The position numbers were made by a program, and so were the translations under genes. From contig CAVYAN010000048.1 in NCBI GenBank assembly GCA_963766075.1, positions 32,001 to 96,000 on the forward strand: a stretch of 64,000 bases of DNA, in the 5' to 3' direction. The notes below the pieces were generated by a model. It saw only the letters and a program-made list of their open reading frames with translations, was not told the origin of the DNA and did no database searches. Source of the DNA: an uncultured cyanobacterium (lineage in GTDB: Bacteria > Cyanobacteriota > Cyanobacteriia > Leptolyngbyales > Leptolyngbyaceae). Below, piece after piece: positions 1 through 64,000 of the stretch (position 1 is the first letter of the stretch; each line of letters begins with the position of its first letter).

Positions 1-521
1 TCCTTTAGGACGGCCTGAACGGTATCGTCGCTGTCCTGAGGGGTGTTCTCCGGGAAGTCAAGCAGACTGGAACTGCCTGACGCAATGATCCGAGACACCA
101 GCTCCAGCAAGGCAACTTCACGAACACCAGGGCGCTCAGCAATCATCAGCAGCAAAATCCCCTGGAGATGCTGATGACCCTCTTCCGTGAGCGCTAAGAG
201 AACTTGATCCTCAAGGTGAAGAAACTGCCTGCCTTCTCGGTCAATCTCGGCAACACCAATCTCAGTCAGGTTAAATGTCTCTCGGTTGAATGCCCGACCT
301 TCCGCGATGACAATTTCACTGTCCTTTCGGATCAGCCTTCTACTGGTAAGTTGTTCAACCAGATACCTGATTTTTTCGTAATAGTCTTCACAACAAAATC
401 CGCCTCTCTGAATCATGATTTCAATACGCTCCAGGATCTCCTCAAGTGTAATATTAGAGCGGTTTTTGAGTATCAAGAGAATGGCGTATGACAGCGTGCT
501 TTCATTAAGTTCGGTGTTCAT
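1..521 (-). CDS. Hypothetical protein, partial (runs off the left edge)
   Basis: Manual translation from ATG at 521 (MNTELNESTLSYAILLILKNR...) stays open to position 1. It lies just downstream of the head morphogenesis gene. Confidence 0.6.
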   Translation of the reverse strand, partial: MNTELNESTLSYAILLILKNRSNITLEEILERIEIMIQRGGFCCEDYYEKIRYLVEQLTSRRLIRKDSEIVIAEGRAFNRETFNLTEIGVAEIDREGRQFLHLEDQVLLALTEEGHQHLQGILLLMIAERPGVREVALLELVSRIIASGSSSLLDFPENTPQDSDDTVQAVLK

Positions 522-541
522 TGTTTGTTCTATGATTCCTA

Positions 542-1255
542 TTAGTTTTCCCTATTCTTGCGGTCGTTTTCTTCAATGATTTGTTGAAGCTTTTTGTCAA
601 GGGCTTGCATCTTTTTCTGATAAAAGTACTGCCGTTGCCCTGGAATATTAGGCTGATAGTCCCAGCCTGGATCGGCAATCGTTGCCGGATCCGGAGGAAC
701 GCCCACCGACAACCCCAGCCGCCGCAAGTCGCGATCGCTCACGGCGTAGGCGGCACACCGGCAGCCAAACCCGCAGCTCGGGAAAGCCTTTAACCAGAAT
801 GGGTCATCAGCCCTGAACACCTGGCGGTGCAAGGCCAAGTGCAGTGGGCGAGGCACGCGGGAATCGCGGTGCTTCCACATCAGGTAAGGGCGAGCTGTGG
901 CCACATCCGGATCCCGTACCTGCTCGTAGCGGCCCTGACGCTGCACGCTACGGATGTTGTTCTCCAAGATGAACTTTCCGCGATCGCGCCCCTCAGTCCA
1001 CCCGCGATCGCTGACAAGCTGCTCAAACTCCTCAACAAAATTCTCAGTGGACTTGCCTTGGGCAAACGCCTGGTCAATCAGGGTCAAAATGTCCTGCAAC
1101 AAATCCCCTTGGGTCAGCCCAGCCACCGTAAATGCCCAGTTCTGGGACTCTCCCGAAAACTCCCGCCAGTCTTTGGCAGGCATAGGAACCTTTTTCCGCA
1201 GAGCTTTCAACGCCTCGGAAAATACAAGCTGCAAATAATCCGGAATTTCGGCCAT
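542..1255 (-). CDS. Phage head morphogenesis protein (Mu gpF/gp30, SPP1 gp7-like)
   Basis: AFTVAG motif, RPYLMW, DSRVPRPLHLAL, DDPFW and the P-x-C-GFGCRC motif typical of this family; same operon as the portal gene. Confidence 0.85.
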   Translation of the reverse strand: MAEIPDYLQLVFSEALKALRKKVPMPAKDWREFSGESQNWAFTVAGLTQGDLLQDILTLIDQAFAQGKSTENFVEEFEQLVSDRGWTEGRDRGKFILENNIRSVQRQGRYEQVRDPDVATARPYLMWKHRDSRVPRPLHLALHRQVFRADDPFWLKAFPSCGFGCRCAAYAVSDRDLRRLGLSVGVPPDPATIADPGWDYQPNIPGQRQYFYQKKMQALDKKLQQIIEENDRKNREN

Positions 1256-1259
1256 GGTT

Positions 1260-4200
1260 TTACCTGCGATCGCCCGCGATCGCTTTACGTTTGGGATTTA
1301 ATCTGTAAGAATCAAAAGAAGCACATTTGTGATCACCACGCTTTGTAGAAGGAAACTTGTTTGTGATAAGGGCGTCTAAATCCTTCTGCAAAGCGGCCTT
1401 TTCTGCCTCCAGTCGATCTGTTGAGACACCTTTTTTCTGCCCCCGTGCCGCCGCTTCCTGCCGCTTCAGGATTTGTTGAGTTAGCGCTCCGATGCGGGAT
1501 TGCAGATTACTAATCTGAGCTTTTGCCACACTGGTCTGCGCTGCCGTCGCCGCCCGTCGCTTCAACCGTTCCTCCGTTTCTGGGGCGGCTGTGGCTGAGA
1601 TGTCGTACTCCTGCAAGGTTCGCAATTGGCGAGCTTTTGCCCGCGCTGCTGCAACTTCTTCGCCAAGCATCTCCACCGTCAAAGCCTTCCCGTTCACATC
1701 AAAAACAGGCGGGGTTTGGGCGTCTTTGGCAAGGCGATCGCGCACTGCATCTAAATCCACCAAAAGCTCACCCGCAGCTCGGGCAGTTTGGGCATGAGCC
1801 GACTGAATGTCGTCAATCATGGCCTGATTGGCGATGCGATAGGGCTGCAACAGACTATTCCCCTCCAGGGGGACCGCCATTTCCTGTGCTGTCTTCCGGA
1901 GGTCAGCCACCAGCTTCTGGGATTGCTCGCGGCCCTGGATTACGGCAGTCTTTTGGAGTTCGCTAACTTCGGCGTGCTTGACGCTGGCCAACCCCTGCCA
2001 CTTTCGAGAAATCTCTAGAGGGTACTGGGCTCGCTTTTCAATCTCGGCGGCATCCCCTTCAATGCGGGCATGGAGCCGCGCCAAAACGTAGGAACGGAAC
2101 TTGGCCGCTTCCTCCACCGATTGAATGCTGGCCGTCCCCGACTCCTTCTTGTATTGGTTGAGCGTCAGCTCCAGACCGCTGGGCATCTCCTGTGACTTGC
2201 CCGTCACCCACTTAATCCCGTCACGCCCGCCCATGGCTTCCATGTAGGCCAAGCTCTGCTGCATACGAATCTGCTGCCGTTCTAGCCACGATTCCGTACT
2301 GCGGATCGAGAATTGGCGCTCGCTATCGTGCTGTTCGGCCATTGCCGATATTTCGACTTGGTTCGCTTCAATCGCTTTCACGTTGGCATTGTGACGCTCG
2401 GCTTGCTTGGCAATCCGGCTCGGCAGCTCTCCCTGCAAGGCTCTGATTTTCTCCACAGCGGCATACTGGGCCTTCTGCTCTGGGCTGAGCTGGCTTAGGC
2501 GAGTGGGCAGCTCAGCCACCCGCGTTTTCATATCGGCAATGGTTCCCTTGGCCGCTTCCAGCCTTTGAGGCGCATCCCGCAGGGTGGCCGCTTCGTCGCG
2601 CAAGCCTGTGAGCTGCAACCGCTGCTCCTGCAATGCCTTCAACTCATTCCGATCCGATGGCTTGGACTGCCCGAGCAAGCGAGCTTGCACGCTGGCTTCT
2701 GCTTCCTGGATGCGTTTTAGTTGAGCATCGATGCTGGCGATCGCTCCCTCAACCCGCTCGGCATGGCGTTCCGGGGACTTGCCCGCCGCCAGCACCTTGG
2801 ATTGCAGCCCTGGTAGGAAGCGATCGGCCTTGGCGATCGCTCGGTTCAGTTCGGGAACCTCCTTCGCCGCCGTTTTGAAGTAGTCCGTCGCCAAGGGATT
2901 CATCATCTGCCGTTTCAGTAGCTCGGCGCGGGACAGCTTTGCCTGAAGCTCATCGACAACCTTGGGATTGGCCGGGGATTCTGCCAACGCCCTGGCCCGC
3001 CCGCCGAGAACGGAGTGCTTCCGGAATAGCTGATCGCTTGCCCGCTCAATCTCTGTCCTGAGCGGCAGGAACGTCTTTGGCGGCTTAGCCGGTGCCGGTG
3101 CGGGTTCCGGTTTTGCCGCTTTTAAAGACGGCGGAGTTACAGGGGGGGTGGGAGCGGGAGGCGGCTCTGGCGGGCGAACGCGGGAAAGCAATTCCTCCAT
3201 CTGCGATCGCCCGCGCTTAGGCAGTTTCACCCCTACCCCCGGCGCTGGCGGCGTGATTAATGTGGGATTTTCCGTGGCGATCGCAGGGTTACGGGGCGAT
3301 CGCTTAGGGGCTGGAGCACCCCCTGGCGGTAACAAGAGAGGATCACCCGTGGGGGTGGGCGGCGCGGGCGGGCGAACACGAGCCAGCAACTCAGTCATGG
3401 GCGATCGCCCTTTCTTGGGCAGCTCCACCCCCGCCCCCGGCGCTGGCGGCGTGATTAGTGTGGGGTTTTCTCCGGCGATCGCGGGCTTGCGGGGCGATCG
3501 CCGGGACTTGGACGTTGGTGCACTCCCTGGTGGCAGCAGCCGAGGCCCACCCCCACGGGTAGGGGGTGCCTCTGGGGTTGGATCAGACTGGCGAAGCATT
3601 TCACGCACGCGCTCTAGTGGCCCCGCCTTCTTCTGTTTAGGAGCAGGCTCAGGAAGGCTGCTCATGAAGGGTTCTGAGGTTTCTCTAGAGGGTGGTTCTT
3701 GGGGTGTGGTGGTACCCTCTAGAGAAACTCCCAATTGCTGGGCTAGACTGCGATGGCGCGTCATCTCACTAGGCTCTGGCGATCCTGGTAACGGTGGCAC
3801 CACCGGCGTGGGAGTAGCGGGCTGTCTTGCCGCCTCCACAAGGCTGCGAAGGCGCTCCGTGATGTCTGCGCCGGGGAGCTTCCTTTGGGCGGGTAGCGAG
3901 GGTTCTGGACTGCTGGGCTTTGGCGGGGGTGGCGGGGGTTCTGGGGATGATGCCTGCGGGGGTGGATCGGGGGGTTGAGTTGGTGGGGGTGGCGGGGCTT
4001 CTGGGGATTTGAAGGTGCTGGAACCGCCGCCGCTGGATGCCGCGATCGCCAGTCCTACCCCCGTTGCCACCGCTGCCACGCCCAGTGCTGCCGCGACACT
4101 GCCAACGGCGATCGCCCCACGCTGGGGCTTTTCTCCGCTCAGTAGCCGCTTGGCCACTTGCTGCTGTTGGGGGGAGAACGCCTTGGTGCATTTGAACCCT

Positions 4201-4469
4201 TTGGCAATGCAGCCCTCACCACAGGGATTGCTGTTCTCGCAGTCTGGCTTGCGATCGCCCCGAACCTGACTGAGGCCCGCCAAATACTTGGCTTGGCTAT
4301 CCGTTTGCTCAATGGCGATGCCGTCTTGAGTGAGCCGAAACTGACAGACTTCGCCGCCTTGGTCAAAATAGCCCGTCAGCGCATCCGACTGGCTGTCGAG
4401 TCGAAAAAAGTATTCAGGGGTCAATCCTGATGCATCTGTGACCAGGCTCATTAGTTCGGTGACGATCAT
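1260..4469 (-). CDS. Large Pro-rich/coiled-coil phage protein with N-terminal Cys cluster and a hydrophobic segment
   Basis: 1069-aa ORF overlapping the portal stop. Contains C-x4-PCG-x2-CI-x4-KC, a hydrophobic helix, a duplicated Pro-rich block and a long helical C-terminus. Confidence 0.65.
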   Translation of the reverse strand: MIVTELMSLVTDASGLTPEYFFRLDSQSDALTGYFDQGGEVCQFRLTQDGIAIEQTDSQAKYLAGLSQVRGDRKPDCENSNPCGEGCIAKGFKCTKAFSPQQQQVAKRLLSGEKPQRGAIAVGSVAAALGVAAVATGVGLAIAASSGGGSSTFKSPEAPPPPPTQPPDPPPQASSPEPPPPPPKPSSPEPSLPAQRKLPGADITERLRSLVEAARQPATPTPVVPPLPGSPEPSEMTRHRSLAQQLGVSLEGTTTPQEPPSRETSEPFMSSLPEPAPKQKKAGPLERVREMLRQSDPTPEAPPTRGGGPRLLPPGSAPTSKSRRSPRKPAIAGENPTLITPPAPGAGVELPKKGRSPMTELLARVRPPAPPTPTGDPLLLPPGGAPAPKRSPRNPAIATENPTLITPPAPGVGVKLPKRGRSQMEELLSRVRPPEPPPAPTPPVTPPSLKAAKPEPAPAPAKPPKTFLPLRTEIERASDQLFRKHSVLGGRARALAESPANPKVVDELQAKLSRAELLKRQMMNPLATDYFKTAAKEVPELNRAIAKADRFLPGLQSKVLAAGKSPERHAERVEGAIASIDAQLKRIQEAEASVQARLLGQSKPSDRNELKALQEQRLQLTGLRDEAATLRDAPQRLEAAKGTIADMKTRVAELPTRLSQLSPEQKAQYAAVEKIRALQGELPSRIAKQAERHNANVKAIEANQVEISAMAEQHDSERQFSIRSTESWLERQQIRMQQSLAYMEAMGGRDGIKWVTGKSQEMPSGLELTLNQYKKESGTASIQSVEEAAKFRSYVLARLHARIEGDAAEIEKRAQYPLEISRKWQGLASVKHAEVSELQKTAVIQGREQSQKLVADLRKTAQEMAVPLEGNSLLQPYRIANQAMIDDIQSAHAQTARAAGELLVDLDAVRDRLAKDAQTPPVFDVNGKALTVEMLGEEVAAARAKARQLRTLQEYDISATAAPETEERLKRRAATAAQTSVAKAQISNLQSRIGALTQQILKRQEAAARGQKKGVSTDRLEAEKAALQKDLDALITNKFPSTKRGDHKCASFDSYRLNPKRKAIAGDRR

Positions 4470-6769
4470 TCGATTTCCTCTGCTAACTCATCTAAAATTT
4501 CGGCCCGCCCGCCGAGATACCCCAACTGCATGGACTGATTGAGCGCTTTGGCAAAGGGTTTGGCGTTGAGTTGGGTGTACAGTTCGGGCAGGCGATCGCG
4601 AATCTCAGGCAGGGTGGCCCCGGCTGCCGCTTGGGCTCTTAGCCACACTGAAATTTGTTGCCGCCATTCCCCGATCGCTTTGTTGATGTCGGCCACCGAG
4701 CGATCGGCGATCATCTCTGCCAAGTCCGGCCCATCGTTGGCATCTTCTCGGCTTGCTACAGGCTTGGTCTTTTTGGTGCGCGGCGATCGCCCCGTGGTTC
4801 GCCCCGTGGTTCGCCGCCGCCCATCGGTTCGCTCGGTGCGATATTGAGTCAACTCTTCTGCACTGGCTTCCTGAATTCCGCCAAACCGAGCGCGGCCCAT
4901 CGTTGCTAGGGTCAGCGATCGCGCCTCTTCGATGTCTTTGCAGTTGAAGATGTACTTTGTTTCATCGTGGAACAGGGTATCTGGGTCAACCTGGGCCACC
5001 TTGAAAACCTTGCTGGAATCGGGAGATGGCCCGATAAACACATCCCAGGCACGCCCATCTTCGGCGTGCCCATAGCTGCCCCTGATGCGGCCATAGGCCA
5101 TCGGCATGGAGCGGTTATGCCGCAAATCGCCCTTGTCATGGGTGATGTCCAAGGGAATCCCATTAATCATCTCAACGCGCTTGCGGGCGTCGGCGCTGTC
5201 CGTCTTTTGCGCCTGCGCATTGGGGTCAATCGGGTTCCCGTTTGCATCAACATTAGGGTCTTGCGCCTGGGCGTTGGGGTCTTGCGGTTGAGCATTTGGA
5301 TCGATGGGATTGCCATTTTCATCAGTCAGCCCGCCGAACTGAAACTCATTGGCCGCTTGAGCTTTCTGCCAAGCTTCATCGTCCAATGTTGTCTCAATTG
5401 AATAGCTGCTGCCACCAAACCGAGAGGCGCGAACTTCGTCCTTCAGCAGAACTCCCATGGCGACATAGGTGTTGTCTACGGCGGATTGAGACGATCGCGT
5501 GGCTAGCTTTTCCTCTTCGGTCTGCTCCATCAGAGGATTGAATTCAAAGTCTGCATCCTCGGGCATTTTGCCCTTGGTGGGGCCATCTTTGGCGAGCCAA
5601 ATTAGTTCGGCAATCTGTTCAACTTTGGAACGAAAGACAGATTCTTGAAACTGATTGACCATTTTTGCCCACGTCTTTTCCTCACTCTCTCCGGTTCCAC
5701 CCATGCCGCTCGGGCTTTCTCCAAACACGGTGGTGTGAGGCAATCCGCTGGCACCAACAATGTCGTCGCGCAGGCGATCGAGGATGTCGGCCAATCCTCC
5801 AAAGTTTCGGGAAACAAAGCTGGCACTTTCCCCATCTTTGTCCAGCACCAACCCCTTGAGATTTGACAGGGTTAATCGCAGGGATTTCAGGCGGTTTTTC
5901 AGCTTAAGAATGTCGGATTCCTTTTCCGACCCCAGCAGCTTCCCTAAGCCCTGCAAGGCGTAGATGAATACGTTGAAGTCCTGCATCATGCTGGACACGG
6001 ACTGAATGCCTACGTCATACCGACTAAACGAGTCCCAGATATTGTCGATGAGCGAGCCGCCCCAGTTCTCATTTACTTCCATCACTCGCGGCGGCAGTTC
6101 AAATCCGTCGAACCGAATCACGCGATCGGGGTGGAATTTAAGATCGGGTAGTGACAGCTCTCCGGAGCCCAGCAGAGTGCGTTTTTGGCGGGCGGTTAGG
6201 CGAGTAATGCTGACCAGCTCATAGAAATCAGGTTCTAGGGGATTGAAGGTGACCGTGGTGTTAGGCCGAATGTAGGTGCAATCGAGGGCTTCAATTGACA
6301 AAATAGAGCGGATCCCATCCCTGTTGATCGGCTCTGACGAAGGGCGGCCATCATCAACGTGCAAGATGATCGCCGCTCCTTTGTAAATGTTGGCCCACGT
6401 TTGGGCGCGTTTGAAATTTGCGGCAACTTTCAAACGTCGCTGGTATTTCTGGAATTTAGCGATCGCGTCGGGATCTGGAGAGTCGCCCAATGTTGGTTTT
6501 AGCCATTTCCGCGTAGCTTCAGACGGATAGGCATCGCAAATCCGTCTACAAATCCATGACGTTTCGTAAACCCGTTCCTTTGCCCGCTCAGTCAGTCGCT
6601 TGGTGGTACTGGAGGGCGCGTTGTGGACAGAAACATCATGGTCGGGATTGCCTATCCCACTCATGGCGTTCTCAACAGCCCCGTCTAGGCGAACCAGAGA
6701 TTCAACTGGGGAGACAAGTTCGCCGTCAATGGGCGGATCAAAGGGGGAAACTTCAGGCTGGTATGGCAT
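4466..6769 (-). CDS. Phage portal protein (DUF1073-like) with C-terminal pyrophosphatase-like domain
   Basis: Y-x2-SWICRRICD, FHPDRVIRFDG, WGGS and GLPHTTVFGESPSG motifs of DUF1073 portals. Extra domain with YGRIRGS-x4-EDG-x3-DVFIG and DETK. Confidence 0.8.
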   Translation of the reverse strand: MPYQPEVSPFDPPIDGELVSPVESLVRLDGAVENAMSGIGNPDHDVSVHNAPSSTTKRLTERAKERVYETSWICRRICDAYPSEATRKWLKPTLGDSPDPDAIAKFQKYQRRLKVAANFKRAQTWANIYKGAAIILHVDDGRPSSEPINRDGIRSILSIEALDCTYIRPNTTVTFNPLEPDFYELVSITRLTARQKRTLLGSGELSLPDLKFHPDRVIRFDGFELPPRVMEVNENWGGSLIDNIWDSFSRYDVGIQSVSSMMQDFNVFIYALQGLGKLLGSEKESDILKLKNRLKSLRLTLSNLKGLVLDKDGESASFVSRNFGGLADILDRLRDDIVGASGLPHTTVFGESPSGMGGTGESEEKTWAKMVNQFQESVFRSKVEQIAELIWLAKDGPTKGKMPEDADFEFNPLMEQTEEEKLATRSSQSAVDNTYVAMGVLLKDEVRASRFGGSSYSIETTLDDEAWQKAQAANEFQFGGLTDENGNPIDPNAQPQDPNAQAQDPNVDANGNPIDPNAQAQKTDSADARKRVEMINGIPLDITHDKGDLRHNRSMPMAYGRIRGSYGHAEDGRAWDVFIGPSPDSSKVFKVAQVDPDTLFHDETKYIFNCKDIEEARSLTLATMGRARFGGIQEASAEELTQYRTERTDGRRRTTGRTTGRSPRTKKTKPVASREDANDGPDLAEMIADRSVADINKAIGEWRQQISVWLRAQAAAGATLPEIRDRLPELYTQLNAKPFAKALNQSMQLGYLGGRAEILDELAEEIE

Positions 6770-6906
6770 GGCGGCTCAGTCATAGAGACTTGCCTAGGGT
6801 TCCCGACTTTGGTGTTGAGATTGGTCCAACCAAATCGAAATTTAGATTTTGGGCACTCTGAGAGCACTCGCCTTCGCGAACACTACTCTCTCTCCCTCTC
6901 AAAATA

Positions 6907-7707
6907 ATGACCAAGCAACTCTATACAACGATTTCAGGCTTAACTGATTCTTCGATCCGCAACGAAGATGGAACCTTGTTGGTACTGCCTACGGCTAGCG
7001 GCGCGGTGCTAAACCTGGGGACAAAGATTCAGGAAATCACTTCAATGTCTCGCCTGGGGCAAATCGTGGTGGTGGACACTTACCCCATGGAAAGCCGTCC
7101 AGAAATCAAGATGGACTGGACGCAGAAGAACCTCACCCTCTTGCAAATGCGCTTGGGCTTAGAATTCACCACCGGTTCGGCTACGGGCAAGCTGGTGAAC
7201 AACGGGTTTAAGGTGCTGAAGACCTCTTACCCTGCCGTGAGTTCTGGACAAGAAGGCTTCGGCGTTGACGCTGACTCCCCCACCGCGATCGCCTCCTACC
7301 TCAGCCCTGCTGATGTCTCCGTACCCTTGGACCGCGTGGCCTTCTCAAGCTTTGACGAAGAAAACACCCTGACCTTTGCCGTGGGCGATGATGCCGCCTT
7401 TAAGTGGTCTGGCGACTTGATTGGCAAGTATGTGGCCTATGAGCTGGATTACCCGCTGTCTAGCGTTATGCGCCTCTCGGATAATCCGATCAACAACTAC
7501 GCTCTGACCATGATGACGATCCTCACCGATCGCACCCTCCTGCAATGGGAATTCCCCAGCGTGTCTATCAAGCTGGACCAAGGGGACATCAACATGGGTG
7601 AGCCCAAGATGGAGCTGACCTTCCAAATCCAAGACGATGGCTCCTCCTGCATCCCCTTCAAAATCACCCACAAGGGCACCGCGCAGAAACGTCGGTGCAT
7701 CGTGTAG
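6907..7707 (+). CDS. Probable tail tube / major tail protein
   Basis: 266 aa, acidic, beta-rich, Thr/Ser-rich; resembles tail tube proteins in size and pattern; near structural genes. No diagnostic motif. Confidence 0.45.
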   Translation: MTKQLYTTISGLTDSSIRNEDGTLLVLPTASGAVLNLGTKIQEITSMSRLGQIVVVDTYPMESRPEIKMDWTQKNLTLLQMRLGLEFTTGSATGKLVNNGFKVLKTSYPAVSSGQEGFGVDADSPTAIASYLSPADVSVPLDRVAFSSFDEENTLTFAVGDDAAFKWSGDLIGKYVAYELDYPLSSVMRLSDNPINNYALTMMTILTDRTLLQWEFPSVSIKLDQGDINMGEPKMELTFQIQDDGSSCIPFKITHKGTAQKRRCIV

Positions 7708-7724
7708 TGAGCTAGAAGGTCGCT

Positions 7725-8435
7725 ATGCGCTACGAGGAAATTTGCTATCCAGATGGGTCTTTTGCTTGGGTCAGTGCTGTGCCGCGCTGGCATCTAGCCT
7801 TAATGGATGCCCTTTTCCAGCAGCTCTACATGCTCTGGGGCGAGTGGGAGATGGAAACCCAGCAGCTCCTGCAAGTTGTTAATCCAGCAGACGCCTCTGA
7901 ATTGAATCGGGCGCGTGTCCGTTGCTGGCAACTCATGGAGATGCTGGTCAAAAATTTCCCTAGGATTGATGGGAGTTCTTCAGGTTTAGGCTTCGATTTA
8001 GAGCCATTGCGATGCGATGTGCTCCAGATCGAAGCTTTATTTTTTGGGCAGATCGAGGGCGATACGGTCAAGCCGCCCAAGCTGGCCGCCCTAAATCAAT
8101 ACGAGCCAGTCCCTATCCCTGATTGGCAAATTGATGAGGATGCCACTCCCATTCCTTCCACCGACGATCCAGCCATGGACCTTTTGGCAATGCTGACCCT
8201 GGCCACCAGCAGCCAAGAAGCGATCTCACTCATGCAGACGCTTTCGGCCCAGCAAATCGATCGCTTCATCTCAGCCTTGAAAGAACTGAAGCGTGACCCA
8301 GCCGAGCGCGAGCAAGAAGCTTTGGATAATGACTACATCGCTTGGAAGGAAGAAAATCCGGAGATTTTCAGAGAGGCGATGGGAATCAAGTATCTTACGG
8401 CTAGTGAGATTGATGCTCTTGAGAGACGTGCGTAA
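7725..8435 (+). CDS. Hypothetical protein (possible tail assembly chaperone)
   Basis: Acidic helical ORF directly after the putative tube gene. Confidence 0.35.
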   Translation: MRYEEICYPDGSFAWVSAVPRWHLALMDALFQQLYMLWGEWEMETQQLLQVVNPADASELNRARVRCWQLMEMLVKNFPRIDGSSSGLGFDLEPLRCDVLQIEALFFGQIEGDTVKPPKLAALNQYEPVPIPDWQIDEDATPIPSTDDPAMDLLAMLTLATSSQEAISLMQTLSAQQIDRFISALKELKRDPAEREQEALDNDYIAWKEENPEIFREAMGIKYLTASEIDALERRA

Positions 8436-8472
8436 GGGAATTATTACAGGTGTAGATAGAGGTTTTCACCCC

Positions 8473-9039
8473 ATGATTGTTATTCAAGGTCAAAGCTACA
8501 CGGTCAACAGTGCCGCCATAACCATTTCTCGGACTGCCGTGTTAGGGCGCGTCTGTTCACAAGCTACGCCGACGCCTGATGACGAAGCAATGGCCGCCCG
8601 CAGCTTAAGCCAAATGATTCCAGGACTGCCCGCCTCCGTCTGCTCTTATCAGCAGGTACAGCTTAATGGCGCATGGCAAATCCTCGTCACGTTCAACCTC
8701 GATCTGGATGAACTGTTGTCCATCGCAGAGGAAATTTCAATCCTTTGGCTTGAGAAAAAGTTGTCCGACCTAACCGCAAGTACACCCGAAGAACAGCCAC
8801 GGGTAGACGCCCTGCGAGCTTCGCTGCAAGAGCAGCTAGACAAAGCTAGAGGCTCCGTAACCGCAAACCCCTTACTTGCGATACTGGAAGGCGGCGCACA
8901 ATCTACCGCTCAAAAAATCAGCACCATTCTGGAGTTGCAGCCAGACGGCCAAGCGATCGAGGTTGAAGCCGCCCCAGTCGGGTTTAAGCCAACTGAAAAA
9001 AAGGCTAGAACAAAAAAGGTGGAAGCGATCGCTAATTAA
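8473..9039 (+). CDS. Hypothetical protein
   Basis: ORF in the track (8293..9039); likely start at ATG 8473, after the upstream stop. Confidence 0.5.
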   Translation: MIVIQGQSYTVNSAAITISRTAVLGRVCSQATPTPDDEAMAARSLSQMIPGLPASVCSYQQVQLNGAWQILVTFNLDLDELLSIAEEISILWLEKKLSDLTASTPEEQPRVDALRASLQEQLDKARGSVTANPLLAILEGGAQSTAQKISTILELQPDGQAIEVEAAPVGFKPTEKKARTKKVEAIAN

Positions 9040-9251
9040 GCCGTTGCTTTTGTAGCTCTAGCACCCCTGGATGCCTTTGTTTTTTTCAATTCCTGAATTT
9101 CAATCGATTGACTATTTAGCAAGGCTTGCAACTCCTCCATTTTTTGTTGCAAGCCTTCGACTGAACTGGTTGCCTGCCTGACATGATCTGTCAGTACAGC
9201 CAACTGGCGATTAAGATCGTCGATCCGAGCCTTTAGCGCTACGTCACTCAT
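9036..9251 (-). CDS. Small coiled-coil protein
   Basis: 71 aa with a heptad pattern. Confidence 0.5.
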   Translation of the reverse strand: MSDVALKARIDDLNRQLAVLTDHVRQATSSVEGLQQKMEELQALLNSQSIEIQELKKTKASRGARATKATA

Positions 9252-9336
9252 ATTTTTTTTCTACTAAATCCCCCATCATCATACGTGAACTACAACCGAT
9301 CCAACCCATACCCCAGACGCTCTGGATCAAACCACC

Positions 9337-10158
9337 GTGAATCACCGAATGTCTTTCCAGGAAGCCGTAGAAAGAGGTTTTTTGTCTATCTATGCACAAC
9401 CAATTAAGCCGCTCCATTCAGTCGGGGGCTATAAAACTAATTACTTTGAGATTTTGACCCGCGTTCAACGGCAATCCCCTCAGACCTTTTTCCACGATCT
9501 GACGCTTGACGAAAAACTGAGCTTTACACAGTGGTTGGTTGAGCAGGTTCGTAATCTGCCAATTCAATCTGAAAGACCGTTTTTAAGAAACTTCTTCGCG
9601 CTCAACATTCCTGTTGAAGCGTTTTTTTATAAGAACGCTTTGGATTGTGCCAGTGGAGCGGAAAACCTTTTCCTGGAAGTTACGGAAACGGTCGATTACT
9701 CCACAAACTTCAAAAAAATCATGGCCGACTTAGAGCAACCCGTCATCCTGGATGACCTTGGCGACGGCTACGCCTCTCTCCAAAAGCTCCACGAAATCCC
9801 CTTCCATGGATTCAAAATCGGAGGCAACTTGGTTCGCTCCATTTGTGAAAATCCAGATGCAGCGGCGATCGTTGGCTCACTCATGCGGATTGCTCAAGAC
9901 ATCAGCATGAGCTGCACGATGGAATGGGTGGAAAACCAGCAGGTTTGGGATAAACTCAAACTCCTACAAAGCGTCTTTGCACCAAATGCAGAGATTTTGG
10001 TGCAAGGCTATGCCGTGGGTGTCCCCCTGCCAGCGCTGGCCGCGATCGCTATTCAGCTAGGATCTGCTCCAACTGCCTTAGCAACTTCTCGGCCTTCTTC
10101 TGAGACTCCTCACTCAAGTCACCCCAGCGTTTTGACAGATCAGCAAGGCGCTGCTTAG
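9337..10158 (+). CDS. Stand-alone EAL-domain protein (c-di-GMP phosphodiesterase family)
   Basis: YAQPI, FEILTR (EAL position), ALNI, LEVTE, LDDLGDGYASL, FKI, EWVEN and VQGY motifs in canonical order. Confidence 0.85.
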   Translation: MNHRMSFQEAVERGFLSIYAQPIKPLHSVGGYKTNYFEILTRVQRQSPQTFFHDLTLDEKLSFTQWLVEQVRNLPIQSERPFLRNFFALNIPVEAFFYKNALDCASGAENLFLEVTETVDYSTNFKKIMADLEQPVILDDLGDGYASLQKLHEIPFHGFKIGGNLVRSICENPDAAAIVGSLMRIAQDISMSCTMEWVENQQVWDKLKLLQSVFAPNAEILVQGYAVGVPLPALAAIAIQLGSAPTALATSRPSSETPHSSHPSVLTDQQGAA

Positions 10159-10945
10159 GCGTCTTCACTCGCTCTGTGTCAGGGCTTTTCAGCTCGCGCA
10201 CCAGCTCACGGATGCGATCGCGGGTGGCCCCTGCCATCGCCAAGGTCAAAAGCTTCGCCCGCTCGCCTTCGTCTTTGACCTTGGCAATCTCAATGGCGAT
10301 CGTGTGGGCTAAACGCCCAGTCCGCAGAGCCGCGAGAACATCCTCGGGCATGTTCAGGATGGGCACCTTGTTCTTGAGGAAGCTTTTCCAGTTGTGCCCC
10401 GTCGCCTCAAAGAAGGCCAACAGCTCATCAATGTCACCCCCTTGCTCGCTAACCATGCCCGCATGGTTAGATCTGTTATTGGCGGCGTAAAGCCGTCTTA
10501 CGACTTCCTGGGGTGTAATGCCCAGCTCTGCCGCCGCCCAATTCAGCACCATATCAACCTCGTCTGGCGGGGTCAGATGCTCGCTGGATAGAACCTCTAA
10601 GGCGATGATTTGCATCGCTTCAGCATCGCTCATTTCGCGGACGATGGCAGGGCATTTTTCCAAGCCCAGATGCTTGGCGACTAGCGATCGCCGCCCACCT
10701 TTAACGGACTCGAAATATCCTGACTGGTCTGGGCTTGGCCGCAGTAGTAGGGGTTCTTTGATGCCGACAGCGGCAATCGATGCCCGCAGTTCGTCTAGTC
10801 GAACGGGGTCAAAGAACCGGCGTGGTTGGAGCGGGCAAGGGATGATTCGGGTCGTTGCGATTTGAGTCACAGGCTCCGACGCATCCTTTTTGGGGGCTGC
10901 GCCTAAATAAGCGCCGAGCCCAGGTGTGGCTCTATTGTTTAACAT
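10049..10945 (-). CDS. parB: ParB/Spo0J-family partition protein
   Basis: QPRRFFD, L-x2-SI-x3-GIKEPLLLRP, GGRR box, helical C-terminus; directly downstream of parA. Confidence 0.9.
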   Translation of the reverse strand: MLNNRATPGLGAYLGAAPKKDASEPVTQIATTRIIPCPLQPRRFFDPVRLDELRASIAAVGIKEPLLLRPSPDQSGYFESVKGGRRSLVAKHLGLEKCPAIVREMSDAEAMQIIALEVLSSEHLTPPDEVDMVLNWAAAELGITPQEVVRRLYAANNRSNHAGMVSEQGGDIDELLAFFEATGHNWKSFLKNKVPILNMPEDVLAALRTGRLAHTIAIEIAKVKDEGERAKLLTLAMAGATRDRIRELVRELKSPDTERVKTPKQRLADLSKRWGDLSEESQKKAEKLLRQLEQILAE

Positions 10946-11700
10946 GCTTCTCCTTTCAGTAGCGATGTTGCTATATCGGAGAAAATCAAATTTAGCGCGT
11001 GCTTAGGACGCCAAACCCCTAAAGGCTGGCCGCGCTTAACGGCTTGCCCCAACTCTTTGCTTCGTGCCAAGGCCGGAAACACGGGAGCGGCTTTGGCAAA
11101 GTTTCCATGAATGTAGTCCAGGGCTTCCCTTTCGTGGGCCGCGCTTCTATCAAGCGCATTCGGGATAAAGCCCAGCAGTTTGGGTGTGATTTCATAGTTA
11201 TCCCTGAGTGAACTGAGGGACGTGAACACAAGGTTTGCTCCTAGCAGCCCCTTTGCCTCTGTTCTCAGAGGGATTAACACCCCTGAACAGCTCATCAGAG
11301 CCATGATGCTCAGGAGTCCGAGGGCTGGAGGGCAATCCAGAAGGATCACATCATAGTGCGCCTCAATCTTGGCGATCGCGTTCTGGAGTCGGCTCCCTCG
11401 CAGGTGATCGTTGGCTAACTCCATCTCGATACCCGACAAGTCAAGAGTGGCGGGTATCAAGTCAAAGCCATGACATTGCTTCGGAGCAATATCAACACCC
11501 TTGATAAAAGGTGAAGTCGTTTCCTCCACGGGGATTTCACAGGAGTCTAAGCCTGCAAAATCGGTCAGCGAACCTTGGGAATCTAAATCGATCGCTAGGG
11601 TTCGCTGACCTTGCTGAGCAAACTGATAGGCGAGGTTTAGGGTCATGGTCGTTTTGCCCTGCCCCCCTGCCTGGTTGAAGACTGCGATGATTTGCGTCAT
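10939..11700 (-). CDS. parA: ParA/Soj-family partition ATPase
   Basis: Deviant Walker A NQAGGQGKTT, IDLDSQGSLT, YDVILLDCPPALG. Confidence 0.95.
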   Translation of the reverse strand: MTQIIAVFNQAGGQGKTTMTLNLAYQFAQQGQRTLAIDLDSQGSLTDFAGLDSCEIPVEETTSPFIKGVDIAPKQCHGFDLIPATLDLSGIEMELANDHLRGSRLQNAIAKIEAHYDVILLDCPPALGLLSIMALMSCSGVLIPLRTEAKGLLGANLVFTSLSSLRDNYEITPKLLGFIPNALDRSAAHEREALDYIHGNFAKAAPVFPALARSKELGQAVKRGQPLGVWRPKHALNLIFSDIATSLLKGEAC

Positions 11701-12087
11701 TTAAGATACCGCTGATTTTAAGAGGATTATGCTTGCCGCCAGATCATCTGACGGATTTTCTTTGTGCTGTTTTTCAAGGCTTGAGATCGCGGCCTGTATG
11801 TCACTTGTCCGCCGTTTTAGCTTGTCGCGAACACCCAAACTTGTTTCTAGGCTAAGCATCACCTGAAGGTTTTTTGCTTGCTCAATCAATCCAGAGTCTA
11901 TAACAAGCCTGATAACGCCTGCCTGCGTCATCCCCATTTGTGTGGCTATTAAATTTATTCGCCTAAGCTGCACTTCTGTTAAACGCACATCTTTGGCTAC
12001 AGTTCTTGCTTTGGCTTTTTTCCCTTCATCAGATTGTTCAACAGATTGTTTTTCTTCAACAGGTTGAATTAAGTCGTCATTGCTCAT
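11701..12087 (-). CDS. Ribbon-helix-helix-like DNA-binding protein, first gene of the par operon
   Basis: DVRLTEVQLRRINLIATQMGMTQAGVIRLVID fits a CopG/RHH pattern; abuts parA. Confidence 0.55.
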   Translation of the reverse strand: MSNDDLIQPVEEKQSVEQSDEGKKAKARTVAKDVRLTEVQLRRINLIATQMGMTQAGVIRLVIDSGLIEQAKNLQVMLSLETSLGVRDKLKRRTSDIQAAISSLEKQHKENPSDDLAASIILLKSAVS

Positions 12088-12228
12088 ATATATCTCTCAG
12101 TCAAAACAACCTCCATTTTACTGGCACCCTGCTTTTGTCCAAAAATATCAGAAATTCTTGTAAAAAGACTTTACTACAAAAAACCTAGCATTTGTCGTAA
12201 ACCTTTGGTAGAATCCCAAGCAGTACAT

Positions 12229-12250
12229 TTGATTTCTGTACATAAATCAA
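12229..12250. promoter_or_regulatory. 22-bp palindrome TTGATTTCTGTACATAAATCAA (candidate parS/operator)
   Basis: Lies in the divergent intergenic region upstream of the par operon; five further copies at 22023, 29725, 29762, 29796 and 29838. Confidence 0.7.
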
Positions 12251-12285
12251 GCGCGGAAATCAAATGCTGCTAGGACATAGCATTC

Positions 12286-12648
12286 ATGGGCATAGGAGTT
12301 TTTATGGAAGTTTCACCAGTTCTCGTCACGGGCTTGACCCTGACTTTTGTCGCTGGGCACTGGGCGGGTCGGCATCTAGACGTTACCCCGGATTCTGTGG
12401 CGGTTGAACGCCGCCGCCAGTTAATCGCTCTGTTAAAACAGGCAGGGTTAAACCTGCTGAAGTATGGCGCGATCGCTGCGCAGCGCGGGCGAGCCTTCGT
12501 AGTCGAGCAGTCGGGGTCAGCGGCTTCTCAACCCCTGATTCTGCCTCAAGGTCAACCTTTTGATTTGGGCGAAGCGGGGCAAGAGCTTGAACATTTGCTG
12601 GCCACTCCCGCTCCCGCAACCCCCGCTCGGAGAGGTGTAAAAAACTAA
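12286..12648 (+). CDS. Hypothetical protein with N-terminal hydrophobic segment
   Basis: First ORF of a + strand operon; coupled to the next ORF (TAATG). Confidence 0.55.
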   Translation: MGIGVFMEVSPVLVTGLTLTFVAGHWAGRHLDVTPDSVAVERRRQLIALLKQAGLNLLKYGAIAAQRGRAFVVEQSGSAASQPLILPQGQPFDLGEAGQELEHLLATPAPATPARRGVKN

Positions 12649-13097
12649 TGAAATCCACCCAAATCCGAAAAAAACGCCTCAATCTGGACGATCGCTTAGC
12701 CCTCCTGAGCTTTCAAGAAATGCGAGACTTGCTTGCGCAAGATTTGAACAGCCCAATTAAGCGGAGGGCTAAGCTTCGGCTGAAGCAGATTGCCGCTCTT
12801 GGCCTAAGCCCAAATGAGCTGCACGGACTGCTTGCGAATGCGTTCAACGCAGAACAGTTGTATGGAGAAAAGCTATATAACCGTCACTTGCTTCAGATCC
12901 ACCACGATCAGCTCGTAACGGATCTGGAGGCGCAAAAAGACCCAGAATTTGACACGACACTGTTGCATCAATTGATCGAATTTGTCCGCGAGAACGGGTC
13001 AACAACCTTGTTGAAGATGGTGGTCGCTGTGTCCGACGCTGTAGGCGACACAGAAACCGCTGAAGGAGTAGAGGATTATCTGTATTCCTTTACCTAG
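12648..13097 (+). CDS. Hypothetical protein
   Basis: 149-aa ORF, translationally coupled. Confidence 0.6.
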   Translation: MKSTQIRKKRLNLDDRLALLSFQEMRDLLAQDLNSPIKRRAKLRLKQIAALGLSPNELHGLLANAFNAEQLYGEKLYNRHLLQIHHDQLVTDLEAQKDPEFDTTLLHQLIEFVRENGSTTLLKMVVAVSDAVGDTETAEGVEDYLYSFT

Positions 13098-13099
13098 GC

Positions 13100-13210
13100 C
13101 CGGTTGTGACCGGCCATGTCCGAACAATTTCAAGCGCGATCGCCGCGCATTTTTTTGAGGAGATAGGCGGACATGACCGGACATGACCGGACACAACCGG
13201 CCATGACCGG
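13100..13210. repeat. 10-bp-period CCGGNCAYRA-like direct repeats plus a 23-bp inverted repeat
   Basis: 13100-13122 is the reverse complement of 13178-13200 (21/23). Tandem 10-mers run 13167-13210. Confidence 0.75.
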
Positions 13211-13526
13211 AGCAGAATTCAACCGAGCGATCGCCCAAAAGTATTTCCAGGTTTACAACATCAAGCCATGCCCGCGAACCGTTCGCCGCTGGCGATGCGC
13301 TCTGGGAATAGGGCAAAAAGGGATGTACAGCGAGGCTGAGATGGATGACGTGCTGCATCTGGGATGTCTCATTCGCCAGATGGGCACCGTGGATGCGGCA
13401 GTAGACAGATACATTGAATTAAAGGAGCTTCATGAAGAACAAAGTCAAGGGCAACGGGTTTCAGCCAGGACAGGGTGCCAATCGGACCAGCCACCGATTA
13501 CGGTTGATGCGGCAGTTGTCGGTTAG
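13173..13526 (+). CDS. Small putative DNA-binding protein (MerR/excisionase-like HTH)
   Basis: RBS GAGGAG; P-x-PRTVRRWR-x2-LG-x6-YS pattern. Confidence 0.45.
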   Translation: MTGHDRTQPAMTGAEFNRAIAQKYFQVYNIKPCPRTVRRWRCALGIGQKGMYSEAEMDDVLHLGCLIRQMGTVDAAVDRYIELKELHEEQSQGQRVSARTGCQSDQPPITVDAAVVG

Positions 13527-14055
13527 TGAACCGCAATTCAAAACCTTGTGCGGAGCCTTGGGACTGGCTTTCAAGGATTTTTACTCCCAGCAGGAAGCCG
13601 ATCGGCTGACCAACTATCACCATGCGTCAACCGACCACCAACCACCCGCCAACCAACCACCAACTATTCATCAACCATCCGCCAACTATTCACCAACCGA
13701 GCGCCAACCGAGCGCCAACCAATTGGCAACCCAGTTGGTTGGCGGGGAAGTTGAACGGTTGACGAAATTGGTTTCTCAGGTTGAGGATGGGGCACAACAG
13801 ATTGCCCAGCAGGCTGGGGAGCGGATTGCCGAGCTTGTGGGCGACATTCCCCGATCAGCATTAGAGATCGCGGCCAGCTTGACCAGCCAGAATCAAGGAA
13901 TTTTGTACACAGCACATGACGCGGTTGAGGAGGTTGGCGCAGTAGCCGAAAACTTTCGAGAGCAACTTAGCCGCCGCCCCCGGCAGCTTCCCTCTACCGC
14001 GCCTACAACCCTGCGTCAGCTACGCGCAGCCGACCCAGATCTCCAACGCGCTTAA
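13432..14055 (+). CDS. Hypothetical protein with Q/P/N-rich linker
   Basis: RBS AAGGAG before ATG 13432. Confidence 0.55.
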   Translation: MKNKVKGNGFQPGQGANRTSHRLRLMRQLSVSEPQFKTLCGALGLAFKDFYSQQEADRLTNYHHASTDHQPPANQPPTIHQPSANYSPTERQPSANQLATQLVGGEVERLTKLVSQVEDGAQQIAQQAGERIAELVGDIPRSALEIAASLTSQNQGILYTAHDAVEEVGAVAENFREQLSRRPRQLPSTAPTTLRQLRAADPDLQRA

Positions 14056-14080
14056 GGTTGGAATTATTTTTTCAGCAAGC

Positions 14081-14353
14081 TTGGTTGGAGTGTTGGTTGC
14101 CGTCATGGCGATCGCGCTTGTCAATCGCCCCAAACCCGTGTACGCCCTAGTGGTCGCACTTGGGGGAGCCACAACAAGTTCAGTTCTGATTTGTTGGGGT
14201 TTAAGCGTTGCCAAGCGTGGACAAGTGGTTGAGTGGCGTGAAATCCACCGGCCAACCAACACTCCAACCAACCACCAACCTGCTCGCCAACTTGGCCACC
14301 AACCACCCGCCACGCGAACTATCAACCTACCAACCATCAGGGCCATCGAATGA
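14081..14353 (+). CDS. Small membrane protein
   Basis: Two hydrophobic stretches; start uncertain. Confidence 0.45.
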   Translation: MVGVLVAVMAIALVNRPKPVYALVVALGGATTSSVLICWGLSVAKRGQVVEWREIHRPTNTPTNHQPARQLGHQPPATRTINLPTIRAIE

Positions 14354-14514
14354 ACAAACCTGTGAAAATTGCCTGCTTACTCGGAACCTCATTTTTGTTG
14401 CTGCTTGTCTTGGGCGCGATCATAGTTGCCCGAGCGATCGACCCCGGCAAAAAAAATACCACGGAGGTTCCGATGGAAATCTACAACAAACTTCCCCTCT
14501 CGTTTGGGATCTAG
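14350..14514 (+). CDS. Small single-pass membrane protein (54 aa, below the track cutoff)
   Basis: MNKPVKIACLLGTSFLLLLVLGAIIVARA...; ATGA overlap with the previous ORF. Confidence 0.55.
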   Translation: MNKPVKIACLLGTSFLLLLVLGAIIVARAIDPGKKNTTEVPMEIYNKLPLSFGI

Positions 14515-14516
14515 AA

Positions 14517-14930
14517 ATGACCAATCAACTGATTCGAGACATTAAAGTTGCAGTGGTCCCAGCCCTTGTGACCACTGGATCTATTCTGGTTTTCACAATC
14601 ACCCTTACCCTCCATCTTGCAGAGGACAAAGCTGCAAAAATTATTCGGATGCAGCTCCCTGCAATCTTTTTCACGGCCCTTGTGGCTGGAACACTGGGTG
14701 TTAGGGCGAAAGGTGATGGAGCAACCTACCCTGGCCGTGAAGAACCCGCGATCGCTTACACCCCAGCGTCCTACCCCCCGCTGCCAGCAGGATTAGGGCA
14801 ATCGCAGAGGGTTGATGTCTCACAGCTAATCGATCAAGCTACCCAGCCCCAGGCTCAGTCTTTATATGGGCTTAGGGAAATAGATTTAGACAGTTTGATT
14901 GGACAAAGACCGATCGGGGGGGAGGATTAA
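14517..14930 (+). CDS. Two-pass membrane protein
   Basis: Likely start MTNQLIRD at 14517; two hydrophobic segments. Confidence 0.55.
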   Translation: MTNQLIRDIKVAVVPALVTTGSILVFTITLTLHLAEDKAAKIIRMQLPAIFFTALVAGTLGVRAKGDGATYPGREEPAIAYTPASYPPLPAGLGQSQRVDVSQLIDQATQPQAQSLYGLREIDLDSLIGQRPIGGED

Positions 14931-15017
14931 TGCTGAAAACGTTCCAGGAAGGGTTGGAGCGGTTGAAGAAAGTAGAGTTCAGAAATTTTCTGATCCTATT
15001 GATGTAGGGAGCGACTC

Positions 15018-15677
15018 ATGCCGAAGGAAGGGAAAAAAACAGAAAAACCCGTCGCAGAATCTCAGTCTGCGGCTATTTCTTCTGACGGCAAAACCTGCCA
15101 TCTGATCGTGAACATTAGCAACGGTTACGGGACGGCGCGGATGGATTACAAAGGACCAGTTGACCCGCTTTTTGCGGGGGGACTGCTTGGAATCGCTCAA
15201 GCATCGGGGGGAAGCATTAGCCCTCAGCCGATTCCAGCGATTCAGATTCAGCAGCAACAGCCACCACTGCTATCTCAATCGCAGCCTTCAAGCCTACCCC
15301 CACCGAATCCCCCTCCAAGAAGGTCAGTTGATTTCAACACTATTGATGCGGCGGCGGCAACGGTGCTGCCTCGGACTGGCTTGCCTGCTACTCGCCCTGG
15401 CGTCCCTTTGCCAACTGTTCAGCGAGGGCGTTCAATTGGCCCCGTCCAGGTGGCTCTCATACTGGTGTTTTTGTTCTTTTTGCCCATTGCTTGGACGCTA
15501 ATCAGCAGTCCCGTGGCGCGGCAAAACGTATTGAACTCAATCATCCCGATCGCGCCTCCTGCGGCCCCCAGCCCGAGCGCTGCCCCCGCCAAGCCAAAGC
15601 AGTCTTCCGCGCTGCCTCCACCCCCACCCCCCAATCCCCCGGCAGGTTCAATTCTGCCCGTTCCCACTCCACCATAA
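15018..15677 (+). CDS. Pro-rich single-pass membrane protein
   Basis: TM segment VALILVFLFFLPIAWTLI flanked by Pro-rich regions. Confidence 0.6.
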   Translation: MPKEGKKTEKPVAESQSAAISSDGKTCHLIVNISNGYGTARMDYKGPVDPLFAGGLLGIAQASGGSISPQPIPAIQIQQQQPPLLSQSQPSSLPPPNPPPRRSVDFNTIDAAAATVLPRTGLPATRPGVPLPTVQRGRSIGPVQVALILVFLFFLPIAWTLISSPVARQNVLNSIIPIAPPAAPSPSAAPAKPKQSSALPPPPPPNPPAGSILPVPTPP

Positions 15678-15679
15678 CC

Positions 15680-16042
15680 ATGAATTCACATTCACCACTA
15701 CCCACTCGCCCCACTTCGCCGCCAGCAAGTAATGGCCAACCTCCAGCCAAGGCCACTACTGGAACCGCTGGCCTTGTTGAAGAAGTTGTCTACACAGACG
15801 ACAATTTTGCGGATCAAGTATTTCGAGCGATCGGAATATTTGCCGTGCCCGTCAACCTGGCTAAGCAAACCCCGATGGTGCCGTTCCTGAAGGTTGCCCT
15901 CAATCCACTGCCGCTTATCTGCATATTCGGCGTGATGTTTTTGCTATCCCGCCAGCTTAACCGTCCAGGCTTGGAAAAGTTGAGCATTTGGTTCCTCGGG
16001 CTCGCGATCGCCAGCCTAACCGCCCTGTATTCGTTGGTCTAA
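15680..16042 (+). CDS. Membrane protein
   Basis: Likely start MNSHSPL at 15680; two C-terminal hydrophobic helices. Confidence 0.55.
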   Translation: MNSHSPLPTRPTSPPASNGQPPAKATTGTAGLVEEVVYTDDNFADQVFRAIGIFAVPVNLAKQTPMVPFLKVALNPLPLICIFGVMFLLSRQLNRPGLEKLSIWFLGLAIASLTALYSLV

Positions 16043-16052
16043 CTTTGTTTGG

Positions 16053-17738
16053 TTGCCTGCTATGCCCGCCACGCTCGAAAAAACGTTTGAAAGTCTCAAG
16101 GTTTTCAACCCCGAAACTTCCTTAGTCCAGATTGCCGCCGATCATAGAATGACGGTGGACAAACTGTTTGCCCAAGTTGTTGCTTGGGCAACCCAAAAAG
16201 GGGTTTTGAAGCAAGTCGGAGCCACGATTTTGGCTCAGTACTGGCTTGAAGCCAAGCGGCAATCGGTGTCTACGGACAGAGATGAGTATGTTGCCTGGGC
16301 AATGCAGCAGTTTGGATTAGATGACGCTGAAGCCACCGCCGCGATCGCGGCGGCTGAAGCTTGTATGCCTGAAAGCGCTGGAACTCTCGACATTGCAGGC
16401 TACCGGCTTGCTCAAGTGTTTGAAGCCTACAAGGTGACTCTTGAGTTTTTACCACCGGCAATAGAGGGACTGAGGCACTATGGGTTTATTTTCAAAATGA
16501 AAGCGGGAACATCGTTCTCAGCCGTAGAGGGGAAGCTTCCTGAAGTGCTATCTTTTTCCGGATTCGATCCCAAAAGAGTGGCTTATCTTGAGCCTCGCAC
16601 AGGCGGCAAAATGGCTTTGTTTGTTCCCAAAGAAGCCAGCAAAGCTACTGACTACCCGCTGCTGAAACATTATGCTAGCGCCGTAAAACCCGAAAAGCCG
16701 GGATTGATCGGCATCTGTGCCGCCATCATCCGGAGCCATGGCGGCAAGCATTCGATAAATCGTCCCGTTGAAATTCCTGTAGGGATTTCAATTTTTAACG
16801 AAACTGTTACGGTCCCCCTTGGGAAAGGGGCAATGATCGTTGGACAGACGGGTAGTGGAAAGACTGTTTCACAAGAAATCCTCCTATCAACAATGCAAAT
16901 GCTGTGGACGCCACAACAATTGCAGATCATCCTAATCGACATGAAGGCTGTCTTTGCAGCGCAATACAAAGACGGCCCGCACCTGATTTTTCCGGCTATA
17001 GATGACGAAAGCCTTGCGAAAGAATTTCCACGCCTGAAGCGAGCGTTAACCCATGAACTGAAGCGGCGCAATAATGTTTTCAAAGCCGCAGGGGTTAAGA
17101 ACATCTATGAGTACAACGACTATCAAGTACGGCAGGGAGATGCGAATCTCATGCCAATCATCTACGTTTTTGTAGATGAGATTAAAGATGCGATCGACCA
17201 GGAAAAAGACTTTGAGGATTGGATTTGGATCGGAACACGACGATACACCGCATTTGGTGTTTTTTTCATTTTGGCTACACAATATGCCCCCGATATTCCT
17301 CCAAAAATCAGAGGGAATATGGGAGTCCAGTTTGGGCTTAGGCTACCAAAAAGTTCATCGGCTGAACTTGTGTTTGCCAATCCAGCCCTAGCGCGACACT
17401 TGCCCGATCTGCTTGGGGCGGGCGACTGCATCATTCAGGGCGGCACTGAAAACCTGATTGGGGGGGTGCGAACTCAAGTTTTTAGCTTGCCTTTGGATCA
17501 CTCCAAAGCGGTCCTGACTGCACTGCAAGAAGCTTACGAAGCATCGAAGCATCTTTATATCCCCCCGGATCCAGGTGAAGATGAGGATGAAGAGGGTGCG
17601 GCATCAGAAGCCATGACGTGCCCAACCTGCGGCAGCGATCGCATTAGCAAATATGGCTTTGCAAAAAAGGGGAACGAAAAAATTCCCAGATTCAGATGTG
17701 GAGGAACCCCAGCGCATGTATTCACAAACCCAAACTAG
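16053..17738 (+). CDS. FtsK/SpoIIIE-family ATPase with C-terminal zinc ribbon
   Basis: IVGQTGSGKT (Walker A), ILIDMK, ELKRR, IYVFVDE (Walker B), ILATQ, LLGAGD; C-terminal CPTC...RFRC. Confidence 0.85.
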   Translation: MPAMPATLEKTFESLKVFNPETSLVQIAADHRMTVDKLFAQVVAWATQKGVLKQVGATILAQYWLEAKRQSVSTDRDEYVAWAMQQFGLDDAEATAAIAAAEACMPESAGTLDIAGYRLAQVFEAYKVTLEFLPPAIEGLRHYGFIFKMKAGTSFSAVEGKLPEVLSFSGFDPKRVAYLEPRTGGKMALFVPKEASKATDYPLLKHYASAVKPEKPGLIGICAAIIRSHGGKHSINRPVEIPVGISIFNETVTVPLGKGAMIVGQTGSGKTVSQEILLSTMQMLWTPQQLQIILIDMKAVFAAQYKDGPHLIFPAIDDESLAKEFPRLKRALTHELKRRNNVFKAAGVKNIYEYNDYQVRQGDANLMPIIYVFVDEIKDAIDQEKDFEDWIWIGTRRYTAFGVFFILATQYAPDIPPKIRGNMGVQFGLRLPKSSSAELVFANPALARHLPDLLGAGDCIIQGGTENLIGGVRTQVFSLPLDHSKAVLTALQEAYEASKHLYIPPDPGEDEDEEGAASEAMTCPTCGSDRISKYGFAKKGNEKIPRFRCGGTPAHVFTNPN

Positions 17739-18369
17739 CGATCGCTATATCATCAACCCAGACGATTTGATTCTGTTTTGGGCAATGGTGGCCGCGTTGT
17801 GCCTAGGGTCTGTTTCGGCGCTGCTGCTGCTCGGGTCACCTACCGAATCTCCCAGCAGCAGCGCCCTAGCCCCACAGCCAGCAGCTTCGACAAGTGGCAA
17901 GGCTAAGCCTCTCCAGTCGCCCAAGAAAGCCAGCAGCCAGCAAATGGTGGCTTGGCTGCGTGAGGCAATCATCGGCCAGGAATCTGGAGGCGATCACACC
18001 CTGATGAATGCCAGTGGGTCAGGGGCCACCGGCCTGGGGCAGGTTATGCCTGAAAATATTGGCCCATGGAGCCTCGAAATCCTCGGCAGGCCGTTGAGCC
18101 AGCAGCAGTTTATTGACAGCCCCCAGCTTCAGCTCGCTATCATTGACGGCAAGCTAAAGCAGTACTGGAACGCCGCAATGCGGCAGACCAATGGCAAGGT
18201 CAACGAATCAGTGCGGCGATCGGCGTCAACTTGGTATTCCGGCGACCCCGAGTTGTTTGACGATCAGAAACCGCAGTTCTGGGGCGGCGATCGCTACCCC
18301 TCCATTGGCGAATACACAGAAGGCGTACTTTATAAGTTCACACGCCACAAAAAAGAGGCAGGATTTTAG
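17716..18369 (+). CDS. Membrane-anchored lytic transglycosylase (lysozyme-like/SLT)
   Basis: N-terminal TM; IIGQESGG catalytic Glu, GATGLGQVMP, WYSG. Likely start at 17716 (track gives 17653). Confidence 0.8.
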   Translation: MYSQTQTSDRYIINPDDLILFWAMVAALCLGSVSALLLLGSPTESPSSSALAPQPAASTSGKAKPLQSPKKASSQQMVAWLREAIIGQESGGDHTLMNASGSGATGLGQVMPENIGPWSLEILGRPLSQQQFIDSPQLQLAIIDGKLKQYWNAAMRQTNGKVNESVRRSASTWYSGDPELFDDQKPQFWGGDRYPSIGEYTEGVLYKFTRHKKEAGF

Positions 18370-18372
18370 ACC

Positions 18373-18753
18373 ATGGGGCGCGTGAAAGTACGGCGAGTTG
18401 TGAGGGTTCGGCAACAATTTCAAATGCCAAGAATTCCAGAAGTTGAGCTTTTCCCAAAGTTCAACTTTTCTGATATTAAAAGATGGCTTAAAGATGAGGT
18501 TGATTTCCTTGACAAAAACGCATCTTTCATCATCCTTTGTGTTGCTGGGTTTTTAGGAACTGCAACCGCGATCGCGCTCGGCGTGCTGCTGAGTAGCTGG
18601 GAAATTCTCAACCCTCTCTGCTGCTCCCTGTTGCTGGCCATTTACCTGCTCGCTCTCTACGTTCGATCCTACGGTCCTCACAGTCCTGCAAGTAAGCCAA
18701 AGGTCAATTCCTATAAAATATTGCGGCGATCGCGCCGTAGACCATTAGAATAA
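18373..18753 (+). CDS. Two-pass membrane protein with basic C-terminus (holin-like?)
   Basis: Two TM segments, Arg-rich tail, follows the muralytic enzyme. Confidence 0.4.
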   Translation: MGRVKVRRVVRVRQQFQMPRIPEVELFPKFNFSDIKRWLKDEVDFLDKNASFIILCVAGFLGTATAIALGVLLSSWEILNPLCCSLLLAIYLLALYVRSYGPHSPASKPKVNSYKILRRSRRRPLE

Positions 18754-18795
18754 ACTCGAATGGATCTTGCATACCCTTCTTAGGAATTGACTGCG

Positions 18796-18872
18796 GCGGG
18801 CTTTGCCCGCCTTTTTAATGCAATTAGCCAAACAAAAAGCCCTTGCAAATCTTAGGAAGCAAGGGCTTTTTG
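18796..18872. terminator. Two intrinsic terminator hairpins between convergent genes
   Basis: GGCGGGC-TTT-GCCCGCC-TTTTTT and AAAAAGCCCTTGC...GCAAGGGCTTTTT. Confidence 0.75.
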
Positions 18873-19039
18873 CGTCTGTGGCAAGACTTTTTTGGGCGCT
18901 GGTTTAGCCGTCTCATTAGAATAGAAGTATTGTCGGAACCAAAAACACCGTAATTCTACCGATCTAGCGATCGCGGTACATAGATTGATTCTGAAAAAAG
19001 TAGCACCATTTATCTATGGAATAGTATGAAAGTATTGGC

Positions 19040-20752
19040 TTAAGCCGCTGCCAGCCAATCATTATCCTCGAAATCAACTTCGGCAAAAGCGTACACCAGC
19101 GCATCGGCATAGTCAGGGCTTTCATCCATATCCTCTTTGGACTGAATCACAATTTGCCCCGTGGCATTGAATCGCCGCAGCGGCATACTGAGCTGTGAAA
19201 TCAGTTCGGGGCAGTTAGGGATGCTAATCAGCTCATCGTCAGGGTATTCAGCCAGCCCATTGACTTGCTCAAACGTTTTCTCAAATCGGCGGCGCACAGT
19301 CCACCACATCTCTGCCCGCAGGTTTTTGAACATCGTTTTGGAGGTCTGATCGTCAAACTCCTCCCACACGCGATCGGTGCAAGCAGCCCCGCCGCTAACG
19401 CCCTGCACTTCAAAGGCCACATCATCAATCCGCGCTAGTGTCCCCCCCACCCCAGCACCCACACCGATGGGGTCATAGTTCAAGCGCTTGATCCGATACT
19501 TCTTCCCTAGCTCGCACGCCTTGTAAGCTGTGTCGGAGGTGTTGCCCTCTGCCCAGGCATCCACAAACAGCACCACCGGCCCCTGCTTGGTGATGAACAC
19601 GTTTTTGTTCTTCCCGCCGTTGGCCACGTCCAGACCAGCGCGGCGCGGCCCGGTTGCAGGTAAAATCAGCTCGACGGCGGCGCGAACCCACTTGCCCGGA
19701 ATGGTCACACCTTCCACGCTGGCGGCATAGTCGATGTCGATTTCCTGGGCTAAGACCACCGGATCGAGCTGCTTGCGCTTCTTCTCATACCACGGGTAGA
19801 TAGCTCCTTTCGGCGCGATCGCGCCCTTACCTTCAGCTAGGACGGTGACGCCATCATCGTCATAGACAACCCAGGAATTCTTTCGCTCATCGTACTTCCA
19901 GTGGAAGCTGAACACCGGATATTGCCCACCGTGGCGCTTGCGGGCGAAGGTATTGCCGTTGCCATTGGGGGTAGAGACGTAGATTTTGCAGTCTGAGTTT
20001 TCCGAGATAGCCGCATCCACACGGTTGGCCCGCTGCACAAAGGCAAACTCATCTAGGAAGTAGAGCGTGGAGCGCCCGCCGCGCCCCATCTGGTCACCCG
20101 CTTCACCCGTGATGGAGCTGCCGTTATCCCGATTGATGAACCGCAGCTCATTGTCCGTGTGGTCGGGCACCAGCCACTTGGGCAAGTTGCGGAGGGTGAT
20201 GCGAATCTTCTCAAACAGGGAGTCAGGGTTACCCAACTCATCCACCAAGTTGGACTTACGCGAGCCAAACGTGATTTTGGAACCAGGCACAAATAGCCAT
20301 TGCCACACCGCAAAGCTGGTACAGAGGCAGCTCAAGCCCGTATCCCGAGACTTCTCTACCAATCCATCCTCAGCCTCTTCCCCCGACTCCCCCGACCCAT
20401 TCACCCGAGCCTGAAGCCAGCGAATGAACTCGCCTTGCAGCGGGAACATATCAAAGGGGATGGTGCTGGGTTTACGGCGTGGATCGTAGGTCCAGCACCA
20501 GTTGTTGATGAAATAGCTGGGGTCGTTGGCGCACTGCTCGCGGATGGATGCTTGCAGGATTGGGTCATCCTCGGCGCTGTCTAGCAACGCGATGCGCCGT
20601 AGGACTGAATCGGTTGCAGGCAGAGAAGGCTTGGCCGTGACCTCTGATAATGTTTGGGCGATGCCTGCCGGATACTTAGAATATTCAGGGCGATCGCTAA
20701 CCTGCTGGATGTGGCGCTCTAGCTTTCGGGCGAAGTCAGCAATGCTGGCCAT
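19040..20752 (-). CDS. terL: Terminase large subunit
   Basis: WCWTYDPR, VEKSRDTGLS (Walker A), YFLDEFAF (Walker B), YVSTPNG, GLDVA (RNase H-like Asp), SPDYADAL. Confidence 0.92.
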   Translation of the reverse strand: MASIADFARKLERHIQQVSDRPEYSKYPAGIAQTLSEVTAKPSLPATDSVLRRIALLDSAEDDPILQASIREQCANDPSYFINNWCWTYDPRRKPSTIPFDMFPLQGEFIRWLQARVNGSGESGEEAEDGLVEKSRDTGLSCLCTSFAVWQWLFVPGSKITFGSRKSNLVDELGNPDSLFEKIRITLRNLPKWLVPDHTDNELRFINRDNGSSITGEAGDQMGRGGRSTLYFLDEFAFVQRANRVDAAISENSDCKIYVSTPNGNGNTFARKRHGGQYPVFSFHWKYDERKNSWVVYDDDGVTVLAEGKGAIAPKGAIYPWYEKKRKQLDPVVLAQEIDIDYAASVEGVTIPGKWVRAAVELILPATGPRRAGLDVANGGKNKNVFITKQGPVVLFVDAWAEGNTSDTAYKACELGKKYRIKRLNYDPIGVGAGVGGTLARIDDVAFEVQGVSGGAACTDRVWEEFDDQTSKTMFKNLRAEMWWTVRRRFEKTFEQVNGLAEYPDDELISIPNCPELISQLSMPLRRFNATGQIVIQSKEDMDESPDYADALVYAFAEVDFEDNDWLAAA

Positions 20753-21018
20753 CGGTTTGAGTAATTAAAAAAAATGGCGGACCAGCTTAATCCGCCATTC
20801 ATGGACATCTGCGTATCGCTAGCTTTCCCAAAAAAAAGGCAAAGCCTCAGACTTTGCCTTTTGGAGAATATCAGTCGTGGTTGCAGCGCGTGACTTCTGC
20901 ACTTCCCATTGTTGCGACTTAGCCCACTTCGACAACCGTATTCCTGCTGACCTCGCAGCTCATGTCGGTGTAAGCCGGAAATTTTCGGTATACTTTTGGA
21001 ACAAATCTGGAGAACCTA

Positions 21019-22008
21019 ATGAAAAACGCAATCTTGTTTCATGGACGCAAAACGTTTGACGGTCGCATGGTTCACTGCCCAGACGGCATCGCTGCCGCGT
21101 GGGTTGTTCATAAATGGCTGAAATCGCAGGGGGAAGAAATTGTTTGGGTCAAGCCGTTTGACCATGGCGATCGCAATCAGGGCTTTGTGCCCAATATTGA
21201 CGGCGTAGAGCGCCTGTTTGTTGTGGATTTTGTACTCACAAGAGCCACGCTAGACCTATGGGAAAGGGCGGGCGTGAAGATTGAGGTGGTTGATCATCAT
21301 GAAAACAATCTTGCAATTTTAGGACTGCAAATATCTGATGTCATTGAATTGGTGACAGGCAACCTGACCATTGAATATAGCGCTGTAGAGTGCGGGGCCA
21401 CGCTGGCCTGGAAGCGATATTTCCCCGAGAGTGAGCCGCCCGCATTCCTCGCCTATGTCCGCGATCACGATATTTGGAAGAAAAAGCTTGTGTTCACGGA
21501 TGAAATCTACGAGGTCATCGCACACAAGCGGTATCTTGCTACGAAAGACCTGAAGGAAGGGAAAGAAGAGGCCGTTTTTTCCTACTTTGACGAACTTGCT
21601 GAATGGGATATGGACAAGATAAAACTCCTGATGCCTCTGGAAGGGGCTCGCCTGCTTCAGATTAAGCAGGAGAAGACCGAGATGGCGGTTGCTAGGTCTA
21701 CGCCGTGCGCCTACGGGCCTGCGACAATGGAGGATGGTTCAATCGCCGAATCTGTACCTGGACGGCTTGTAGCGCTGAATCCTGACGGCAGCGAGGATCG
21801 CCTCGTCAGTGACATTGGACATCTCCTGTTGCAAAAATACCCAGATATAAAGTTTGCGGCGATGAACACAGCAGGAGGCCGATGGGAGCTGCGGTCTGAA
21901 AGAGGTGGAGGGTTCAAATGCGTGGAAATTGCTTTAGCCTACGGCGGTGGTGGGCATCCTCACGCTTGCGGTTGCCAACAGGAAATCCAGTGGCTTGATG
22001 CGGATTAA
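21019..22008 (+). CDS. DHH/DHHA1-family phosphoesterase
   Basis: HCPDGIAAAW, VVDF, VVDHH, D-x-DIW and GGGGHPHACG motifs. Confidence 0.88.
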   Translation: MKNAILFHGRKTFDGRMVHCPDGIAAAWVVHKWLKSQGEEIVWVKPFDHGDRNQGFVPNIDGVERLFVVDFVLTRATLDLWERAGVKIEVVDHHENNLAILGLQISDVIELVTGNLTIEYSAVECGATLAWKRYFPESEPPAFLAYVRDHDIWKKKLVFTDEIYEVIAHKRYLATKDLKEGKEEAVFSYFDELAEWDMDKIKLLMPLEGARLLQIKQEKTEMAVARSTPCAYGPATMEDGSIAESVPGRLVALNPDGSEDRLVSDIGHLLLQKYPDIKFAAMNTAGGRWELRSERGGGFKCVEIALAYGGGGHPHACGCQQEIQWLDAD

Positions 22009-22022
22009 TTCCTTAATTCAGT

Positions 22023-22044
22023 TTGATTAGCGTACAAAAATCAA
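22023..22044. promoter_or_regulatory. Copy of the 22-bp palindrome (TTGATTAGCGTACAAAAATCAA)
   Basis: Matches the TTGATT-N3-GTACA-N2-AATCAA consensus. Confidence 0.55.
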
Positions 22045-22700
22045 CGAATGAATGGATTCCGAAAATTTCGTATAGCAGGCTGACCCTGCTTAAAATCGCC
22101 ACACAGTGTGGGCGTTTCTGGGCCACTGGGCCTAACTGCGCACATGATTGGAGTTGTGGACCCACTTCTATCTAGATTCCGATATTGGCACTCTAGACAA
22201 ACCGGAGGCGGAACGGAAGCGCTTGAAAAGGGCGATCGCCGCATAGAATTCCAGTGCGGCGATCGCCAAAAACCCAACGAGTGCAGATTTTTAAGAAGGC
22301 TTGCGATTTGCAGTGTTGCCCCGATGGCAGCGCGATCGCGATCGTAATCCCCCCACACTGAAATGCCCTCTAGGATTGGGATAATTCCCATCGCCAGGAA
22401 ATGAAGTGGTAGCAATTCTGGCCCGCCGAATTCAAGCGTCTGAACCGAAAGCAAGTAACTCAGGCCGGTTGAATTCAACCGATGACAAAACTGAACCATC
22501 AGACGGTCAGGGAGTACAGACATCCGGCTGCTGATCAGCACGTTGTAAAAAGGCGCGTTAAAGTCCAGTGTAAGCGGCTTGGAGAAATCAAGCATGTCTG
22601 GCACATCTTCGGGCGGATTTAGAATAATCGCCTCAATTTCTGTGGTCAGGTATTCTCTGAGCTGGATTCTTAAGGTCATTTTTACTCCAGATCGGGGCAT
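22041..22700 (-). CDS. Hypothetical protein with C-terminal Cys motif (CxxC...CAVRPSGP...C)
   Basis: Shares the Cys motif with the neighbouring ORF; resembles cyanobacterial DUF6464-like C-termini. Confidence 0.55.
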   Translation of the reverse strand: MPRSGVKMTLRIQLREYLTTEIEAIILNPPEDVPDMLDFSKPLTLDFNAPFYNVLISSRMSVLPDRLMVQFCHRLNSTGLSYLLSVQTLEFGGPELLPLHFLAMGIIPILEGISVWGDYDRDRAAIGATLQIASLLKNLHSLGFWRSPHWNSMRRSPFSSASVPPPVCLECQYRNLDRSGSTTPIMCAVRPSGPETPTLCGDFKQGQPAIRNFRNPFIR

Positions 22701-23476
22701 GGCCCGGATTCGTAGCCGTAGGGGTGCATCGCGCAGACCAGAAGCTCATCCCCATATCTTCGCCCGTGAAAGTTTTTGCAGCCCCTGCATTGTTTGAGTG
22801 TAGATTGCTCGGCAGGCTGCTGCTCAAACTGTATAGGCTCATCCTGAAGTATTCGCAAGTCCATGCGTCGGAGTTGGCGAGCAATGTCCTGGTAAACCTC
22901 CCGCATCCTGGCTGTGTCTATGTTGATTCGGGGCACGATGTCGGGCATTTCATATCGCCGTATTCTCCCCTCTCCCAAATCTTCCCAAGGTGCTGACGGA
23001 TTGGCGCGGCCCTCCGCCCTAACACCCCGTAAAGCCTGTCCCCGTAGGGCTATGTGATCCGCCCTAGGCTGTTCAAAAACCTGATCGATTTGAAACGTTA
23101 TGACGGCAGCGGTTCGCAGTGCATTCAAGGCTTCTTGGGCTGATTCTGGTGCTGATGCAATAGCGTCTTGCAGCGCATCCAAGGCTTCTTGCGTCGGAGC
23201 CGAAACAAACACAGCGGAAGGGTCGATCCCACTTAGGGCTTCCTGAATGTCGCGTGCAAGCTGTCTTTGCATCGAAATGCGATCGCGATACCTTGTTATG
23301 GGATGTTGCGGGGGAAGGACGGGGAACAGTGTCGAGAAATTTGGCAGACGGTCTTTAAGACCGCTCGCAGCTTCGATGACGTGGTTTATGGCCTGCGCCA
23401 CAGAAGAGATGGCGCAGACGGGTTGGGGCTCGCTGGGGCTTGTGGGTTCTTCAATGGGCGTGAGTTCTTCGGTCAT
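22682..23476 (-). CDS. Hypothetical protein with C-terminal Cys motif (CxxC...CAMHPYG...C)
   Basis: Likely start MTEELTP at 23476, overlapping the terS stop. Confidence 0.55.
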   Translation of the reverse strand: MTEELTPIEEPTSPSEPQPVCAISSVAQAINHVIEAASGLKDRLPNFSTLFPVLPPQHPITRYRDRISMQRQLARDIQEALSGIDPSAVFVSAPTQEALDALQDAIASAPESAQEALNALRTAAVITFQIDQVFEQPRADHIALRGQALRGVRAEGRANPSAPWEDLGEGRIRRYEMPDIVPRINIDTARMREVYQDIARQLRRMDLRILQDEPIQFEQQPAEQSTLKQCRGCKNFHGRRYGDELLVCAMHPYGYESGPCPDLE

Positions 23477-24246
23477 GATTCTTCCAGCTCCAACGGTTTT
23501 AACAAGTGGTTGGCGAAGATGGCTTGAACATTTCCCTTGACCGGGCTGACAGCTCCGTAAATTGCTGCGACCATATCGTCGGGTAACCATCCGGCATTGA
23601 ACAATAATTTTACCGCTTCCATCTCATCGATCTGCGGAACATCCAGCCCCCGAATCCGCCGAATTTGATCGATAGCAGCACCGTTGGCGGTGAGCAAGCT
23701 TTGGAGCGCTCGCGGGTCTGGCAGTCGCCCTGTGTCCAGGTTCGGATCAAACTGGGTGTCGAGGTACTCACCGATCACTTCCAGCGCTTTGCGGGCGTTG
23801 TACAACCCGCTCTCCATGTCGGCAATATCCTGGCTTACGGCTTCGTCAATGGCCTGGTCGATGCGTGCCTTGAGGCCAGTACGCGATCGGGGTACGCGAT
23901 CGCTCCGATCCCCCCGATCGCGTACTTCCTCAGCCTGCGCAATCTCGCCCGATCCCCGCCCTGCAACGCTTCCCCCTGCGGACAGCGATCGCGTATTTTT
24001 CTGCGGCGATCGCGCATTTTGGCCGCGATCGGCCTTAGAGCTACTTTGAGGTACCACTTCAGCGCCACTGAAATGGGCGTTAACCCGCCCCCGCTTCACC
24101 GCCGCTGCATCGCGTGACCAGTTGAGCTGCGTGGCCTTCTTGCGGATGCTGCCCTCGCTAATGCCATGCATCTTAGCCAGCGCTCTGTTTGAGGCTGTGT
24201 TGGCACGATACGCTACCTCAATACTGTTCCAATCGACATCCTTCAC
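23473..24246 (-). CDS. terS: Terminase small subunit-like protein
   Basis: N-terminal DW-x2-IE-x2-YRA-x3-S-x-RALA-x2-HGISEGSIRKKA-x3-NW-x-R HTH typical of TerS; upstream of terL on the same strand. Confidence 0.7.
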   Translation of the reverse strand: MKDVDWNSIEVAYRANTASNRALAKMHGISEGSIRKKATQLNWSRDAAAVKRGRVNAHFSGAEVVPQSSSKADRGQNARSPQKNTRSLSAGGSVAGRGSGEIAQAEEVRDRGDRSDRVPRSRTGLKARIDQAIDEAVSQDIADMESGLYNARKALEVIGEYLDTQFDPNLDTGRLPDPRALQSLLTANGAAIDQIRRIRGLDVPQIDEMEAVKLLFNAGWLPDDMVAAIYGAVSPVKGNVQAIFANHLLKPLELEES

Positions 24247-24269
24247 GGCTCATCCCCTAGCAACTGAGC

Positions 24270-24485
24270 CTAGAGTTCCCCACGTCGCCGCCGCCAGCGA
24301 TTCAGGAGGGCGCTGGCGGCGGCTTCTTTGCTCAGGATGTTGTGGGCCTGCAAGGGGGACTCGCCCACAAGCGCAATCCAAAATTCAGGGACAAACACCT
24401 TGGGCTGAATGACAATGCCCACTGGAGCATCCTCCCAGTAGAGCCGCCATCCGCTCTCAGTCCGCCGAAGGTCAAAGCTGCGCAT
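24270..24485 (-). CDS. Hypothetical protein
   Basis: 71-aa ORF between HNH and terS. Confidence 0.45.
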   Translation of the reverse strand: MRSFDLRRTESGWRLYWEDAPVGIVIQPKVFVPEFWIALVGESPLQAHNILSKEAAASALLNRWRRRRGEL

Positions 24486-24488
24486 AGG

Positions 24489-25100
24489 TCAGAGAAAGGA
24501 AAGCTGGATAGGGGATTGAACTTCGGGCACTCTCTTTCTAATTCTCCCTGCGGAAGCTTGCGGGGGCAACTCAAAGCGCGGAATGCGCTTGAAGACGGGT
24601 TCAATGAACATCTCTGGGCTTGGATTATCCCCCGTGGGCACACAGGCAAGCTGTCCGAGCCTTTCCCTGCGGGAATACAGCCTGGAGGCGCGAATCAGTC
24701 CTCGGATGCGATTGTCCAGGCGCAAGTGACAGACAACGCAGAGCGCTCGCAGGTTGTCGTCATCGTTCCGGCCAGGATTTTGGTCAAGGTGGGCTACGGT
24801 GAGCACGTAGCGCGTGGGCGATTCGAGCAAGTCCCAGTAGTTTGGGTGCAAAAGTTGCTGGCTCTTCACGCGGGCAAAAAATGCCTCGTCTGACTCATTG
24901 ATGGGCGGCAGTGGCTTCCGTGCTCGCCCATGGCTCAGGCGCGTGACAAAATCAACAAGCGACTCATTTGCCGCTCTGCACGGGCGTTTGCAGTGTTCGC
25001 AGACCCACCCTTTTTGACTTTTTAGGGTTTTGGATATTTTGTTCCAGTCAGGTGGATACAAAGCTTTTTGAATTGGCATATCCCCTCTTTTGCTTGCCAC
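24489..25100 (-). CDS. HNH endonuclease-like protein
   Basis: YPPDW, CEHC, LTVAHLDQNP-x2-N-x3-NLRALCVVCHL. Confidence 0.85.
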   Translation of the reverse strand: MASKRGDMPIQKALYPPDWNKISKTLKSQKGWVCEHCKRPCRAANESLVDFVTRLSHGRARKPLPPINESDEAFFARVKSQQLLHPNYWDLLESPTRYVLTVAHLDQNPGRNDDDNLRALCVVCHLRLDNRIRGLIRASRLYSRRERLGQLACVPTGDNPSPEMFIEPVFKRIPRFELPPQASAGRIRKRVPEVQSPIQLSFL

Positions 25101-25153
25101 AGCGCCATTTCATGATTTTTATTGTACAATTTCTCGGGAAATGTTGTTAGCTC

Positions 25154-25459
25154 ATGGAGAACACCAAAATGAATAAGGGTGAATTGGTTGACGCCATTGC
25201 GGAAAAAACTGGCTGGTCAAAAAAAGATACGGAAACGTTTGTGACAGCTTTCACGGAAGTTGTCACCGAAGCCCTGGCAAGTGCGACCAAGGTAACCTTG
25301 GTCGGGTTTGGGACATTTGAACCCAGACTTGCGAAGGCGCGGACAGCGAGAAACCCCCAGACGGGGGCTGAAATCACCGTACCAGCAAGCTATCGGGCGG
25401 TTTTTTCCGCAGGCAAGGTGTTGAAGGATAAGGTTCGGGAGCTGCTCGTCGCCGCGTAG
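25154..25459 (+). CDS. hup: Histone-like DNA-binding protein HU
   Basis: MNKGELVDAIA, VTLVGFGTFE, ARTARNPQTG, FSAGK-x-LKD. Confidence 0.95.
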   Translation: MENTKMNKGELVDAIAEKTGWSKKDTETFVTAFTEVVTEALASATKVTLVGFGTFEPRLAKARTARNPQTGAEITVPASYRAVFSAGKVLKDKVRELLVAA

Positions 25460-25606
25460 CGATCGCAGCGATCGCCGCCCAGGTCCATCATCAACCGACC
25501 ATGGATGGATGGGTGAGCGTGCCCCCTTAGATTCCCTTTGGAGGGGTGCTGCGGCCTTGCTGTGGTGCCCCTCCCTCGTTTTTTGCACAATCCCCTGGAG
25601 AGTTGA

Positions 25607-26038
25607 ATGACCGAACCCAATCCGCACGATCGCTGGCCAGGACCGGCGCTAGTTCAAGCGTTAATCGCCTTGCAGCCTGACTTACACGGTTTCATTGAGG
25701 CACCCAGAGCCGACATCAGCCCCGCCTACCTGGTGGCAGACTTGGTTCACGAAGTGTTGGGCATGACCTCATCGGTGAAGATTTGCGAATACTTGACGAG
25801 GCGAATCAAGTCCGAGGCTGCCGTTGCCGAGGCGTTGATGAGCAAAATCCCGGCCAATGACGCGATCGTAGACTGTGAGCTGATCCACTTTCGGATTATT
25901 GACGGCGTAAAATTCATCACACTGACCGGAATTATTTCCGCGATCGGCAGGGCTTTGGGGGATCCAATCATTTCATGCTATGACGGAACCGGCCAGCGAA
26001 TTATCCGCTTTCAAGCCCTGTCCCAGGTAGACACTTAA
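25607..26038 (+). CDS. Hypothetical protein
   Basis: RBS GGAG; 143 aa. Confidence 0.5.
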   Translation: MTEPNPHDRWPGPALVQALIALQPDLHGFIEAPRADISPAYLVADLVHEVLGMTSSVKICEYLTRRIKSEAAVAEALMSKIPANDAIVDCELIHFRIIDGVKFITLTGIISAIGRALGDPIISCYDGTGQRIIRFQALSQVDT

Positions 26039-26042
26039 GCCC

Positions 26043-26372
26043 ATGGAAATCATTTTTTCAAGTGAGTCCCCTGACTTGGTTGTCTCCAGCCAGGGTCAGG
26101 AAATCTTAGTCAAGGTTACTAAGCGGGGTCGGGACTGGGCTCGCAAAGACGGACAGCCCCAAGGCTCGGCGCGATGCCATGGGTCGAAAGTTCACTTGAT
26201 GAATGCCGTGGTTAGCGTCGGCCTGATCGACAAAAAGTCGGGATGGAGCCCAGCGCTTTGCGGGGAGCAGCCGCAGGGCGACGGCGGATGGGGGCTGCGA
26301 TCGGACAAGACTATTGTGACGTGCAGGAAATGCCTGCGGCTTGACCTAACCGGGGGAAAAAGATTTGAATAG
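26043..26372 (+). CDS. Hypothetical protein with H/C zinc-finger-like motif
   Basis: KVH...ALCG...VTCRKC. Confidence 0.55.
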   Translation: MEIIFSSESPDLVVSSQGQEILVKVTKRGRDWARKDGQPQGSARCHGSKVHLMNAVVSVGLIDKKSGWSPALCGEQPQGDGGWGLRSDKTIVTCRKCLRLDLTGGKRFE

Positions 26373-26673
26373 CGCCTCCATACGATTCATCAAAAACAAC
26401 TGGAGGCTGCTACTGCATCCGAGCGCCAAAGATTTTGCGCCGCTCTTTGAGAGATCGGTGTTCAATTCTGTGATGTTGATAGTGGACGCTCTCAGTAAGG
26501 ATGACTGGTTGACGATCGGAGAGTTGTCAGAGGACACGGGCCTAGGGCCAGACAGCATTAGTCAGGTCACGTCAGCGCTGCCAGAACTGTTTGAAAAATT
26601 CCCATGCCCCGAGGAGAAGCGCGGGCGCGAGGTTGCGATCAGGCTTAGGGTTGCGATTCCAGCGCTGCGGTGA
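26365..26673 (+). CDS. Putative winged-HTH protein
   Basis: LTIGELSEDTGLGPDSISQV. Confidence 0.45.
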   Translation: MNSASIRFIKNNWRLLLHPSAKDFAPLFERSVFNSVMLIVDALSKDDWLTIGELSEDTGLGPDSISQVTSALPELFEKFPCPEEKRGREVAIRLRVAIPALR

Positions 26674-27781
26674 CGCCCGTTTCGGAACTTTCTCTAGAGG
26701 GTGAGTGGGTGCGATCGCGGCTCGGAATACGAAACCTGGGCTCTGGCAATTTTTGAACGGCGGCCAGCTTGACTTCATCCGCCCGCTTGTCGTATCGCAT
26801 GGTGGTGGCTGGGTTGGAGTGCCTCATCAGCCGCTGGATGGTTGGCGTATCTACACCGGCGCGATACAAATTTGTGGCAAAAGTTCGCCGCAGATCGTGA
26901 GGACTGAAGGGTGCGATCGCTACTTTGCCCGCCGCCGCGTTTGCTTCGGCAGCTCTCTGTTGCAGGATGGCGTAGACCGACTGGGGAGTTAGCCGCCGAA
27001 ATTCGATATGCCCACCTTTGCGGAAGGGGAGAAGGAAAGGCCCGGATGAATTGCCTCGCAGTTTAACCCAGGATTTAGCGCACTCCAGAGCCGAGCCTTG
27101 GACATAGGAGTTCCCTGATTTTCCTCCCTTTCCGTAACGAACGGCAATCTCTCCCGTTTCAAAATTAATGTCCTCTAAATCCACGCTCACCACTTCTTCC
27201 CGGCGAAGCCCAGCGTGGAGTAAAGCCAGCATGGCCAAATCGCGATCGCCCATGGCTGACAAATCGGCAGCGCAGGTTTGCCACAGTATGGTCATCTCGC
27301 GATCGCTGAGTGCTCGGCCAGAATCGGGCGAACTTCCTTTGATCGGCTTCAGGTCGATCGCCCGCTCATACTCATCGGCGGACATGAGCCGAAGTTTCCA
27401 ACACTCTTTCAAAACGCCGCGCAGATGGGCCAACATTTGATTCGCCGTCGAGGGGCTGTAACCCAAGGTGCGATCGCGCCGTTTCTCCTCAACTTTTTCA
27501 GACAGCAGCGCCCGCAGCACCGAGGTGTGTGCGTACCGCAGTTGCGCCCACGGGAACGTCGCAGGTGTGTAATTGTGTTGCCCCAACAGTTTGAGGATGG
27601 ATGTGAGTGAGTTGAGGGCAACCCGCTGGGAGGAATGTCCCAGGTTGGCGATGTAGGACAGGGCGGGCTGCGTACCCGCCGCCGAACCACCCTCTAGAGA
27701 AAGTTCACCGGGGGCGTCAAAGACGGGCTGGGCTTGGACGGTGATTGTAATGGCGTCGGCGTCGGCGGAAGATTTTGGCAT
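26645..27781 (-). CDS. Tyrosine recombinase (integrase/resolvase)
   Basis: GLRREE, GKGGK, HDLRRT and MRHSNPATTMRY give the full R-K-H-R-H-Y catalytic set. Confidence 0.93.
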   Translation of the reverse strand: MPKSSADADAITITVQAQPVFDAPGELSLEGGSAAGTQPALSYIANLGHSSQRVALNSLTSILKLLGQHNYTPATFPWAQLRYAHTSVLRALLSEKVEEKRRDRTLGYSPSTANQMLAHLRGVLKECWKLRLMSADEYERAIDLKPIKGSSPDSGRALSDREMTILWQTCAADLSAMGDRDLAMLALLHAGLRREEVVSVDLEDINFETGEIAVRYGKGGKSGNSYVQGSALECAKSWVKLRGNSSGPFLLPFRKGGHIEFRRLTPQSVYAILQQRAAEANAAAGKVAIAPFSPHDLRRTFATNLYRAGVDTPTIQRLMRHSNPATTMRYDKRADEVKLAAVQKLPEPRFRIPSRDRTHSPSRESSETGVTAALESQP

Positions 27782-28094
27782 GGATTTTTCTGGAAATGGG
27801 CGGTACGCACTAAATAGCTTTTGAAAATCATCATTTTCATAAGCTATTCGCGCATGTGTGAATTTGCAAGCGGGTGGGACCGTTTTGTTCTGCCAACAGT
27901 GCCCAAAAAGTTGCGCGTGCGATCGCCTGAGCTGATTTGAAAAGGACGTGCTATAAACTAATTGAGTTTCGAGGCTTCCGAACTCTCAGCACATGGGCGA
28001 AAGTTGTACCCCCACGCCGGGACTGGCTAGCTCCCGGTTTTTTCTTATTCAGCCGTTCGGTATATACTTGAAGTATTCATTATAAAGCCGACCA

Positions 28095-28424
28095 ATGAGT
28101 AATGCATACGGGTTAGCAATGCGCCTGATTCGGGTGCGCTTTAACCTATCTCAAGCTGAATTCGCTGAAAAAACAGGACTTCCGGGGAAAACAATTCCCG
28201 ACTTAGAGTGTGGGAACACGCCGCTCTCTCTTGAGCGATTAGATGCGATCGCAAAAATGTTGGGCATCGGCTCACCCAATCTTCTGGCATTCATCAAGGC
28301 GCTGGAAGAAACAGACTTTTTGATTCCTCCTCTGGTTTCAGAGTCCAAAAAAATGCCGTCTGTCAGCGCAAAGCGGATCCCGCGAATTGAAAAGATTAGG
28401 GATCGGAGCAGGAGGGCGAAGTGA
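28095..28424 (+). CDS. XRE-family HTH transcriptional regulator
   Basis: IR-x4-LSQAEFAEKTGL-x5-I-x2-LE-x-G pattern. Confidence 0.85.
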   Translation: MSNAYGLAMRLIRVRFNLSQAEFAEKTGLPGKTIPDLECGNTPLSLERLDAIAKMLGIGSPNLLAFIKALEETDFLIPPLVSESKKMPSVSAKRIPRIEKIRDRSRRAK

Positions 28425-29398
28425 TGGGCGGTGGCCTTGAGAAACGGTTGAGAGCCTTAAGCCAAAAATTTCCGCCTCAAGTCTTGGAACTCACGGAGCG
28501 ACGGCAGCACAGAATCCCCAAGGGTTATCCATCGGGACGTTTCGTCTGCGATGCCATGGGCATGATTTTGCTCTCCAGCTTTGCCCCAGCGCATATTCAG
28601 GATGACGTGGATCGGGAAGCCGCAGGGATTATAGCTCTGTGGTGTTCGGGGCCAAATCCGGTTTATTGCATCCAGCGCGACATGCTGGAGGACTGCAAAA
28701 AAATTGCACTGCCGAGCACAGTGGGCCTGCTGGATGACTTCGACCAGAGCTTGAATCGGTTTGTGATTTGCTTCCCCGAGGGGTCAATGCCGACTCCAGA
28801 GGGCAACAGTCTGGAGTTCGTCGTTGTGTCTTTTTCGTGCCGTGACACGCTGGGGGATTCAACGACTGTCGGCGGGTTCATTCTGGAAGTTCACCCAGAA
28901 AGGTTTGACGATCTCGCGGTGTCTTGGTGCGGTGTGGATTCACTAGGTGTCATCTGGATCGGCCAAGTTTCAGCAAACAAAGGCGAGGCGGTGAAGCCAA
29001 AAAAAGGCAACTTGCGCGGCCTGACTCTTGACGACGGCGATCGTAAATTCATTGCCGATATTGACCGGATCATTCTGCTCTGTATGCTCTCGCTGAACTT
29101 TGAGCCGGAGCTGATTGAGGAGGCGACGGCGGGAGGCTTTAGCCAAGGGGTTGGGTTCGGTTCTCCAAAGGCTCGGGCGGCTCAGTCGGATGCTGATCGG
29201 CTGATTCCGGCTCGCTGGATTGGGCGGAAATATAAGCCTATGCCGACAGTGAAGACTCCTCACCAGGGGGGAACCCACCGAAGGCCCAAGGCTCACTATC
29301 GAGGCCCGCACGCTCGGCGCGTGGCGATTGGGAAGGGGCGCACGGGTCGGAAATGGATTCGGGTACCGGGGCGGATTATCAATAGGGGGATAGAGTAA
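28421..29398 (+). CDS. Hypothetical phage protein with basic His-containing C-terminus
   Basis: C-terminal PKAHYRGPHARR...GRTGRKWIRV, a pattern seen in uncharacterised phage proteins. Confidence 0.6.
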   Translation: MMGGGLEKRLRALSQKFPPQVLELTERRQHRIPKGYPSGRFVCDAMGMILLSSFAPAHIQDDVDREAAGIIALWCSGPNPVYCIQRDMLEDCKKIALPSTVGLLDDFDQSLNRFVICFPEGSMPTPEGNSLEFVVVSFSCRDTLGDSTTVGGFILEVHPERFDDLAVSWCGVDSLGVIWIGQVSANKGEAVKPKKGNLRGLTLDDGDRKFIADIDRIILLCMLSLNFEPELIEEATAGGFSQGVGFGSPKARAAQSDADRLIPARWIGRKYKPMPTVKTPHQGGTHRRPKAHYRGPHARRVAIGKGRTGRKWIRVPGRIINRGIE

Positions 29399-29799
29399 TG
29401 GGCCAACTGAGTTTGTTTGATTGCATAGCGGAAGCAGTACCAGAGGTGGCCGCGCCGAAGCCAGCGCTGAAGGTTGAGGTGACCGTGGTTCCAGTGCCGA
29501 AGCCAGAGCCAGAGGTGGCCGTGATGCGCACGCCGCAGCCGAAGTTCAACCGGAATTTAGTAAGCTATTTGGACACTAAGGCATCTGTTCTTTTGAAACT
29601 AATGCTCACCGTGCAAGGCTCGAATCGGGATTCAGAGTATAGGCGGCATGAGATCACGCGCATTTTCAGGCAGCGGCGGCAAGTGTTGGCCCAGATAGAG
29701 ATCGCCCGCTACGGACCTATCAACTTGATTCCTGTACAGAAATCAAACATCAGCCAAATTATTGATTTGTGTACATTAATCAAACTTTGGCCAGACTGA
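29398..29799 (+). CDS. Hypothetical protein
   Basis: Coupled to the upstream ORF; N-terminal QLSLF. Confidence 0.5.
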   Translation: MGQLSLFDCIAEAVPEVAAPKPALKVEVTVVPVPKPEPEVAVMRTPQPKFNRNLVSYLDTKASVLLKLMLTVQGSNRDSEYRRHEITRIFRQRRQVLAQIEIARYGPINLIPVQKSNISQIIDLCTLIKLWPD

Positions 29800-29859
29800 T
29801 TTCTGTACAAAAATCAAACGTGAGTGAAACGGGCCTTTTGATTTTTGTACAATAATCAA
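29725..29859. repeat. Cluster of four 22-bp palindromes (candidate parS centromere/operator array)
   Basis: Copies at 29725-29746, 29762-29783, 29796-29817 and 29838-29859. Confidence 0.8.
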
Positions 29860-29885
29860 CCATGAACAAATGGAGCTGGGGATAG

Positions 29886-30446
29886 ATGGGAAGAACAATA
29901 TGCGCATCGTTCACCCCAGAGCTGAAGGCGGTGATTGAGGAAAGGGCGTTCCCTGGAGAGACATTGACTCAAACTGTGCGCAGGCTGAGTGCGATCGCAC
30001 TCCCCGCCCTTGCCGGGGATCCGCCTCAAGAAGTGGCGCAGGCTGTTTGGAAAATGGGCGGGCCTGGAGCGGAGGAATTGACACTACGCATTCCTGACAG
30101 TGTGGCGTCTGGAGTAGCCCACTTGTCTCAAAGCTTTTGCAAGGGGAAAGAGGGTCGGGCTTTTGTGCGCCTGGTGGTCTACGGATTGTGCCTCCCTGCT
30201 GAGACTCCCTTGAAAAATGTTCAGGAGTTTGAAAAGTTTTTGCGTGAAAATTTCACCAGCGCTGAGAGGCAGAGCCTACGGCACACTCTGGAAGAGTTGG
30301 ATCTCCATTGCAGCAGAGTCGCTTCAGAGGGTTGGCTACTGAAGCTTCAGGAGCGAAAGGTAATTAGGTTGTTCAGCACTCCGACCAACGAGTTCAGCAG
30401 TGTCTACGTGGGTGGAAAGCCTTTCTTCTCCTGGGTGTGGAAGTGA
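29886..30446 (+). CDS. Hypothetical protein, possible tandem RHH-like DNA-binding regions
   Basis: RTICASFTPELKAVIE...TLTQTVRRL and LTLRIPDSV patterns. Confidence 0.45.
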   Translation: MGRTICASFTPELKAVIEERAFPGETLTQTVRRLSAIALPALAGDPPQEVAQAVWKMGGPGAEELTLRIPDSVASGVAHLSQSFCKGKEGRAFVRLVVYGLCLPAETPLKNVQEFEKFLRENFTSAERQSLRHTLEELDLHCSRVASEGWLLKLQERKVIRLFSTPTNEFSSVYVGGKPFFSWVWK

Positions 30447-30941
30447 TCTCAAAACAGTGATCTCTGATCTCTGATCTCACTGATCTCATTTTTGTTTGAT
30501 TTTTCTAGGGGTTTGAGATCGCCTAGAAATGAGTTCATTTGTACCACCTAGAGCGGGGTAGTACACAATTTAATTTCTTGATAAAGTATTAGTACTCACT
30601 GTAAAGAGTGTGTAAAGTTTTCAGTAATTAATACGAATTAGACAAGGGAATTAGTAATATAGGGATTCCCACGGCTAAGGCTAGGGGCGAACAAATCTGT
30701 ATATTTTTTGGTCATGGCTTAAAAATAACAGCATAGCTGAAACGGTTAGTAACCGTTGTGAGGATCGCTATACAGTCACGGCTGTTTAGCCGCTCACAGG
30801 CATCATGCGATCTGCTATTGGCGCATGTATCTATATAGAACCTAGGGATTAGGCGGCATTTAGATACAGCGGGAATCGATACCCGCGATCGCGATTCCGG
30901 ATCCTATATATGTATCCGGATATTCCAACCAAGTACACCAA

Positions 30942-31688
<747 letters not shown>

Positions 31689-31761
31689 TCCTCTGATAGC
31701 GCTAGGGATAAGAGGATCCCTAGCGCTTAATCTTTTATTAAAACTAACTAGAGTAACTATC

Positions 31762-32670
31762 ATGTCTTTATTTGCAGAACTCTTCCAATCAGTGGCTAAA
31801 CCAGAAATAGAAACGGAAATACAAGCAAACAAGCAATCAAACAAGCAATCAAATATAACAGCTAGGTTGCAAGCCGATCACGAAGCTCTATCCTACCAAA
31901 GGATGTTAAACGCTAGGGATCGCGCTATGCCTAGCTCTGCTAAGGGGAAACCGTGGCAAGTATCCCACGGTTTGATGTCTATCCGCCTAGTCCCATTTGG
32001 ATTCAGAGGCGATCCTAAAGTCGCCTTAATTCAGTATCGCTTAATTCCTAAAGGGATAATTCATAATCCCTTTATCGGGGATTTTTGGAGAAAGTTATTT
32101 AATACCGGACTAGATGAAAGCATGATCGCATTGTGGGCGATCATGCTGTCAGATATATCTGACAGTGAGTATCAGGCCATCCAGGATCGGCTGAATACTC
32201 GCGAGTGGCAACACTTGGGACATTTAGAAATTATGGGAGAAGGGATAAAGGTTATAGCTCGCTGTACGGAATACCCTAGGCTAGATAGGGGCATTAGAGA
32301 ACACGCGATCGCGCTACTGCGATCCATTGGGATTGTATCCGGGGATTGTCTTAAAAGTAGTTTAATCCCTAACAGAGGGAAATCGATTTTTCTGGATCCG
32401 CTTGTGGCGGATCATTTGAGGATCCAGATCTCAAATGAGGGGGATCATAATTATCCCTACTCAATAAAATATGACGGTAGGGATCGGCATCCTACTGAAT
32501 TAATGCAACCTGGGATCTCAACATATCGCCCGTCAAGGCAATCTGACAGATCAACTGTTAAAAAACTACGGAAAAAAGTTAGACAACAATCCAGAGAATT
32601 GGATCAGTTACATGGAAAAGTTTCTGATCAGAATAAAAAGCTTGCAAAGCTTAGACAATACGATTTTTAA
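31762..32670 (+). CDS. Hypothetical protein, in the AT-rich island
   Basis: 302-aa ORF with basic coiled-coil C-terminus. Confidence 0.65.
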   Translation: MSLFAELFQSVAKPEIETEIQANKQSNKQSNITARLQADHEALSYQRMLNARDRAMPSSAKGKPWQVSHGLMSIRLVPFGFRGDPKVALIQYRLIPKGIIHNPFIGDFWRKLFNTGLDESMIALWAIMLSDISDSEYQAIQDRLNTREWQHLGHLEIMGEGIKVIARCTEYPRLDRGIREHAIALLRSIGIVSGDCLKSSLIPNRGKSIFLDPLVADHLRIQISNEGDHNYPYSIKYDGRDRHPTELMQPGISTYRPSRQSDRSTVKKLRKKVRQQSRELDQLHGKVSDQNKKLAKLRQYDF

Positions 32671-32685
32671 GACTTTGCAAGCCAC

Positions 32686-32960
32686 ACAACAAAACCCTAG
32701 GCTATTTCCCTATAGCCTAGGGTTTTGTTGTTTCTAGGCGGCATAGCGCTTTGCTAATAGCGCTTTACAGGATACGTGTATCTATAGCCTAATAACAAAA
32801 CCCTAGGCTATTTCCCTATAGCCTAGGGTTTTGTTGTTTCTAGGCGGCATAGCGCTTTGCTAATAGCGCTTTGCTAATAGCGCTTTACAGGATACGTGTA
32901 TCTATAGCCTAATAACAAAACCCTAGGCTATTTCCCTATAGCCTAGGGTTTTGTTGTTTC
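32686..32960. repeat. Three tandem 106-120-bp units, each with an 18-bp perfect inverted repeat
   Basis: AACAAAACCCTAGGCTAT-TTCCCT-ATAGCCTAGGGTTTTGTT at 32688, 32794 and 32914. Confidence 0.92.
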
Positions 32961-33199
32961 TGGGTGCCCTAACACTGGAGAGGATCGACAGGATCGATCT
33001 GTCTGTACTCTGCAATCCATGCAACAAAGCGCGATGCGGTTACCCTACGGAATAGGGTAGTTTCGTCGTAGTTTTTGCCGTTGATCGTGACATACTGTAG
33101 TTAAAAAGGAGTAGCTATGTACTTGCGACCAGAGCCATTCCTCTCCGGCAGGCAAGCCGATCTACCGTTGTAAAAAATGTAAAAAATGAGGAAGGGAAG

Positions 33200-33442
33200 A
33201 TGAAGCTCATAAAATTTCACCCTCAGAGCTTCTGTCACGAGTACAGAAGAAAGGGGGACTTGCGCACATCTCTGGGGTTCGGTGACACTCCGGAGAGTGC
33301 TAGGCGGAATGCCGTGTACGGTCCTCACGATGAGGACAACACTGCCAGGGATCATCCCCTAGGATTTGGGGACTGGGAGCTGCGGGAAGATAGGGACGGC
33401 GATCACCATGCACGCAAAAGAGGCATTGCCTTGCCTGATTAA
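33200..33442 (+). CDS. Hypothetical protein
   Basis: Purine-rich RBS; first of the + strand accessory genes. Confidence 0.4.
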   Translation: MKLIKFHPQSFCHEYRRKGDLRTSLGFGDTPESARRNAVYGPHDEDNTARDHPLGFGDWELREDRDGDHHARKRGIALPD

Positions 33443-33506
33443 TAACGTCCCCGCTGACTGGGGAAGCAAATCATTCAACAAATAACAAATAAGGAAGGAC
33501 AAACAA

Positions 33507-34406
33507 ATGGAAACCACCACCATGACCGTCAAGACCGCGATCGCTCAACTGGCCGAAACACTCGGGGAAACTCAGTGGGTCAGCCATACGCTGCCCTTTC
33601 CCGACCCTGAGTCATACAAGCAGTGGGCGTTCTCGCGTGAGCAGTTCCTGCTCGCGCAGAAGATTGTGTCTGGGGCAAATCTTGGCCCCGATCTGGAAGG
33701 GTCGATCAGTTTCTTGGAGGCGCGGCGCGATCGCCTTCACGAGCAGGCTCAAGGAAACTGGGAGGATTACGGAGTTTACCAATTGGGCAATAGTTATTGC
33801 CAAAGTGGATGGCAAGAATACACCGATGATGAAGGGGAGGAATTCCTCTTCTTTTGGTATGAAACTACGAGTGGAACCCTCTTGTTCCACCAGGTTTCGG
33901 AGCAGCAAGAAAACTGGGGGATCTACCTCCCCAAAAGTCGGAAAGGGGGACTGCACGATCGCGAGCTGACTCGCGTGCAGCTCGGGATGACCAGTGAGCA
34001 ATACCAGCGGTGGTACAACTCGGACTGCTTGGGGGATGACAAAATCCCCGACTACTCGGAGTGGGCTAAGTGGCACAACGAGCACATGGTGCCCGAGGGG
34101 TGGCCACCCATGCTCAATGGGGAGCAATTCCTTTTGGATCGGCGGATCCATCGAATCCTCATGGATGTCCATGGGGACTGGGCGGAAGAGTTCGGCATCG
34201 GGAAGGCGATCAAAAGCCTGATTAATTTTTGCCCCAATTGCGAGGGCATGGGAACTCCCCCGAAAGGGAGCGATCGCCTGCGGTTCGCAAAAAGCGTTCT
34301 CAAAGATTTAGAGGACACCGCCACTCGATGGCGAAACCTTATGGCCGAATGGAAGGAGGAACCTGACGAGGTTGACTATGACGGGCCGGAAGAAGATTAC
34401 CTGTAA
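33507..34406 (+). CDS. Acidic, aromatic-rich hypothetical protein
   Basis: RBS AAGGA; 299 aa. Confidence 0.65.
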   Translation: METTTMTVKTAIAQLAETLGETQWVSHTLPFPDPESYKQWAFSREQFLLAQKIVSGANLGPDLEGSISFLEARRDRLHEQAQGNWEDYGVYQLGNSYCQSGWQEYTDDEGEEFLFFWYETTSGTLLFHQVSEQQENWGIYLPKSRKGGLHDRELTRVQLGMTSEQYQRWYNSDCLGDDKIPDYSEWAKWHNEHMVPEGWPPMLNGEQFLLDRRIHRILMDVHGDWAEEFGIGKAIKSLINFCPNCEGMGTPPKGSDRLRFAKSVLKDLEDTATRWRNLMAEWKEEPDEVDYDGPEEDYL

Positions 34407-34421
34407 CAGGAGGATTGAACA

Positions 34422-35159
34422 ATGCGCTACACCATCGCGTCTGACCCCGCGACAGTTCTACATTTACTGGAACTGATCGCGCTTGTCAAAGCTCGGACTG
34501 CCGCCGATCAGGGTGACGACTATGGCCGTTTAGCCAAACAGTTCGTCCCCTTTGAGGACAAGGCGACGGCGGTTGCTGCCGTTGAGGCGATCGCCGCTCT
34601 GACAGACGAACAAAGGGGAGACTTGTCCTACCTGGTCCTTATGGATCGGCAGGATTTGTTAAATCGCCCTAGCTTCCTCTGGGATTTGCGGAATGGCGAG
34701 ATCCCAGACACGGGAACCCCTGGCGAACATGGGGTTGTTGGACACTACGCCATCCCCCTTGCTCCAGGGCGGGATTATTTTTCCCAGTTTATTCCACAAG
34801 GGGACTGCTCCCCCCTTGTGGCAGAGGGGTGGGCAGCCTTCTATTACTCGGAGTCGGCCTGCCATGCCACGGCAAAGCAGATCCAGCGGCTCTTAGGGTC
34901 GGGTTGGACCATGACAGCAAAGCGACTACTCAGAGAGCAGGGCGTGCCCATCTGTTACTCGCTGCGCTTCACGAGCACGGTGGCCAACCTGGTAGAACTG
35001 TCCTTCACCTTGGTCGGACAAGGGCAGATACTCATTGGCTCGATCACAACCCTAGAGCACATGGCAAAGGGGGCGAAGTTTTTCAACGTTCTCGACACTG
35101 ACAGCGGGCGGCTTCGCTCCGGCTCTGACTGCCGAGGAGGAGTATGGCAATATCCATAA
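34422..35159 (+). CDS. Hypothetical protein
   Basis: RBS AGGAGG. Confidence 0.65.
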   Translation: MRYTIASDPATVLHLLELIALVKARTAADQGDDYGRLAKQFVPFEDKATAVAAVEAIAALTDEQRGDLSYLVLMDRQDLLNRPSFLWDLRNGEIPDTGTPGEHGVVGHYAIPLAPGRDYFSQFIPQGDCSPLVAEGWAAFYYSESACHATAKQIQRLLGSGWTMTAKRLLREQGVPICYSLRFTSTVANLVELSFTLVGQGQILIGSITTLEHMAKGAKFFNVLDTDSGRLRSGSDCRGGVWQYP

Positions 35160-35683
35160 TGTCCGAAGAGGCTTGGCTTTGCACCAAGCGCAAGCTGGTC
35201 AAAATTGTGCCCGTAAAACAGTCCTGCGGGGGCTTCATCATTGAAGCCAACCCTCCGACAAGTCTTTCTCAGCACCCCATCAAGGGGCGGTTTTTGACCG
35301 AGGCAGATTGTGAGGCTGCGATCGCCCAGTGGATCGCAGAAACGTTTGACTATCAAGTCTATCTGGCGGCTTGCCAGAAGCGGGCGGAATTGTTGCAGAA
35401 ACGAGCCACGCTAACCGGGCTCAAATATCTGACCACTGAGCCTGGTTACTGGCTCAACCGCCTGCCAAATAACTGGGAGTGTGTCGGGCGCAGCAACGGC
35501 AATGGCGTGGCTACGCTCTACCTCGCGGGCACTGGACAGCCGCCCAATTGGTCGGAGGATATCCCCACCAGTGGCTTCCGCGATTGGACGGGTGAATGGA
35601 CTCAATTCATTACATCGGTCCCCGAGGAGAGCAAGGTGGCTCTGTCCTTCTGGGACCGCCATGTAGGACTAGACAAATACTAG
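35144..35683 (+). CDS. Hypothetical protein
   Basis: RBS GAGGAG, overlapping the upstream ORF. Confidence 0.6.
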   Translation: MAISIMSEEAWLCTKRKLVKIVPVKQSCGGFIIEANPPTSLSQHPIKGRFLTEADCEAAIAQWIAETFDYQVYLAACQKRAELLQKRATLTGLKYLTTEPGYWLNRLPNNWECVGRSNGNGVATLYLAGTGQPPNWSEDIPTSGFRDWTGEWTQFITSVPEESKVALSFWDRHVGLDKY

Positions 35684-35691
35684 GAGAAAAC

Positions 35692-36495
35692 ATGCCAACA
35701 ACAACACAAGTGGCGGCAATGGTGCAAGCCGCTATCGGGGAACTAGACCCCCTGGAATTCGAGTTTGAAGGGTTGGACCTTCAGTATCATCCCAGGCTCG
35801 GCACGTCGTATGCAAAGACTGGGACTGAAGTGACCGAGGAGCTTTTCCTCGGCATTTCATGGTGGCAGTATCCCGCTATTGTCATTCGAGACAAAAAGTT
35901 GTCTGAAACTGACGATCTGGCGATCGCACTGCCCACAGATAGTCAAGAGTCTGTCACTTTGGCAGTGGCCGAATTGTGGCATCGGCACCTAACAGCTCTG
36001 ACCGAAAGCTGGAATGTCAGCCCGCCAACAAAGCAAGCCCTGTGCTACTACGATGGCGATGACGTGAGGCAAGAAATCTTTGAAACGGTTCATCGTGGCG
36101 AGTTCGCCGCAGTGCCGTGGTTGACTTTTTGCGCCTTCACAAGGGCGTTTACGAGCACTCACGGGCCGGTCGAATTCCGCAAGGATTTGGCCTATCTGGA
36201 CGACTCCGGGGCGTTCACAGACCGCCGCGCCTTCCTTTACGAGTGGGATCTGGCGGGCATTAGCCCGCAGGAGATAACAGTCAACCGGAAGACGGCTGAC
36301 TGTGTTGACCGCATCAGACACCACTTCGGACACTGGGAGGGGTTTGAGCAGCAAACCGCGCTCTTCTGGTTTAAGAGCTGTAATGGAAACTGTCTGGTGG
36401 CGCTTTCCAAACCAGAAGAAAACTGTGTTCGGATCCACGTATCTAATCCGGACAGCAATTACGCAAAATGGATAAAAGACCATGGAAACAATTGA
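35692..36495 (+). CDS. Hypothetical protein
   Basis: Likely start MPTTTQ at 35692 after AGGAG. Confidence 0.6.
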   Translation: MPTTTQVAAMVQAAIGELDPLEFEFEGLDLQYHPRLGTSYAKTGTEVTEELFLGISWWQYPAIVIRDKKLSETDDLAIALPTDSQESVTLAVAELWHRHLTALTESWNVSPPTKQALCYYDGDDVRQEIFETVHRGEFAAVPWLTFCAFTRAFTSTHGPVEFRKDLAYLDDSGAFTDRRAFLYEWDLAGISPQEITVNRKTADCVDRIRHHFGHWEGFEQQTALFWFKSCNGNCLVALSKPEENCVRIHVSNPDSNYAKWIKDHGNN

Positions 36496-37336
36496 CCCTG
36501 AATTGTCCCAACTTTTGAACAAGCACCCGAACGTCCAGAGGGCGAGCGCGGGCGGGTGCTTGTTCATTGCGTCCGACCTTGACCCAAACCAGCGCGATCG
36601 CAAGGTTGTCCTGAACTTTGAATCCTGGGCGGAAACATTGATGTTCCTGCGCCGCCTGGACACCAGCCCATCCGTTGACCTAACCAAGGTCGATCGCATG
36701 GTTGCCAAGGTGGAACGAACCGGTCTAGACATGGCTGTTTCGGGTCTTGCTGAAGATCGGTGGGGCGATCCTCTGCCCCTTCGTGACGCGGACCTTGCCG
36801 ACTGGCTGATGGAAAGCATTGTCGATGCCGCCAGCAAGGAGTTTGACCCCGACTGTTTTGTTCTCACGCTGGAACAAAACAACATCTGCGGGGACTGCCT
36901 TCAGCCCCAAGAGGAAGGATGTCTTTTGCTCCACGATTTTGTGGAGGATGATGAAAAAGAAGTCCTTTTAGGCAAAAAATCGCAATGGGCAAATGTGTGG
37001 GGCGTTGACTCCGAATCGGTTGAGGCCATCTTGGCCCTACAGGAGTTGTGCCACAACGAAGATGTGTCCGCCGTATGGCCGGATAAGGCTTTCGTCCACT
37101 ACGTCCTACGTGCAGGGGTTTGGCTGCGTCCGGTCCCTGAAGCGCTGCCCATCTTCGCCCGACTAAGGGCGGCAAAATATCAAAAACTGGCTCAGGTTGA
37201 GCCGTCAGTGGTTCTGGCGTGGCTGTCCGCAGTAGCGGCTTACATCCAGTCGGAATTGGATGGCGGCTTTATGGAGCAGAGTGCTGCCGATGCAGCGATC
37301 GCGGAAGTTGAGAAAAACAGGGAGATTTACAAATGA
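36482..37336 (+). CDS. Acidic hypothetical protein
   Basis: Overlapping + strand ORF chain. Confidence 0.6.
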   Translation: METIDPELSQLLNKHPNVQRASAGGCLFIASDLDPNQRDRKVVLNFESWAETLMFLRRLDTSPSVDLTKVDRMVAKVERTGLDMAVSGLAEDRWGDPLPLRDADLADWLMESIVDAASKEFDPDCFVLTLEQNNICGDCLQPQEEGCLLLHDFVEDDEKEVLLGKKSQWANVWGVDSESVEAILALQELCHNEDVSAVWPDKAFVHYVLRAGVWLRPVPEALPIFARLRAAKYQKLAQVEPSVVLAWLSAVAAYIQSELDGGFMEQSAADAAIAEVEKNREIYK

Positions 37337-37554
37337 TTGACAAAAATCCCAAGACTCCCATGGAGGGATGGGGCATCCTCTACGTGAAGGAGGGAACCGT
37401 TCACGTAGTCGCGACGTATTCGCGACAAACCGATGCGGAGGCAAACGCCGCAAGCCTGAGACGCAAAATCAAGAAGGGCTGCGCAACTGGAACCTTGACC
37501 GTGTTTAGTTGGGCCGAATATCAGGAGCGGCAGAAACAGGAGGCAGTAGCGTAA
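37333..37554 (+). CDS. Hypothetical protein
   Basis: ATGA overlap. Confidence 0.5.
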   Translation: MIDKNPKTPMEGWGILYVKEGTVHVVATYSRQTDAEANAASLRRKIKKGCATGTLTVFSWAEYQERQKQEAVA

Positions 37555-37898
37555 TGTGGACTTTGCGGAATGTAATTGAAAAGGATTACATGGATCGGCT
37601 TGTCCGATCGGAGTTTGATGTGTCGGTTGTCGAAGAAAGAGGCGAGTTCTTCGTCAAGAGTGTGGAGGTCTACGGACAAGACAGATCCGTAACCTTCTAC
37701 ATAGAAGAAGGTGGGATCGTAGAGCAGCGATGCTCTAACCTCTACCTGTGGGAAGGGAGAGGGTTCCCATCGTATGAGTTGGCAAAAGAATTTGCCGTTA
37801 GATTCTTCGGAATTAAGAAGGCGAAGGGGGCGGGGCAGTACTTGCACCGGAAACCCGTTTATGTGGCATGTGGGGCAATGGTTGGAGGTAGGAGATGA
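37554..37898 (+). CDS. Hypothetical protein
   Basis: TAATG coupling; start MWTLRN. Confidence 0.5.
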   Translation: MWTLRNVIEKDYMDRLVRSEFDVSVVEERGEFFVKSVEVYGQDRSVTFYIEEGGIVEQRCSNLYLWEGRGFPSYELAKEFAVRFFGIKKAKGAGQYLHRKPVYVACGAMVGGRR

Positions 37899-38212
37899 TT
37901 ACTGTCAAAGAGTCGGAGCAACAGGAAGAATTCCTGTGCGCTGTAGAGGATAGGTTTGAGAAGATCCCTTTTCAGGTGTCTTACGCCAGATTCAGGCGGA
38001 TGGTTGACTACACGAAAAGTAACCCAAAGTCCTTCCGTGTCATTCGTAACGCTTGGCGATACGAATGTGCGAATGAAGCCAAGACTGTGCGGGACAGCCT
38101 TGAACGGCTTCTTGCCGTGATTGAATCTGAATTCAGTCATCCTGGCTTTAACTGGGAAATGGTTCTAAAAATCATCTCCCTAAAAATCCAGGGAGGGTCA
38201 GAATCATGCTGA
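37895..38212 (+). CDS. Hypothetical protein
   Basis: ATGA overlap. Confidence 0.55.
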   Translation: MITVKESEQQEEFLCAVEDRFEKIPFQVSYARFRRMVDYTKSNPKSFRVIRNAWRYECANEAKTVRDSLERLLAVIESEFSHPGFNWEMVLKIISLKIQGGSESC

Positions 38213-38508
38213 CCATAACCCGCTCAGGCGGGAGGATAGGCGATCGCAGCCAAAAGCTCTGCTGCGTCAAGGTCGATGCCGACAACACGGTTAATCCGGC
38301 AGTGTTCGCGGCGGAAGTGGCCAACGCTCAAGGGCGGCTCACTGGACCATTCCTGGTCGCCATCTCAGGGCATTGCCCCACTTGGGGTTACGCTCTCCTG
38401 GTTCATGCAGCCCATGCTAGTCAAGGCGTGGCGGTGTTTGATCCCAAGTGGGGATATGTCGTAGTTCAGTCCCACGTCCCTGGATTAACTGTGGGGTCAA
38501 CTTTCTAA
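38206..38508 (+). CDS. csx3: Csx3/Crn3-family protein (cyclic oligoadenylate ring nuclease-like)
   Basis: VAISGHCPTWGYALLVHAAH...VAVFDPKWG-YVVVQSH parallels the Csx3 consensus (ISGRxPIWLYxxLVHxxH...VAVYDPRLGxVVVxSH); about 100 aa. Confidence 0.8.
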   Translation: MLTITRSGGRIGDRSQKLCCVKVDADNTVNPAVFAAEVANAQGRLTGPFLVAISGHCPTWGYALLVHAAHASQGVAVFDPKWGYVVVQSHVPGLTVGSTF

Positions 38509-38527
38509 TACACAACCTGGAGGCGTT

Positions 38528-38683
38528 ATGAAATTCGACATAGGCGATGAAGTATATCGTCGCGAGGCTCCCCACAAAACGGGAGTCATCTGCGAGATCG
38601 ATAAAGCAACTCGCAGATACCGCGTGAAATGGCCCAGGAACAGGACTTGGAATCGGGAGGAATTCTTAGTAAAAGTGGGCTAA
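38528..38683 (+). CDS. Small SH3-like-fold protein (51 aa)
   Basis: RBS GGAGG; MKFDIGDEV...TGVICEID...YRVKW. Confidence 0.5.
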   Translation: MKFDIGDEVYRREAPHKTGVICEIDKATRRYRVKWPRNRTWNREEFLVKVG

Positions 38684-38699
38684 CTAATCTCAACCCAAT

Positions 38700-38746
38700 A
38701 CCCAAACAAAAGCGTCAGGGCTCTGTCCTGGCGCTTTTGTTTGGGT
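38700..38746 (+). terminator. Long hairpin / intrinsic terminator
   Basis: ACCCAAACAAAAGCG...CGCTTTTGTTTGGGT. Confidence 0.65.
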
Positions 38747-38766
38747 AAAACTCACCCAGGAGGGGT

Positions 38767-39120
38767 ATGGCCGACAAAGAACTAATCAGAGAGCGCCGCA
38801 AAACCCGCGCATCCCATTACGAGTGCATCCTCGAATACTGGGGCGACACAAAGGAGTTTTGGGTCAAAGTTGCGCTGCTGATAAACCTTGATACCAACGA
38901 CAACCCATCTGGCGGGAGTCGGTTCAAGACCGATGTGAAAGCGTCGAAGTCTCACAAACTTCAGATCGCTGTCACTCGGTACAACAAAAAGCTCGCCCAG
39001 GAAGCAATGCAACAGTTTCCAGATGTTGTAGAGCGCCTGATCCGAGCGTTTGAGCACAGCGATGGTCCCAGTTATTCTGAAGCCGTCAAAATACCATCAA
39101 CAGGAGAATGTCATGGATAG
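38767..39120 (+). CDS. Hypothetical protein, paralog A
   Basis: IRERRKT...VTRY...FPD-x-VE-x-LI-x2-FE-x2-DGPS shared with the next gene. Confidence 0.65.
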   Translation: MADKELIRERRKTRASHYECILEYWGDTKEFWVKVALLINLDTNDNPSGGSRFKTDVKASKSHKLQIAVTRYNKKLAQEAMQQFPDVVERLIRAFEHSDGPSYSEAVKIPSTGECHG

Positions 39121-39442
39121 AACAATCATTAGAGAGCGCCGCAAAACCCAATCAGGAGAGCAATACGACTGCTCCCTGTACTACTTTAGTAAGTACAAAA
39201 AGTTTGCGGCCAACGTGACGAAATTAGAGTCCGGATGCGGGCCGAATGATTGTAGATTTCTGTCTACAAACATAAGAAGCCAGAACCTTGCAATCTCTGT
39301 CACTCGGTACAGTCCAAAGCTGGCCAAACAGGCGGAAGGGTTATTCCCAGACGCCGTGGAGGCGCTGATTTGCAAGTTTGAAGGAATTGACGGCCCCAGT
39401 AACTCTGAGGTCGTCAAATCGTCAGTGAAAGGAGTGGACTAA
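39113..39442 (+). CDS. Hypothetical protein, paralog B
   Basis: Start MDRTIIRERRKT at 39113 after AGGAG. Confidence 0.65.
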   Translation: MDRTIIRERRKTQSGEQYDCSLYYFSKYKKFAANVTKLESGCGPNDCRFLSTNIRSQNLAISVTRYSPKLAKQAEGLFPDAVEALICKFEGIDGPSNSEVVKSSVKGVD

Positions 39443-39445
39443 ACC

Positions 39446-39889
39446 CTAGGAAGCTACGCCAAAATAGGCACTGCCTGGAGCAGGAGCGGGCGGAAGGAGG
39501 TCAGTATCAGCGCTGGAGCTTTCGAGTTGATTCAAGATTGAATCTAAATTGTCCAGCTCCTGCGTCAGTTGGCCATCTTCCGTTTCGTCCTGATTTCGGT
39601 AGGAATCAAAGGCGGCTTGAATTTCAACCTGCGCGGCTTGTGCGGCGGCTACTTGAGCGAGGGCAACCTGCTCGCCTTGCCGAGCTTGTTCAGCAGCGTG
39701 TACATTCACAGCCGCCGTTTCATGGGCTGCGATCAGTTCTTGTGTGAGGCGCAAAATCTCACCCGATTTTGCAACATCTGAATCAGCAAGGCTTTTTACT
39801 TGAGCTTCTAGCGCGACTAGGCGGGCGGTGTAGGTCGTAAACACAGCGGCGACACGCCGTAATTTGTCAACAATTTGGCTTACAGACAT
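39446..39889 (-). CDS. Coiled-coil protein
   Basis: Ala/Gln-rich heptads. Confidence 0.55.
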   Translation of the reverse strand: MSVSQIVDKLRRVAAVFTTYTARLVALEAQVKSLADSDVAKSGEILRLTQELIAAHETAAVNVHAAEQARQGEQVALAQVAAAQAAQVEIQAAFDSYRNQDETEDGQLTQELDNLDSILNQLESSSADTDLLPPAPAPGSAYFGVAS

Positions 39890-40066
39890 AGTTCTCGTTG
39901 GTTCTCGATTGTAGAAAAAGATGTAGTGAATCTGGCCGGATTCACCCTCTTAGTAATCCCCTTGCACGAGAACAAGGCCCACCTTTTTTAGTGGCGTTTT
40001 ATTCCACTCTGAAAAGGTCTTTTGCAAATTGTTTTGTTTTGTAAAGTTGATTATTGTGAGGCTGAT

Positions 40067-40759
40067 ATGTATTTACGTGACGCGGCGTGCGGGGACAAGC
40101 CAACTAATGCCCGCATAGATTTTGATGCCAGCACCGATCTCTTAGTCGGAATGGTCGCCCAACTGGCAGCGATCGGACATGAGGCAGCTCGGGAAATAGT
40201 CACAGCATTAGCCGGAGGCGGCGATCCAAAAGCCGCGCTCCGACAGGCGAGCTATGAGGAGCTGCTAAGCCTTGGATTGACGGAGGAGCAAGCGCTCTGC
40301 TTGCTGGCAGCTATTTATTTGGGCAAATGTCTTTATTTGCCGCCTACAATTTCGCGGAAAACCGCGCTTGATACACCCTATGAGGCCGCAGCTTTTTTCT
40401 ATCCTGAGCTAGCTTTCCAGTCAGTCGAAAAAGCTGCGGTTGTGGTGATGAATAACAAACATCATGTCCTTGGCATGTGGGTTGTCAGCCAGGGAGACGT
40501 GCAGGAGACACTTCTGAGCCCAAGGCTCGTCTTCAATCACGCGATAAGGCTTTCGGGTGCTGCGGTGATTATTGCTCACAATCATCCTTCGGGGGTGGTG
40601 AACCCGAGTGAGGAAGACTTGGAACTAACCAAAGGTCTTCTAGCAGCTTCCAACATTGTCGGCATCCAACTGCTGGATCACTTAATCATCGGCAACGGGA
40701 CGTATCGTTCAATCAGGGAATCCACAGGCTTGTGGCCTAGCGACTGGAGCGCCGCCTGA
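40067..40759 (+). CDS. radC: RadC-family JAB-domain protein
   Basis: E...IIAHNHPSG-x2-NPSEED-x2-LT...LLDHLIIG. Likely start at ATG 40067. Confidence 0.92.
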   Translation: MYLRDAACGDKPTNARIDFDASTDLLVGMVAQLAAIGHEAAREIVTALAGGGDPKAALRQASYEELLSLGLTEEQALCLLAAIYLGKCLYLPPTISRKTALDTPYEAAAFFYPELAFQSVEKAAVVVMNNKHHVLGMWVVSQGDVQETLLSPRLVFNHAIRLSGAAVIIAHNHPSGVVNPSEEDLELTKGLLAASNIVGIQLLDHLIIGNGTYRSIRESTGLWPSDWSAA

Positions 40760-41267
40760 GCCACCACGAGCCGAGCCAATCGGCGATCGAATGACTCATG
40801 GCCCCCAGCTCCAAACCGCCAAAGGTAGAGAGCCAATATGTTGGTGGCCACCCTCTAGAGAATTCGTCAAAAGACTGGAGCGCCGACAGTGCAGGGCTGA
40901 AATCTACCTCTTGCCCCTGAGCGATCGCCGCCCCCGCGATCGCCACTAATGTCGCAGTGCCCAGAAGCGATAGGACTATGGCGAGATAAATGCAGCGGCC
41001 CACCGTGCCGAAAAGGAAGCCGTGGGACCAAAGCGATCGGTGTCGAAGACTGCGCCGATAGGGGATCCAAATCCAAGACAAAATGCCCCATCGGCGGCTC
41101 TGCACTGACACGATGTCAAGGTCAGGGCCAAACATGAGGCCCGCAAACAAAAAGCTGCCTGAAAAAATCAGGGATGTTGCCAAATCCTGATTTTTTGCGT
41201 ACATCGCGATGACAGCGATCGGGGTGCAAATCAGGGTAATTCTGTCGTGAGTTTTGCCGCTAGGCAT
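40737..41267 (-). CDS. DUF2227-like putative metal-binding membrane protein
   Basis: MPSGKTHDRITL, MFGPDLD, WIPY-x4-RHRS-x2-SHG, ELGAMSH-x2-AD; a family typical of cyanobacteria. Confidence 0.8.
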   Translation of the reverse strand: MPSGKTHDRITLICTPIAVIAMYAKNQDLATSLIFSGSFLFAGLMFGPDLDIVSVQSRRWGILSWIWIPYRRSLRHRSLWSHGFLFGTVGRCIYLAIVLSLLGTATLVAIAGAAIAQGQEVDFSPALSALQSFDEFSRGWPPTYWLSTFGGLELGAMSHSIADWLGSWWLRRRSSR

Positions 41268-41328
41268 TGCTTTTTGTCGTTGGTTGGTTCGCTCATACTA
41301 TCATAAGGAAGTCAAGGGAGTTTCACGG

Positions 41329-41934
41329 ATGGACAGAAAGACTCGGGCGATTTTTCGCAGAAGGGAGGTCATTTTTGAAACCTTCACCGTCCCCGTGGTG
41401 GGCGATTTTGTCGTTTTTACCGACGATGTGACCCACCGGATTTGTCACGTCTGGCCTGATTCTGTCCAGCCAGCCGAGGGAGGGAAATTTTACCTCTCAG
41501 CGCGGGGAGTTATGGAGTTTGAGGGAGCGCTGGGCGATCGCACCAGCAGGCAACATCTCCGGCTCCTGCCCAAGCGCTGGAAAGGGGTGGCGTGGATCCA
41601 CCGTGAGGGCGTGTTTGGAAGCAAGGAAGCTTCTGGGCAAGTGTTTTGTCGCGTTTGGCAAAGTAGTTTGGCTTCACAACTAAGGAGGGAGAAAGTAATG
41701 CCGTATAAGACGGAGGGCGTTAATTACGTCACGCTCTGGCACGATGGGTTTGCCCGCGTATGGCACATCCGAAGATGTGTGACTTCAGGCAAAGGGGGCT
41801 GCGCTTGGTGCGGTTGCACTAGGAAGCATGGCGGTTTGTTCCAATATGGAACACTTTCAGAGAGCTATGGGGCAAGCCCCAATTGGGAGACAAAAAGCTT
41901 TTGTTCAAAAGGCTGTAGGAGTAGCCACGCATGA
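41329..41934 (+). CDS. Hypothetical protein with C-terminal Cys motifs
   Basis: Likely start MDRKTR; CAWC...FCSKGC. Confidence 0.5.
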   Translation: MDRKTRAIFRRREVIFETFTVPVVGDFVVFTDDVTHRICHVWPDSVQPAEGGKFYLSARGVMEFEGALGDRTSRQHLRLLPKRWKGVAWIHREGVFGSKEASGQVFCRVWQSSLASQLRREKVMPYKTEGVNYVTLWHDGFARVWHIRRCVTSGKGGCAWCGCTRKHGGLFQYGTLSESYGASPNWETKSFCSKGCRSSHA

Positions 41935-43415
41935 GCAGTATGAAAAACATAGACCGATCGACTATTTACCGGCGTCGTCAAGCCTTCTTTGCCCAATACG
42001 ATGCGCTGTGTGCGGAAAACGTGGAAACAGGCTCCGGCCTCGAAAAGCATGAGATTTTGAGCCTGTTGATGGTGAAAAAGGGCGAGGGCTTTGACCTTGC
42101 TCACATAGCGGAAAACACGGGCCTGAGTGTACAACAAGTAGAAGCATTGGGAGAGGCTACTGACTGCCTGGATGTGTACATTCAGACGCTACGTCCCCTG
42201 CCTTCAGTGCAGGGGGTTTCGTCCTTGCCAGTGGGGCTCCGGATGTTCATTGCAACGGACCCTCTGCTCATGGCGGCGCACATCGACGAATTGATTGTGG
42301 ATAACTGTGCTGTCTTGGAGCAGCTTGCTCGAAATATAAGGCTCTCCAAGGCGCATATCGACACACTTTTATCTTTCCAGGATGTTCATGTTTTGCGTGT
42401 TCTGGCAGAGCATCCGAACCTCACGGCGAGCCAAATTAATGAGCTAATCGACGATGGGGATGAAGAGCTACTAGAAATAGTGGCTAGGCATCCAAATTTA
42501 ACGAATCAAAACATTAACAAACTTCTGGAACTGGAGGATCTTCGTGTTTTGTGGGCTTTGGCAGAGCATCCAAGCCTCACGACAGAACCCTATAGCTATA
42601 GCCACATCGATTGGCTTATCGATGTGGAGGATGAGGAGCTACTAAAAATAGTGGCTAAGCATCCGAGCCTTACGCCGCGACTCCTCAGTCGGCTTATCGA
42701 TGATGAGGATATGGACTTGCTGGAGATAGTGGCTAGGCATCCGAACTTAACGACTGAGAACATTGACGAAATCCTGAAGCTTCACGATGACATTATCGTC
42801 TTGAGGATTCTGGCAGCGCATCCGAACCTCACGGCAGCGCACATCAATCAACTCATCGACGGCGGGGATGAAGAGCTACTAGAAATAGTGGCGAAGCGTT
42901 CGGACCTCACAGAGGCTCACATAGATCGCATCCTCAAGGCTGGGTCCGTAAATGCCCGCTACGCTCTAATTAGAAACCCGAACCTCACACAAAAGCACAT
43001 GGATCGCCTTTTGGAGGATGAAGATTACGGCGTCGCAACTGGCATGGGCGGGCATTGTGCGGCAGCTCTCGTGGCAAAAAACTCGAAAAAAGGAGAATCT
43101 TCTATGTCTAAGAAAGTCTGTACTGGGCTGGACGGCAACGAATATGTTTTCGATCAAGACAGATCGCAGCAGTGGCCGGAAGATACCGTCTTTGACGGAA
43201 ACAGCCACGTCTCCTGCGCGACGGGCTCTCAGTGGACCCATGAGGGTCTGTATCTGACGGCGGGTGGGAGATGGATCAAGGAGTCATGGGGCTCTAGCGG
43301 AGAGGGGAGCAGTTTCAATGAGATTACCGCCAAAGACGCGGTAATTTGGTTTGTCAAAAACAATGCCGAAATTCCCGATGAATTGCAGGCGGCGCTCAAA
43401 GAGGTAGAGATTTAA
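41931..43415 (+). CDS. Leucine-rich-variant/HEAT-like repeat protein fused to an unrelated C-terminal domain
   Basis: About nine ~24-aa repeats (VA-x-HPNLT-x3-I-x2-LI-x-D); internal RBS+ATG at 43104. Confidence 0.75.
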   Translation: MSSMKNIDRSTIYRRRQAFFAQYDALCAENVETGSGLEKHEILSLLMVKKGEGFDLAHIAENTGLSVQQVEALGEATDCLDVYIQTLRPLPSVQGVSSLPVGLRMFIATDPLLMAAHIDELIVDNCAVLEQLARNIRLSKAHIDTLLSFQDVHVLRVLAEHPNLTASQINELIDDGDEELLEIVARHPNLTNQNINKLLELEDLRVLWALAEHPSLTTEPYSYSHIDWLIDVEDEELLKIVAKHPSLTPRLLSRLIDDEDMDLLEIVARHPNLTTENIDEILKLHDDIIVLRILAAHPNLTAAHINQLIDGGDEELLEIVAKRSDLTEAHIDRILKAGSVNARYALIRNPNLTQKHMDRLLEDEDYGVATGMGGHCAAALVAKNSKKGESSMSKKVCTGLDGNEYVFDQDRSQQWPEDTVFDGNSHVSCATGSQWTHEGLYLTAGGRWIKESWGSSGEGSSFNEITAKDAVIWFVKNNAEIPDELQAALKEVEI

Positions 43416-43606
43416 TGGAGGTTTATATCGAAGTCCGCTGGGGCGAAAAGTGCAATAGCACTAGATGCTGGATGCGGTGCTACTACGCGATCACATCTTT
43501 AGAAACTCGCATGGATGTGGTTCAGCCGTGGAGCGATTCAAGGCGGGCAGCGATCGCCCTGGCGAAAGACCTCAATTACACGGTCGTTAAAAAGCCTCGG
43601 CGGTGA
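43415..43606 (+). CDS. Hypothetical protein
   Basis: TAATG coupling. Confidence 0.45.
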   Translation: MEVYIEVRWGEKCNSTRCWMRCYYAITSLETRMDVVQPWSDSRRAAIALAKDLNYTVVKKPRR

Positions 43607-43727
43607 CAGATTTGCTGTCGTCAATGACAGATTAGTGTCACCAGTGACAGATTCGCTGTCGTCAATAACGAATTAGCGTCATCAGTGACAGATTCGCTGT
43701 CGTTCAGTGACAGTAATTTGTCACCAA
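43603..43727. repeat. Three 41-bp tandem units of paired TGACAG...TGTC palindromic boxes
   Basis: GTGACAGATTYGCTGTCGT at 43603, 43644 and 43685. Confidence 0.8.
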
Positions 43728-43743
43728 TAGTAGGGGTTTCAAC

Positions 43744-44049
43744 ATGGGTTTCAATAAACACGATCTGACCGACAAAATTAGCTGCATGAACCAGCAGTTA
43801 AAGGAAGCAGGGCACGACATCCGCTTTGTTTCCAGCGGGGAAAACGGGCGGCAAGTTGTGAACGCCTGGTCAGTGACGATTGACGGAGACGAATTCAGCA
43901 CAATTCAGTACCAAGTCTGCTGCGGTTCGCCGCGTGAGTGCTCTGAGAAGGCATGGGCCAAGATGCACCAGCTTTTGCATGAGCATTACAAGGATTTGTA
44001 TGAAAAGTTTGTTCACAAAAAAGGAGGACACAATGTCCAGATTCACTGA
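43744..44049 (+). CDS. Hypothetical protein, triplicated family copy 1
   Basis: F-x3-DL-x3-I-x2-N-x4-AG-x-D-x-RF motif. Confidence 0.65.
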   Translation: MGFNKHDLTDKISCMNQQLKEAGHDIRFVSSGENGRQVVNAWSVTIDGDEFSTIQYQVCCGSPRECSEKAWAKMHQLLHEHYKDLYEKFVHKKGGHNVQIH

Positions 44050-44404
44050 AAAAGACTTGCTTGAAGAAATCGGGCGGATAAATGCAGAATTTGAGAAGGC
44101 GGGGCATGACACCCGCTTTATTGTCAGACCTGGATATGGACGCCAGTACATCTACACCCAGTCAATAAAAAGTGTTGAATCTGGCTCCACTGCTCATGGC
44201 CCTACAATTTGCTCTGGGACGCCAAGCGAGTGTTCCGCTGTGGCCTGGTGGAGGATGCACGCCATCCTGCACGATCACTACAAAGAGTTGTATGAGAAAA
44301 CCTACAGCATGTTGCAACAAAAAGCTGCTGAAGCTACGCAGTACAAACACTACAAAGCTCTGTATGAGCAGCTCGCCCAAAGTCAGGGGGGAAACGATGC
44401 TTAG
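44033..44404 (+). CDS. Hypothetical protein, triplicated family copy 2
   Basis: Start MSRFTEKDL after AGGAGG. Confidence 0.7.
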   Translation: MSRFTEKDLLEEIGRINAEFEKAGHDTRFIVRPGYGRQYIYTQSIKSVESGSTAHGPTICSGTPSECSAVAWWRMHAILHDHYKELYEKTYSMLQQKAAEATQYKHYKALYEQLAQSQGGNDA

Positions 44405-44756
44405 GTTCACTAAAAAAGACTTAGCCGAAGAGGTCAAGCAGATAAATGCAGAATTTGAGAAGGCGGGGTGTGATGCTCGCTTTGTTCTTCGTCCTGCATA
44501 CGGACGACAGTACGTCTATGTCCAGTCAGTGAAAAGTGTTGAATCTGGCTCCACTAGTCAGGGCGAGAAAATCAGCGATGGGACACCACGCCAGTGTTCT
44601 GATGTCATGTGGCCGAAATATCTTCAGCTCTTGCGTCACCATTACAAAGAGCTGTACGACAAAACTTATGCGGAGCTGGTGGTATACAAAAATCGGTGTG
44701 GGGAAATCGAAGGAGAGCTAGCACAGTTAAGGCAAAAGCAAGGTGAGAAATCATGA
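44397..44756 (+). CDS. Hypothetical protein, triplicated family copy 3
   Basis: Start MLRFTKKDL; DNA-level similarity to copy 2. Confidence 0.7.
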   Translation: MLRFTKKDLAEEVKQINAEFEKAGCDARFVLRPAYGRQYVYVQSVKSVESGSTSQGEKISDGTPRQCSDVMWPKYLQLLRHHYKELYDKTYAELVVYKNRCGEIEGELAQLRQKQGEKS

Positions 44757-45697
44757 TAAATCTGAGCGAAGCTGCGAGCGAGGCATTACGATGTGCCCGC
44801 ATCTCCCCCTACTCCAAAGGAGGATGGCAACTAATCGTAGACAACCCACTGTCCAAGAAGGACTACGCCGCCCTAAAGCGCGTCATTAGCGAACTGAGAG
44901 GCACATGGAATCGGAAGGCTCAAGCGAGCCTCTTCACCTACGATCCAACGGTGGCGATCGCTAATTACCTAAATACCGGCTACATCCCGCCAAAGAACCC
45001 GCATCATTTGTTCATCACGCAGCCAGACGAGATAGGCATCATGCTTGACGACATGATTGTCGGCCTGCGGGAGTTCAAACGGATGCTGGAGCCCAATGCA
45101 GGCACAGGGGCGATCGCAGACGCGCTGCGGCTACGGTGCCCAGATGCGGAAATCGACTGTGCGGAAATCGATGCCGAGCTTAGAGCTGCCTTGGCCGAAC
45201 GGTTTAACATCATTGGGGATGATTTCCTGAAGGTGACCCCAACAGGGGATTATGACTTGGTTGTCATGAATCCGCCGTTCCATGGCGTGACCTACCAGAA
45301 GCATGTTCGCCATGCTTGGAAATTTTTACGGGAAGCAGGGGAGCTGTTGTCTATCGTCCCTTCCGCCTTTTTGTTTGACGACAAGTTCAGAAACTTTGTC
45401 TTGCAGTGGGGATATGCCGAGTCCATCGGTTCTCCGTTTGAGGGAACTGACGTGAAGTGTCACATCATCCACATGACGAAGTGTGAGCCTCGGACAGGAG
45501 CAGGAGTTGTCGATGCGTGGGTTCGATTCCTTGATAACTCCTACGAGTTTCACCAAGCCTTGATAGGAGCCCACCCGTCTCGGCTGCAAGCGTTGGTCGA
45601 GGAACACATGCGCCGTCTGGCAGAATCTGAGATGGGTACCTTCTACAACGAAGATACGATCTCGGGTCTGATTAAACATTGGAAAGGAGATGAGTAG
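44753..45697 (+). CDS. Amino (N6-adenine-type) DNA methyltransferase
   Basis: MLEPNAGTGAIA (motif I), CAEID, GDDFL, VVMNPPF (motif IV). Confidence 0.85.
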   Translation: MINLSEAASEALRCARISPYSKGGWQLIVDNPLSKKDYAALKRVISELRGTWNRKAQASLFTYDPTVAIANYLNTGYIPPKNPHHLFITQPDEIGIMLDDMIVGLREFKRMLEPNAGTGAIADALRLRCPDAEIDCAEIDAELRAALAERFNIIGDDFLKVTPTGDYDLVVMNPPFHGVTYQKHVRHAWKFLREAGELLSIVPSAFLFDDKFRNFVLQWGYAESIGSPFEGTDVKCHIIHMTKCEPRTGAGVVDAWVRFLDNSYEFHQALIGAHPSRLQALVEEHMRRLAESEMGTFYNEDTISGLIKHWKGDE

Positions 45698-45699
45698 AG

Positions 45700-46284
45700 A
45701 TGACCACCATTACAGAACAGACCTACCGCGATCGCCGCCGACAGGTTTTGGATTGGATAAAAGCCAATCCCCAGCATTGGAACCAAGTCGATTGGCACTG
45801 CCAGACTAGCCATTGTGTCGCTGGCGTGGCTGAAATGTTTTCCTTGAACCTCGATCCCATGAGTCCGTCTGACTGCGAAACAGTCATTTACGACATGCTC
45901 AAGTCCGGTCTAAAGATTCCAACGCCTTTGCGGGCACGGGAATGGATGGGCCTGTCTGAGGCTCAAGCAGACACCCTTTTCGATGCTGACAACAGCCTCG
46001 GCTATATCGAGAAATTGTTCGGCTGCATCGATCCAATTCCAGACAGTTTTGAAAACCTCCCATCCTACTTGTTAGAGTTTATTGCCGCCTATCCCCGCTT
46101 GACGGAGGATCAGCTTGATCGGCTTGTAAAACATGAGGACTGGCAAGTGCGGGAGATCGCCGCCGCGCATCCTAATCTGACGGCCTCTAACATCGATCGG
46201 CTAATAGCCGATGAGGATTCAGATGTGCGGCTTACCGTTAGAAGGCATCCCCTCTTTAGCGGAGGCGTATGCAGCCCAACCTAA
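45700..46284 (+). CDS. Hypothetical protein with C-terminal LRV-like repeats
   Basis: WNQ-x2-W-x-C-x-TSHCVAG N-terminus; AAHPNLT repeat. Confidence 0.6.
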   Translation: MTTITEQTYRDRRRQVLDWIKANPQHWNQVDWHCQTSHCVAGVAEMFSLNLDPMSPSDCETVIYDMLKSGLKIPTPLRAREWMGLSEAQADTLFDADNSLGYIEKLFGCIDPIPDSFENLPSYLLEFIAAYPRLTEDQLDRLVKHEDWQVREIAAAHPNLTASNIDRLIADEDSDVRLTVRRHPLFSGGVCSPT

Positions 46285-47246
46285 AAGACTACGATCGCAT
46301 CCTGGTTGCGTTCAGTGGCGGCAAAGATTCAATCGCCAGCTACTTACACCTACTCGACTGCGGAGTCGATCCCAAGAAAATTGAATTGCATCACCATCTA
46401 GTGGATGGGCGCGAAGGGTCAACTTTATTCGACTGGCCTTGCACTGAAAGCTACTGCCGCGAAGTAGCCAAAATATATGGATTGCCCATTTATTTCAGTT
46501 GGCTTGAGGGCGGCCTAGAGCGGGAGATGTGCAGGGACAATCAGCCCAAGGCTCGAACCTGGTTTGAAACGCCCAATGGGCTTAAATCAACGGGTGGCAA
46601 AGGGAAGCCGGGAACCCGTCGCAAGTTCCCAGCTAAAGTACGTCAGCTCAAAGAGCGCTGGTGTAGCGCCTACGCCAAAATCGACGTAATGTCGGCAGCG
46701 ATCGCGGGACAATCCCGCTTCAACCACACATGGACGCTGGTTGTCACTGGCGAGCGAGCCGAGGAAAGCCCAGGGCGGGCCAAGTATGCGGAGTTTGAGG
46801 AACACCGTTCAGACCGTCGCTCGGGCAACCTGCGCCGCCACGTTGACCACTGGCGTCCGGTTCACAAGTGGGGTCGAAATAGGGTGTGGGAGCGCATGGC
46901 CGTTGAGGGTATCGTGGCGCATCCAGCCTATCACTTGGGGTTTGGCAGGCTGTCTTGCCAGCGGTGCATTTTTGGTTCGCCAAACCAGTGGGCCACAAAT
47001 TTTCACATCTCACCCGCCGAGACGCAGCGCATGGCGAACTATGAGGATGATTTTCAGTTCACATTGGACAGAAAGTTTTCCCTGCCAGAGCTTGCCGCGA
47101 AGGGTACTGTCTATTCAGCGATCGCCCAAAACGAGGGAGCGCTTAGAGCCGCCCTGCGGAGGGAGTACGTGGATAGAATCCTCGTGTCTCCCGATGAATG
47201 GCAGATGCCTGCGGGAGCGTTCGGGGAAAACAATGGTCCAATCTAA
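46269..47246 (+). CDS. PAPS reductase-family (PP-loop) protein
   Basis: VAFSGGKDS, RWCS-x2-AKI, VTGERAEES-x2-R, HPAY-x2-GFGRLSC-x2-CI. Confidence 0.88.
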   Translation: MQPNLKDYDRILVAFSGGKDSIASYLHLLDCGVDPKKIELHHHLVDGREGSTLFDWPCTESYCREVAKIYGLPIYFSWLEGGLEREMCRDNQPKARTWFETPNGLKSTGGKGKPGTRRKFPAKVRQLKERWCSAYAKIDVMSAAIAGQSRFNHTWTLVVTGERAEESPGRAKYAEFEEHRSDRRSGNLRRHVDHWRPVHKWGRNRVWERMAVEGIVAHPAYHLGFGRLSCQRCIFGSPNQWATNFHISPAETQRMANYEDDFQFTLDRKFSLPELAAKGTVYSAIAQNEGALRAALRREYVDRILVSPDEWQMPAGAFGENNGPI

Positions 47247-47330
47247 CGGAGATTCAATTCAATGAAAAGAATGTATGGGTTTGCCAACATAAGCGATGTG
47301 GTTTTTGAAAGTGGAGGCGGCTGAAATTTT

Positions 47331-47567
47331 ATGACTTTAATCAACTATAGGTTCACTGGGGATTCAGATGATGAAGTTTGGGAAGGCAGCTTCGATTATC
47401 CAGGTGATGTATCGTCCGTTTTAAGGCCAAATAGCTTTATTGGTGGGGCTAAAACGACAAAGGCTGCGGCGCTGGAGTCCGACATATCCAAAATGGCAAG
47501 AAAGGCGCTTCGCTCAGACCACGGACCCCAAAGCTACATCAAGCAAAAACTATGGGTTGCGCAGTAA
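47331..47567 (+). CDS. Hypothetical protein
   Basis: Short ORF in the + strand chain. Confidence 0.45.
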   Translation: MTLINYRFTGDSDDEVWEGSFDYPGDVSSVLRPNSFIGGAKTTKAAALESDISKMARKALRSDHGPQSYIKQKLWVAQ

Positions 47568-47587
47568 CAAAGATCGACAGGAGAAAG

Positions 47588-48166
47588 ATGATGCAAAGAG
47601 TCGAAATTTTTCAAGGACTTGGTGGAGATGCTACGCATGGTGATATTTCAGACTTCTATCCCAGGTACCTTGCAGCGCTCAAGCTAGCAATTGACACGGC
47701 AGAACCATTTGATACAGGCTGGTATGGCTGCAAAAAAGAAATCCAAACCGCCCGGATCTCCTGTTTGCAGGATCCAGAGAAAGTAGAGATCCAGGTGTCC
47801 TGCGGCATGGATAACACTAACGATTTGATCGATACTGCGATCTGGGAAGCTTTCGGCAAAAATGACTATGCCGGATCTGGCTATGAGGCGATGCGGAAGC
47901 GCTACCCCGGCGCAACTGACGCGCAGATTGAAAGAGCGATTGAGCGAATCCAGGACAGGACGCATGGTGACATTACCATGGGCGATGACAATTACGCGAA
48001 ATCCGAAAAGGTAATAGAGATTGGCTCACCGGAAGAAGCGATGGAGGCGATCATGGCAACGCTTCAAGAGTTGGCGGCTTCCTCTACACGGGAACTGAAG
48101 CAGCGTTATCAGTCGCTTGTGAACATCATTCGTGACAGCATGGACAATCTGATGGAGGAAGCATGA
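47588..48166 (+). CDS. Hypothetical protein
   Basis: Likely start MMQRVE after AGGAG. Confidence 0.6.
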   Translation: MMQRVEIFQGLGGDATHGDISDFYPRYLAALKLAIDTAEPFDTGWYGCKKEIQTARISCLQDPEKVEIQVSCGMDNTNDLIDTAIWEAFGKNDYAGSGYEAMRKRYPGATDAQIERAIERIQDRTHGDITMGDDNYAKSEKVIEIGSPEEAMEAIMATLQELAASSTRELKQRYQSLVNIIRDSMDNLMEEA

Positions 48167-48483
48167 CTTTAGTTTGCCACAGCCATCCCCATCCAGTTCA
48201 GATCGGTGACAGGATCGAGGATGGTTTATTGATTTGCGACGGGCACCAAGTGCTCATGAGCCCAGAGCCAGGGCTCCCAGAAGCTTCTTTCGACGTTCTC
48301 TGGGAGGACGATGAAAAAGAGTGGTATTTTCATCTTTCTTACACATCGCCAGAATGGCTGAAGGTGCCCGAGGGCGTTGCAGTTGTTCCAATCTGGAAAA
48401 CTCAGAAACAGTTGGACGATGAAAGAACTGAGGCAGAAGATTGCGACTGCTACAGGGATACAAAATCTGTTAGATGCTACTAA
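48163..48483 (+). CDS. Hypothetical protein
   Basis: ATGA overlap, RBS GGAGG. Confidence 0.55.
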   Translation: MTLVCHSHPHPVQIGDRIEDGLLICDGHQVLMSPEPGLPEASFDVLWEDDEKEWYFHLSYTSPEWLKVPEGVAVVPIWKTQKQLDDERTEAEDCDCYRDTKSVRCY

Positions 48484-48501
48484 GGGGCACATAGGAGATT
48501 T

Positions 48502-48865
48502 ATGATTAGCGAAGCCTTTCAATACAAAAGCCTTGGCCATGTCAAAGTGGTCGAAAATGTAAAAAATGACCGCACGGGAAATCCGATCGTCCTAGTTTTT
48601 GTGGGACAAACAGAGGATTGTTTTTATCAGGAAGTTGTTGAGGGGGGGTGTTATCCGAGCGGGCGTAGAGGTTTACGGAACCTTTTACGCTTCCTACGAG
48701 CCGAGCGAGGGGAGGCGAAGCTGGGTTACGGAACATCGCTCCATGGACAGCGCCCTAGCCGCCCTGGAGGAAACCCTGGAGCTTATAAGGAGGCTAAAGA
48801 GCAGTAGCCCCTTTGGCCCGCCGCCTCTTCGGCCATGGCTCGCGCCTCAGTCTTTGGGAATTTAA
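48502..48865 (+). pseudogene. Gene frameshifted at a G7 tract; paralog of 53965..54300
   Basis: The N-half (frame of 48502) and C-half (frame of 48599) each align by eye to the intact 111-aa protein; the switch is at G7 48642-48648. Confidence 0.8.
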
Positions 48866-48882
48866 GTTTACAAAAAGGAGGA

Positions 48883-49125
48883 ATGATGAACTTTAGTGTT
48901 TTGTCAAGCGGTTTGGCCGCTCCCGTCAGGAAAAGTCTACCAGGAAGTCCAGAGGACGCCAAAGAACGGCGATTGATGGCCATCCTGGCGATGCAAAAAA
49001 CTGAGCGTAGGAAGCTGGGTTGTAGTTGTCCCCTTTTCCTGGCCAACGGTCGCTCCGAGAACCCCAGGATCGACATTGGCGATGATCGAGACTGCGAGTA
49101 CTGCCACCCTATCAGGAGTTTCTGA
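48883..49125 (+). CDS. Small Cys-containing protein coupled to cas8e
   Basis: RBS AAGGAGG; CSC...CEYC; its TGA overlaps the cas8e ATG. Confidence 0.55.
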   Translation: MMNFSVLSSGLAAPVRKSLPGSPEDAKERRLMAILAMQKTERRKLGCSCPLFLANGRSENPRIDIGDDRDCEYCHPIRSF

Positions 49126-49943
49126 TGAATTTACTAACCGATCCGTGGGTTCCGGTCCTGGAGCAAAACAATCGCCCTGGCGAGGCATCCTTGCTCCGAC
49201 TGCTGACCGATGGCAGCATTTTGGATATAACTGGCCAGCCGATGACCAGGCTGGCCGTCCTGCGGCTGCTCATGGCCATGAAAGCATGGCGCGATCGCGG
49301 TGGTGATGACTTCCAGGAACAATCCTTCAGCCTGAGTACGTTCTTGCAAACTGCGTTGCCCGCAGAATGCAAGGGGCTACGCCCTGAGCTGATTATCCAA
49401 ATGTCCGATAAAAACGGCGTGGCATGGTCCCCGACGCCGCGCAAGCCATCACCACCGGAGATTTTCGCTCAGGCTGTCGTCACGGCGTATTTCTGCGATC
49501 GCGGCGGACTGAAGGCCCGAGTCCCCGGCTTATCCATTTCGGGCCAAACACCGTTTCATGTAGGCACCCAAGTCCGGATGGTGTCTGGGGAAACGGTCTT
49601 GGAGCGCCTCGACAATAATCCTGTTGATTGGGAGCCCGACGACTACCAGCCCCCGTGGGTGGGCGGCGTGAAATTTCCGGAAGGTAGCAAGCCGCGCCAT
49701 GACTTAGAGCTGCTGCTCTGGCCATGGCGCAGAGTCTGCATTACGGACAATGGCGTTGTTGTCGCACCAGGGGCGGTCATGTCCACCGAGGTGAAAGACC
49801 CTTGGGTGCTGGGGAAAGCGCTGGTGCGTCATTATCGTGACAAACCTGAGGAGGGATTTGAAATCACAAATCTGGCCTTGCAGCAGGCGTCACCCTTGGC
49901 CTGCTGGATCTCTCGGCCCTGCAAACAAAGTGTCGTATTCTGA
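49125..49943 (+). CDS. cas8e: Type I-E large subunit Cas8e/Cse1, shortened (272 aa)
   Basis: N-terminal NLLTDPWVPV is characteristic of Cse1; RLL, W-x-WRRV and DPW motifs; heads the cas6/7/5 operon. Confidence 0.75.
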   Translation: MNLLTDPWVPVLEQNNRPGEASLLRLLTDGSILDITGQPMTRLAVLRLLMAMKAWRDRGGDDFQEQSFSLSTFLQTALPAECKGLRPELIIQMSDKNGVAWSPTPRKPSPPEIFAQAVVTAYFCDRGGLKARVPGLSISGQTPFHVGTQVRMVSGETVLERLDNNPVDWEPDDYQPPWVGGVKFPEGSKPRHDLELLLWPWRRVCITDNGVVVAPGAVMSTEVKDPWVLGKALVRHYRDKPEEGFEITNLALQQASPLACWISRPCKQSVVF

Positions 49944-49948
49944 AAACT

Positions 49949-50497
49949 ATGGAAATGGAAGCAGTTTTAACCAAAATCAGAGGAAGCCTAGGGCACAAAG
50001 CCGTCATGGCCGGTTTTGAACATTCCGAGTCCCCCACAGCCAGGGCGGATTGGAACATTTTGTTCCGGCATGACGGCGAAAATACGTTGATTCAGTCAAC
50101 CGTTGCGCCGACTTACCGCCGTCCATTTGAACAAAAACCCCTCCCTCTCGATCCGATCGCGGGCGAGTCCTACTTTTTCAGGGTGGCTATTAACGCTATC
50201 TCCATTGAAAAGACCGAATCAGGACGGTCCAAGGAGGTGCGTTGTGACCCTGAAATTTGGCTGCAATTCCAGCAGGCAAAGCGCGGCTTTGCTATAGAAA
50301 AACTCCTTTCTGCGGTTAGCGCTCCGATTGTCGAAACATCTGGAGGCCGCAGGTTTTTTGTCAACCGTTTTCACATAGAAGGCGTTTTGATTGCTGAAAA
50401 TGCCCAACTTTTGGGCAAAACGCTTCTCGAAGGACTGGGAAAATCCAGATCCTACGGATGCGGATTGCTCTCCATCTTGCCCATTAATCAACCATAG
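49949..50497 (+). CDS. cas6e: Type I-E crRNA endoribonuclease Cas6e/Cse3
   Basis: N-terminal His (GHKAVM), ILFR, LIQS-x3-P, FRV-x2-N, G-loop GLGKSRSYGCGLL. Confidence 0.9.
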   Translation: MEMEAVLTKIRGSLGHKAVMAGFEHSESPTARADWNILFRHDGENTLIQSTVAPTYRRPFEQKPLPLDPIAGESYFFRVAINAISIEKTESGRSKEVRCDPEIWLQFQQAKRGFAIEKLLSAVSAPIVETSGGRRFFVNRFHIEGVLIAENAQLLGKTLLEGLGKSRSYGCGLLSILPINQP

Positions 50498-50505
50498 GAG
50501 TTTTC

Positions 50506-51810
50506 ATGTTCGTTGCCGTTCACGCAATTCAATCCCTGCCTCCCTCCAACCCCAACCGAGGGAAAGATGGCGAGCCCAAGCACTCCCCGCTCGGTGGGGT
50601 GGTCAGAGCGTGCCTGTCCTCCCAGTCCCAGAAACATGCGGCGCGGCAGTGGTACCACGCTGCTTTTGAATCGGATCCTTCTGGATTTGCCTACCGCTCC
50701 AGAGAGTGGCATGGGCAGCTTGCAGCCCAACTTGGATGGGCTCCCGATCACCAAAAAGACAACATAGCGAGGTTAATCCTCGCGCTGCTCAACAGCAGTC
50801 CGGCGAATTTATTCGCTAATGCGATCTCCATGCAGAACCTAATTTTTATGGGCCTTGCAGAAATGCAGGCGATCGCCATTATGTCCCAGTCATGCGCAGA
50901 AGCGCTCGGATTTCTGTCCGACGATTTTGAGGCTTACAAAGTCTGGGCTGCAAACCAAAAAACGATCGTAGAAGAGCCTGAAGAACCCGTAGAAGAGCCT
51001 GAAGAACCCGTAGAAGATGCAGGGAAAAAGAAGGCTAAATCTAAAAAAGCGGAATTTGGGCGGCACCCCACTCCTGCCAAGTTGAGGCCCATAATTCAAT
51101 GCATCAGCAGTGCCATGGGCAGCACTGTCCCTGGCGATATAGCCCTGTTTGGGCGGATGATGGCGTCCTCCGGATTTGGCAGCACGGACGGCACGGTAGA
51201 AGTCGCCGCCGCGATCGGGGTGGGAGCCCTTGGTCGGTCTAGGTCGGATAAGGGGTGGGTGCCCGGTCAAGTTGACTTCTTCTCAGCAGCAGACGATCTC
51301 GCTCTTCCCAACACGTCTGGGGCGGCGATGCTGGGAGAAACACTGTTCGCAGCCCCAACGCTGTACCGATACGCCAACGTGAACTGCCATGAGGCTGCAA
51401 ACCTCATAGGTAATCGAGAGGCTGCTGCCGAAGCGATCAGGCGGTTCGTCAACGGGTTTCTGCGCGCCCTCCCCACGGGGCACTCTCGGCAGTTTGCCCA
51501 TGGGGTTCTGCCGGAGTTTGTCCTGCTGGAAGTTTTGAAGACGGCCCCTTACGGCTACAGCCAAGCATTCCTATCACCTATCAATGGCCCTGACACTTCG
51601 GTGCCTACCGAGTTCGGAGGACTGTCGGTCAGCCAGCAGGCGGTGAACGCGCTCATGCGCCACAGGATGAACTCTATCGAGTTGTTTGGCGGGGCTCCTG
51701 AGAGCTTCGCGATAACGGCTCTATCAACCCATTGGGGGACGGAAGAGGTTCTACCCCTAGACAAAGCGATCGCCTCCGTCCTGGCTCACCCTGGCGTGCT
51801 GGAGAAATAA
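50506..51810 (+). CDS. cas7e: Type I-E backbone subunit Cas7e/Cse4
   Basis: HAIQSLPPSNPNR-x3-G-x-PK, GG-x2-RA-x2-SSQS-x-K, DIALFGRM, DFFSAADD, LYRYANVN, LPTG. Confidence 0.93.
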   Translation: MFVAVHAIQSLPPSNPNRGKDGEPKHSPLGGVVRACLSSQSQKHAARQWYHAAFESDPSGFAYRSREWHGQLAAQLGWAPDHQKDNIARLILALLNSSPANLFANAISMQNLIFMGLAEMQAIAIMSQSCAEALGFLSDDFEAYKVWAANQKTIVEEPEEPVEEPEEPVEDAGKKKAKSKKAEFGRHPTPAKLRPIIQCISSAMGSTVPGDIALFGRMMASSGFGSTDGTVEVAAAIGVGALGRSRSDKGWVPGQVDFFSAADDLALPNTSGAAMLGETLFAAPTLYRYANVNCHEAANLIGNREAAAEAIRRFVNGFLRALPTGHSRQFAHGVLPEFVLLEVLKTAPYGYSQAFLSPINGPDTSVPTEFGGLSVSQQAVNALMRHRMNSIELFGGAPESFAITALSTHWGTEEVLPLDKAIASVLAHPGVLEK

Positions 51811-51811
51811 T

Positions 51812-52258
51812 ATGCCCTTCACAATGACCCTTTCCGGGCCAATGGGAGGCTTCGGAGATACACCCAGATTGGTGCATCGCTTTGTTCAGGAGGCTCCCCC
51901 GCGATCGGCCATCATCGGCCTAATTGCCAACGCCTATGGCCTGAGCCGCGACGATGATTTTGGGTTCCTAGATTCCCTGAGATTCAGAATCATTGAACAA
52001 AGCTCGGGTGAGGCTGTAGTTGATTTTCAGACGGTGCGGAATGCCGTCACCGTTGATGGTAAGCCGGGGCGGAATGCCATCACGTATCGGCACTATTTGC
52101 CAGACTACAAGCTGGTGTTGGAAGTTGATGGCCCGGAGGAATTGCTCAAGCAAGTGTTCCTCAATCTGAAATATCCCCACCGACCGCTTTACATTGGACG
52201 GCGCTGTAATGTTTTAGATCGGCCTGTCGTTGCTGGGGATTTTCCAGGGATAGGATAA
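51812..52258 (+). CDS. cas5e: Type I-E Cas5e/CasD, shortened (148 aa)
   Basis: LSGPM-x2-FG, P-x-RSAIIGLIANAYG-x2-R, DFQTV, TYRHYL-x-D, P-x3-LYIGRR. Confidence 0.9.
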   Translation: MPFTMTLSGPMGGFGDTPRLVHRFVQEAPPRSAIIGLIANAYGLSRDDDFGFLDSLRFRIIEQSSGEAVVDFQTVRNAVTVDGKPGRNAITYRHYLPDYKLVLEVDGPEELLKQVFLNLKYPHRPLYIGRRCNVLDRPVVAGDFPGIG

Positions 52259-52261
52259 GTT

Positions 52262-53458
52262 CTCCAAAAGTTGGAGGTTGGTCTGCATAGCATTGACTCA
52301 GCACGCTGACTCAGCACGCTCCACTCCAATCTTTGGAGGTCGATCTGGACAAGAGAGGCACTAAATCAAGCTATTGGGAAGGCGGCAGATTACTGCACTC
52401 CAATCTTTGGAGGTCGATCTGCGCTACAGCTTATCCCTCGGCCACGCCGCCCATCTGCCCCGCCCTGCGGGGGTTGCTCTAGAATCTTGTTTCAAAATGT
52501 TTTGTGCCCCATCTACTGGGGGTTAATCGTACAAAAATTTTGATTAGATTGGGCACCGTTGCCCTATCTAGCGGGGGTTACTCGTAAAAGCTCTACGAGG
52601 TTCAAGATGCTTTGTGCCCGCTTTGCGGGGTTCATCATGCAAAGATCGCGACCTGCCCTGAACTGTGCATTGCCCCAGCCTGGGGGGTTTTTAGGGCAAC
52701 GATTTGATCGCCCCACCCCGTGGGGGTTTGTCGCAAGTAAACCGTGGACCGTGCGTTGCCCCAAACTGTGGGGGTTTGTCGCAAGCTTACCTTAGCGCTC
52801 AGGGTTGCCCAATACCCCACCTTGTGGGGGTCCGTCCATCAGCGCGATGGAAGCCTGGGAGCGGTAAATAATTGCCCCGCACAGTGGGGGTTTATTGTAC
52901 AAAGTCTCAGAGGTTCAAAATGTTTTACGCCCGCTCTGCGGGGTTTTTCAAGTAGTTCATGCGTGCTTTCACCCCACACCATGGGGGTTTATCGATGAAC
53001 TCTAGTCATGCGTGCTTCCGCCCCATCTAATGGGGGTTTCTCACCGAGAACTTGGGAGAAGCCATATTTCCCCACCCGTGGGGGTTTATCCACCAGTCCG
53101 AACTTTTCATCCGCGATCGCCACTCCACGCCGTGGAGGTTTGTCACTCTCTGCGCTTACTGCGATAGTGAACATTTCCCCACCTGCGGGGGTCGATCTTC
53201 TCCAGAGGGCAGCATCGCAAATAGGCTGGATTCACACCCTCTCTGAGGGGTTTTTCGTTCAACTTAACCAGCTCGAAATGGTATTGCTTGCTCCATGGCG
53301 TGGAGGTTTGTCAACAAAGTTGAGTGCGTCCCCACTTGTGGGGGTTCTTCTCTGGCCTTGGCCGTCTTTTTTCAGCCCCATGTTATGGGGGTTCTTCTCT
53401 GGTCAATAATCGACCCTCTCCACGCCGATCTGCACAGCCCCACCTATGGGGGTTAATC
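52262..53458 (+). CRISPR. Degenerate CRISPR-like array, block 1 (23 hairpin repeats)
   Basis: Units of a 5-7-bp stem (for example CCCCAC-N3-GTGGGG) plus a GTnnnTC tail start at 52262, 52324, 52398, 52458, 52507, 52562, 52617, 52673, 52711, 52759, 52815, 52875, 52930, 52972, 53021, 53070, 53123, 53177, 53237, 53291, 53330, 53376 and 53438. The array begins 3 nt after the cas5e stop. Confidence 0.85.
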
Positions 53459-53475
53459 CTTATCAGGAGAACTAC

Positions 53476-53748
53476 ATGGATAAAAAGCTGCTTATTTGTG
53501 TTTGTGAAAAATTCATCGACCTTGACACGGTTAGAGCACTGTTACGGGGTGATAGCGTTCGAGATTCTTCCCTTGATCTCCTGTTTTTGCAGGAAGATTG
53601 CTTAGGCGGTAAATTTCGATTGCGAGGCGCAACAGAAGATTCAAAAACTTTTGTAGACTGCGAGTTCTCGTATCTTGAAACGAATGAAGAAGTTTATCTT
53701 GAAATAACCGCACTGAGAACCAGTCCGATCCTCGACTCCCTGCCCTGA
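53476..53748 (+). CDS. Hypothetical protein (90 aa) embedded between array repeats
   Basis: RBS AGGAG then ATG 53476 (MDKKLLIC...). Confidence 0.7.
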   Translation: MDKKLLICVCEKFIDLDTVRALLRGDSVRDSSLDLLFLQEDCLGGKFRLRGATEDSKTFVDCEFSYLETNEEVYLEITALRTSPILDSLP

Positions 53749-53756
53749 GAGCACAG

Positions 53757-53948
53757 CCCCACCTGTGGGGGTTTATCCATGATAGGGCTGCACATTCCTG
53801 CGGATACTTGCCCGCAATCGCGGGGTCAGTCCCGTTCCACAGGGAGGCACAATTTTTGTAGCCTGGTCACCCCGCCTTGCGGGGGTCGATCGCTTCCAGG
53901 CTAGTAGATACACTCTCTCTGAGTCTCCACTCCGTGGAGGTTTTATTC
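53757..53948 (+). CRISPR. Degenerate array, block 2 (4 repeats)
   Basis: Hairpin units at 53757, 53811, 53870 and 53925. Confidence 0.8.
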
Positions 53949-53964
53949 AAAACATAGGAGTCTT

Positions 53965-54300
53965 ATGCTTTACCAAGATTACGACTACGAAGCTGTTGGC
54001 GGCGTAAAAATCGCCAAAAACGCAGCAAACATACAAACGGGAAACAAAATAATGCTGGCCTTCCTAGGGCCAGATGAAGATTGCTACTACATTGAAGCCC
54101 TCCCCGATGAGGCTGGGATAATCCGCGCTGGCCGGGAAGCGGACGGCGATTACTACGCAAGCTTCGAGCCAGTGGTTGGGGAGAGCTGCTGTGTGAGGGA
54201 GCACTCCTGCATTGATGATGCCCTATCTGAACTGGAGGCTATTTTGCTCACCTTGGATCCGCCGCCGCAATGGCGATCGCCGCAAACGCTGGCGCTGTAA
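53965..54300 (+). CDS. Hypothetical protein (intact paralog of 48502..48865)
   Basis: RBS ATAGGAG; shared TGN-x-I-x-L-x-F-x-G-x2-EDC, IRAG-x-E, YAS-x-EP, EH, PQ-x-L motifs. Confidence 0.75.
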   Translation: MLYQDYDYEAVGGVKIAKNAANIQTGNKIMLAFLGPDEDCYYIEALPDEAGIIRAGREADGDYYASFEPVVGESCCVREHSCIDDALSELEAILLTLDPPPQWRSPQTLAL

Positions 54301-54322
54301 CTCGTGAAAATCCTAATGACCT

Positions 54323-54730
54323 ATGAAAATCCTGAACCTAGAAACGGGCGCAACAGCAACTATTGACACCGAAAACATCCCTGAAGAAAATCGGTTAATT
54401 CCCGAGAATCCGTTAGACCTTTTGGCTTTGACTGCTTTTTGCATTCAGAGCAACTGTAATGGGGTGGTTTGGACGACGAACAGGCAAGAAGATGGCAGCA
54501 TAAGCGTCATGCTTGACACCTTGGTTTTTGGATATGACGGCTTCGCCAAAACTACCGTAGGAATTCAACCTGCGGTCTTCGACCCGATGACTTTTATAGA
54601 TCAGGAATCAGTTCATCTCACGTTCTGGGTTTCGTTAACCCACTGCAAACTTAAGCCAGAGGCGTTCTGGCTCACAAGCCTGCGCGGATTTCAGCAGACT
54701 AACATTGTGGGTTATCCCATCGTTTTTTAG
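54323..54730 (+). CDS. Hypothetical protein
   Basis: 135-aa ORF ending 12 nt before block 3. Confidence 0.65.
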   Translation: MKILNLETGATATIDTENIPEENRLIPENPLDLLALTAFCIQSNCNGVVWTTNRQEDGSISVMLDTLVFGYDGFAKTTVGIQPAVFDPMTFIDQESVHLTFWVSLTHCKLKPEAFWLTSLRGFQQTNIVGYPIVF

Positions 54731-54742
54731 CCCCATTTCCCG

Positions 54743-54991
54743 CCCCACTCAGTGGGGGTTTATCTCTAATGTTGACTGGAAATAAAAAGTGCTTCGCCCC
54801 ACTCAGTGGGGGTTTGTCGGTAATCATCAGCGCCATAGTTCTTGCGCATCAAGCTCCACATCGTGGAGGTGCCTCGGCAAAAGCGCTAGCATGTCGGGCT
54901 GCCAGGTTGAATGCTCCACTCTGTGGAGGTGCTTCGGCAAAAGCACTGGTCGGTTGGCGATAGCTAGCGCTCCACGCCGTGGAGGTCTTTC
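54743..54991 (+). CRISPR. Degenerate array, block 3 (5 repeats)
   Basis: Hairpin units at 54743, 54797, 54854, 54914 and 54970. Confidence 0.82.
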
Positions 54992-55037
54992 GACAACAGA
55001 AATTCAGACCGATACTTTATTCTTGGAGACTGAAATT

Positions 55038-55586
55038 ATGAAGCAACTAACATCCGTAACGCTCCCTTACGAGCAGTTTGCAGAGATCGCAAATTATGAA
55101 GTGGAGGGCTGCGTCGAGGCTGCCATTAGTCTGGGCTGTGCCGACTTCGCCAAGCGCGACATCCCAGACGGATCGGGCGCGTTCCCTGTCCACCTGAGCC
55201 TGAAAACACCAGAGGGTCGTTTTTTGGGATCGGGTGCGTATTGCGGATTCGTCCACGGCTTCGATCAGGACATTTTAGAACGGCTTTGGCAGGCTGCTGG
55301 GGTCACCCTGGATGAGGATACTCTGTACCAGTCCTGCTTTGATGTCAACATAGGCACTCATGAAGATAATCACGGCGCTGTCTGCGAGGACTGCCTGAGA
55401 GCGGGAGGAGGGGTCTATATCGAAGGATCGGAAGATACTCCGTGGGAGTCACTGAGCGAGCTTGATCGCCTCGGGCTTACTTTTCGCCGTTTGCTGCCAG
55501 AGAGCGATCGCGCAGTCTGTTGGTCATGTAGGCAAATGATTGACGAGTCAATCGCGTCTGCTGCGGAAAATTGTGCCGCTGAGTGA
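55038..55586 (+). CDS. Hypothetical protein with two CxxC motifs
   Basis: RBS GGAG, start MKQLTSV (the track's 54789 start runs through the array). Confidence 0.65.
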   Translation: MKQLTSVTLPYEQFAEIANYEVEGCVEAAISLGCADFAKRDIPDGSGAFPVHLSLKTPEGRFLGSGAYCGFVHGFDQDILERLWQAAGVTLDEDTLYQSCFDVNIGTHEDNHGAVCEDCLRAGGGVYIEGSEDTPWESLSELDRLGLTFRRLLPESDRAVCWSCRQMIDESIASAAENCAAE

Positions 55587-55679
55587 GCCTTGACCCCAAC
55601 CCAGTCGTGACAGTTCTGGAGTTAAAGAATCCCGGCAACGGGACTGGCAAAATTCATCAAAGCCAGTAAGGAGAACAAC

Positions 55680-55964
55680 GTGAACATCAAGTCTTGCGCG
55701 ATCGCCATCAATAGCGGAGAGGACGCCCACGCATCCATTCTGGCCATGTGTCAGCAGCTAGACATAGCCAATCTGCCTGAGCCTGAAGACAAAATGCGCC
55801 AACTGGCGTACACGGAAAGCGGACTAAGGGTCGCTTTGATGTTGAATCACCAATGGATTCAGGCTCGGGCGGAAAAACTGATTCAGCCTTGCTTCAATCG
55901 GATTGCTACTGAGGAGTTTGGCGTGGGTATGCGTCAAACTCGCGCAATGGTCGCACATGATTAA
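55680..55964 (+). CDS. Hypothetical protein
   Basis: RBS AAGGAG, GTG start. Confidence 0.6.
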   Translation: MNIKSCAIAINSGEDAHASILAMCQQLDIANLPEPEDKMRQLAYTESGLRVALMLNHQWIQARAEKLIQPCFNRIATEEFGVGMRQTRAMVAHD

Positions 55965-55987
55965 CCAGTGAACATAGGAGTTGAAAA

Positions 55988-57052
55988 GTGAAAATCAATC
56001 GCCCAGTTGGAGTACTACTGCCAATTCATGAAACGTATTACGGGGATATAAACCCTGGCGATCTAAACAGTTTCTTGGCTTGTGCCGGAGAAGCGTTGCG
56101 AACGTTCGGGTTCTCTCGGATCGAAACCTTAAACCCTGACACAGACCGAGAGCGGGAGCTGTGGGGCGTTGGCGAAATCTTGGTCCAGTCGGATGAGATT
56201 ACGAGCTGGGATGACGGCAAAGATGTGGGGATAACGGTTGATTGGCTTGACCTAATCGACGCCGATTCAGACGAAATATTGAAGGTTCTAGAATCCACAT
56301 GGATGAAGGAACCGGCGATCGTGGCGATGAACTATCTCGAAGAAGATGGCTACAAAGACCGTGGAAACTCCGAGTTTGGAGTAGTTCGCTCCTACAGGCA
56401 TCACAGTCAGGAATTTGTCCCAGGAATTCCCCTTTCTAGGTTTTTGAGCGAGGGATGGGTAAAAGAGCAGCCTAGCAGCAAGGCAAGCATCAGTGTAGCC
56501 CCTGGCGGGGGGATTCAAGTCCCGCGAGAACTTGACTTTGTTCGATGCTGGGAGCTTTTTGAACGCCAGTCGCTAGACAACCCTAGGTGTTTTGAGTATC
56601 GGCAGGTATGCCTCACTGAGGATTCTCGCTACAGAAAATGGGTAGAGCAGGGCTATCCTGCCTTTTCGGTAAACTTTTCCGACTCTCAGCGCCGTTTTGT
56701 CAACGAAGCAAAACTATCGGAAAGAGCGGCATTTGTTCACTCGATAGTAAGCCGCCCATCCGAATTCCAAAGGCTGGTATCGGAGTTTGGGCATACCCTT
56801 GCTGTCGGCCACTCAGTCTGGATCTGCACGGATGCAGAAGGCCGCGAGGGATTTTATATGTGGCGAACCGAAGGGGGCTGGCACGGGGCTCAATTCGGAG
56901 TGCAAGAGCTGAAAAGGCTTGGAGTGAGCGATCGCTTTGAAAAGCTGAGGGAAACTTTAAGTATCGAAACGAAAGGATTTCCTGTAGCCGGAGAGGGCGT
57001 TGGCAGATACGCCGATGTGGAATTCCTCAAATCTACGGGATGGTTTGAGTAG
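55988..57052 (+). CDS. Hypothetical protein (354 aa)
   Basis: RBS ATAGGAG, GTG start; ends 13 nt before block 4. Confidence 0.7.
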   Translation: MKINRPVGVLLPIHETYYGDINPGDLNSFLACAGEALRTFGFSRIETLNPDTDRERELWGVGEILVQSDEITSWDDGKDVGITVDWLDLIDADSDEILKVLESTWMKEPAIVAMNYLEEDGYKDRGNSEFGVVRSYRHHSQEFVPGIPLSRFLSEGWVKEQPSSKASISVAPGGGIQVPRELDFVRCWELFERQSLDNPRCFEYRQVCLTEDSRYRKWVEQGYPAFSVNFSDSQRRFVNEAKLSERAAFVHSIVSRPSEFQRLVSEFGHTLAVGHSVWICTDAEGREGFYMWRTEGGWHGAQFGVQELKRLGVSDRFEKLRETLSIETKGFPVAGEGVGRYADVEFLKSTGWFE

Positions 57053-57065
57053 TTGATCCTCAGCA

Positions 57066-57441
57066 CCCCACCTTGTGGGGGTTTGTCAAAGTTTATAAAC
57101 GGGCTGCGGTATTTATTGGCGACTTAAAGCCTTTGCCCCACGCCGTGGGGGTTTATCAACGGTCTGCGGCAGCCTTGTGACGTAAAGCCTTCGCCCTACA
57201 CTGTGTAGGGGTTTATCTTCGATCCAACTCTATTGGCTTAACGGCTCTCTTTGCCCCACGGTGTGGGGGTTTATCTTTGCTCCAACTCTACCAGCTTAAC
57301 GGCTCTCTTTGCCCCACGGTGTGGGGGTTTATCAAACGGTTCTATAGCCAAATCAACCCTCACCCCGCTCAGTGGGGGTCTATCTTTACGGCAGCAAACC
57401 CCCACCGGGCTTACATCACCCCACACTGTGGGGGTGCGATC
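57066..57441 (+). CRISPR. Degenerate array, block 4 (7 repeats)
   Basis: Hairpin units at 57066, 57136, 57194, 57254, 57312, 57363 and 57419; the most homogeneous block (CCCCACnnnGTGGGGGTTTATC). Confidence 0.88.
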
Positions 57442-57515
57442 GCATCGCGCTTGAAATGATTTACACCAAACATAGGAGGCTTATACCCGCCTTTCAGCAT
57501 TCAAATAAATGTCCC

Positions 57516-57835
57516 GCCGCGATCGCCACTGGTCGCGGCTTTTTTTATGGAGAAACCCCAAAATGCAAACCAAAATCACCAAATCTAAAGCCGCCGAAAT
57601 CGCCCAGAACCTGATAGAGGAAGGCGAGGAAAACACAGGAGTCTGTCTAGCCTGCGGAGAAGTCCATGAAGGGATTGAGCCCGATGCCCGCGAGTATAAA
57701 TGTGAAGCCTGCGGTCAACATAAAGTTTACGGATCAGAAGAAATTCTTCTAATGTTCGGACCTGCCAACTTCTAAAAACCACTGAATGCAGACTGCCGCG
57801 ATCGCCACTGATCGCGGCTTTTTTATGGAGAAAAC
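57516..57835 (+). repeat. Duplicated ~40-bp hairpin-polyT-RBS module
   Basis: GCCGCGATCGCCACTGRTCGCGGC-T6/7-ATGGAGAAA at 57516 and 57795. Confidence 0.8.
57563..57775 (+). CDS. Small zinc-finger protein
   Basis: G-x-CLACG...IEPDAR-x-Y-x-CEACG-x3-VYG. Confidence 0.7.
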   Translation: MQTKITKSKAAEIAQNLIEEGEENTGVCLACGEVHEGIEPDAREYKCEACGQHKVYGSEEILLMFGPANF

Positions 57836-58084
57836 ATGCACCCTGAATCAATCGAGATTGGAGAGGAATACAGCCCTGAAGCCTGGAGTGGTGGCGACTT
57901 CTATTACAAAATCACCCGAACCCATTATGGGTACTGGGCGATGCTGTACACCCGCCTAGCGGAGACACGAAAAGAAAACTGGCGTTTCCGGATTATCAAT
58001 CCGCAGCCCTATCAAATACTAGGGCTTTTGGCAGTACGAATTGATCGATTTGTAGCAGAAATGAGGCAAAGCAATGCTAATTGA
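57836..58084 (+). CDS. Hypothetical protein
   Basis: RBS GGAG. Confidence 0.5.
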   Translation: MHPESIEIGEEYSPEAWSGGDFYYKITRTHYGYWAMLYTRLAETRKENWRFRIINPQPYQILGLLAVRIDRFVAEMRQSNAN

Positions 58085-58448
58085 TGAGGTCTTGGACATT
58101 GAATGGTTGGACAAAGTGGGTGACCCGCTCACAGTTGCCACAACCATTTGTGGAATTGTGAACGGTTCGATTTGTGCGAAAGAAATCCTAGAAAAGTCAG
58201 AGGGTGTATTCCCAAACCCAATCGACAAGCTATCTATACCTGAACAGAAGTTGTTTGCTATCAATGATGTCATCCAAGGTTTTGGGACGGAAGCCGCTTG
58301 GCTGGACGACAGCTCAGACTATCCCAGCGCCGAGTATATCGACGTTGGAGATCCCTATGTAGCAACCATTCTGTATGACTACCAGACTGACACCTTTCAG
58401 GTTACCTGCTTAGCAGATTGGCTTAACCCACAGGAGAAAGCAGCATGA
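58074..58448 (+). CDS. Acidic hypothetical protein
   Basis: GTEA...YIDVGDPYVATILYD; overlapping chain. Confidence 0.6.
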   Translation: MLIDEVLDIEWLDKVGDPLTVATTICGIVNGSICAKEILEKSEGVFPNPIDKLSIPEQKLFAINDVIQGFGTEAAWLDDSSDYPSAEYIDVGDPYVATILYDYQTDTFQVTCLADWLNPQEKAA

Positions 58449-61400
58449 TTAGCGTTGCCAGAGTCCGCGAGATTGAACAAGTACTAGAAGCAAAAGCGGA
58501 TGAGTACAAAGGAATAAGTAGGATTACATTCCCAGAGATCTTAAAGTTTGTGCTCCTTAAAGAGGCAAATATTCTCGATCAGATCGATTTCGATATTGTT
58601 GAGGAATTCGTACTTGAAACATTCAACGACTTTCCTGAAGAGTTCATCGCCAAACTCAAGGAGAAATACCCCGAAATCCTCGGACTGGAAAAGATTCTGG
58701 AAGAAGCCGATCCCAAAGACGTTCGCGCAGAGATCGAAGCCAATTCAACCCTAAACGACGAACTGGGATTAGTCCCTCAGATGGCTCGAATGCCAGAGGA
58801 AGAACTGTTCAAGCTGCTGATCGATTACGGCTTGCTTCCCAGCTTCAACCTCTACGACCTCCAATCCAATCGCACCGACAATAAAAACCTTGAAACCCCC
58901 ACAGAGCAATGCTTAACACCGCCCGCGACCACTGCAAAAACCGTCGCCGGCGACGGTGCAAAACCGCCAAACCCTCATCCAGAAAGCACCCTGGAAACAG
59001 TGCCCATGACAAACGAAGTCGTCAATTACCGTTACCGCGTAGAGGCTGCCCTAACAGCGATCTCTGCTGTCGTCAGAAACCAGGGCCAAAACTACACAGA
59101 AGCGATCGCCCAGTTTGGTGGATGGGGCTCGCTGAGCCGATTGTTCACCGAGCGGCCTGACATGCCCGAATGGGAGAAACGGGCTTGCGGCACCCTGAAG
59201 GGACTCCTAAGCCCACAGGAATACGCTTCTGCACGGAATCTGACCCTTAACAGCTTCTACACCAGTCCCGAGGTTATCAGGGCGATCTGGGCGTTCGTTT
59301 TGTCCACTGGATGGGAAGGTGGCGAAGTGCTTGATCCAGGATGCGGCACCAGGCGGTTTTGGCAGTACGCCCCAGAAGCGGCACGCCAGATCGCCACTGG
59401 CTACACAGGCGTTGAAAAGGACTACACAACCCACCTTATGGGGCTCGCCTTAACCCCTCTGGACGACCAAGGAAAGAGTCTCAATGATTTTTCCGAGCAT
59501 GGCGACTTCCTCACATGGGCCACCGATCTCCAGTATCACCTGGTGATCGGCAACTTCCCTTTTGAAGATGGCGTAACGGCAGGCGTCCCGGACCTTGGCT
59601 TTGGCCTCAAGGTGGCTTTGCATGGCCGCTTCCTGCTGCGTGCACTTAGTCATCTGCGCCCTGGCGGCTTGCTGGCCGTCATCACCAGTCCGGGCCTGAT
59701 GGACGGCAGTTCAAAAGCCTACCAAGGGCTCCGAGCCCGTGTAGAAGCTATGGCGGTGTTCCTGGGGGCTGTGCGGCTCCCAGAACAGACCCACGCCAGT
59801 TCTGGTACGGAGTGCACCAGCGACCTAATCATCTTGCGCAAGCGATCGCCCGCTGACAACGCGGATAACGAATTCACCGAGGCTAGTGTGCCGTGGCAAA
59901 AAGTTTACACATCCCCCAAACTTAATGCCTACTGGAGCGCAAACCCCACCCACCACCTTGGTCAATTTGTGCCCAACCGCACCCGTGGCGGGCAGGGGGC
60001 GGGCGCAAGATGGACCGGCAGCTATGCCGAACTGATTTCCGCACTCAACCAAGCACTTAAATCAATCCAGGAGAACTATATGTCCAGAATCAGAAAGACC
60101 CGTGACGACAGCCCAAAGACAGGCTGGCAGCACGTTGAGGTGACCTACAATGCCGAGCAGGATGGGGTTGAAATTCGCTTCTCAGATGCGATTCCCAAGA
60201 TGATCAGCGGATTGCTGGGCTGGGCCGGATTCAAATTCCATCGCGACAAGTTCTGGTGGGTGAAGGTGTCACCAGAGGTTCAGGGTTGGTTGCAGAACTC
60301 ATTTGAGGAAATCCTCCTGAACGCTGGGTACGAAGATGTCCCAGAAGACGAGCGATCGCTGACCGCCAAGGGGTTTGCCTCCTGCGAGGAATATTTTGTA
60401 ATTCCCTCACTTCAGCCGCCAGTCCAAGCGGCTGACCTCCCTCCCTCCGCAGAAGAGCCGCAGAAAGCTGGCGGAATAGAACCTTGGGCCTTCAGCTCAG
60501 AGGGGGCGAAGCTACTGCGACAAACCTTTGAGAAACGCGAGTGTGTCGAGCCAGTAGTAGAAATCCCAGCACACCCTACCCCTGGATCGACCCTGCGTCA
60601 GGTTGAGCCGTATTTCGTCAGATCGCAGTTTTTTGGCGCTTACAAGCGCTCAAAGATTGAAGAGTATGAGCGGGATCTGGTAGTAGCACTGAACAACGAT
60701 CCGGCATCCATAAGGCACGAGTTGCTCAGAATCACCTACGAACTTTTGCTGCCGACTGAAGAAGAATATCTAGCGTTCACTCAGGCGCTAACGCAAACCC
60801 GCGACTGGATGTTTCACATGGGTGGATCATCCTCCCTGCACGAGACTGATTATCCAAACTTGAGCCCTGAAGAGGAACAGGAATGGCGGAAATACCGATT
60901 TGGCGATAACTGCCTTATGGTCCGCGCACCGCAAGACATTCCGCGCCACATGGATTTTGTGGTCAACCCCGAGGGGAACACTTACGCCAAATACGTGTAC
61001 ACCAGTCCCATTCCGGTCGAAGCTCCTACAAAGGAAACCTACCAATCGATTCTCCATGGCCCGACCGAGGAAGAATGGATAGCGAAACAAACCGCTCAGG
61101 CTCAAGCCCAGGAGCCCGAGCCTGAAACACCGCCCGTCACTGGATTCGACCTTGACGACTTTTTCTCAGACATCATGGGCCTGGTCGCTGACGCAACTCC
61201 CCCTGAGCCCTGGATGAAAGATGCCGTGCAAGCACAGCTTGAGGAATTGGCGAAGCGCCCGCGCATTCCCTCGTTTCGAGCAACCCTGACAACAAAATGG
61301 ATACCTTTGCTGAACTTCCTGAACCTGGGAAGTTTGTTGGGAATGCTCACGATGGGACAAAAGCTTGCTGAACTAAAGCGACAATCCCCCGATATTCCTG

Positions 61401-61519
61401 GCCTCGATCCCTTGTCCAAAGAGATGCTTGAGATGCTAGCGCGGCTCAACATCTTCCCCGAACAGGGAGGGGCGATCTCAAAACCCGCAGGACAGGGAGG
61501 GGCGATCGCAAAAAAGTAA
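58445..61519 (+). CDS. Multidomain protein containing a DarB-like N6-adenine methyltransferase domain
   Basis: FGGWG, L-x2-LLS-x2-EY-x-SAR-x3-LNSFYTSP, VLDPGCGT, GVEKD, VIGNFPF, LRPGG, FLGAVRLP, DLIILRKR. Confidence 0.8.
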   Translation: MISVARVREIEQVLEAKADEYKGISRITFPEILKFVLLKEANILDQIDFDIVEEFVLETFNDFPEEFIAKLKEKYPEILGLEKILEEADPKDVRAEIEANSTLNDELGLVPQMARMPEEELFKLLIDYGLLPSFNLYDLQSNRTDNKNLETPTEQCLTPPATTAKTVAGDGAKPPNPHPESTLETVPMTNEVVNYRYRVEAALTAISAVVRNQGQNYTEAIAQFGGWGSLSRLFTERPDMPEWEKRACGTLKGLLSPQEYASARNLTLNSFYTSPEVIRAIWAFVLSTGWEGGEVLDPGCGTRRFWQYAPEAARQIATGYTGVEKDYTTHLMGLALTPLDDQGKSLNDFSEHGDFLTWATDLQYHLVIGNFPFEDGVTAGVPDLGFGLKVALHGRFLLRALSHLRPGGLLAVITSPGLMDGSSKAYQGLRARVEAMAVFLGAVRLPEQTHASSGTECTSDLIILRKRSPADNADNEFTEASVPWQKVYTSPKLNAYWSANPTHHLGQFVPNRTRGGQGAGARWTGSYAELISALNQALKSIQENYMSRIRKTRDDSPKTGWQHVEVTYNAEQDGVEIRFSDAIPKMISGLLGWAGFKFHRDKFWWVKVSPEVQGWLQNSFEEILLNAGYEDVPEDERSLTAKGFASCEEYFVIPSLQPPVQAADLPPSAEEPQKAGGIEPWAFSSEGAKLLRQTFEKRECVEPVVEIPAHPTPGSTLRQVEPYFVRSQFFGAYKRSKIEEYERDLVVALNNDPASIRHELLRITYELLLPTEEEYLAFTQALTQTRDWMFHMGGSSSLHETDYPNLSPEEEQEWRKYRFGDNCLMVRAPQDIPRHMDFVVNPEGNTYAKYVYTSPIPVEAPTKETYQSILHGPTEEEWIAKQTAQAQAQEPEPETPPVTGFDLDDFFSDIMGLVADATPPEPWMKDAVQAQLEELAKRPRIPSFRATLTTKWIPLLNFLNLGSLLGMLTMGQKLAELKRQSPDIPGLDPLSKEMLEMLARLNIFPEQGGAISKPAGQGGAIAKK

Positions 61520-61710
61520 CCCCGCCGCGCCAGCCACAACAGGAGGTAACCCCTCCCGCAAGCCGCAAAAGGATTGCCAAGAAAGTTTCTCTAGAGGGTG
61601 GACAGCAAAAACAGAAGTCACCCTCTAGAGAAAAGGCCAGAAAGCAGCGTGGCGGCGCGGCGACAAAGGCTCCAACACTAGGAGATGACGCTCCTGTCTT
61701 CCTCCGAGTC

Positions 61711-62343
61711 ATGGAGTTGGTAGACACAAAATCCTACCCTGGATGCTTAGCCGTCCATGAGGGCAGGCTCGGCCTATCGTTCTATGGGTTGACCATGCCC
61801 ATTGAGCTGCGGATCGGAGAGAAAACAATCACTTGCGATCGCCGCACCTTCCAGCCGCTAATCGCCTCTCCGGAGCGGATTGCCGCAACGGAGAGGCTCC
61901 TCATCATCTGGGGGCGCTGGCAACAGGTGATTCAACACGATTCAGCAAATCAGGTTGAGTCGGTCGGGCTTCGCGGCGCTTTGAACAGAGCCTATGACGA
62001 CTTTGTTCAGGAGTATGGCCCTCTGGTGGAAAATCAGGCGCTACTGCGGTTTCAAAAAGTGCAGGATCCACGGCTCGGCCTGCTTCTGGCTCTAGAGACA
62101 AAGGATGGTGAAAAAGCTGAGATTTTTTACAAGCGCGTTCACCATCCGCCGCCACGGCTCGGCGAACAAATTTACTTCGATGCCGACATTCGCGATCGCT
62201 TATCTCAGGCATTTCCTAGGGTTTTAAGTGAGCGTGGTTCAATCGAAATCGATGAGATTGCCGCCGCGTGTGGGATTGACGCCGAAACCGCAGAGGACGA
62301 ACTGGTTCAAATGGGCCTAGTCGTGCGGGAACCGCTTGTTTGA
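61711..62343 (+). CDS. Fragment resembling the DarB/SNF2-methylase inter-domain region
   Basis: LNRAYDDFVQEYGPL...F-x4-DP-x3-LLLALE...KAEIFYKRV...SL/VL-x-ERG-x-I pattern. Confidence 0.65.
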   Translation: MELVDTKSYPGCLAVHEGRLGLSFYGLTMPIELRIGEKTITCDRRTFQPLIASPERIAATERLLIIWGRWQQVIQHDSANQVESVGLRGALNRAYDDFVQEYGPLVENQALLRFQKVQDPRLGLLLALETKDGEKAEIFYKRVHHPPPRLGEQIYFDADIRDRLSQAFPRVLSERGSIEIDEIAAACGIDAETAEDELVQMGLVVREPLV

Positions 62344-62381
62344 TTTGTTCAAATGTCCGTACACTTTCTGCCTGAATCCCA

Positions 62382-62410
62382 TTGACAGGCTTTAGGTAGA
62401 AAGATAAATT
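62382..62410 (+). promoter_or_regulatory. Sigma70-type promoter
   Basis: TTGACA-17 nt-TAAATT upstream of the 62442 gene. Confidence 0.65.
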
Positions 62411-62441
62411 CAAGTCAGTTCAACCAAGGAGAAGGAGACAG

Positions 62442-63086
62442 ATGGATTTTTCAAGTCTGACCAATGACCAACTGTTGGAATTAATTAGAGCTGCGATGGC
62501 CGAAGCAGTCAGTCGCGGCATGAAGCGGATTGCGGAACAGTTCTACGAGGATGCCAAAGCAGAGGCCCAGGCGCAGGTGGAATTGGAAATGAGAGCGGCC
62601 AAGGCTGCCGCCGAGGCTGAGGCGGCTCAAGCCAAACGAGAGACTGAGCGGAAAATCAAACAACAGAAAACGGCACTGCAACAAAACAGCGGACTTTGGG
62701 CTTCCAAAGCCTCAGTGCTGAAAGCATTGAAGGCATATTCAGCTTTCAAAGAAGATGAGGAGCTGTTCCTGAACATCTGGCAGCGCGGCGGCGATGGTGA
62801 GGTGCGCGTTTACCTGAAAGGGCCGGAAGTGGGCCGCCGAAGCCACAAGTGGGAGATAGTTTTTTACTACACTGGCAATAAGTATCATCCACCCCTCTCG
62901 GTTGAAGGCGTGGATGATGAGCTTATTCCGGCGCTAACCGAGTTCTTCAAAGTCTTGTGCAGCACATGGACACCTGGCCTAGACGTGAAATACAGCGCCG
63001 TCAAGGGAATCGAGCCACACCCAGAGAAGCTGAACAAATACCGCAAAGCTCTTGGACTGCCCGCACTGGAGGCCGTAAATGTCTAA
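62442..63086 (+). CDS. Hypothetical protein with N-terminal coiled coil
   Basis: RBS AAGGAG. Confidence 0.65.
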   Translation: MDFSSLTNDQLLELIRAAMAEAVSRGMKRIAEQFYEDAKAEAQAQVELEMRAAKAAAEAEAAQAKRETERKIKQQKTALQQNSGLWASKASVLKALKAYSAFKEDEELFLNIWQRGGDGEVRVYLKGPEVGRRSHKWEIVFYYTGNKYHPPLSVEGVDDELIPALTEFFKVLCSTWTPGLDVKYSAVKGIEPHPEKLNKYRKALGLPALEAVNV

Positions 63087-63651
63087 TTTGACGACTCCAT
63101 TTTCGGCAATCATTGCCGCCGCCGCAAAGACGCAGCCCAGCCCAGAAGTCAAGAGGAAGGTCACCCGCTTGAACACGGTGGGCCACACAAAAGTCCTGCT
63201 TCTAGACTGCTCCGACAGCATGGGCGGTTATGTCAACAGTGGGCGAAAAATCGACATCCTTAGAGGTGCGATTGGAGCGCTCACGCTGGATGAATGGCGG
63301 ATTTACGCCTTCAATAGCGCAACACAATTAATCCTGCCGAATCAGATCCCAGAGCCGTGGGGCGGGACAGATTTGGGTGAGGCATTGCGGTTTATTTCCG
63401 CCGAGGATACCGTGGAAACGCTCGTTGTCAGCGACGGGGCACCCGACAGCGAGGATGACGCGCTGTCGGCGGCGGGGTTGGTGAAAGGAGTTATTTCAAC
63501 CCTCTTTATAGGGAATGACTCCGATCACAGGGCTAAGGATTTTCTGCGGCGGCTGGCTTCGGCAGGCTGCGGGAAATGCTACAGCCAGACCCTAGACGCA
63601 GGGTCACTAATCTTGGCTCAGGCTATCAAGTTTTTAGGCCCAGGAAAGTGA
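63079..63651 (+). CDS. von Willebrand factor A (vWA) domain protein
   Basis: MIDAS LLLDCSDSM, GGTDL, VVSDG-x-P. Confidence 0.85.
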   Translation: MSNLTTPFSAIIAAAAKTQPSPEVKRKVTRLNTVGHTKVLLLDCSDSMGGYVNSGRKIDILRGAIGALTLDEWRIYAFNSATQLILPNQIPEPWGGTDLGEALRFISAEDTVETLVVSDGAPDSEDDALSAAGLVKGVISTLFIGNDSDHRAKDFLRRLASAGCGKCYSQTLDAGSLILAQAIKFLGPGK

Positions 63652-63652
63652 T

Positions 63653-63958
63653 ATGGCGGAAATCAACGCTGATATTCTGCGAGCCGCCCTTGAGGATGGC
63701 TATTTCGAGCGCCCCCTCAGCGATCGCGAGCGGCTTTATCTCACGCCGTCAATCCTGACGGCGTGGGCCTTTATTGAAGCCGTTCGAGCCTCTGACGTGG
63801 GGATGACCACCAGGGGATTGGAGAGTGCCCTCGGGATCAATATCAACACGGTTAGGGTTTACGGGCGCTGGCTGCGTGAGCACAGGCTGGTTGATTGCGA
63901 AACAGCGATCGGATCAGAGGGGAGCCAATTGGTCTACAAGCCGAAGGGGGTACCGTGA
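63653..63958 (+). CDS. Putative winged-helix protein
   Basis: GMTTRGLESALGININTVRVY-x3-L-x4-LV. Confidence 0.55.
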   Translation: MAEINADILRAALEDGYFERPLSDRERLYLTPSILTAWAFIEAVRASDVGMTTRGLESALGININTVRVYGRWLREHRLVDCETAIGSEGSQLVYKPKGVP

Positions 63959-64000
63959 GCAAGATGCTGCAACGGATAGCCCGCAATGCCGCTCAGTTGC

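Follow-up and report, generated by a model that had tools for sequence, protein, structure and literature searches.

What does a long, irregular CRISPR array do on a mobile element that keeps Cascade genes, and where did its partly similar spacers come from? The array in question lies within a 64,000-nucleotide stretch of DNA from an uncultured cyanobacterium of the Leptolyngbyaceae (hereafter the window), on an element that is best explained as a cyanobacterial phage or phage-plasmid. The original prediction held that the spacers form families that arise by unit duplication, with mutation or recombination, rather than by Cas1-Cas2 capture, or else that they track variants of one conserved target. 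We put the chance at roughly two in three that the phage encodes a nuclease-free Cascade serving as multiplexed CRISPRi against host immunity, with guides drawn from a long, old array; this reading is built from sequence comparison.

A reduced type I-E operon with a degenerate array

Four intact cas genes are arranged on the forward strand in the order cas8e(short)-cas6e-cas7-cas5, with the array directly after cas5. They encode a short Cas8e (272 aa; 49125..49943; PF09481 and PADLOC Cas8e matches), Cas6e (49949..50497; PF08798, E 6e-19), Cas7e (50506..51810; PF09344, E 2e-54) and a short Cas5e (148 aa; 51812..52258; PF09704, E 1e-20); the Cas8e, Cas7e, Cas5e and Cas6e genes of a canonical type I-E system are thus all present, two of them in short form. 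The short Cas8e belongs to a group of 13 proteins of 252-291 aa (query counted in), and its predicted model adopts a Cse1-like fold (Foldseek match to Cse1 4f3e at E 3e-9) from which the C-terminal helical bundle appears to be absent, while Cas7e falls in a separate clade of ~20 proteins. In the host genome (G000, 85% complete), we found no Cas3-HD, Cse2/Cas11 or Cas1 and no host type I-E system; the operon's surroundings showed no DinG gene.

Relatives of the operon carry equally short Cas8 and Cas5 and, in addition, a gene of 214-238 aa; its product has a D...ExK motif and a predicted model with a pLDDT of 48. In the stretches of these relatives that were examined, cas3 was not seen. This nuclease-like gene was not found by tblastn or HMM in the 85% complete host genome, and the cas8-cas6 interval has no room for it. 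A variant of type I-E in which Cas11 carries a fused PD-(D/E)xK nuclease has been described, as I-E3 in the main text and I-E4 in a supplementary table (PMC12669027; also PMC10910872). The relatives' operons resemble this variant in their short Cas8, short Cas5 and D...ExK gene (a putative Cas11 fusion), whereas our operon, with an irregular, degenerate array and no nuclease gene found, lacks the nuclease-Cas11 fusion gene on which membership turns. According to PMC12669027, type IV-A interference proceeds without cleavage, by inhibiting transcription, and it too relies on a class 1 effector that is borne by a mobile element and has neither nuclease nor adaptation genes; unlike it, the present locus has I-E type proteins, no DinG seen, and matches at host defence loci rather than competing plasmids.

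The degenerate type I-E array comprises 39 repeats and 35 spacers in four forward-strand blocks: block 1 (52262..53459; 23 degenerate repeats, 22 spacers), block 2 (53757..53947; 4 repeats, 3 spacers), block 3 (54743..54992; 5 repeats, 4 spacers) and block 4 (57066..57441; 7 repeats, 6 spacers). In this count, the repeats at 52562, 52674 and 53177 were added by eye and a hairpin called at 52581 was discarded because it falls within a spacer. A 90-aa ORF (53476..53748), flanked by two near-identical repeats and with its start codon 24 nt behind a repeat stem, two ORFs between blocks 2 and 3 (111 and 135 aa; 53965..54730) and three between blocks 3 and 4 (182, 94 and 354 aa; 55038..57052) are all on the forward strand, without a family match. 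Two solitary I-D-like repeats are also found on the element.

The uniform 29-nt repeats and 32-33-nt spacers of canonical I-E arrays are not seen here, with 34 of 39 hairpins distinct and spacers of 11-46 nt. Nevertheless, T6 of the 8-nt repeat tag is kept in 35/35 and C7 in 33/35 copies, and stem pair 2 is CG in 19/28 and TA in 9/28 but unpaired in 0/28; judged by this pattern, the repeat handle and the stem are under selection. We surmise that the repeats keep the Cas6 hairpin and 5' handle while the spacers shorten and drift, and that Cas6e would cut the array transcript into guides. The hairpins are 15 nt long vs. 16 nt in relatives and host loci. Among the relatives' regular arrays, two (L014 and L016) have a run of 4 spacers in common and differ upstream of it.

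Origin of the spacer families

The similarities named in the original prediction are present in the sequence. The stretches 57218-57253 and 57276-57311 differ at 5 positions, namely 57220, 57222 and 57233-57235 (family A: spacers 57219 and 57277); three spacers (52481, 52585 and 52898) carry the family C motif, at 52491, 52601 and 52914; the shared end of family D (52951 and 52995) contains a 12-mer at 52957 and 53006; the shared start of family E is a 9-mer at 54876 and 54936; and the first spacer holds a 13-bp tandem duplication at 52294-52319, with 52294-52306 identical to 52307-52319. Families C and D, this duplication and the pair 52734/52782 lie in block 1; family A and family B (57089 and 57159) lie in block 4. 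The spacer stretches as originally drawn took in 1-5 repeat bases, from the 5-nt pre-stem or the final base of the 8-nt tag. Once these are removed, the pairs 57219/57277 and 52585/52898 are the only two of 595 to exceed a family-wise null for local alignment; the remaining family pairs gave family-wise p values of 0.19-0.95. In a register-aware comparison, at least 8 of the last 10 bases are alike in 6/595 pairs (null mean 0.25; 0/2000 shuffled sets), and at least 7 of the first 10 are alike in 9/595 (null 2.1; P=0.0015). The spacer families are a real, non-random set.

Because similar pairs are often neighbours (6 of 13 vs. 31/595 overall; p=1.6e-5), most families point to unit duplication as their origin. 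Families A to D align at the repeat-proximal end despite unequal lengths, their variable pre-stem bases are alike at 3-5 of 5 positions vs. a mean of 1.66, and the hairpins 3' of both family A spacers are identical; in the relatives' regular arrays listed (L013, L014, L016 and L116), 3'-anchored pairs number 0. Duplication as the source of guides thus draws indirect support from families A-D, which would have arisen by tandem duplication followed by deletion and mutation, and it fits family E less well (below). In family A, the differences skip positions 6, 12, 18, 24 and 30; neutral drift at flipped-out bases is therefore ruled out as their cause.

Spacers matching host defence loci

Judged by sequence, the accepted guides are a single spacer for the site at which CreR acts in the cas8e promoter, a second for a Bub E2 gene and a pair for PNP-domain genes. 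The first, spacer 54766 (54766..54791, forward strand), is Cracr-like: it imitates host CreR guides and has its match at a PAM-flanked site that precedes host cas8e. Repression by CreR and Cracr guides relies on partial matching beside AAG (bioRxiv 10.1101/2023.03.10.532045; 10.1101/2024.10.29.618823). Within its first 17 positions, 54766 mismatches the target of loci L096/L243 only at 1, 6 and 17; positions 2-11 equal the CreR spacers of L095/L096 and positions 2-5 and 7-16 equal the L096/L243 target, with position 1 mismatched to every target. Among distinct cas8e-upstream regions, it has 11 matches in 7 loci vs. 0-1 for 5 shuffles, and guide-plus-target pairs occur at 8 independent loci, with the PAM AAG in 7 and AAT in 1. 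Cracrs are recognized by 9 or more PAM-proximal bases in common with a host CreR/CreA spacer and with its promoter target, and this spacer shows both. Its match lies on the non-template strand, at a -35-like element of the promoter. The target pattern run over 401 genomes returned 7 matches, 0 of them at a cas promoter.

Spacer 53833 (53833..53864, forward strand) matches, in antisense, the gene for E2 in Bub operons of hosts. On contig C103 of the host genome, the match is 26/33 beside the PAM AAG with a score of 39, which 0/15,505 shuffled spacers reach (max 35); a second allele in a relative (G452) matches at 27/33 beside AAT (null max 30; 2,160 shuffles). The target gene is the Prok-E2_E member of a Multi_ubiq / E2 / JAB-ThiF / DUF6527 operon adjoining an HTH + IrrE pair. 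Bub operons are defined by Ubl, E2, JAB-E1 and DUF6527 genes (PMC11601596), and all four are present on C103 (PF14452, PF14462, PF14464+PF00899 and PF20137). This is the only accepted target present in G000 (85% complete).

Family E consists of 54877 (54877..54908) and 54937 (54937..54964), both on the forward strand. The former is antisense to a conserved C-terminal motif of PNP-domain immune-effector genes, on which 6 of its 24 pattern matches fall, in 4 genomes. Three of these targets were confirmed as PF01048, fused with SEFIR/TIR/NB-ARC or VMAP-C, and the target proteins have PADLOC effector and bSEFIR matches; they are candidates for Cap17-like immune PNP effectors. In one locus (L368), the mismatches are at 6, 18, 21, 24 and 27, all third codon positions, with the first other mismatch at 29; the encoded peptide fits a motif found in 116/120 homologues. 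Spacer 54937 starts at the same PAM-flanked PNP site and reads as another allele; in the gene frame, the two spacers are distinguished by synonymous changes and an I/L exchange. Taken alone, 54937 is a weak match (p 0.10, not significant) that needs a 4-nt gap, presumably a deletion after base 13, and the Asn that it implies is found in 0/116 homologues. At 24 matches vs. 20, the seed pattern of family E occurs no more often than its reversed control; support comes from how the match extends and from its codon structure, the stricter pattern having been built after the motif was seen. No gene with the PNP motif was found in the 85% complete host genome. Since 54877 and 54937 read as different alleles, target tracking fits family E better than duplication, with each allele probably captured separately at one PAM site; among the families, the tracking of variants of one target, the other origin originally proposed, is supported in this one.

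As a general rule, the exclusion of Cas1-Cas2 capture is unsupported: the accepted targets carry canonical I-E PAMs (AAG, also AAT/AAA), a pattern that capture by a type I-E adaptation complex acting in trans would produce, and the 4 spacers common to L014 and L016, with differences upstream, speak the same way. The AAG PAM suggests that guides would first have been taken from host DNA in this way and retained when they blunted immunity. Perfect matches to unrelated protospacers, which the original prediction named as evidence against itself, were not seen. Its strong form, in which duplication and mutation account for every family without capture and the matches are due to chance, draws on the 3'-anchored, neighbouring families with pre-stem bases in common; judged by sequence, it is already contradicted for 53833, 54766 and 54877 by the shuffled spacers that never reach the Bub match, the CreR pairs at 8 independent loci and the codon-structured PNP matches, and we give it next to no weight.

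Searches without an accepted target

No target was accepted for 31 of the 35 spacers, families A-D included. Unanchored scans of the host genome (first 24 nt of the spacers) and of the array's contig, C48, gave no target above the null, with no self-target on the latter, and a PAM-flanked scan of non-coding host DNA gave 1 match vs. 6.4 expected. In BLAST searches, the array found nothing beyond chance or repeat matches in phage and plasmid sequences and in 4 related records, and the matches of blocks 1 and 4 in 90 genomes stayed at chance level; patterns run on viral contigs gave 1 match for family A and 41 for family C, none extending. Several candidates were rejected. For family A, 14 seed matches in 90 genomes all fell in unrelated genes, and a codon-degenerate pattern gave 0/90 genomes; for family C, the pattern was not commoner than its control, the best lead being an ABC-transporter gene. 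Also not accepted were 52838 against what we take, from gene neighbours, to be secY (26/33, PAM AAA; 23/33 in G000), 53092 against a repeat protein gene (23/27, PAM ACA), and 52481 against small ORFs in host I-E operons, presumably DUF2283 (8 matches vs. 0-2, AAG absent). For the relatives' 76 spacers, targeting of the host was not evident, the best score being 36 against a null maximum of 34.

A proposed nuclease-free Cascade directed at immunity

In the reading that we favor, the complex would bind PAM-flanked host DNA through 13-28 PAM-proximal bases of the guide and, being unable to cut it, would repress transcription. Both coding-region targets are antisense, placing the PAM downstream of the polymerase's approach, the weaker side for a dCas roadblock. 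The antisense orientation of 53833 and 54877/54937, complementary to the message, together with the missing Cas11 and short Cas8, might instead point to mRNA, and not DNA, as what the reduced complex binds. We find this quite improbable, given that 54766 matches the non-template strand at a -35-like site and not an mRNA, that the PAM-bearing Cse1 fold is retained in the predicted model, and that two gene families are too few to establish a strand bias.

All accepted matches are 70-82% identical, and for this reason they may be relics. The array as a whole could be a remnant of competition among mobile elements, with spacers taken from plasmids, prophages or islands that carried Bub, PNP and I-E loci, once employed together with the nuclease that the relatives retain, and decayed since its loss: the relatives keep a nuclease-like gene and regular arrays, Bub operons tend to be located on mobile elements (PMC11601596), and the low identities and the many spacers without a target agree with decay. 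We regard this as unlikely, albeit the strongest of the alternatives, since 4/4 assigned spacers match defence functions rather than replication or structural genes, since 54766 copies a regulatory guide and matches a promoter, as suits repression, and since handles and stems appear to be under selection beside four intact cas genes.

CRISPRi by the phage's own Cascade finds its closest precedent in Cracr arrays (bioRxiv 10.1101/2024.10.29.618823), which are likewise phage-borne, with degenerate repeats, short partly matching spacers and several guides per array; the likeness extends to 54766, which resembles a host I-E CreR in sequence and fits the AAG-flanked promoter site at which that CreR is aimed. 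In published Cracr arrays, 2-3 spacers have been assigned; these arrays depend on hijacked Cas proteins of the host, are aimed at cas or creT promoters and were described as acting on hosts in Pseudomonadota, Bacillota and Actinomycetota, whereas this array is cyanobacterial, with 35 spacers, its own Cascade genes and targets inside non-CRISPR defence genes. Cracrs are also placed outside CRISPR-cas loci and need host Cas, and the screen left out candidates inside such loci (same source), whereas the present array sits directly behind the phage's own cas5. We read it as what is probably an enlarged, self-sufficient form of Cracr arrays. CreR (bioRxiv 10.1101/2023.03.10.532045) shares the degenerate mini-array, ~15 PAM-proximal matching bases, the AAG PAM and the site upstream of cas8e, but is a single host guide on its own operon rather than a phage array aimed at other replicons. 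Racrs, the solitary repeat units of PMC10651486, are reported to be CRISPR-like phage RNAs against host immunity, to which the two solitary I-D-like repeats are comparable; the main array differs in having targeting spacers and cas genes of its own.

Guides acting mainly through host Cas proteins, as Racr-like decoys or Cracrs, with spacers free to drift and the phage cas genes only processing RNA, would be in keeping with the spread of spacer lengths, the Cracr sequence of 54766 and the solitary repeats. On the other hand, the phage retains Cas7, Cas5 and Cas8, its hairpins are not of the length found in host loci and relatives, G000 (85% complete) showed no I-E system that could be hijacked, and sequestration leaves the Bub and PNP targets unexplained; we consider this improbable.

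Racr and Cracr, the known forms of RNA counter-defence, borrow Cas proteins from the host and are directed at CRISPR or its guard toxin. If our reading is true, a phage's own nuclease-free Cascade aimed at unrelated defences would be a programmable, multiplexed weapon against innate immunity, and there would be independent support for Bub operons, whose phage-defence role was left open in PMC11601596, and for PNP-SEFIR/NB-ARC proteins in phage defence. The 31 spacers without a target could then list what the phage must silence, possibly defence genes as yet unknown, and the four-gene Cascade would be a candidate compact repressor. A broader proposal, to which we give about even odds, is that self-sufficient CRISPRi constitutes adaptive anti-immunity, which would capture and store dozens of host-defence guides, widen its coverage by sampling alleles and by duplicating and mutating units, and silence CRISPR, ubiquitin-like and NLR-type defences in several cyanobacterial hosts.

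Results

The window lies on a contig of 116,265 nt from an assembly that is 85% complete, and encodes a portal protein, a terminase large subunit, ParA/ParB and an integrase. Together with 99 copies in the window of the octamer GCGATCGC, known as HIP1 and linked to cyanobacteria, these genes lead us to read the element as a cyanobacterial phage or phage-plasmid. Its cas genes, cas8e (272 aa), cas6e, cas7e and cas5e (148 aa), occupy 49125-52258. The short Cas8 is one of 13 proteins, 252-291 aa long, that form a stable family; its model displays a Cse1-like fold (Foldseek E 3e-9, TMq 0.54), and the predicted structure terminates without the helical bundle, the part of Cas8 that recruits Cas3. 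Cas1, Cse2, Cas3-HD and PF01881 Cas6 were not found in the assembly, which at 85% completeness leaves their absence unproven. On either side of the cas genes (40022-47246 and 58445-61519) lie RadC/JAB, a PAPS-reductase gene and two genes resembling methyltransferases, and together these suggest a broader region for anti-restriction or DNA modification.

A profile of the Cas7 clade retrieved phage and metagenome loci carrying the same short Cas8 and Cas5, most of them with an additional 214-238-aa gene with a D...ExK motif that was not found in our assembly. This gene suggests that the relatives belong to the type I-E variant in which Cas11 is fused to a PD-(D/E)xK nuclease. PMC12669027 uses the name I-E3 for it in the main text and I-E4 in a supplementary table, and PMC10910872 was the first to note it. 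Arrays are regular in L014, L016 and L116, with spacers of about 34 nt (L014 and L016 have a run of 4 spacers in common and differ upstream of it), and degenerate in L009-L011 and L017; the element studied here looks like the nuclease-less end of this regular-to-degenerate series. In the related phages L009-L011, L017 and L229, some 8 conserved bases are added on the 5' side of the repeat, bringing it to roughly 37 nt, and further repeats lie between cas genes (L010 9869/9949, L013 9328/9386), features that may reflect integration by Cas1-Cas2 of another type. In L009-L011, L013 and L016, cas6-cas7-cas5 and the nuclease-like gene are divergent from the short cas8 and arrays are present on both sides; in L013 one array sits between cas7 and cas5. 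One spacer of a regular array (L014:3822) matches a host gene on contig C61 of our assembly over its first 15 bases, AAG-adjacent (score 36, null maximum 34).

Immediately 3' of cas5 lies an array of 39 hairpin repeats (36 from a hairpin scan, with one call discarded, and 3 by eye) and 35 spacers in four blocks, with six ORFs between blocks. The hairpin sequences are distinct in 34 of 39 cases and spacers are between 11 and 46 nt long. Tags carry T at position 6 in 35/35 and C at position 7 in 33/35, neither demanded by the scan; among the 28 15-nt hairpins, stem pair 2 is CG 19 times and TA 9 times, pairing being partly required by the scan. Judged by these patterns, the repeats look to be under selection to serve as substrates for Cas6 and as 5' handles. 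Rfam gave no match within the window.

Just 5' of the start of the array ORFs lie a repeat tag and a sequence resembling a ribosome-binding site (53452-53480, 53940-53970, 54985-55040), and the 90-aa ORF at 53476 has a near-identical repeat on each side. None has a Pfam or PHROG match. We surmise that Cas6 could cut their mRNA into gene units and that the genes, all candidates for an anti-defence role, may be mobile between repeats in the manner of cassettes. The last block is followed by two terminator-like hairpins, nearly identical and containing GCGATCGC (57513-57545 and 57792-57824). A type I-D-like repeat core occurs as two solitary copies, candidate Racr (solitary phage repeat units): 55624-55661 (+), matching repeats of large arrays in two other genomes (G424 and G427), and position 99316 of the contig, outside the window, similar to the repeat in an array of the host itself on contig C26 (26751-28475, about two dozen I-D-like repeats). 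The 85%-complete assembly with that host array yielded no Cas1, Cas3-HD or PF01881 Cas6.

Three kinds of PAM-flanked partial match were found for the spacers, every one in defence loci. The only accepted target located in the source assembly is that of spacer 53833, which, in a scan anchored on AAG sites, matches a 126-aa gene on contig C103 at 26/33 positions (score 39, reached by 0/15,505 shuffles, maximum 35; best real scores with control PAM CTT, 25). This gene is a Prok-E2_E in a Multi_ubiq / E2 / JAB-ThiF / DUF6527 operon, accompanied by a divergent HTH and IrrE pair. This is the layout of Bub, a ubiquitin-like operon whose anti-phage role is deduced in PMC11601596 from context alone. 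In 326 kb around relatives' defence loci, a second E2 allele matches 53833 at 27/33 with PAM AAT (null maximum 30 of 2,160); its operon has the same four ORF sizes, and the same contig carries a PNP-SEFIR gene. The distal half of 53833 has amino-acid-changing differences from both alleles and the family consensus, so the spacer has drifted.

Mini-arrays with one spacer each occur in host I-E loci between cas3 and cas8e, and spacer 54766 matches that spacer in register. The target of these mini-arrays, flanked by a PAM and containing a TTGAC-like element, lies 72-98 nt upstream. This is the layout described in 10.1101/2023.03.10.532045 for CreR, a host guide on its own cas8e promoter. The motif occurs in 11/74 distinct cas8e-upstream regions, of which one is without a guide-target pair and two duplicate another locus, leaving 8 independent pairs (PAM AAG in 7, AAT in 1). 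Against these regions, 54766 gave 11 matches in 7 loci, vs. 0-1 for five shuffles and at most 4 for each other spacer. Compared with the L096/L243 target, it mismatches at positions 1, 6 and 17 within the first 17. Two observations count against the match: position 1 is mismatched in every target, and the bare target pattern, with 7 matches across 401 genomes (control 2), had no match at a cas promoter, in a sample without the site-bearing G452 and G408. A conserved CreR-type guide with a PAM-flanked promoter target was seen upstream of cas8e in the cyanobacterial type I-E loci L027, L029, L043, L095, L096, L103, L126 and L135. Separately, spacer stretch 52481-52501 resembles a small ORF, which we take to be possibly an antitoxin gene, inserted in host I-E operons (L039, L059, L099, L110, L126, L160; 19/21 in L059, on the sense strand and without an AAG PAM).

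The third target concerns spacers 54877 and 54937 (family E). Their PAM-plus-seed pattern gave 24 matches in 20/90 genomes vs. 20 for the reversed control, a count that is uninformative; of the 24, six from 4 genomes lie in one motif of PNP-domain genes and extend past the pattern. A scan of three of the six identified PF01048 in all, accompanied by SEFIR/TIR/NB-ARC or VMAP-C domains or by no further domain; 10.1101/2023.01.24.525353 describes proteins of this kind as immune ATP nucleosidases. Read antisense, 54877 gives NLAARHASAF, and motifs of the type [IML]A[SA]R[HN]ASAFA occur in 116/120 homologues. A stricter pattern, drawn up post hoc once the motif was known, hit 2/391 genomes (control 0), both in PNP-motif genes. 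Against L368, the mismatches of 54877 at 6, 18, 21, 24 and 27 each fall on the third base of a codon, the first other mismatch being at 29. Spacer 54937 matches 13/13 seed bases in L298, and its distal part matches 4-7/14 with a 4-nt gap vs. 1-4 without (6 loci); on its own it is weak (p 0.10). In the gene frame it differs from 54877 by three synonymous sites, I/L and two other residues, one of them an Asn that occurs in 0/116 homologues. By these sequence comparisons, two captures from different alleles fit family E better than a randomly drifted copy.

The similar spacer stretches named in the original prediction are all present. With repeat bases trimmed, 2/595 spacer pairs were significant against a family-wise alignment null; in register, at least 8 of the last 10 bases were common in 6/595 pairs (null mean 0.25; 0 of 2000 shuffled sets). 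Similar pairs are adjacent in 6/13 cases (p=1.6e-5), and pairs alike at the 3' end also have pre-stem bases in common; relatives' regular arrays hold no 3'-similar pairs. For families B (57089/57159), C (52481/52585/52898) and D (52951/52995), unequal lengths and alignment only at the PAM-distal end, unlike separate capture at one PAM, make duplication followed by deletion likelier. At its bases 3-10, spacer 57089 has another octamer resembling the tag, as would be left by the loss of a hairpin. Family A (57219/57277), with equal lengths, register at both ends and identical following hairpins, fits either duplication or capture. The interpretation in the original prediction is partly supported: duplication is the likelier origin for B, C and D, and the proposed tracking of target variants is the better fit for E. 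Accepted targets were lacking for 31/35 spacers, families A-D included, with the source assembly scanned fully and other genomes via eight patterns and three BLAST searches; such searches miss wobble-diverged targets, the Bub match having no exact run longer than 7 bases.

Discussion

Among known systems, the Cracr array, a phage mimic of CreR, comes closest. The study that describes it (10.1101/2024.10.29.618823) has 30 arrays with 2-3 assigned spacers each, which employ host Cas proteins against the promoters of cas or creT; matches inside CRISPR-cas loci were left out of its screen, and 'cyanobacteri' is absent from the main text. By sequence, our element would work in the same manner; in contrast to Cracr arrays, it has its own cas genes, and thus lacks the 'no own cas genes' feature, and its matches extend to non-CRISPR defences. 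We found no description of a comparable system in the openly accessible literature. Huge-phage CRISPR arrays were reportedly proposed by Al-Shayeb in 2020 to target host genes.

The sequence shows the anatomy of the locus, the non-random spacer families and the three kinds of partial match beside a PAM in defence loci. Beyond this, we postulate that Cas6e processes the array transcript and that the resulting complex would bind DNA without cleaving it, repressing the target. The coding-region guides are antisense, which makes the binding of mRNA rather than DNA a live rival; another live rival holds the array to be a relic of competition between mobile elements. The spacers would have been captured in trans by host I-E Cas1-Cas2, and guides against host defence loci would be retained by selection.
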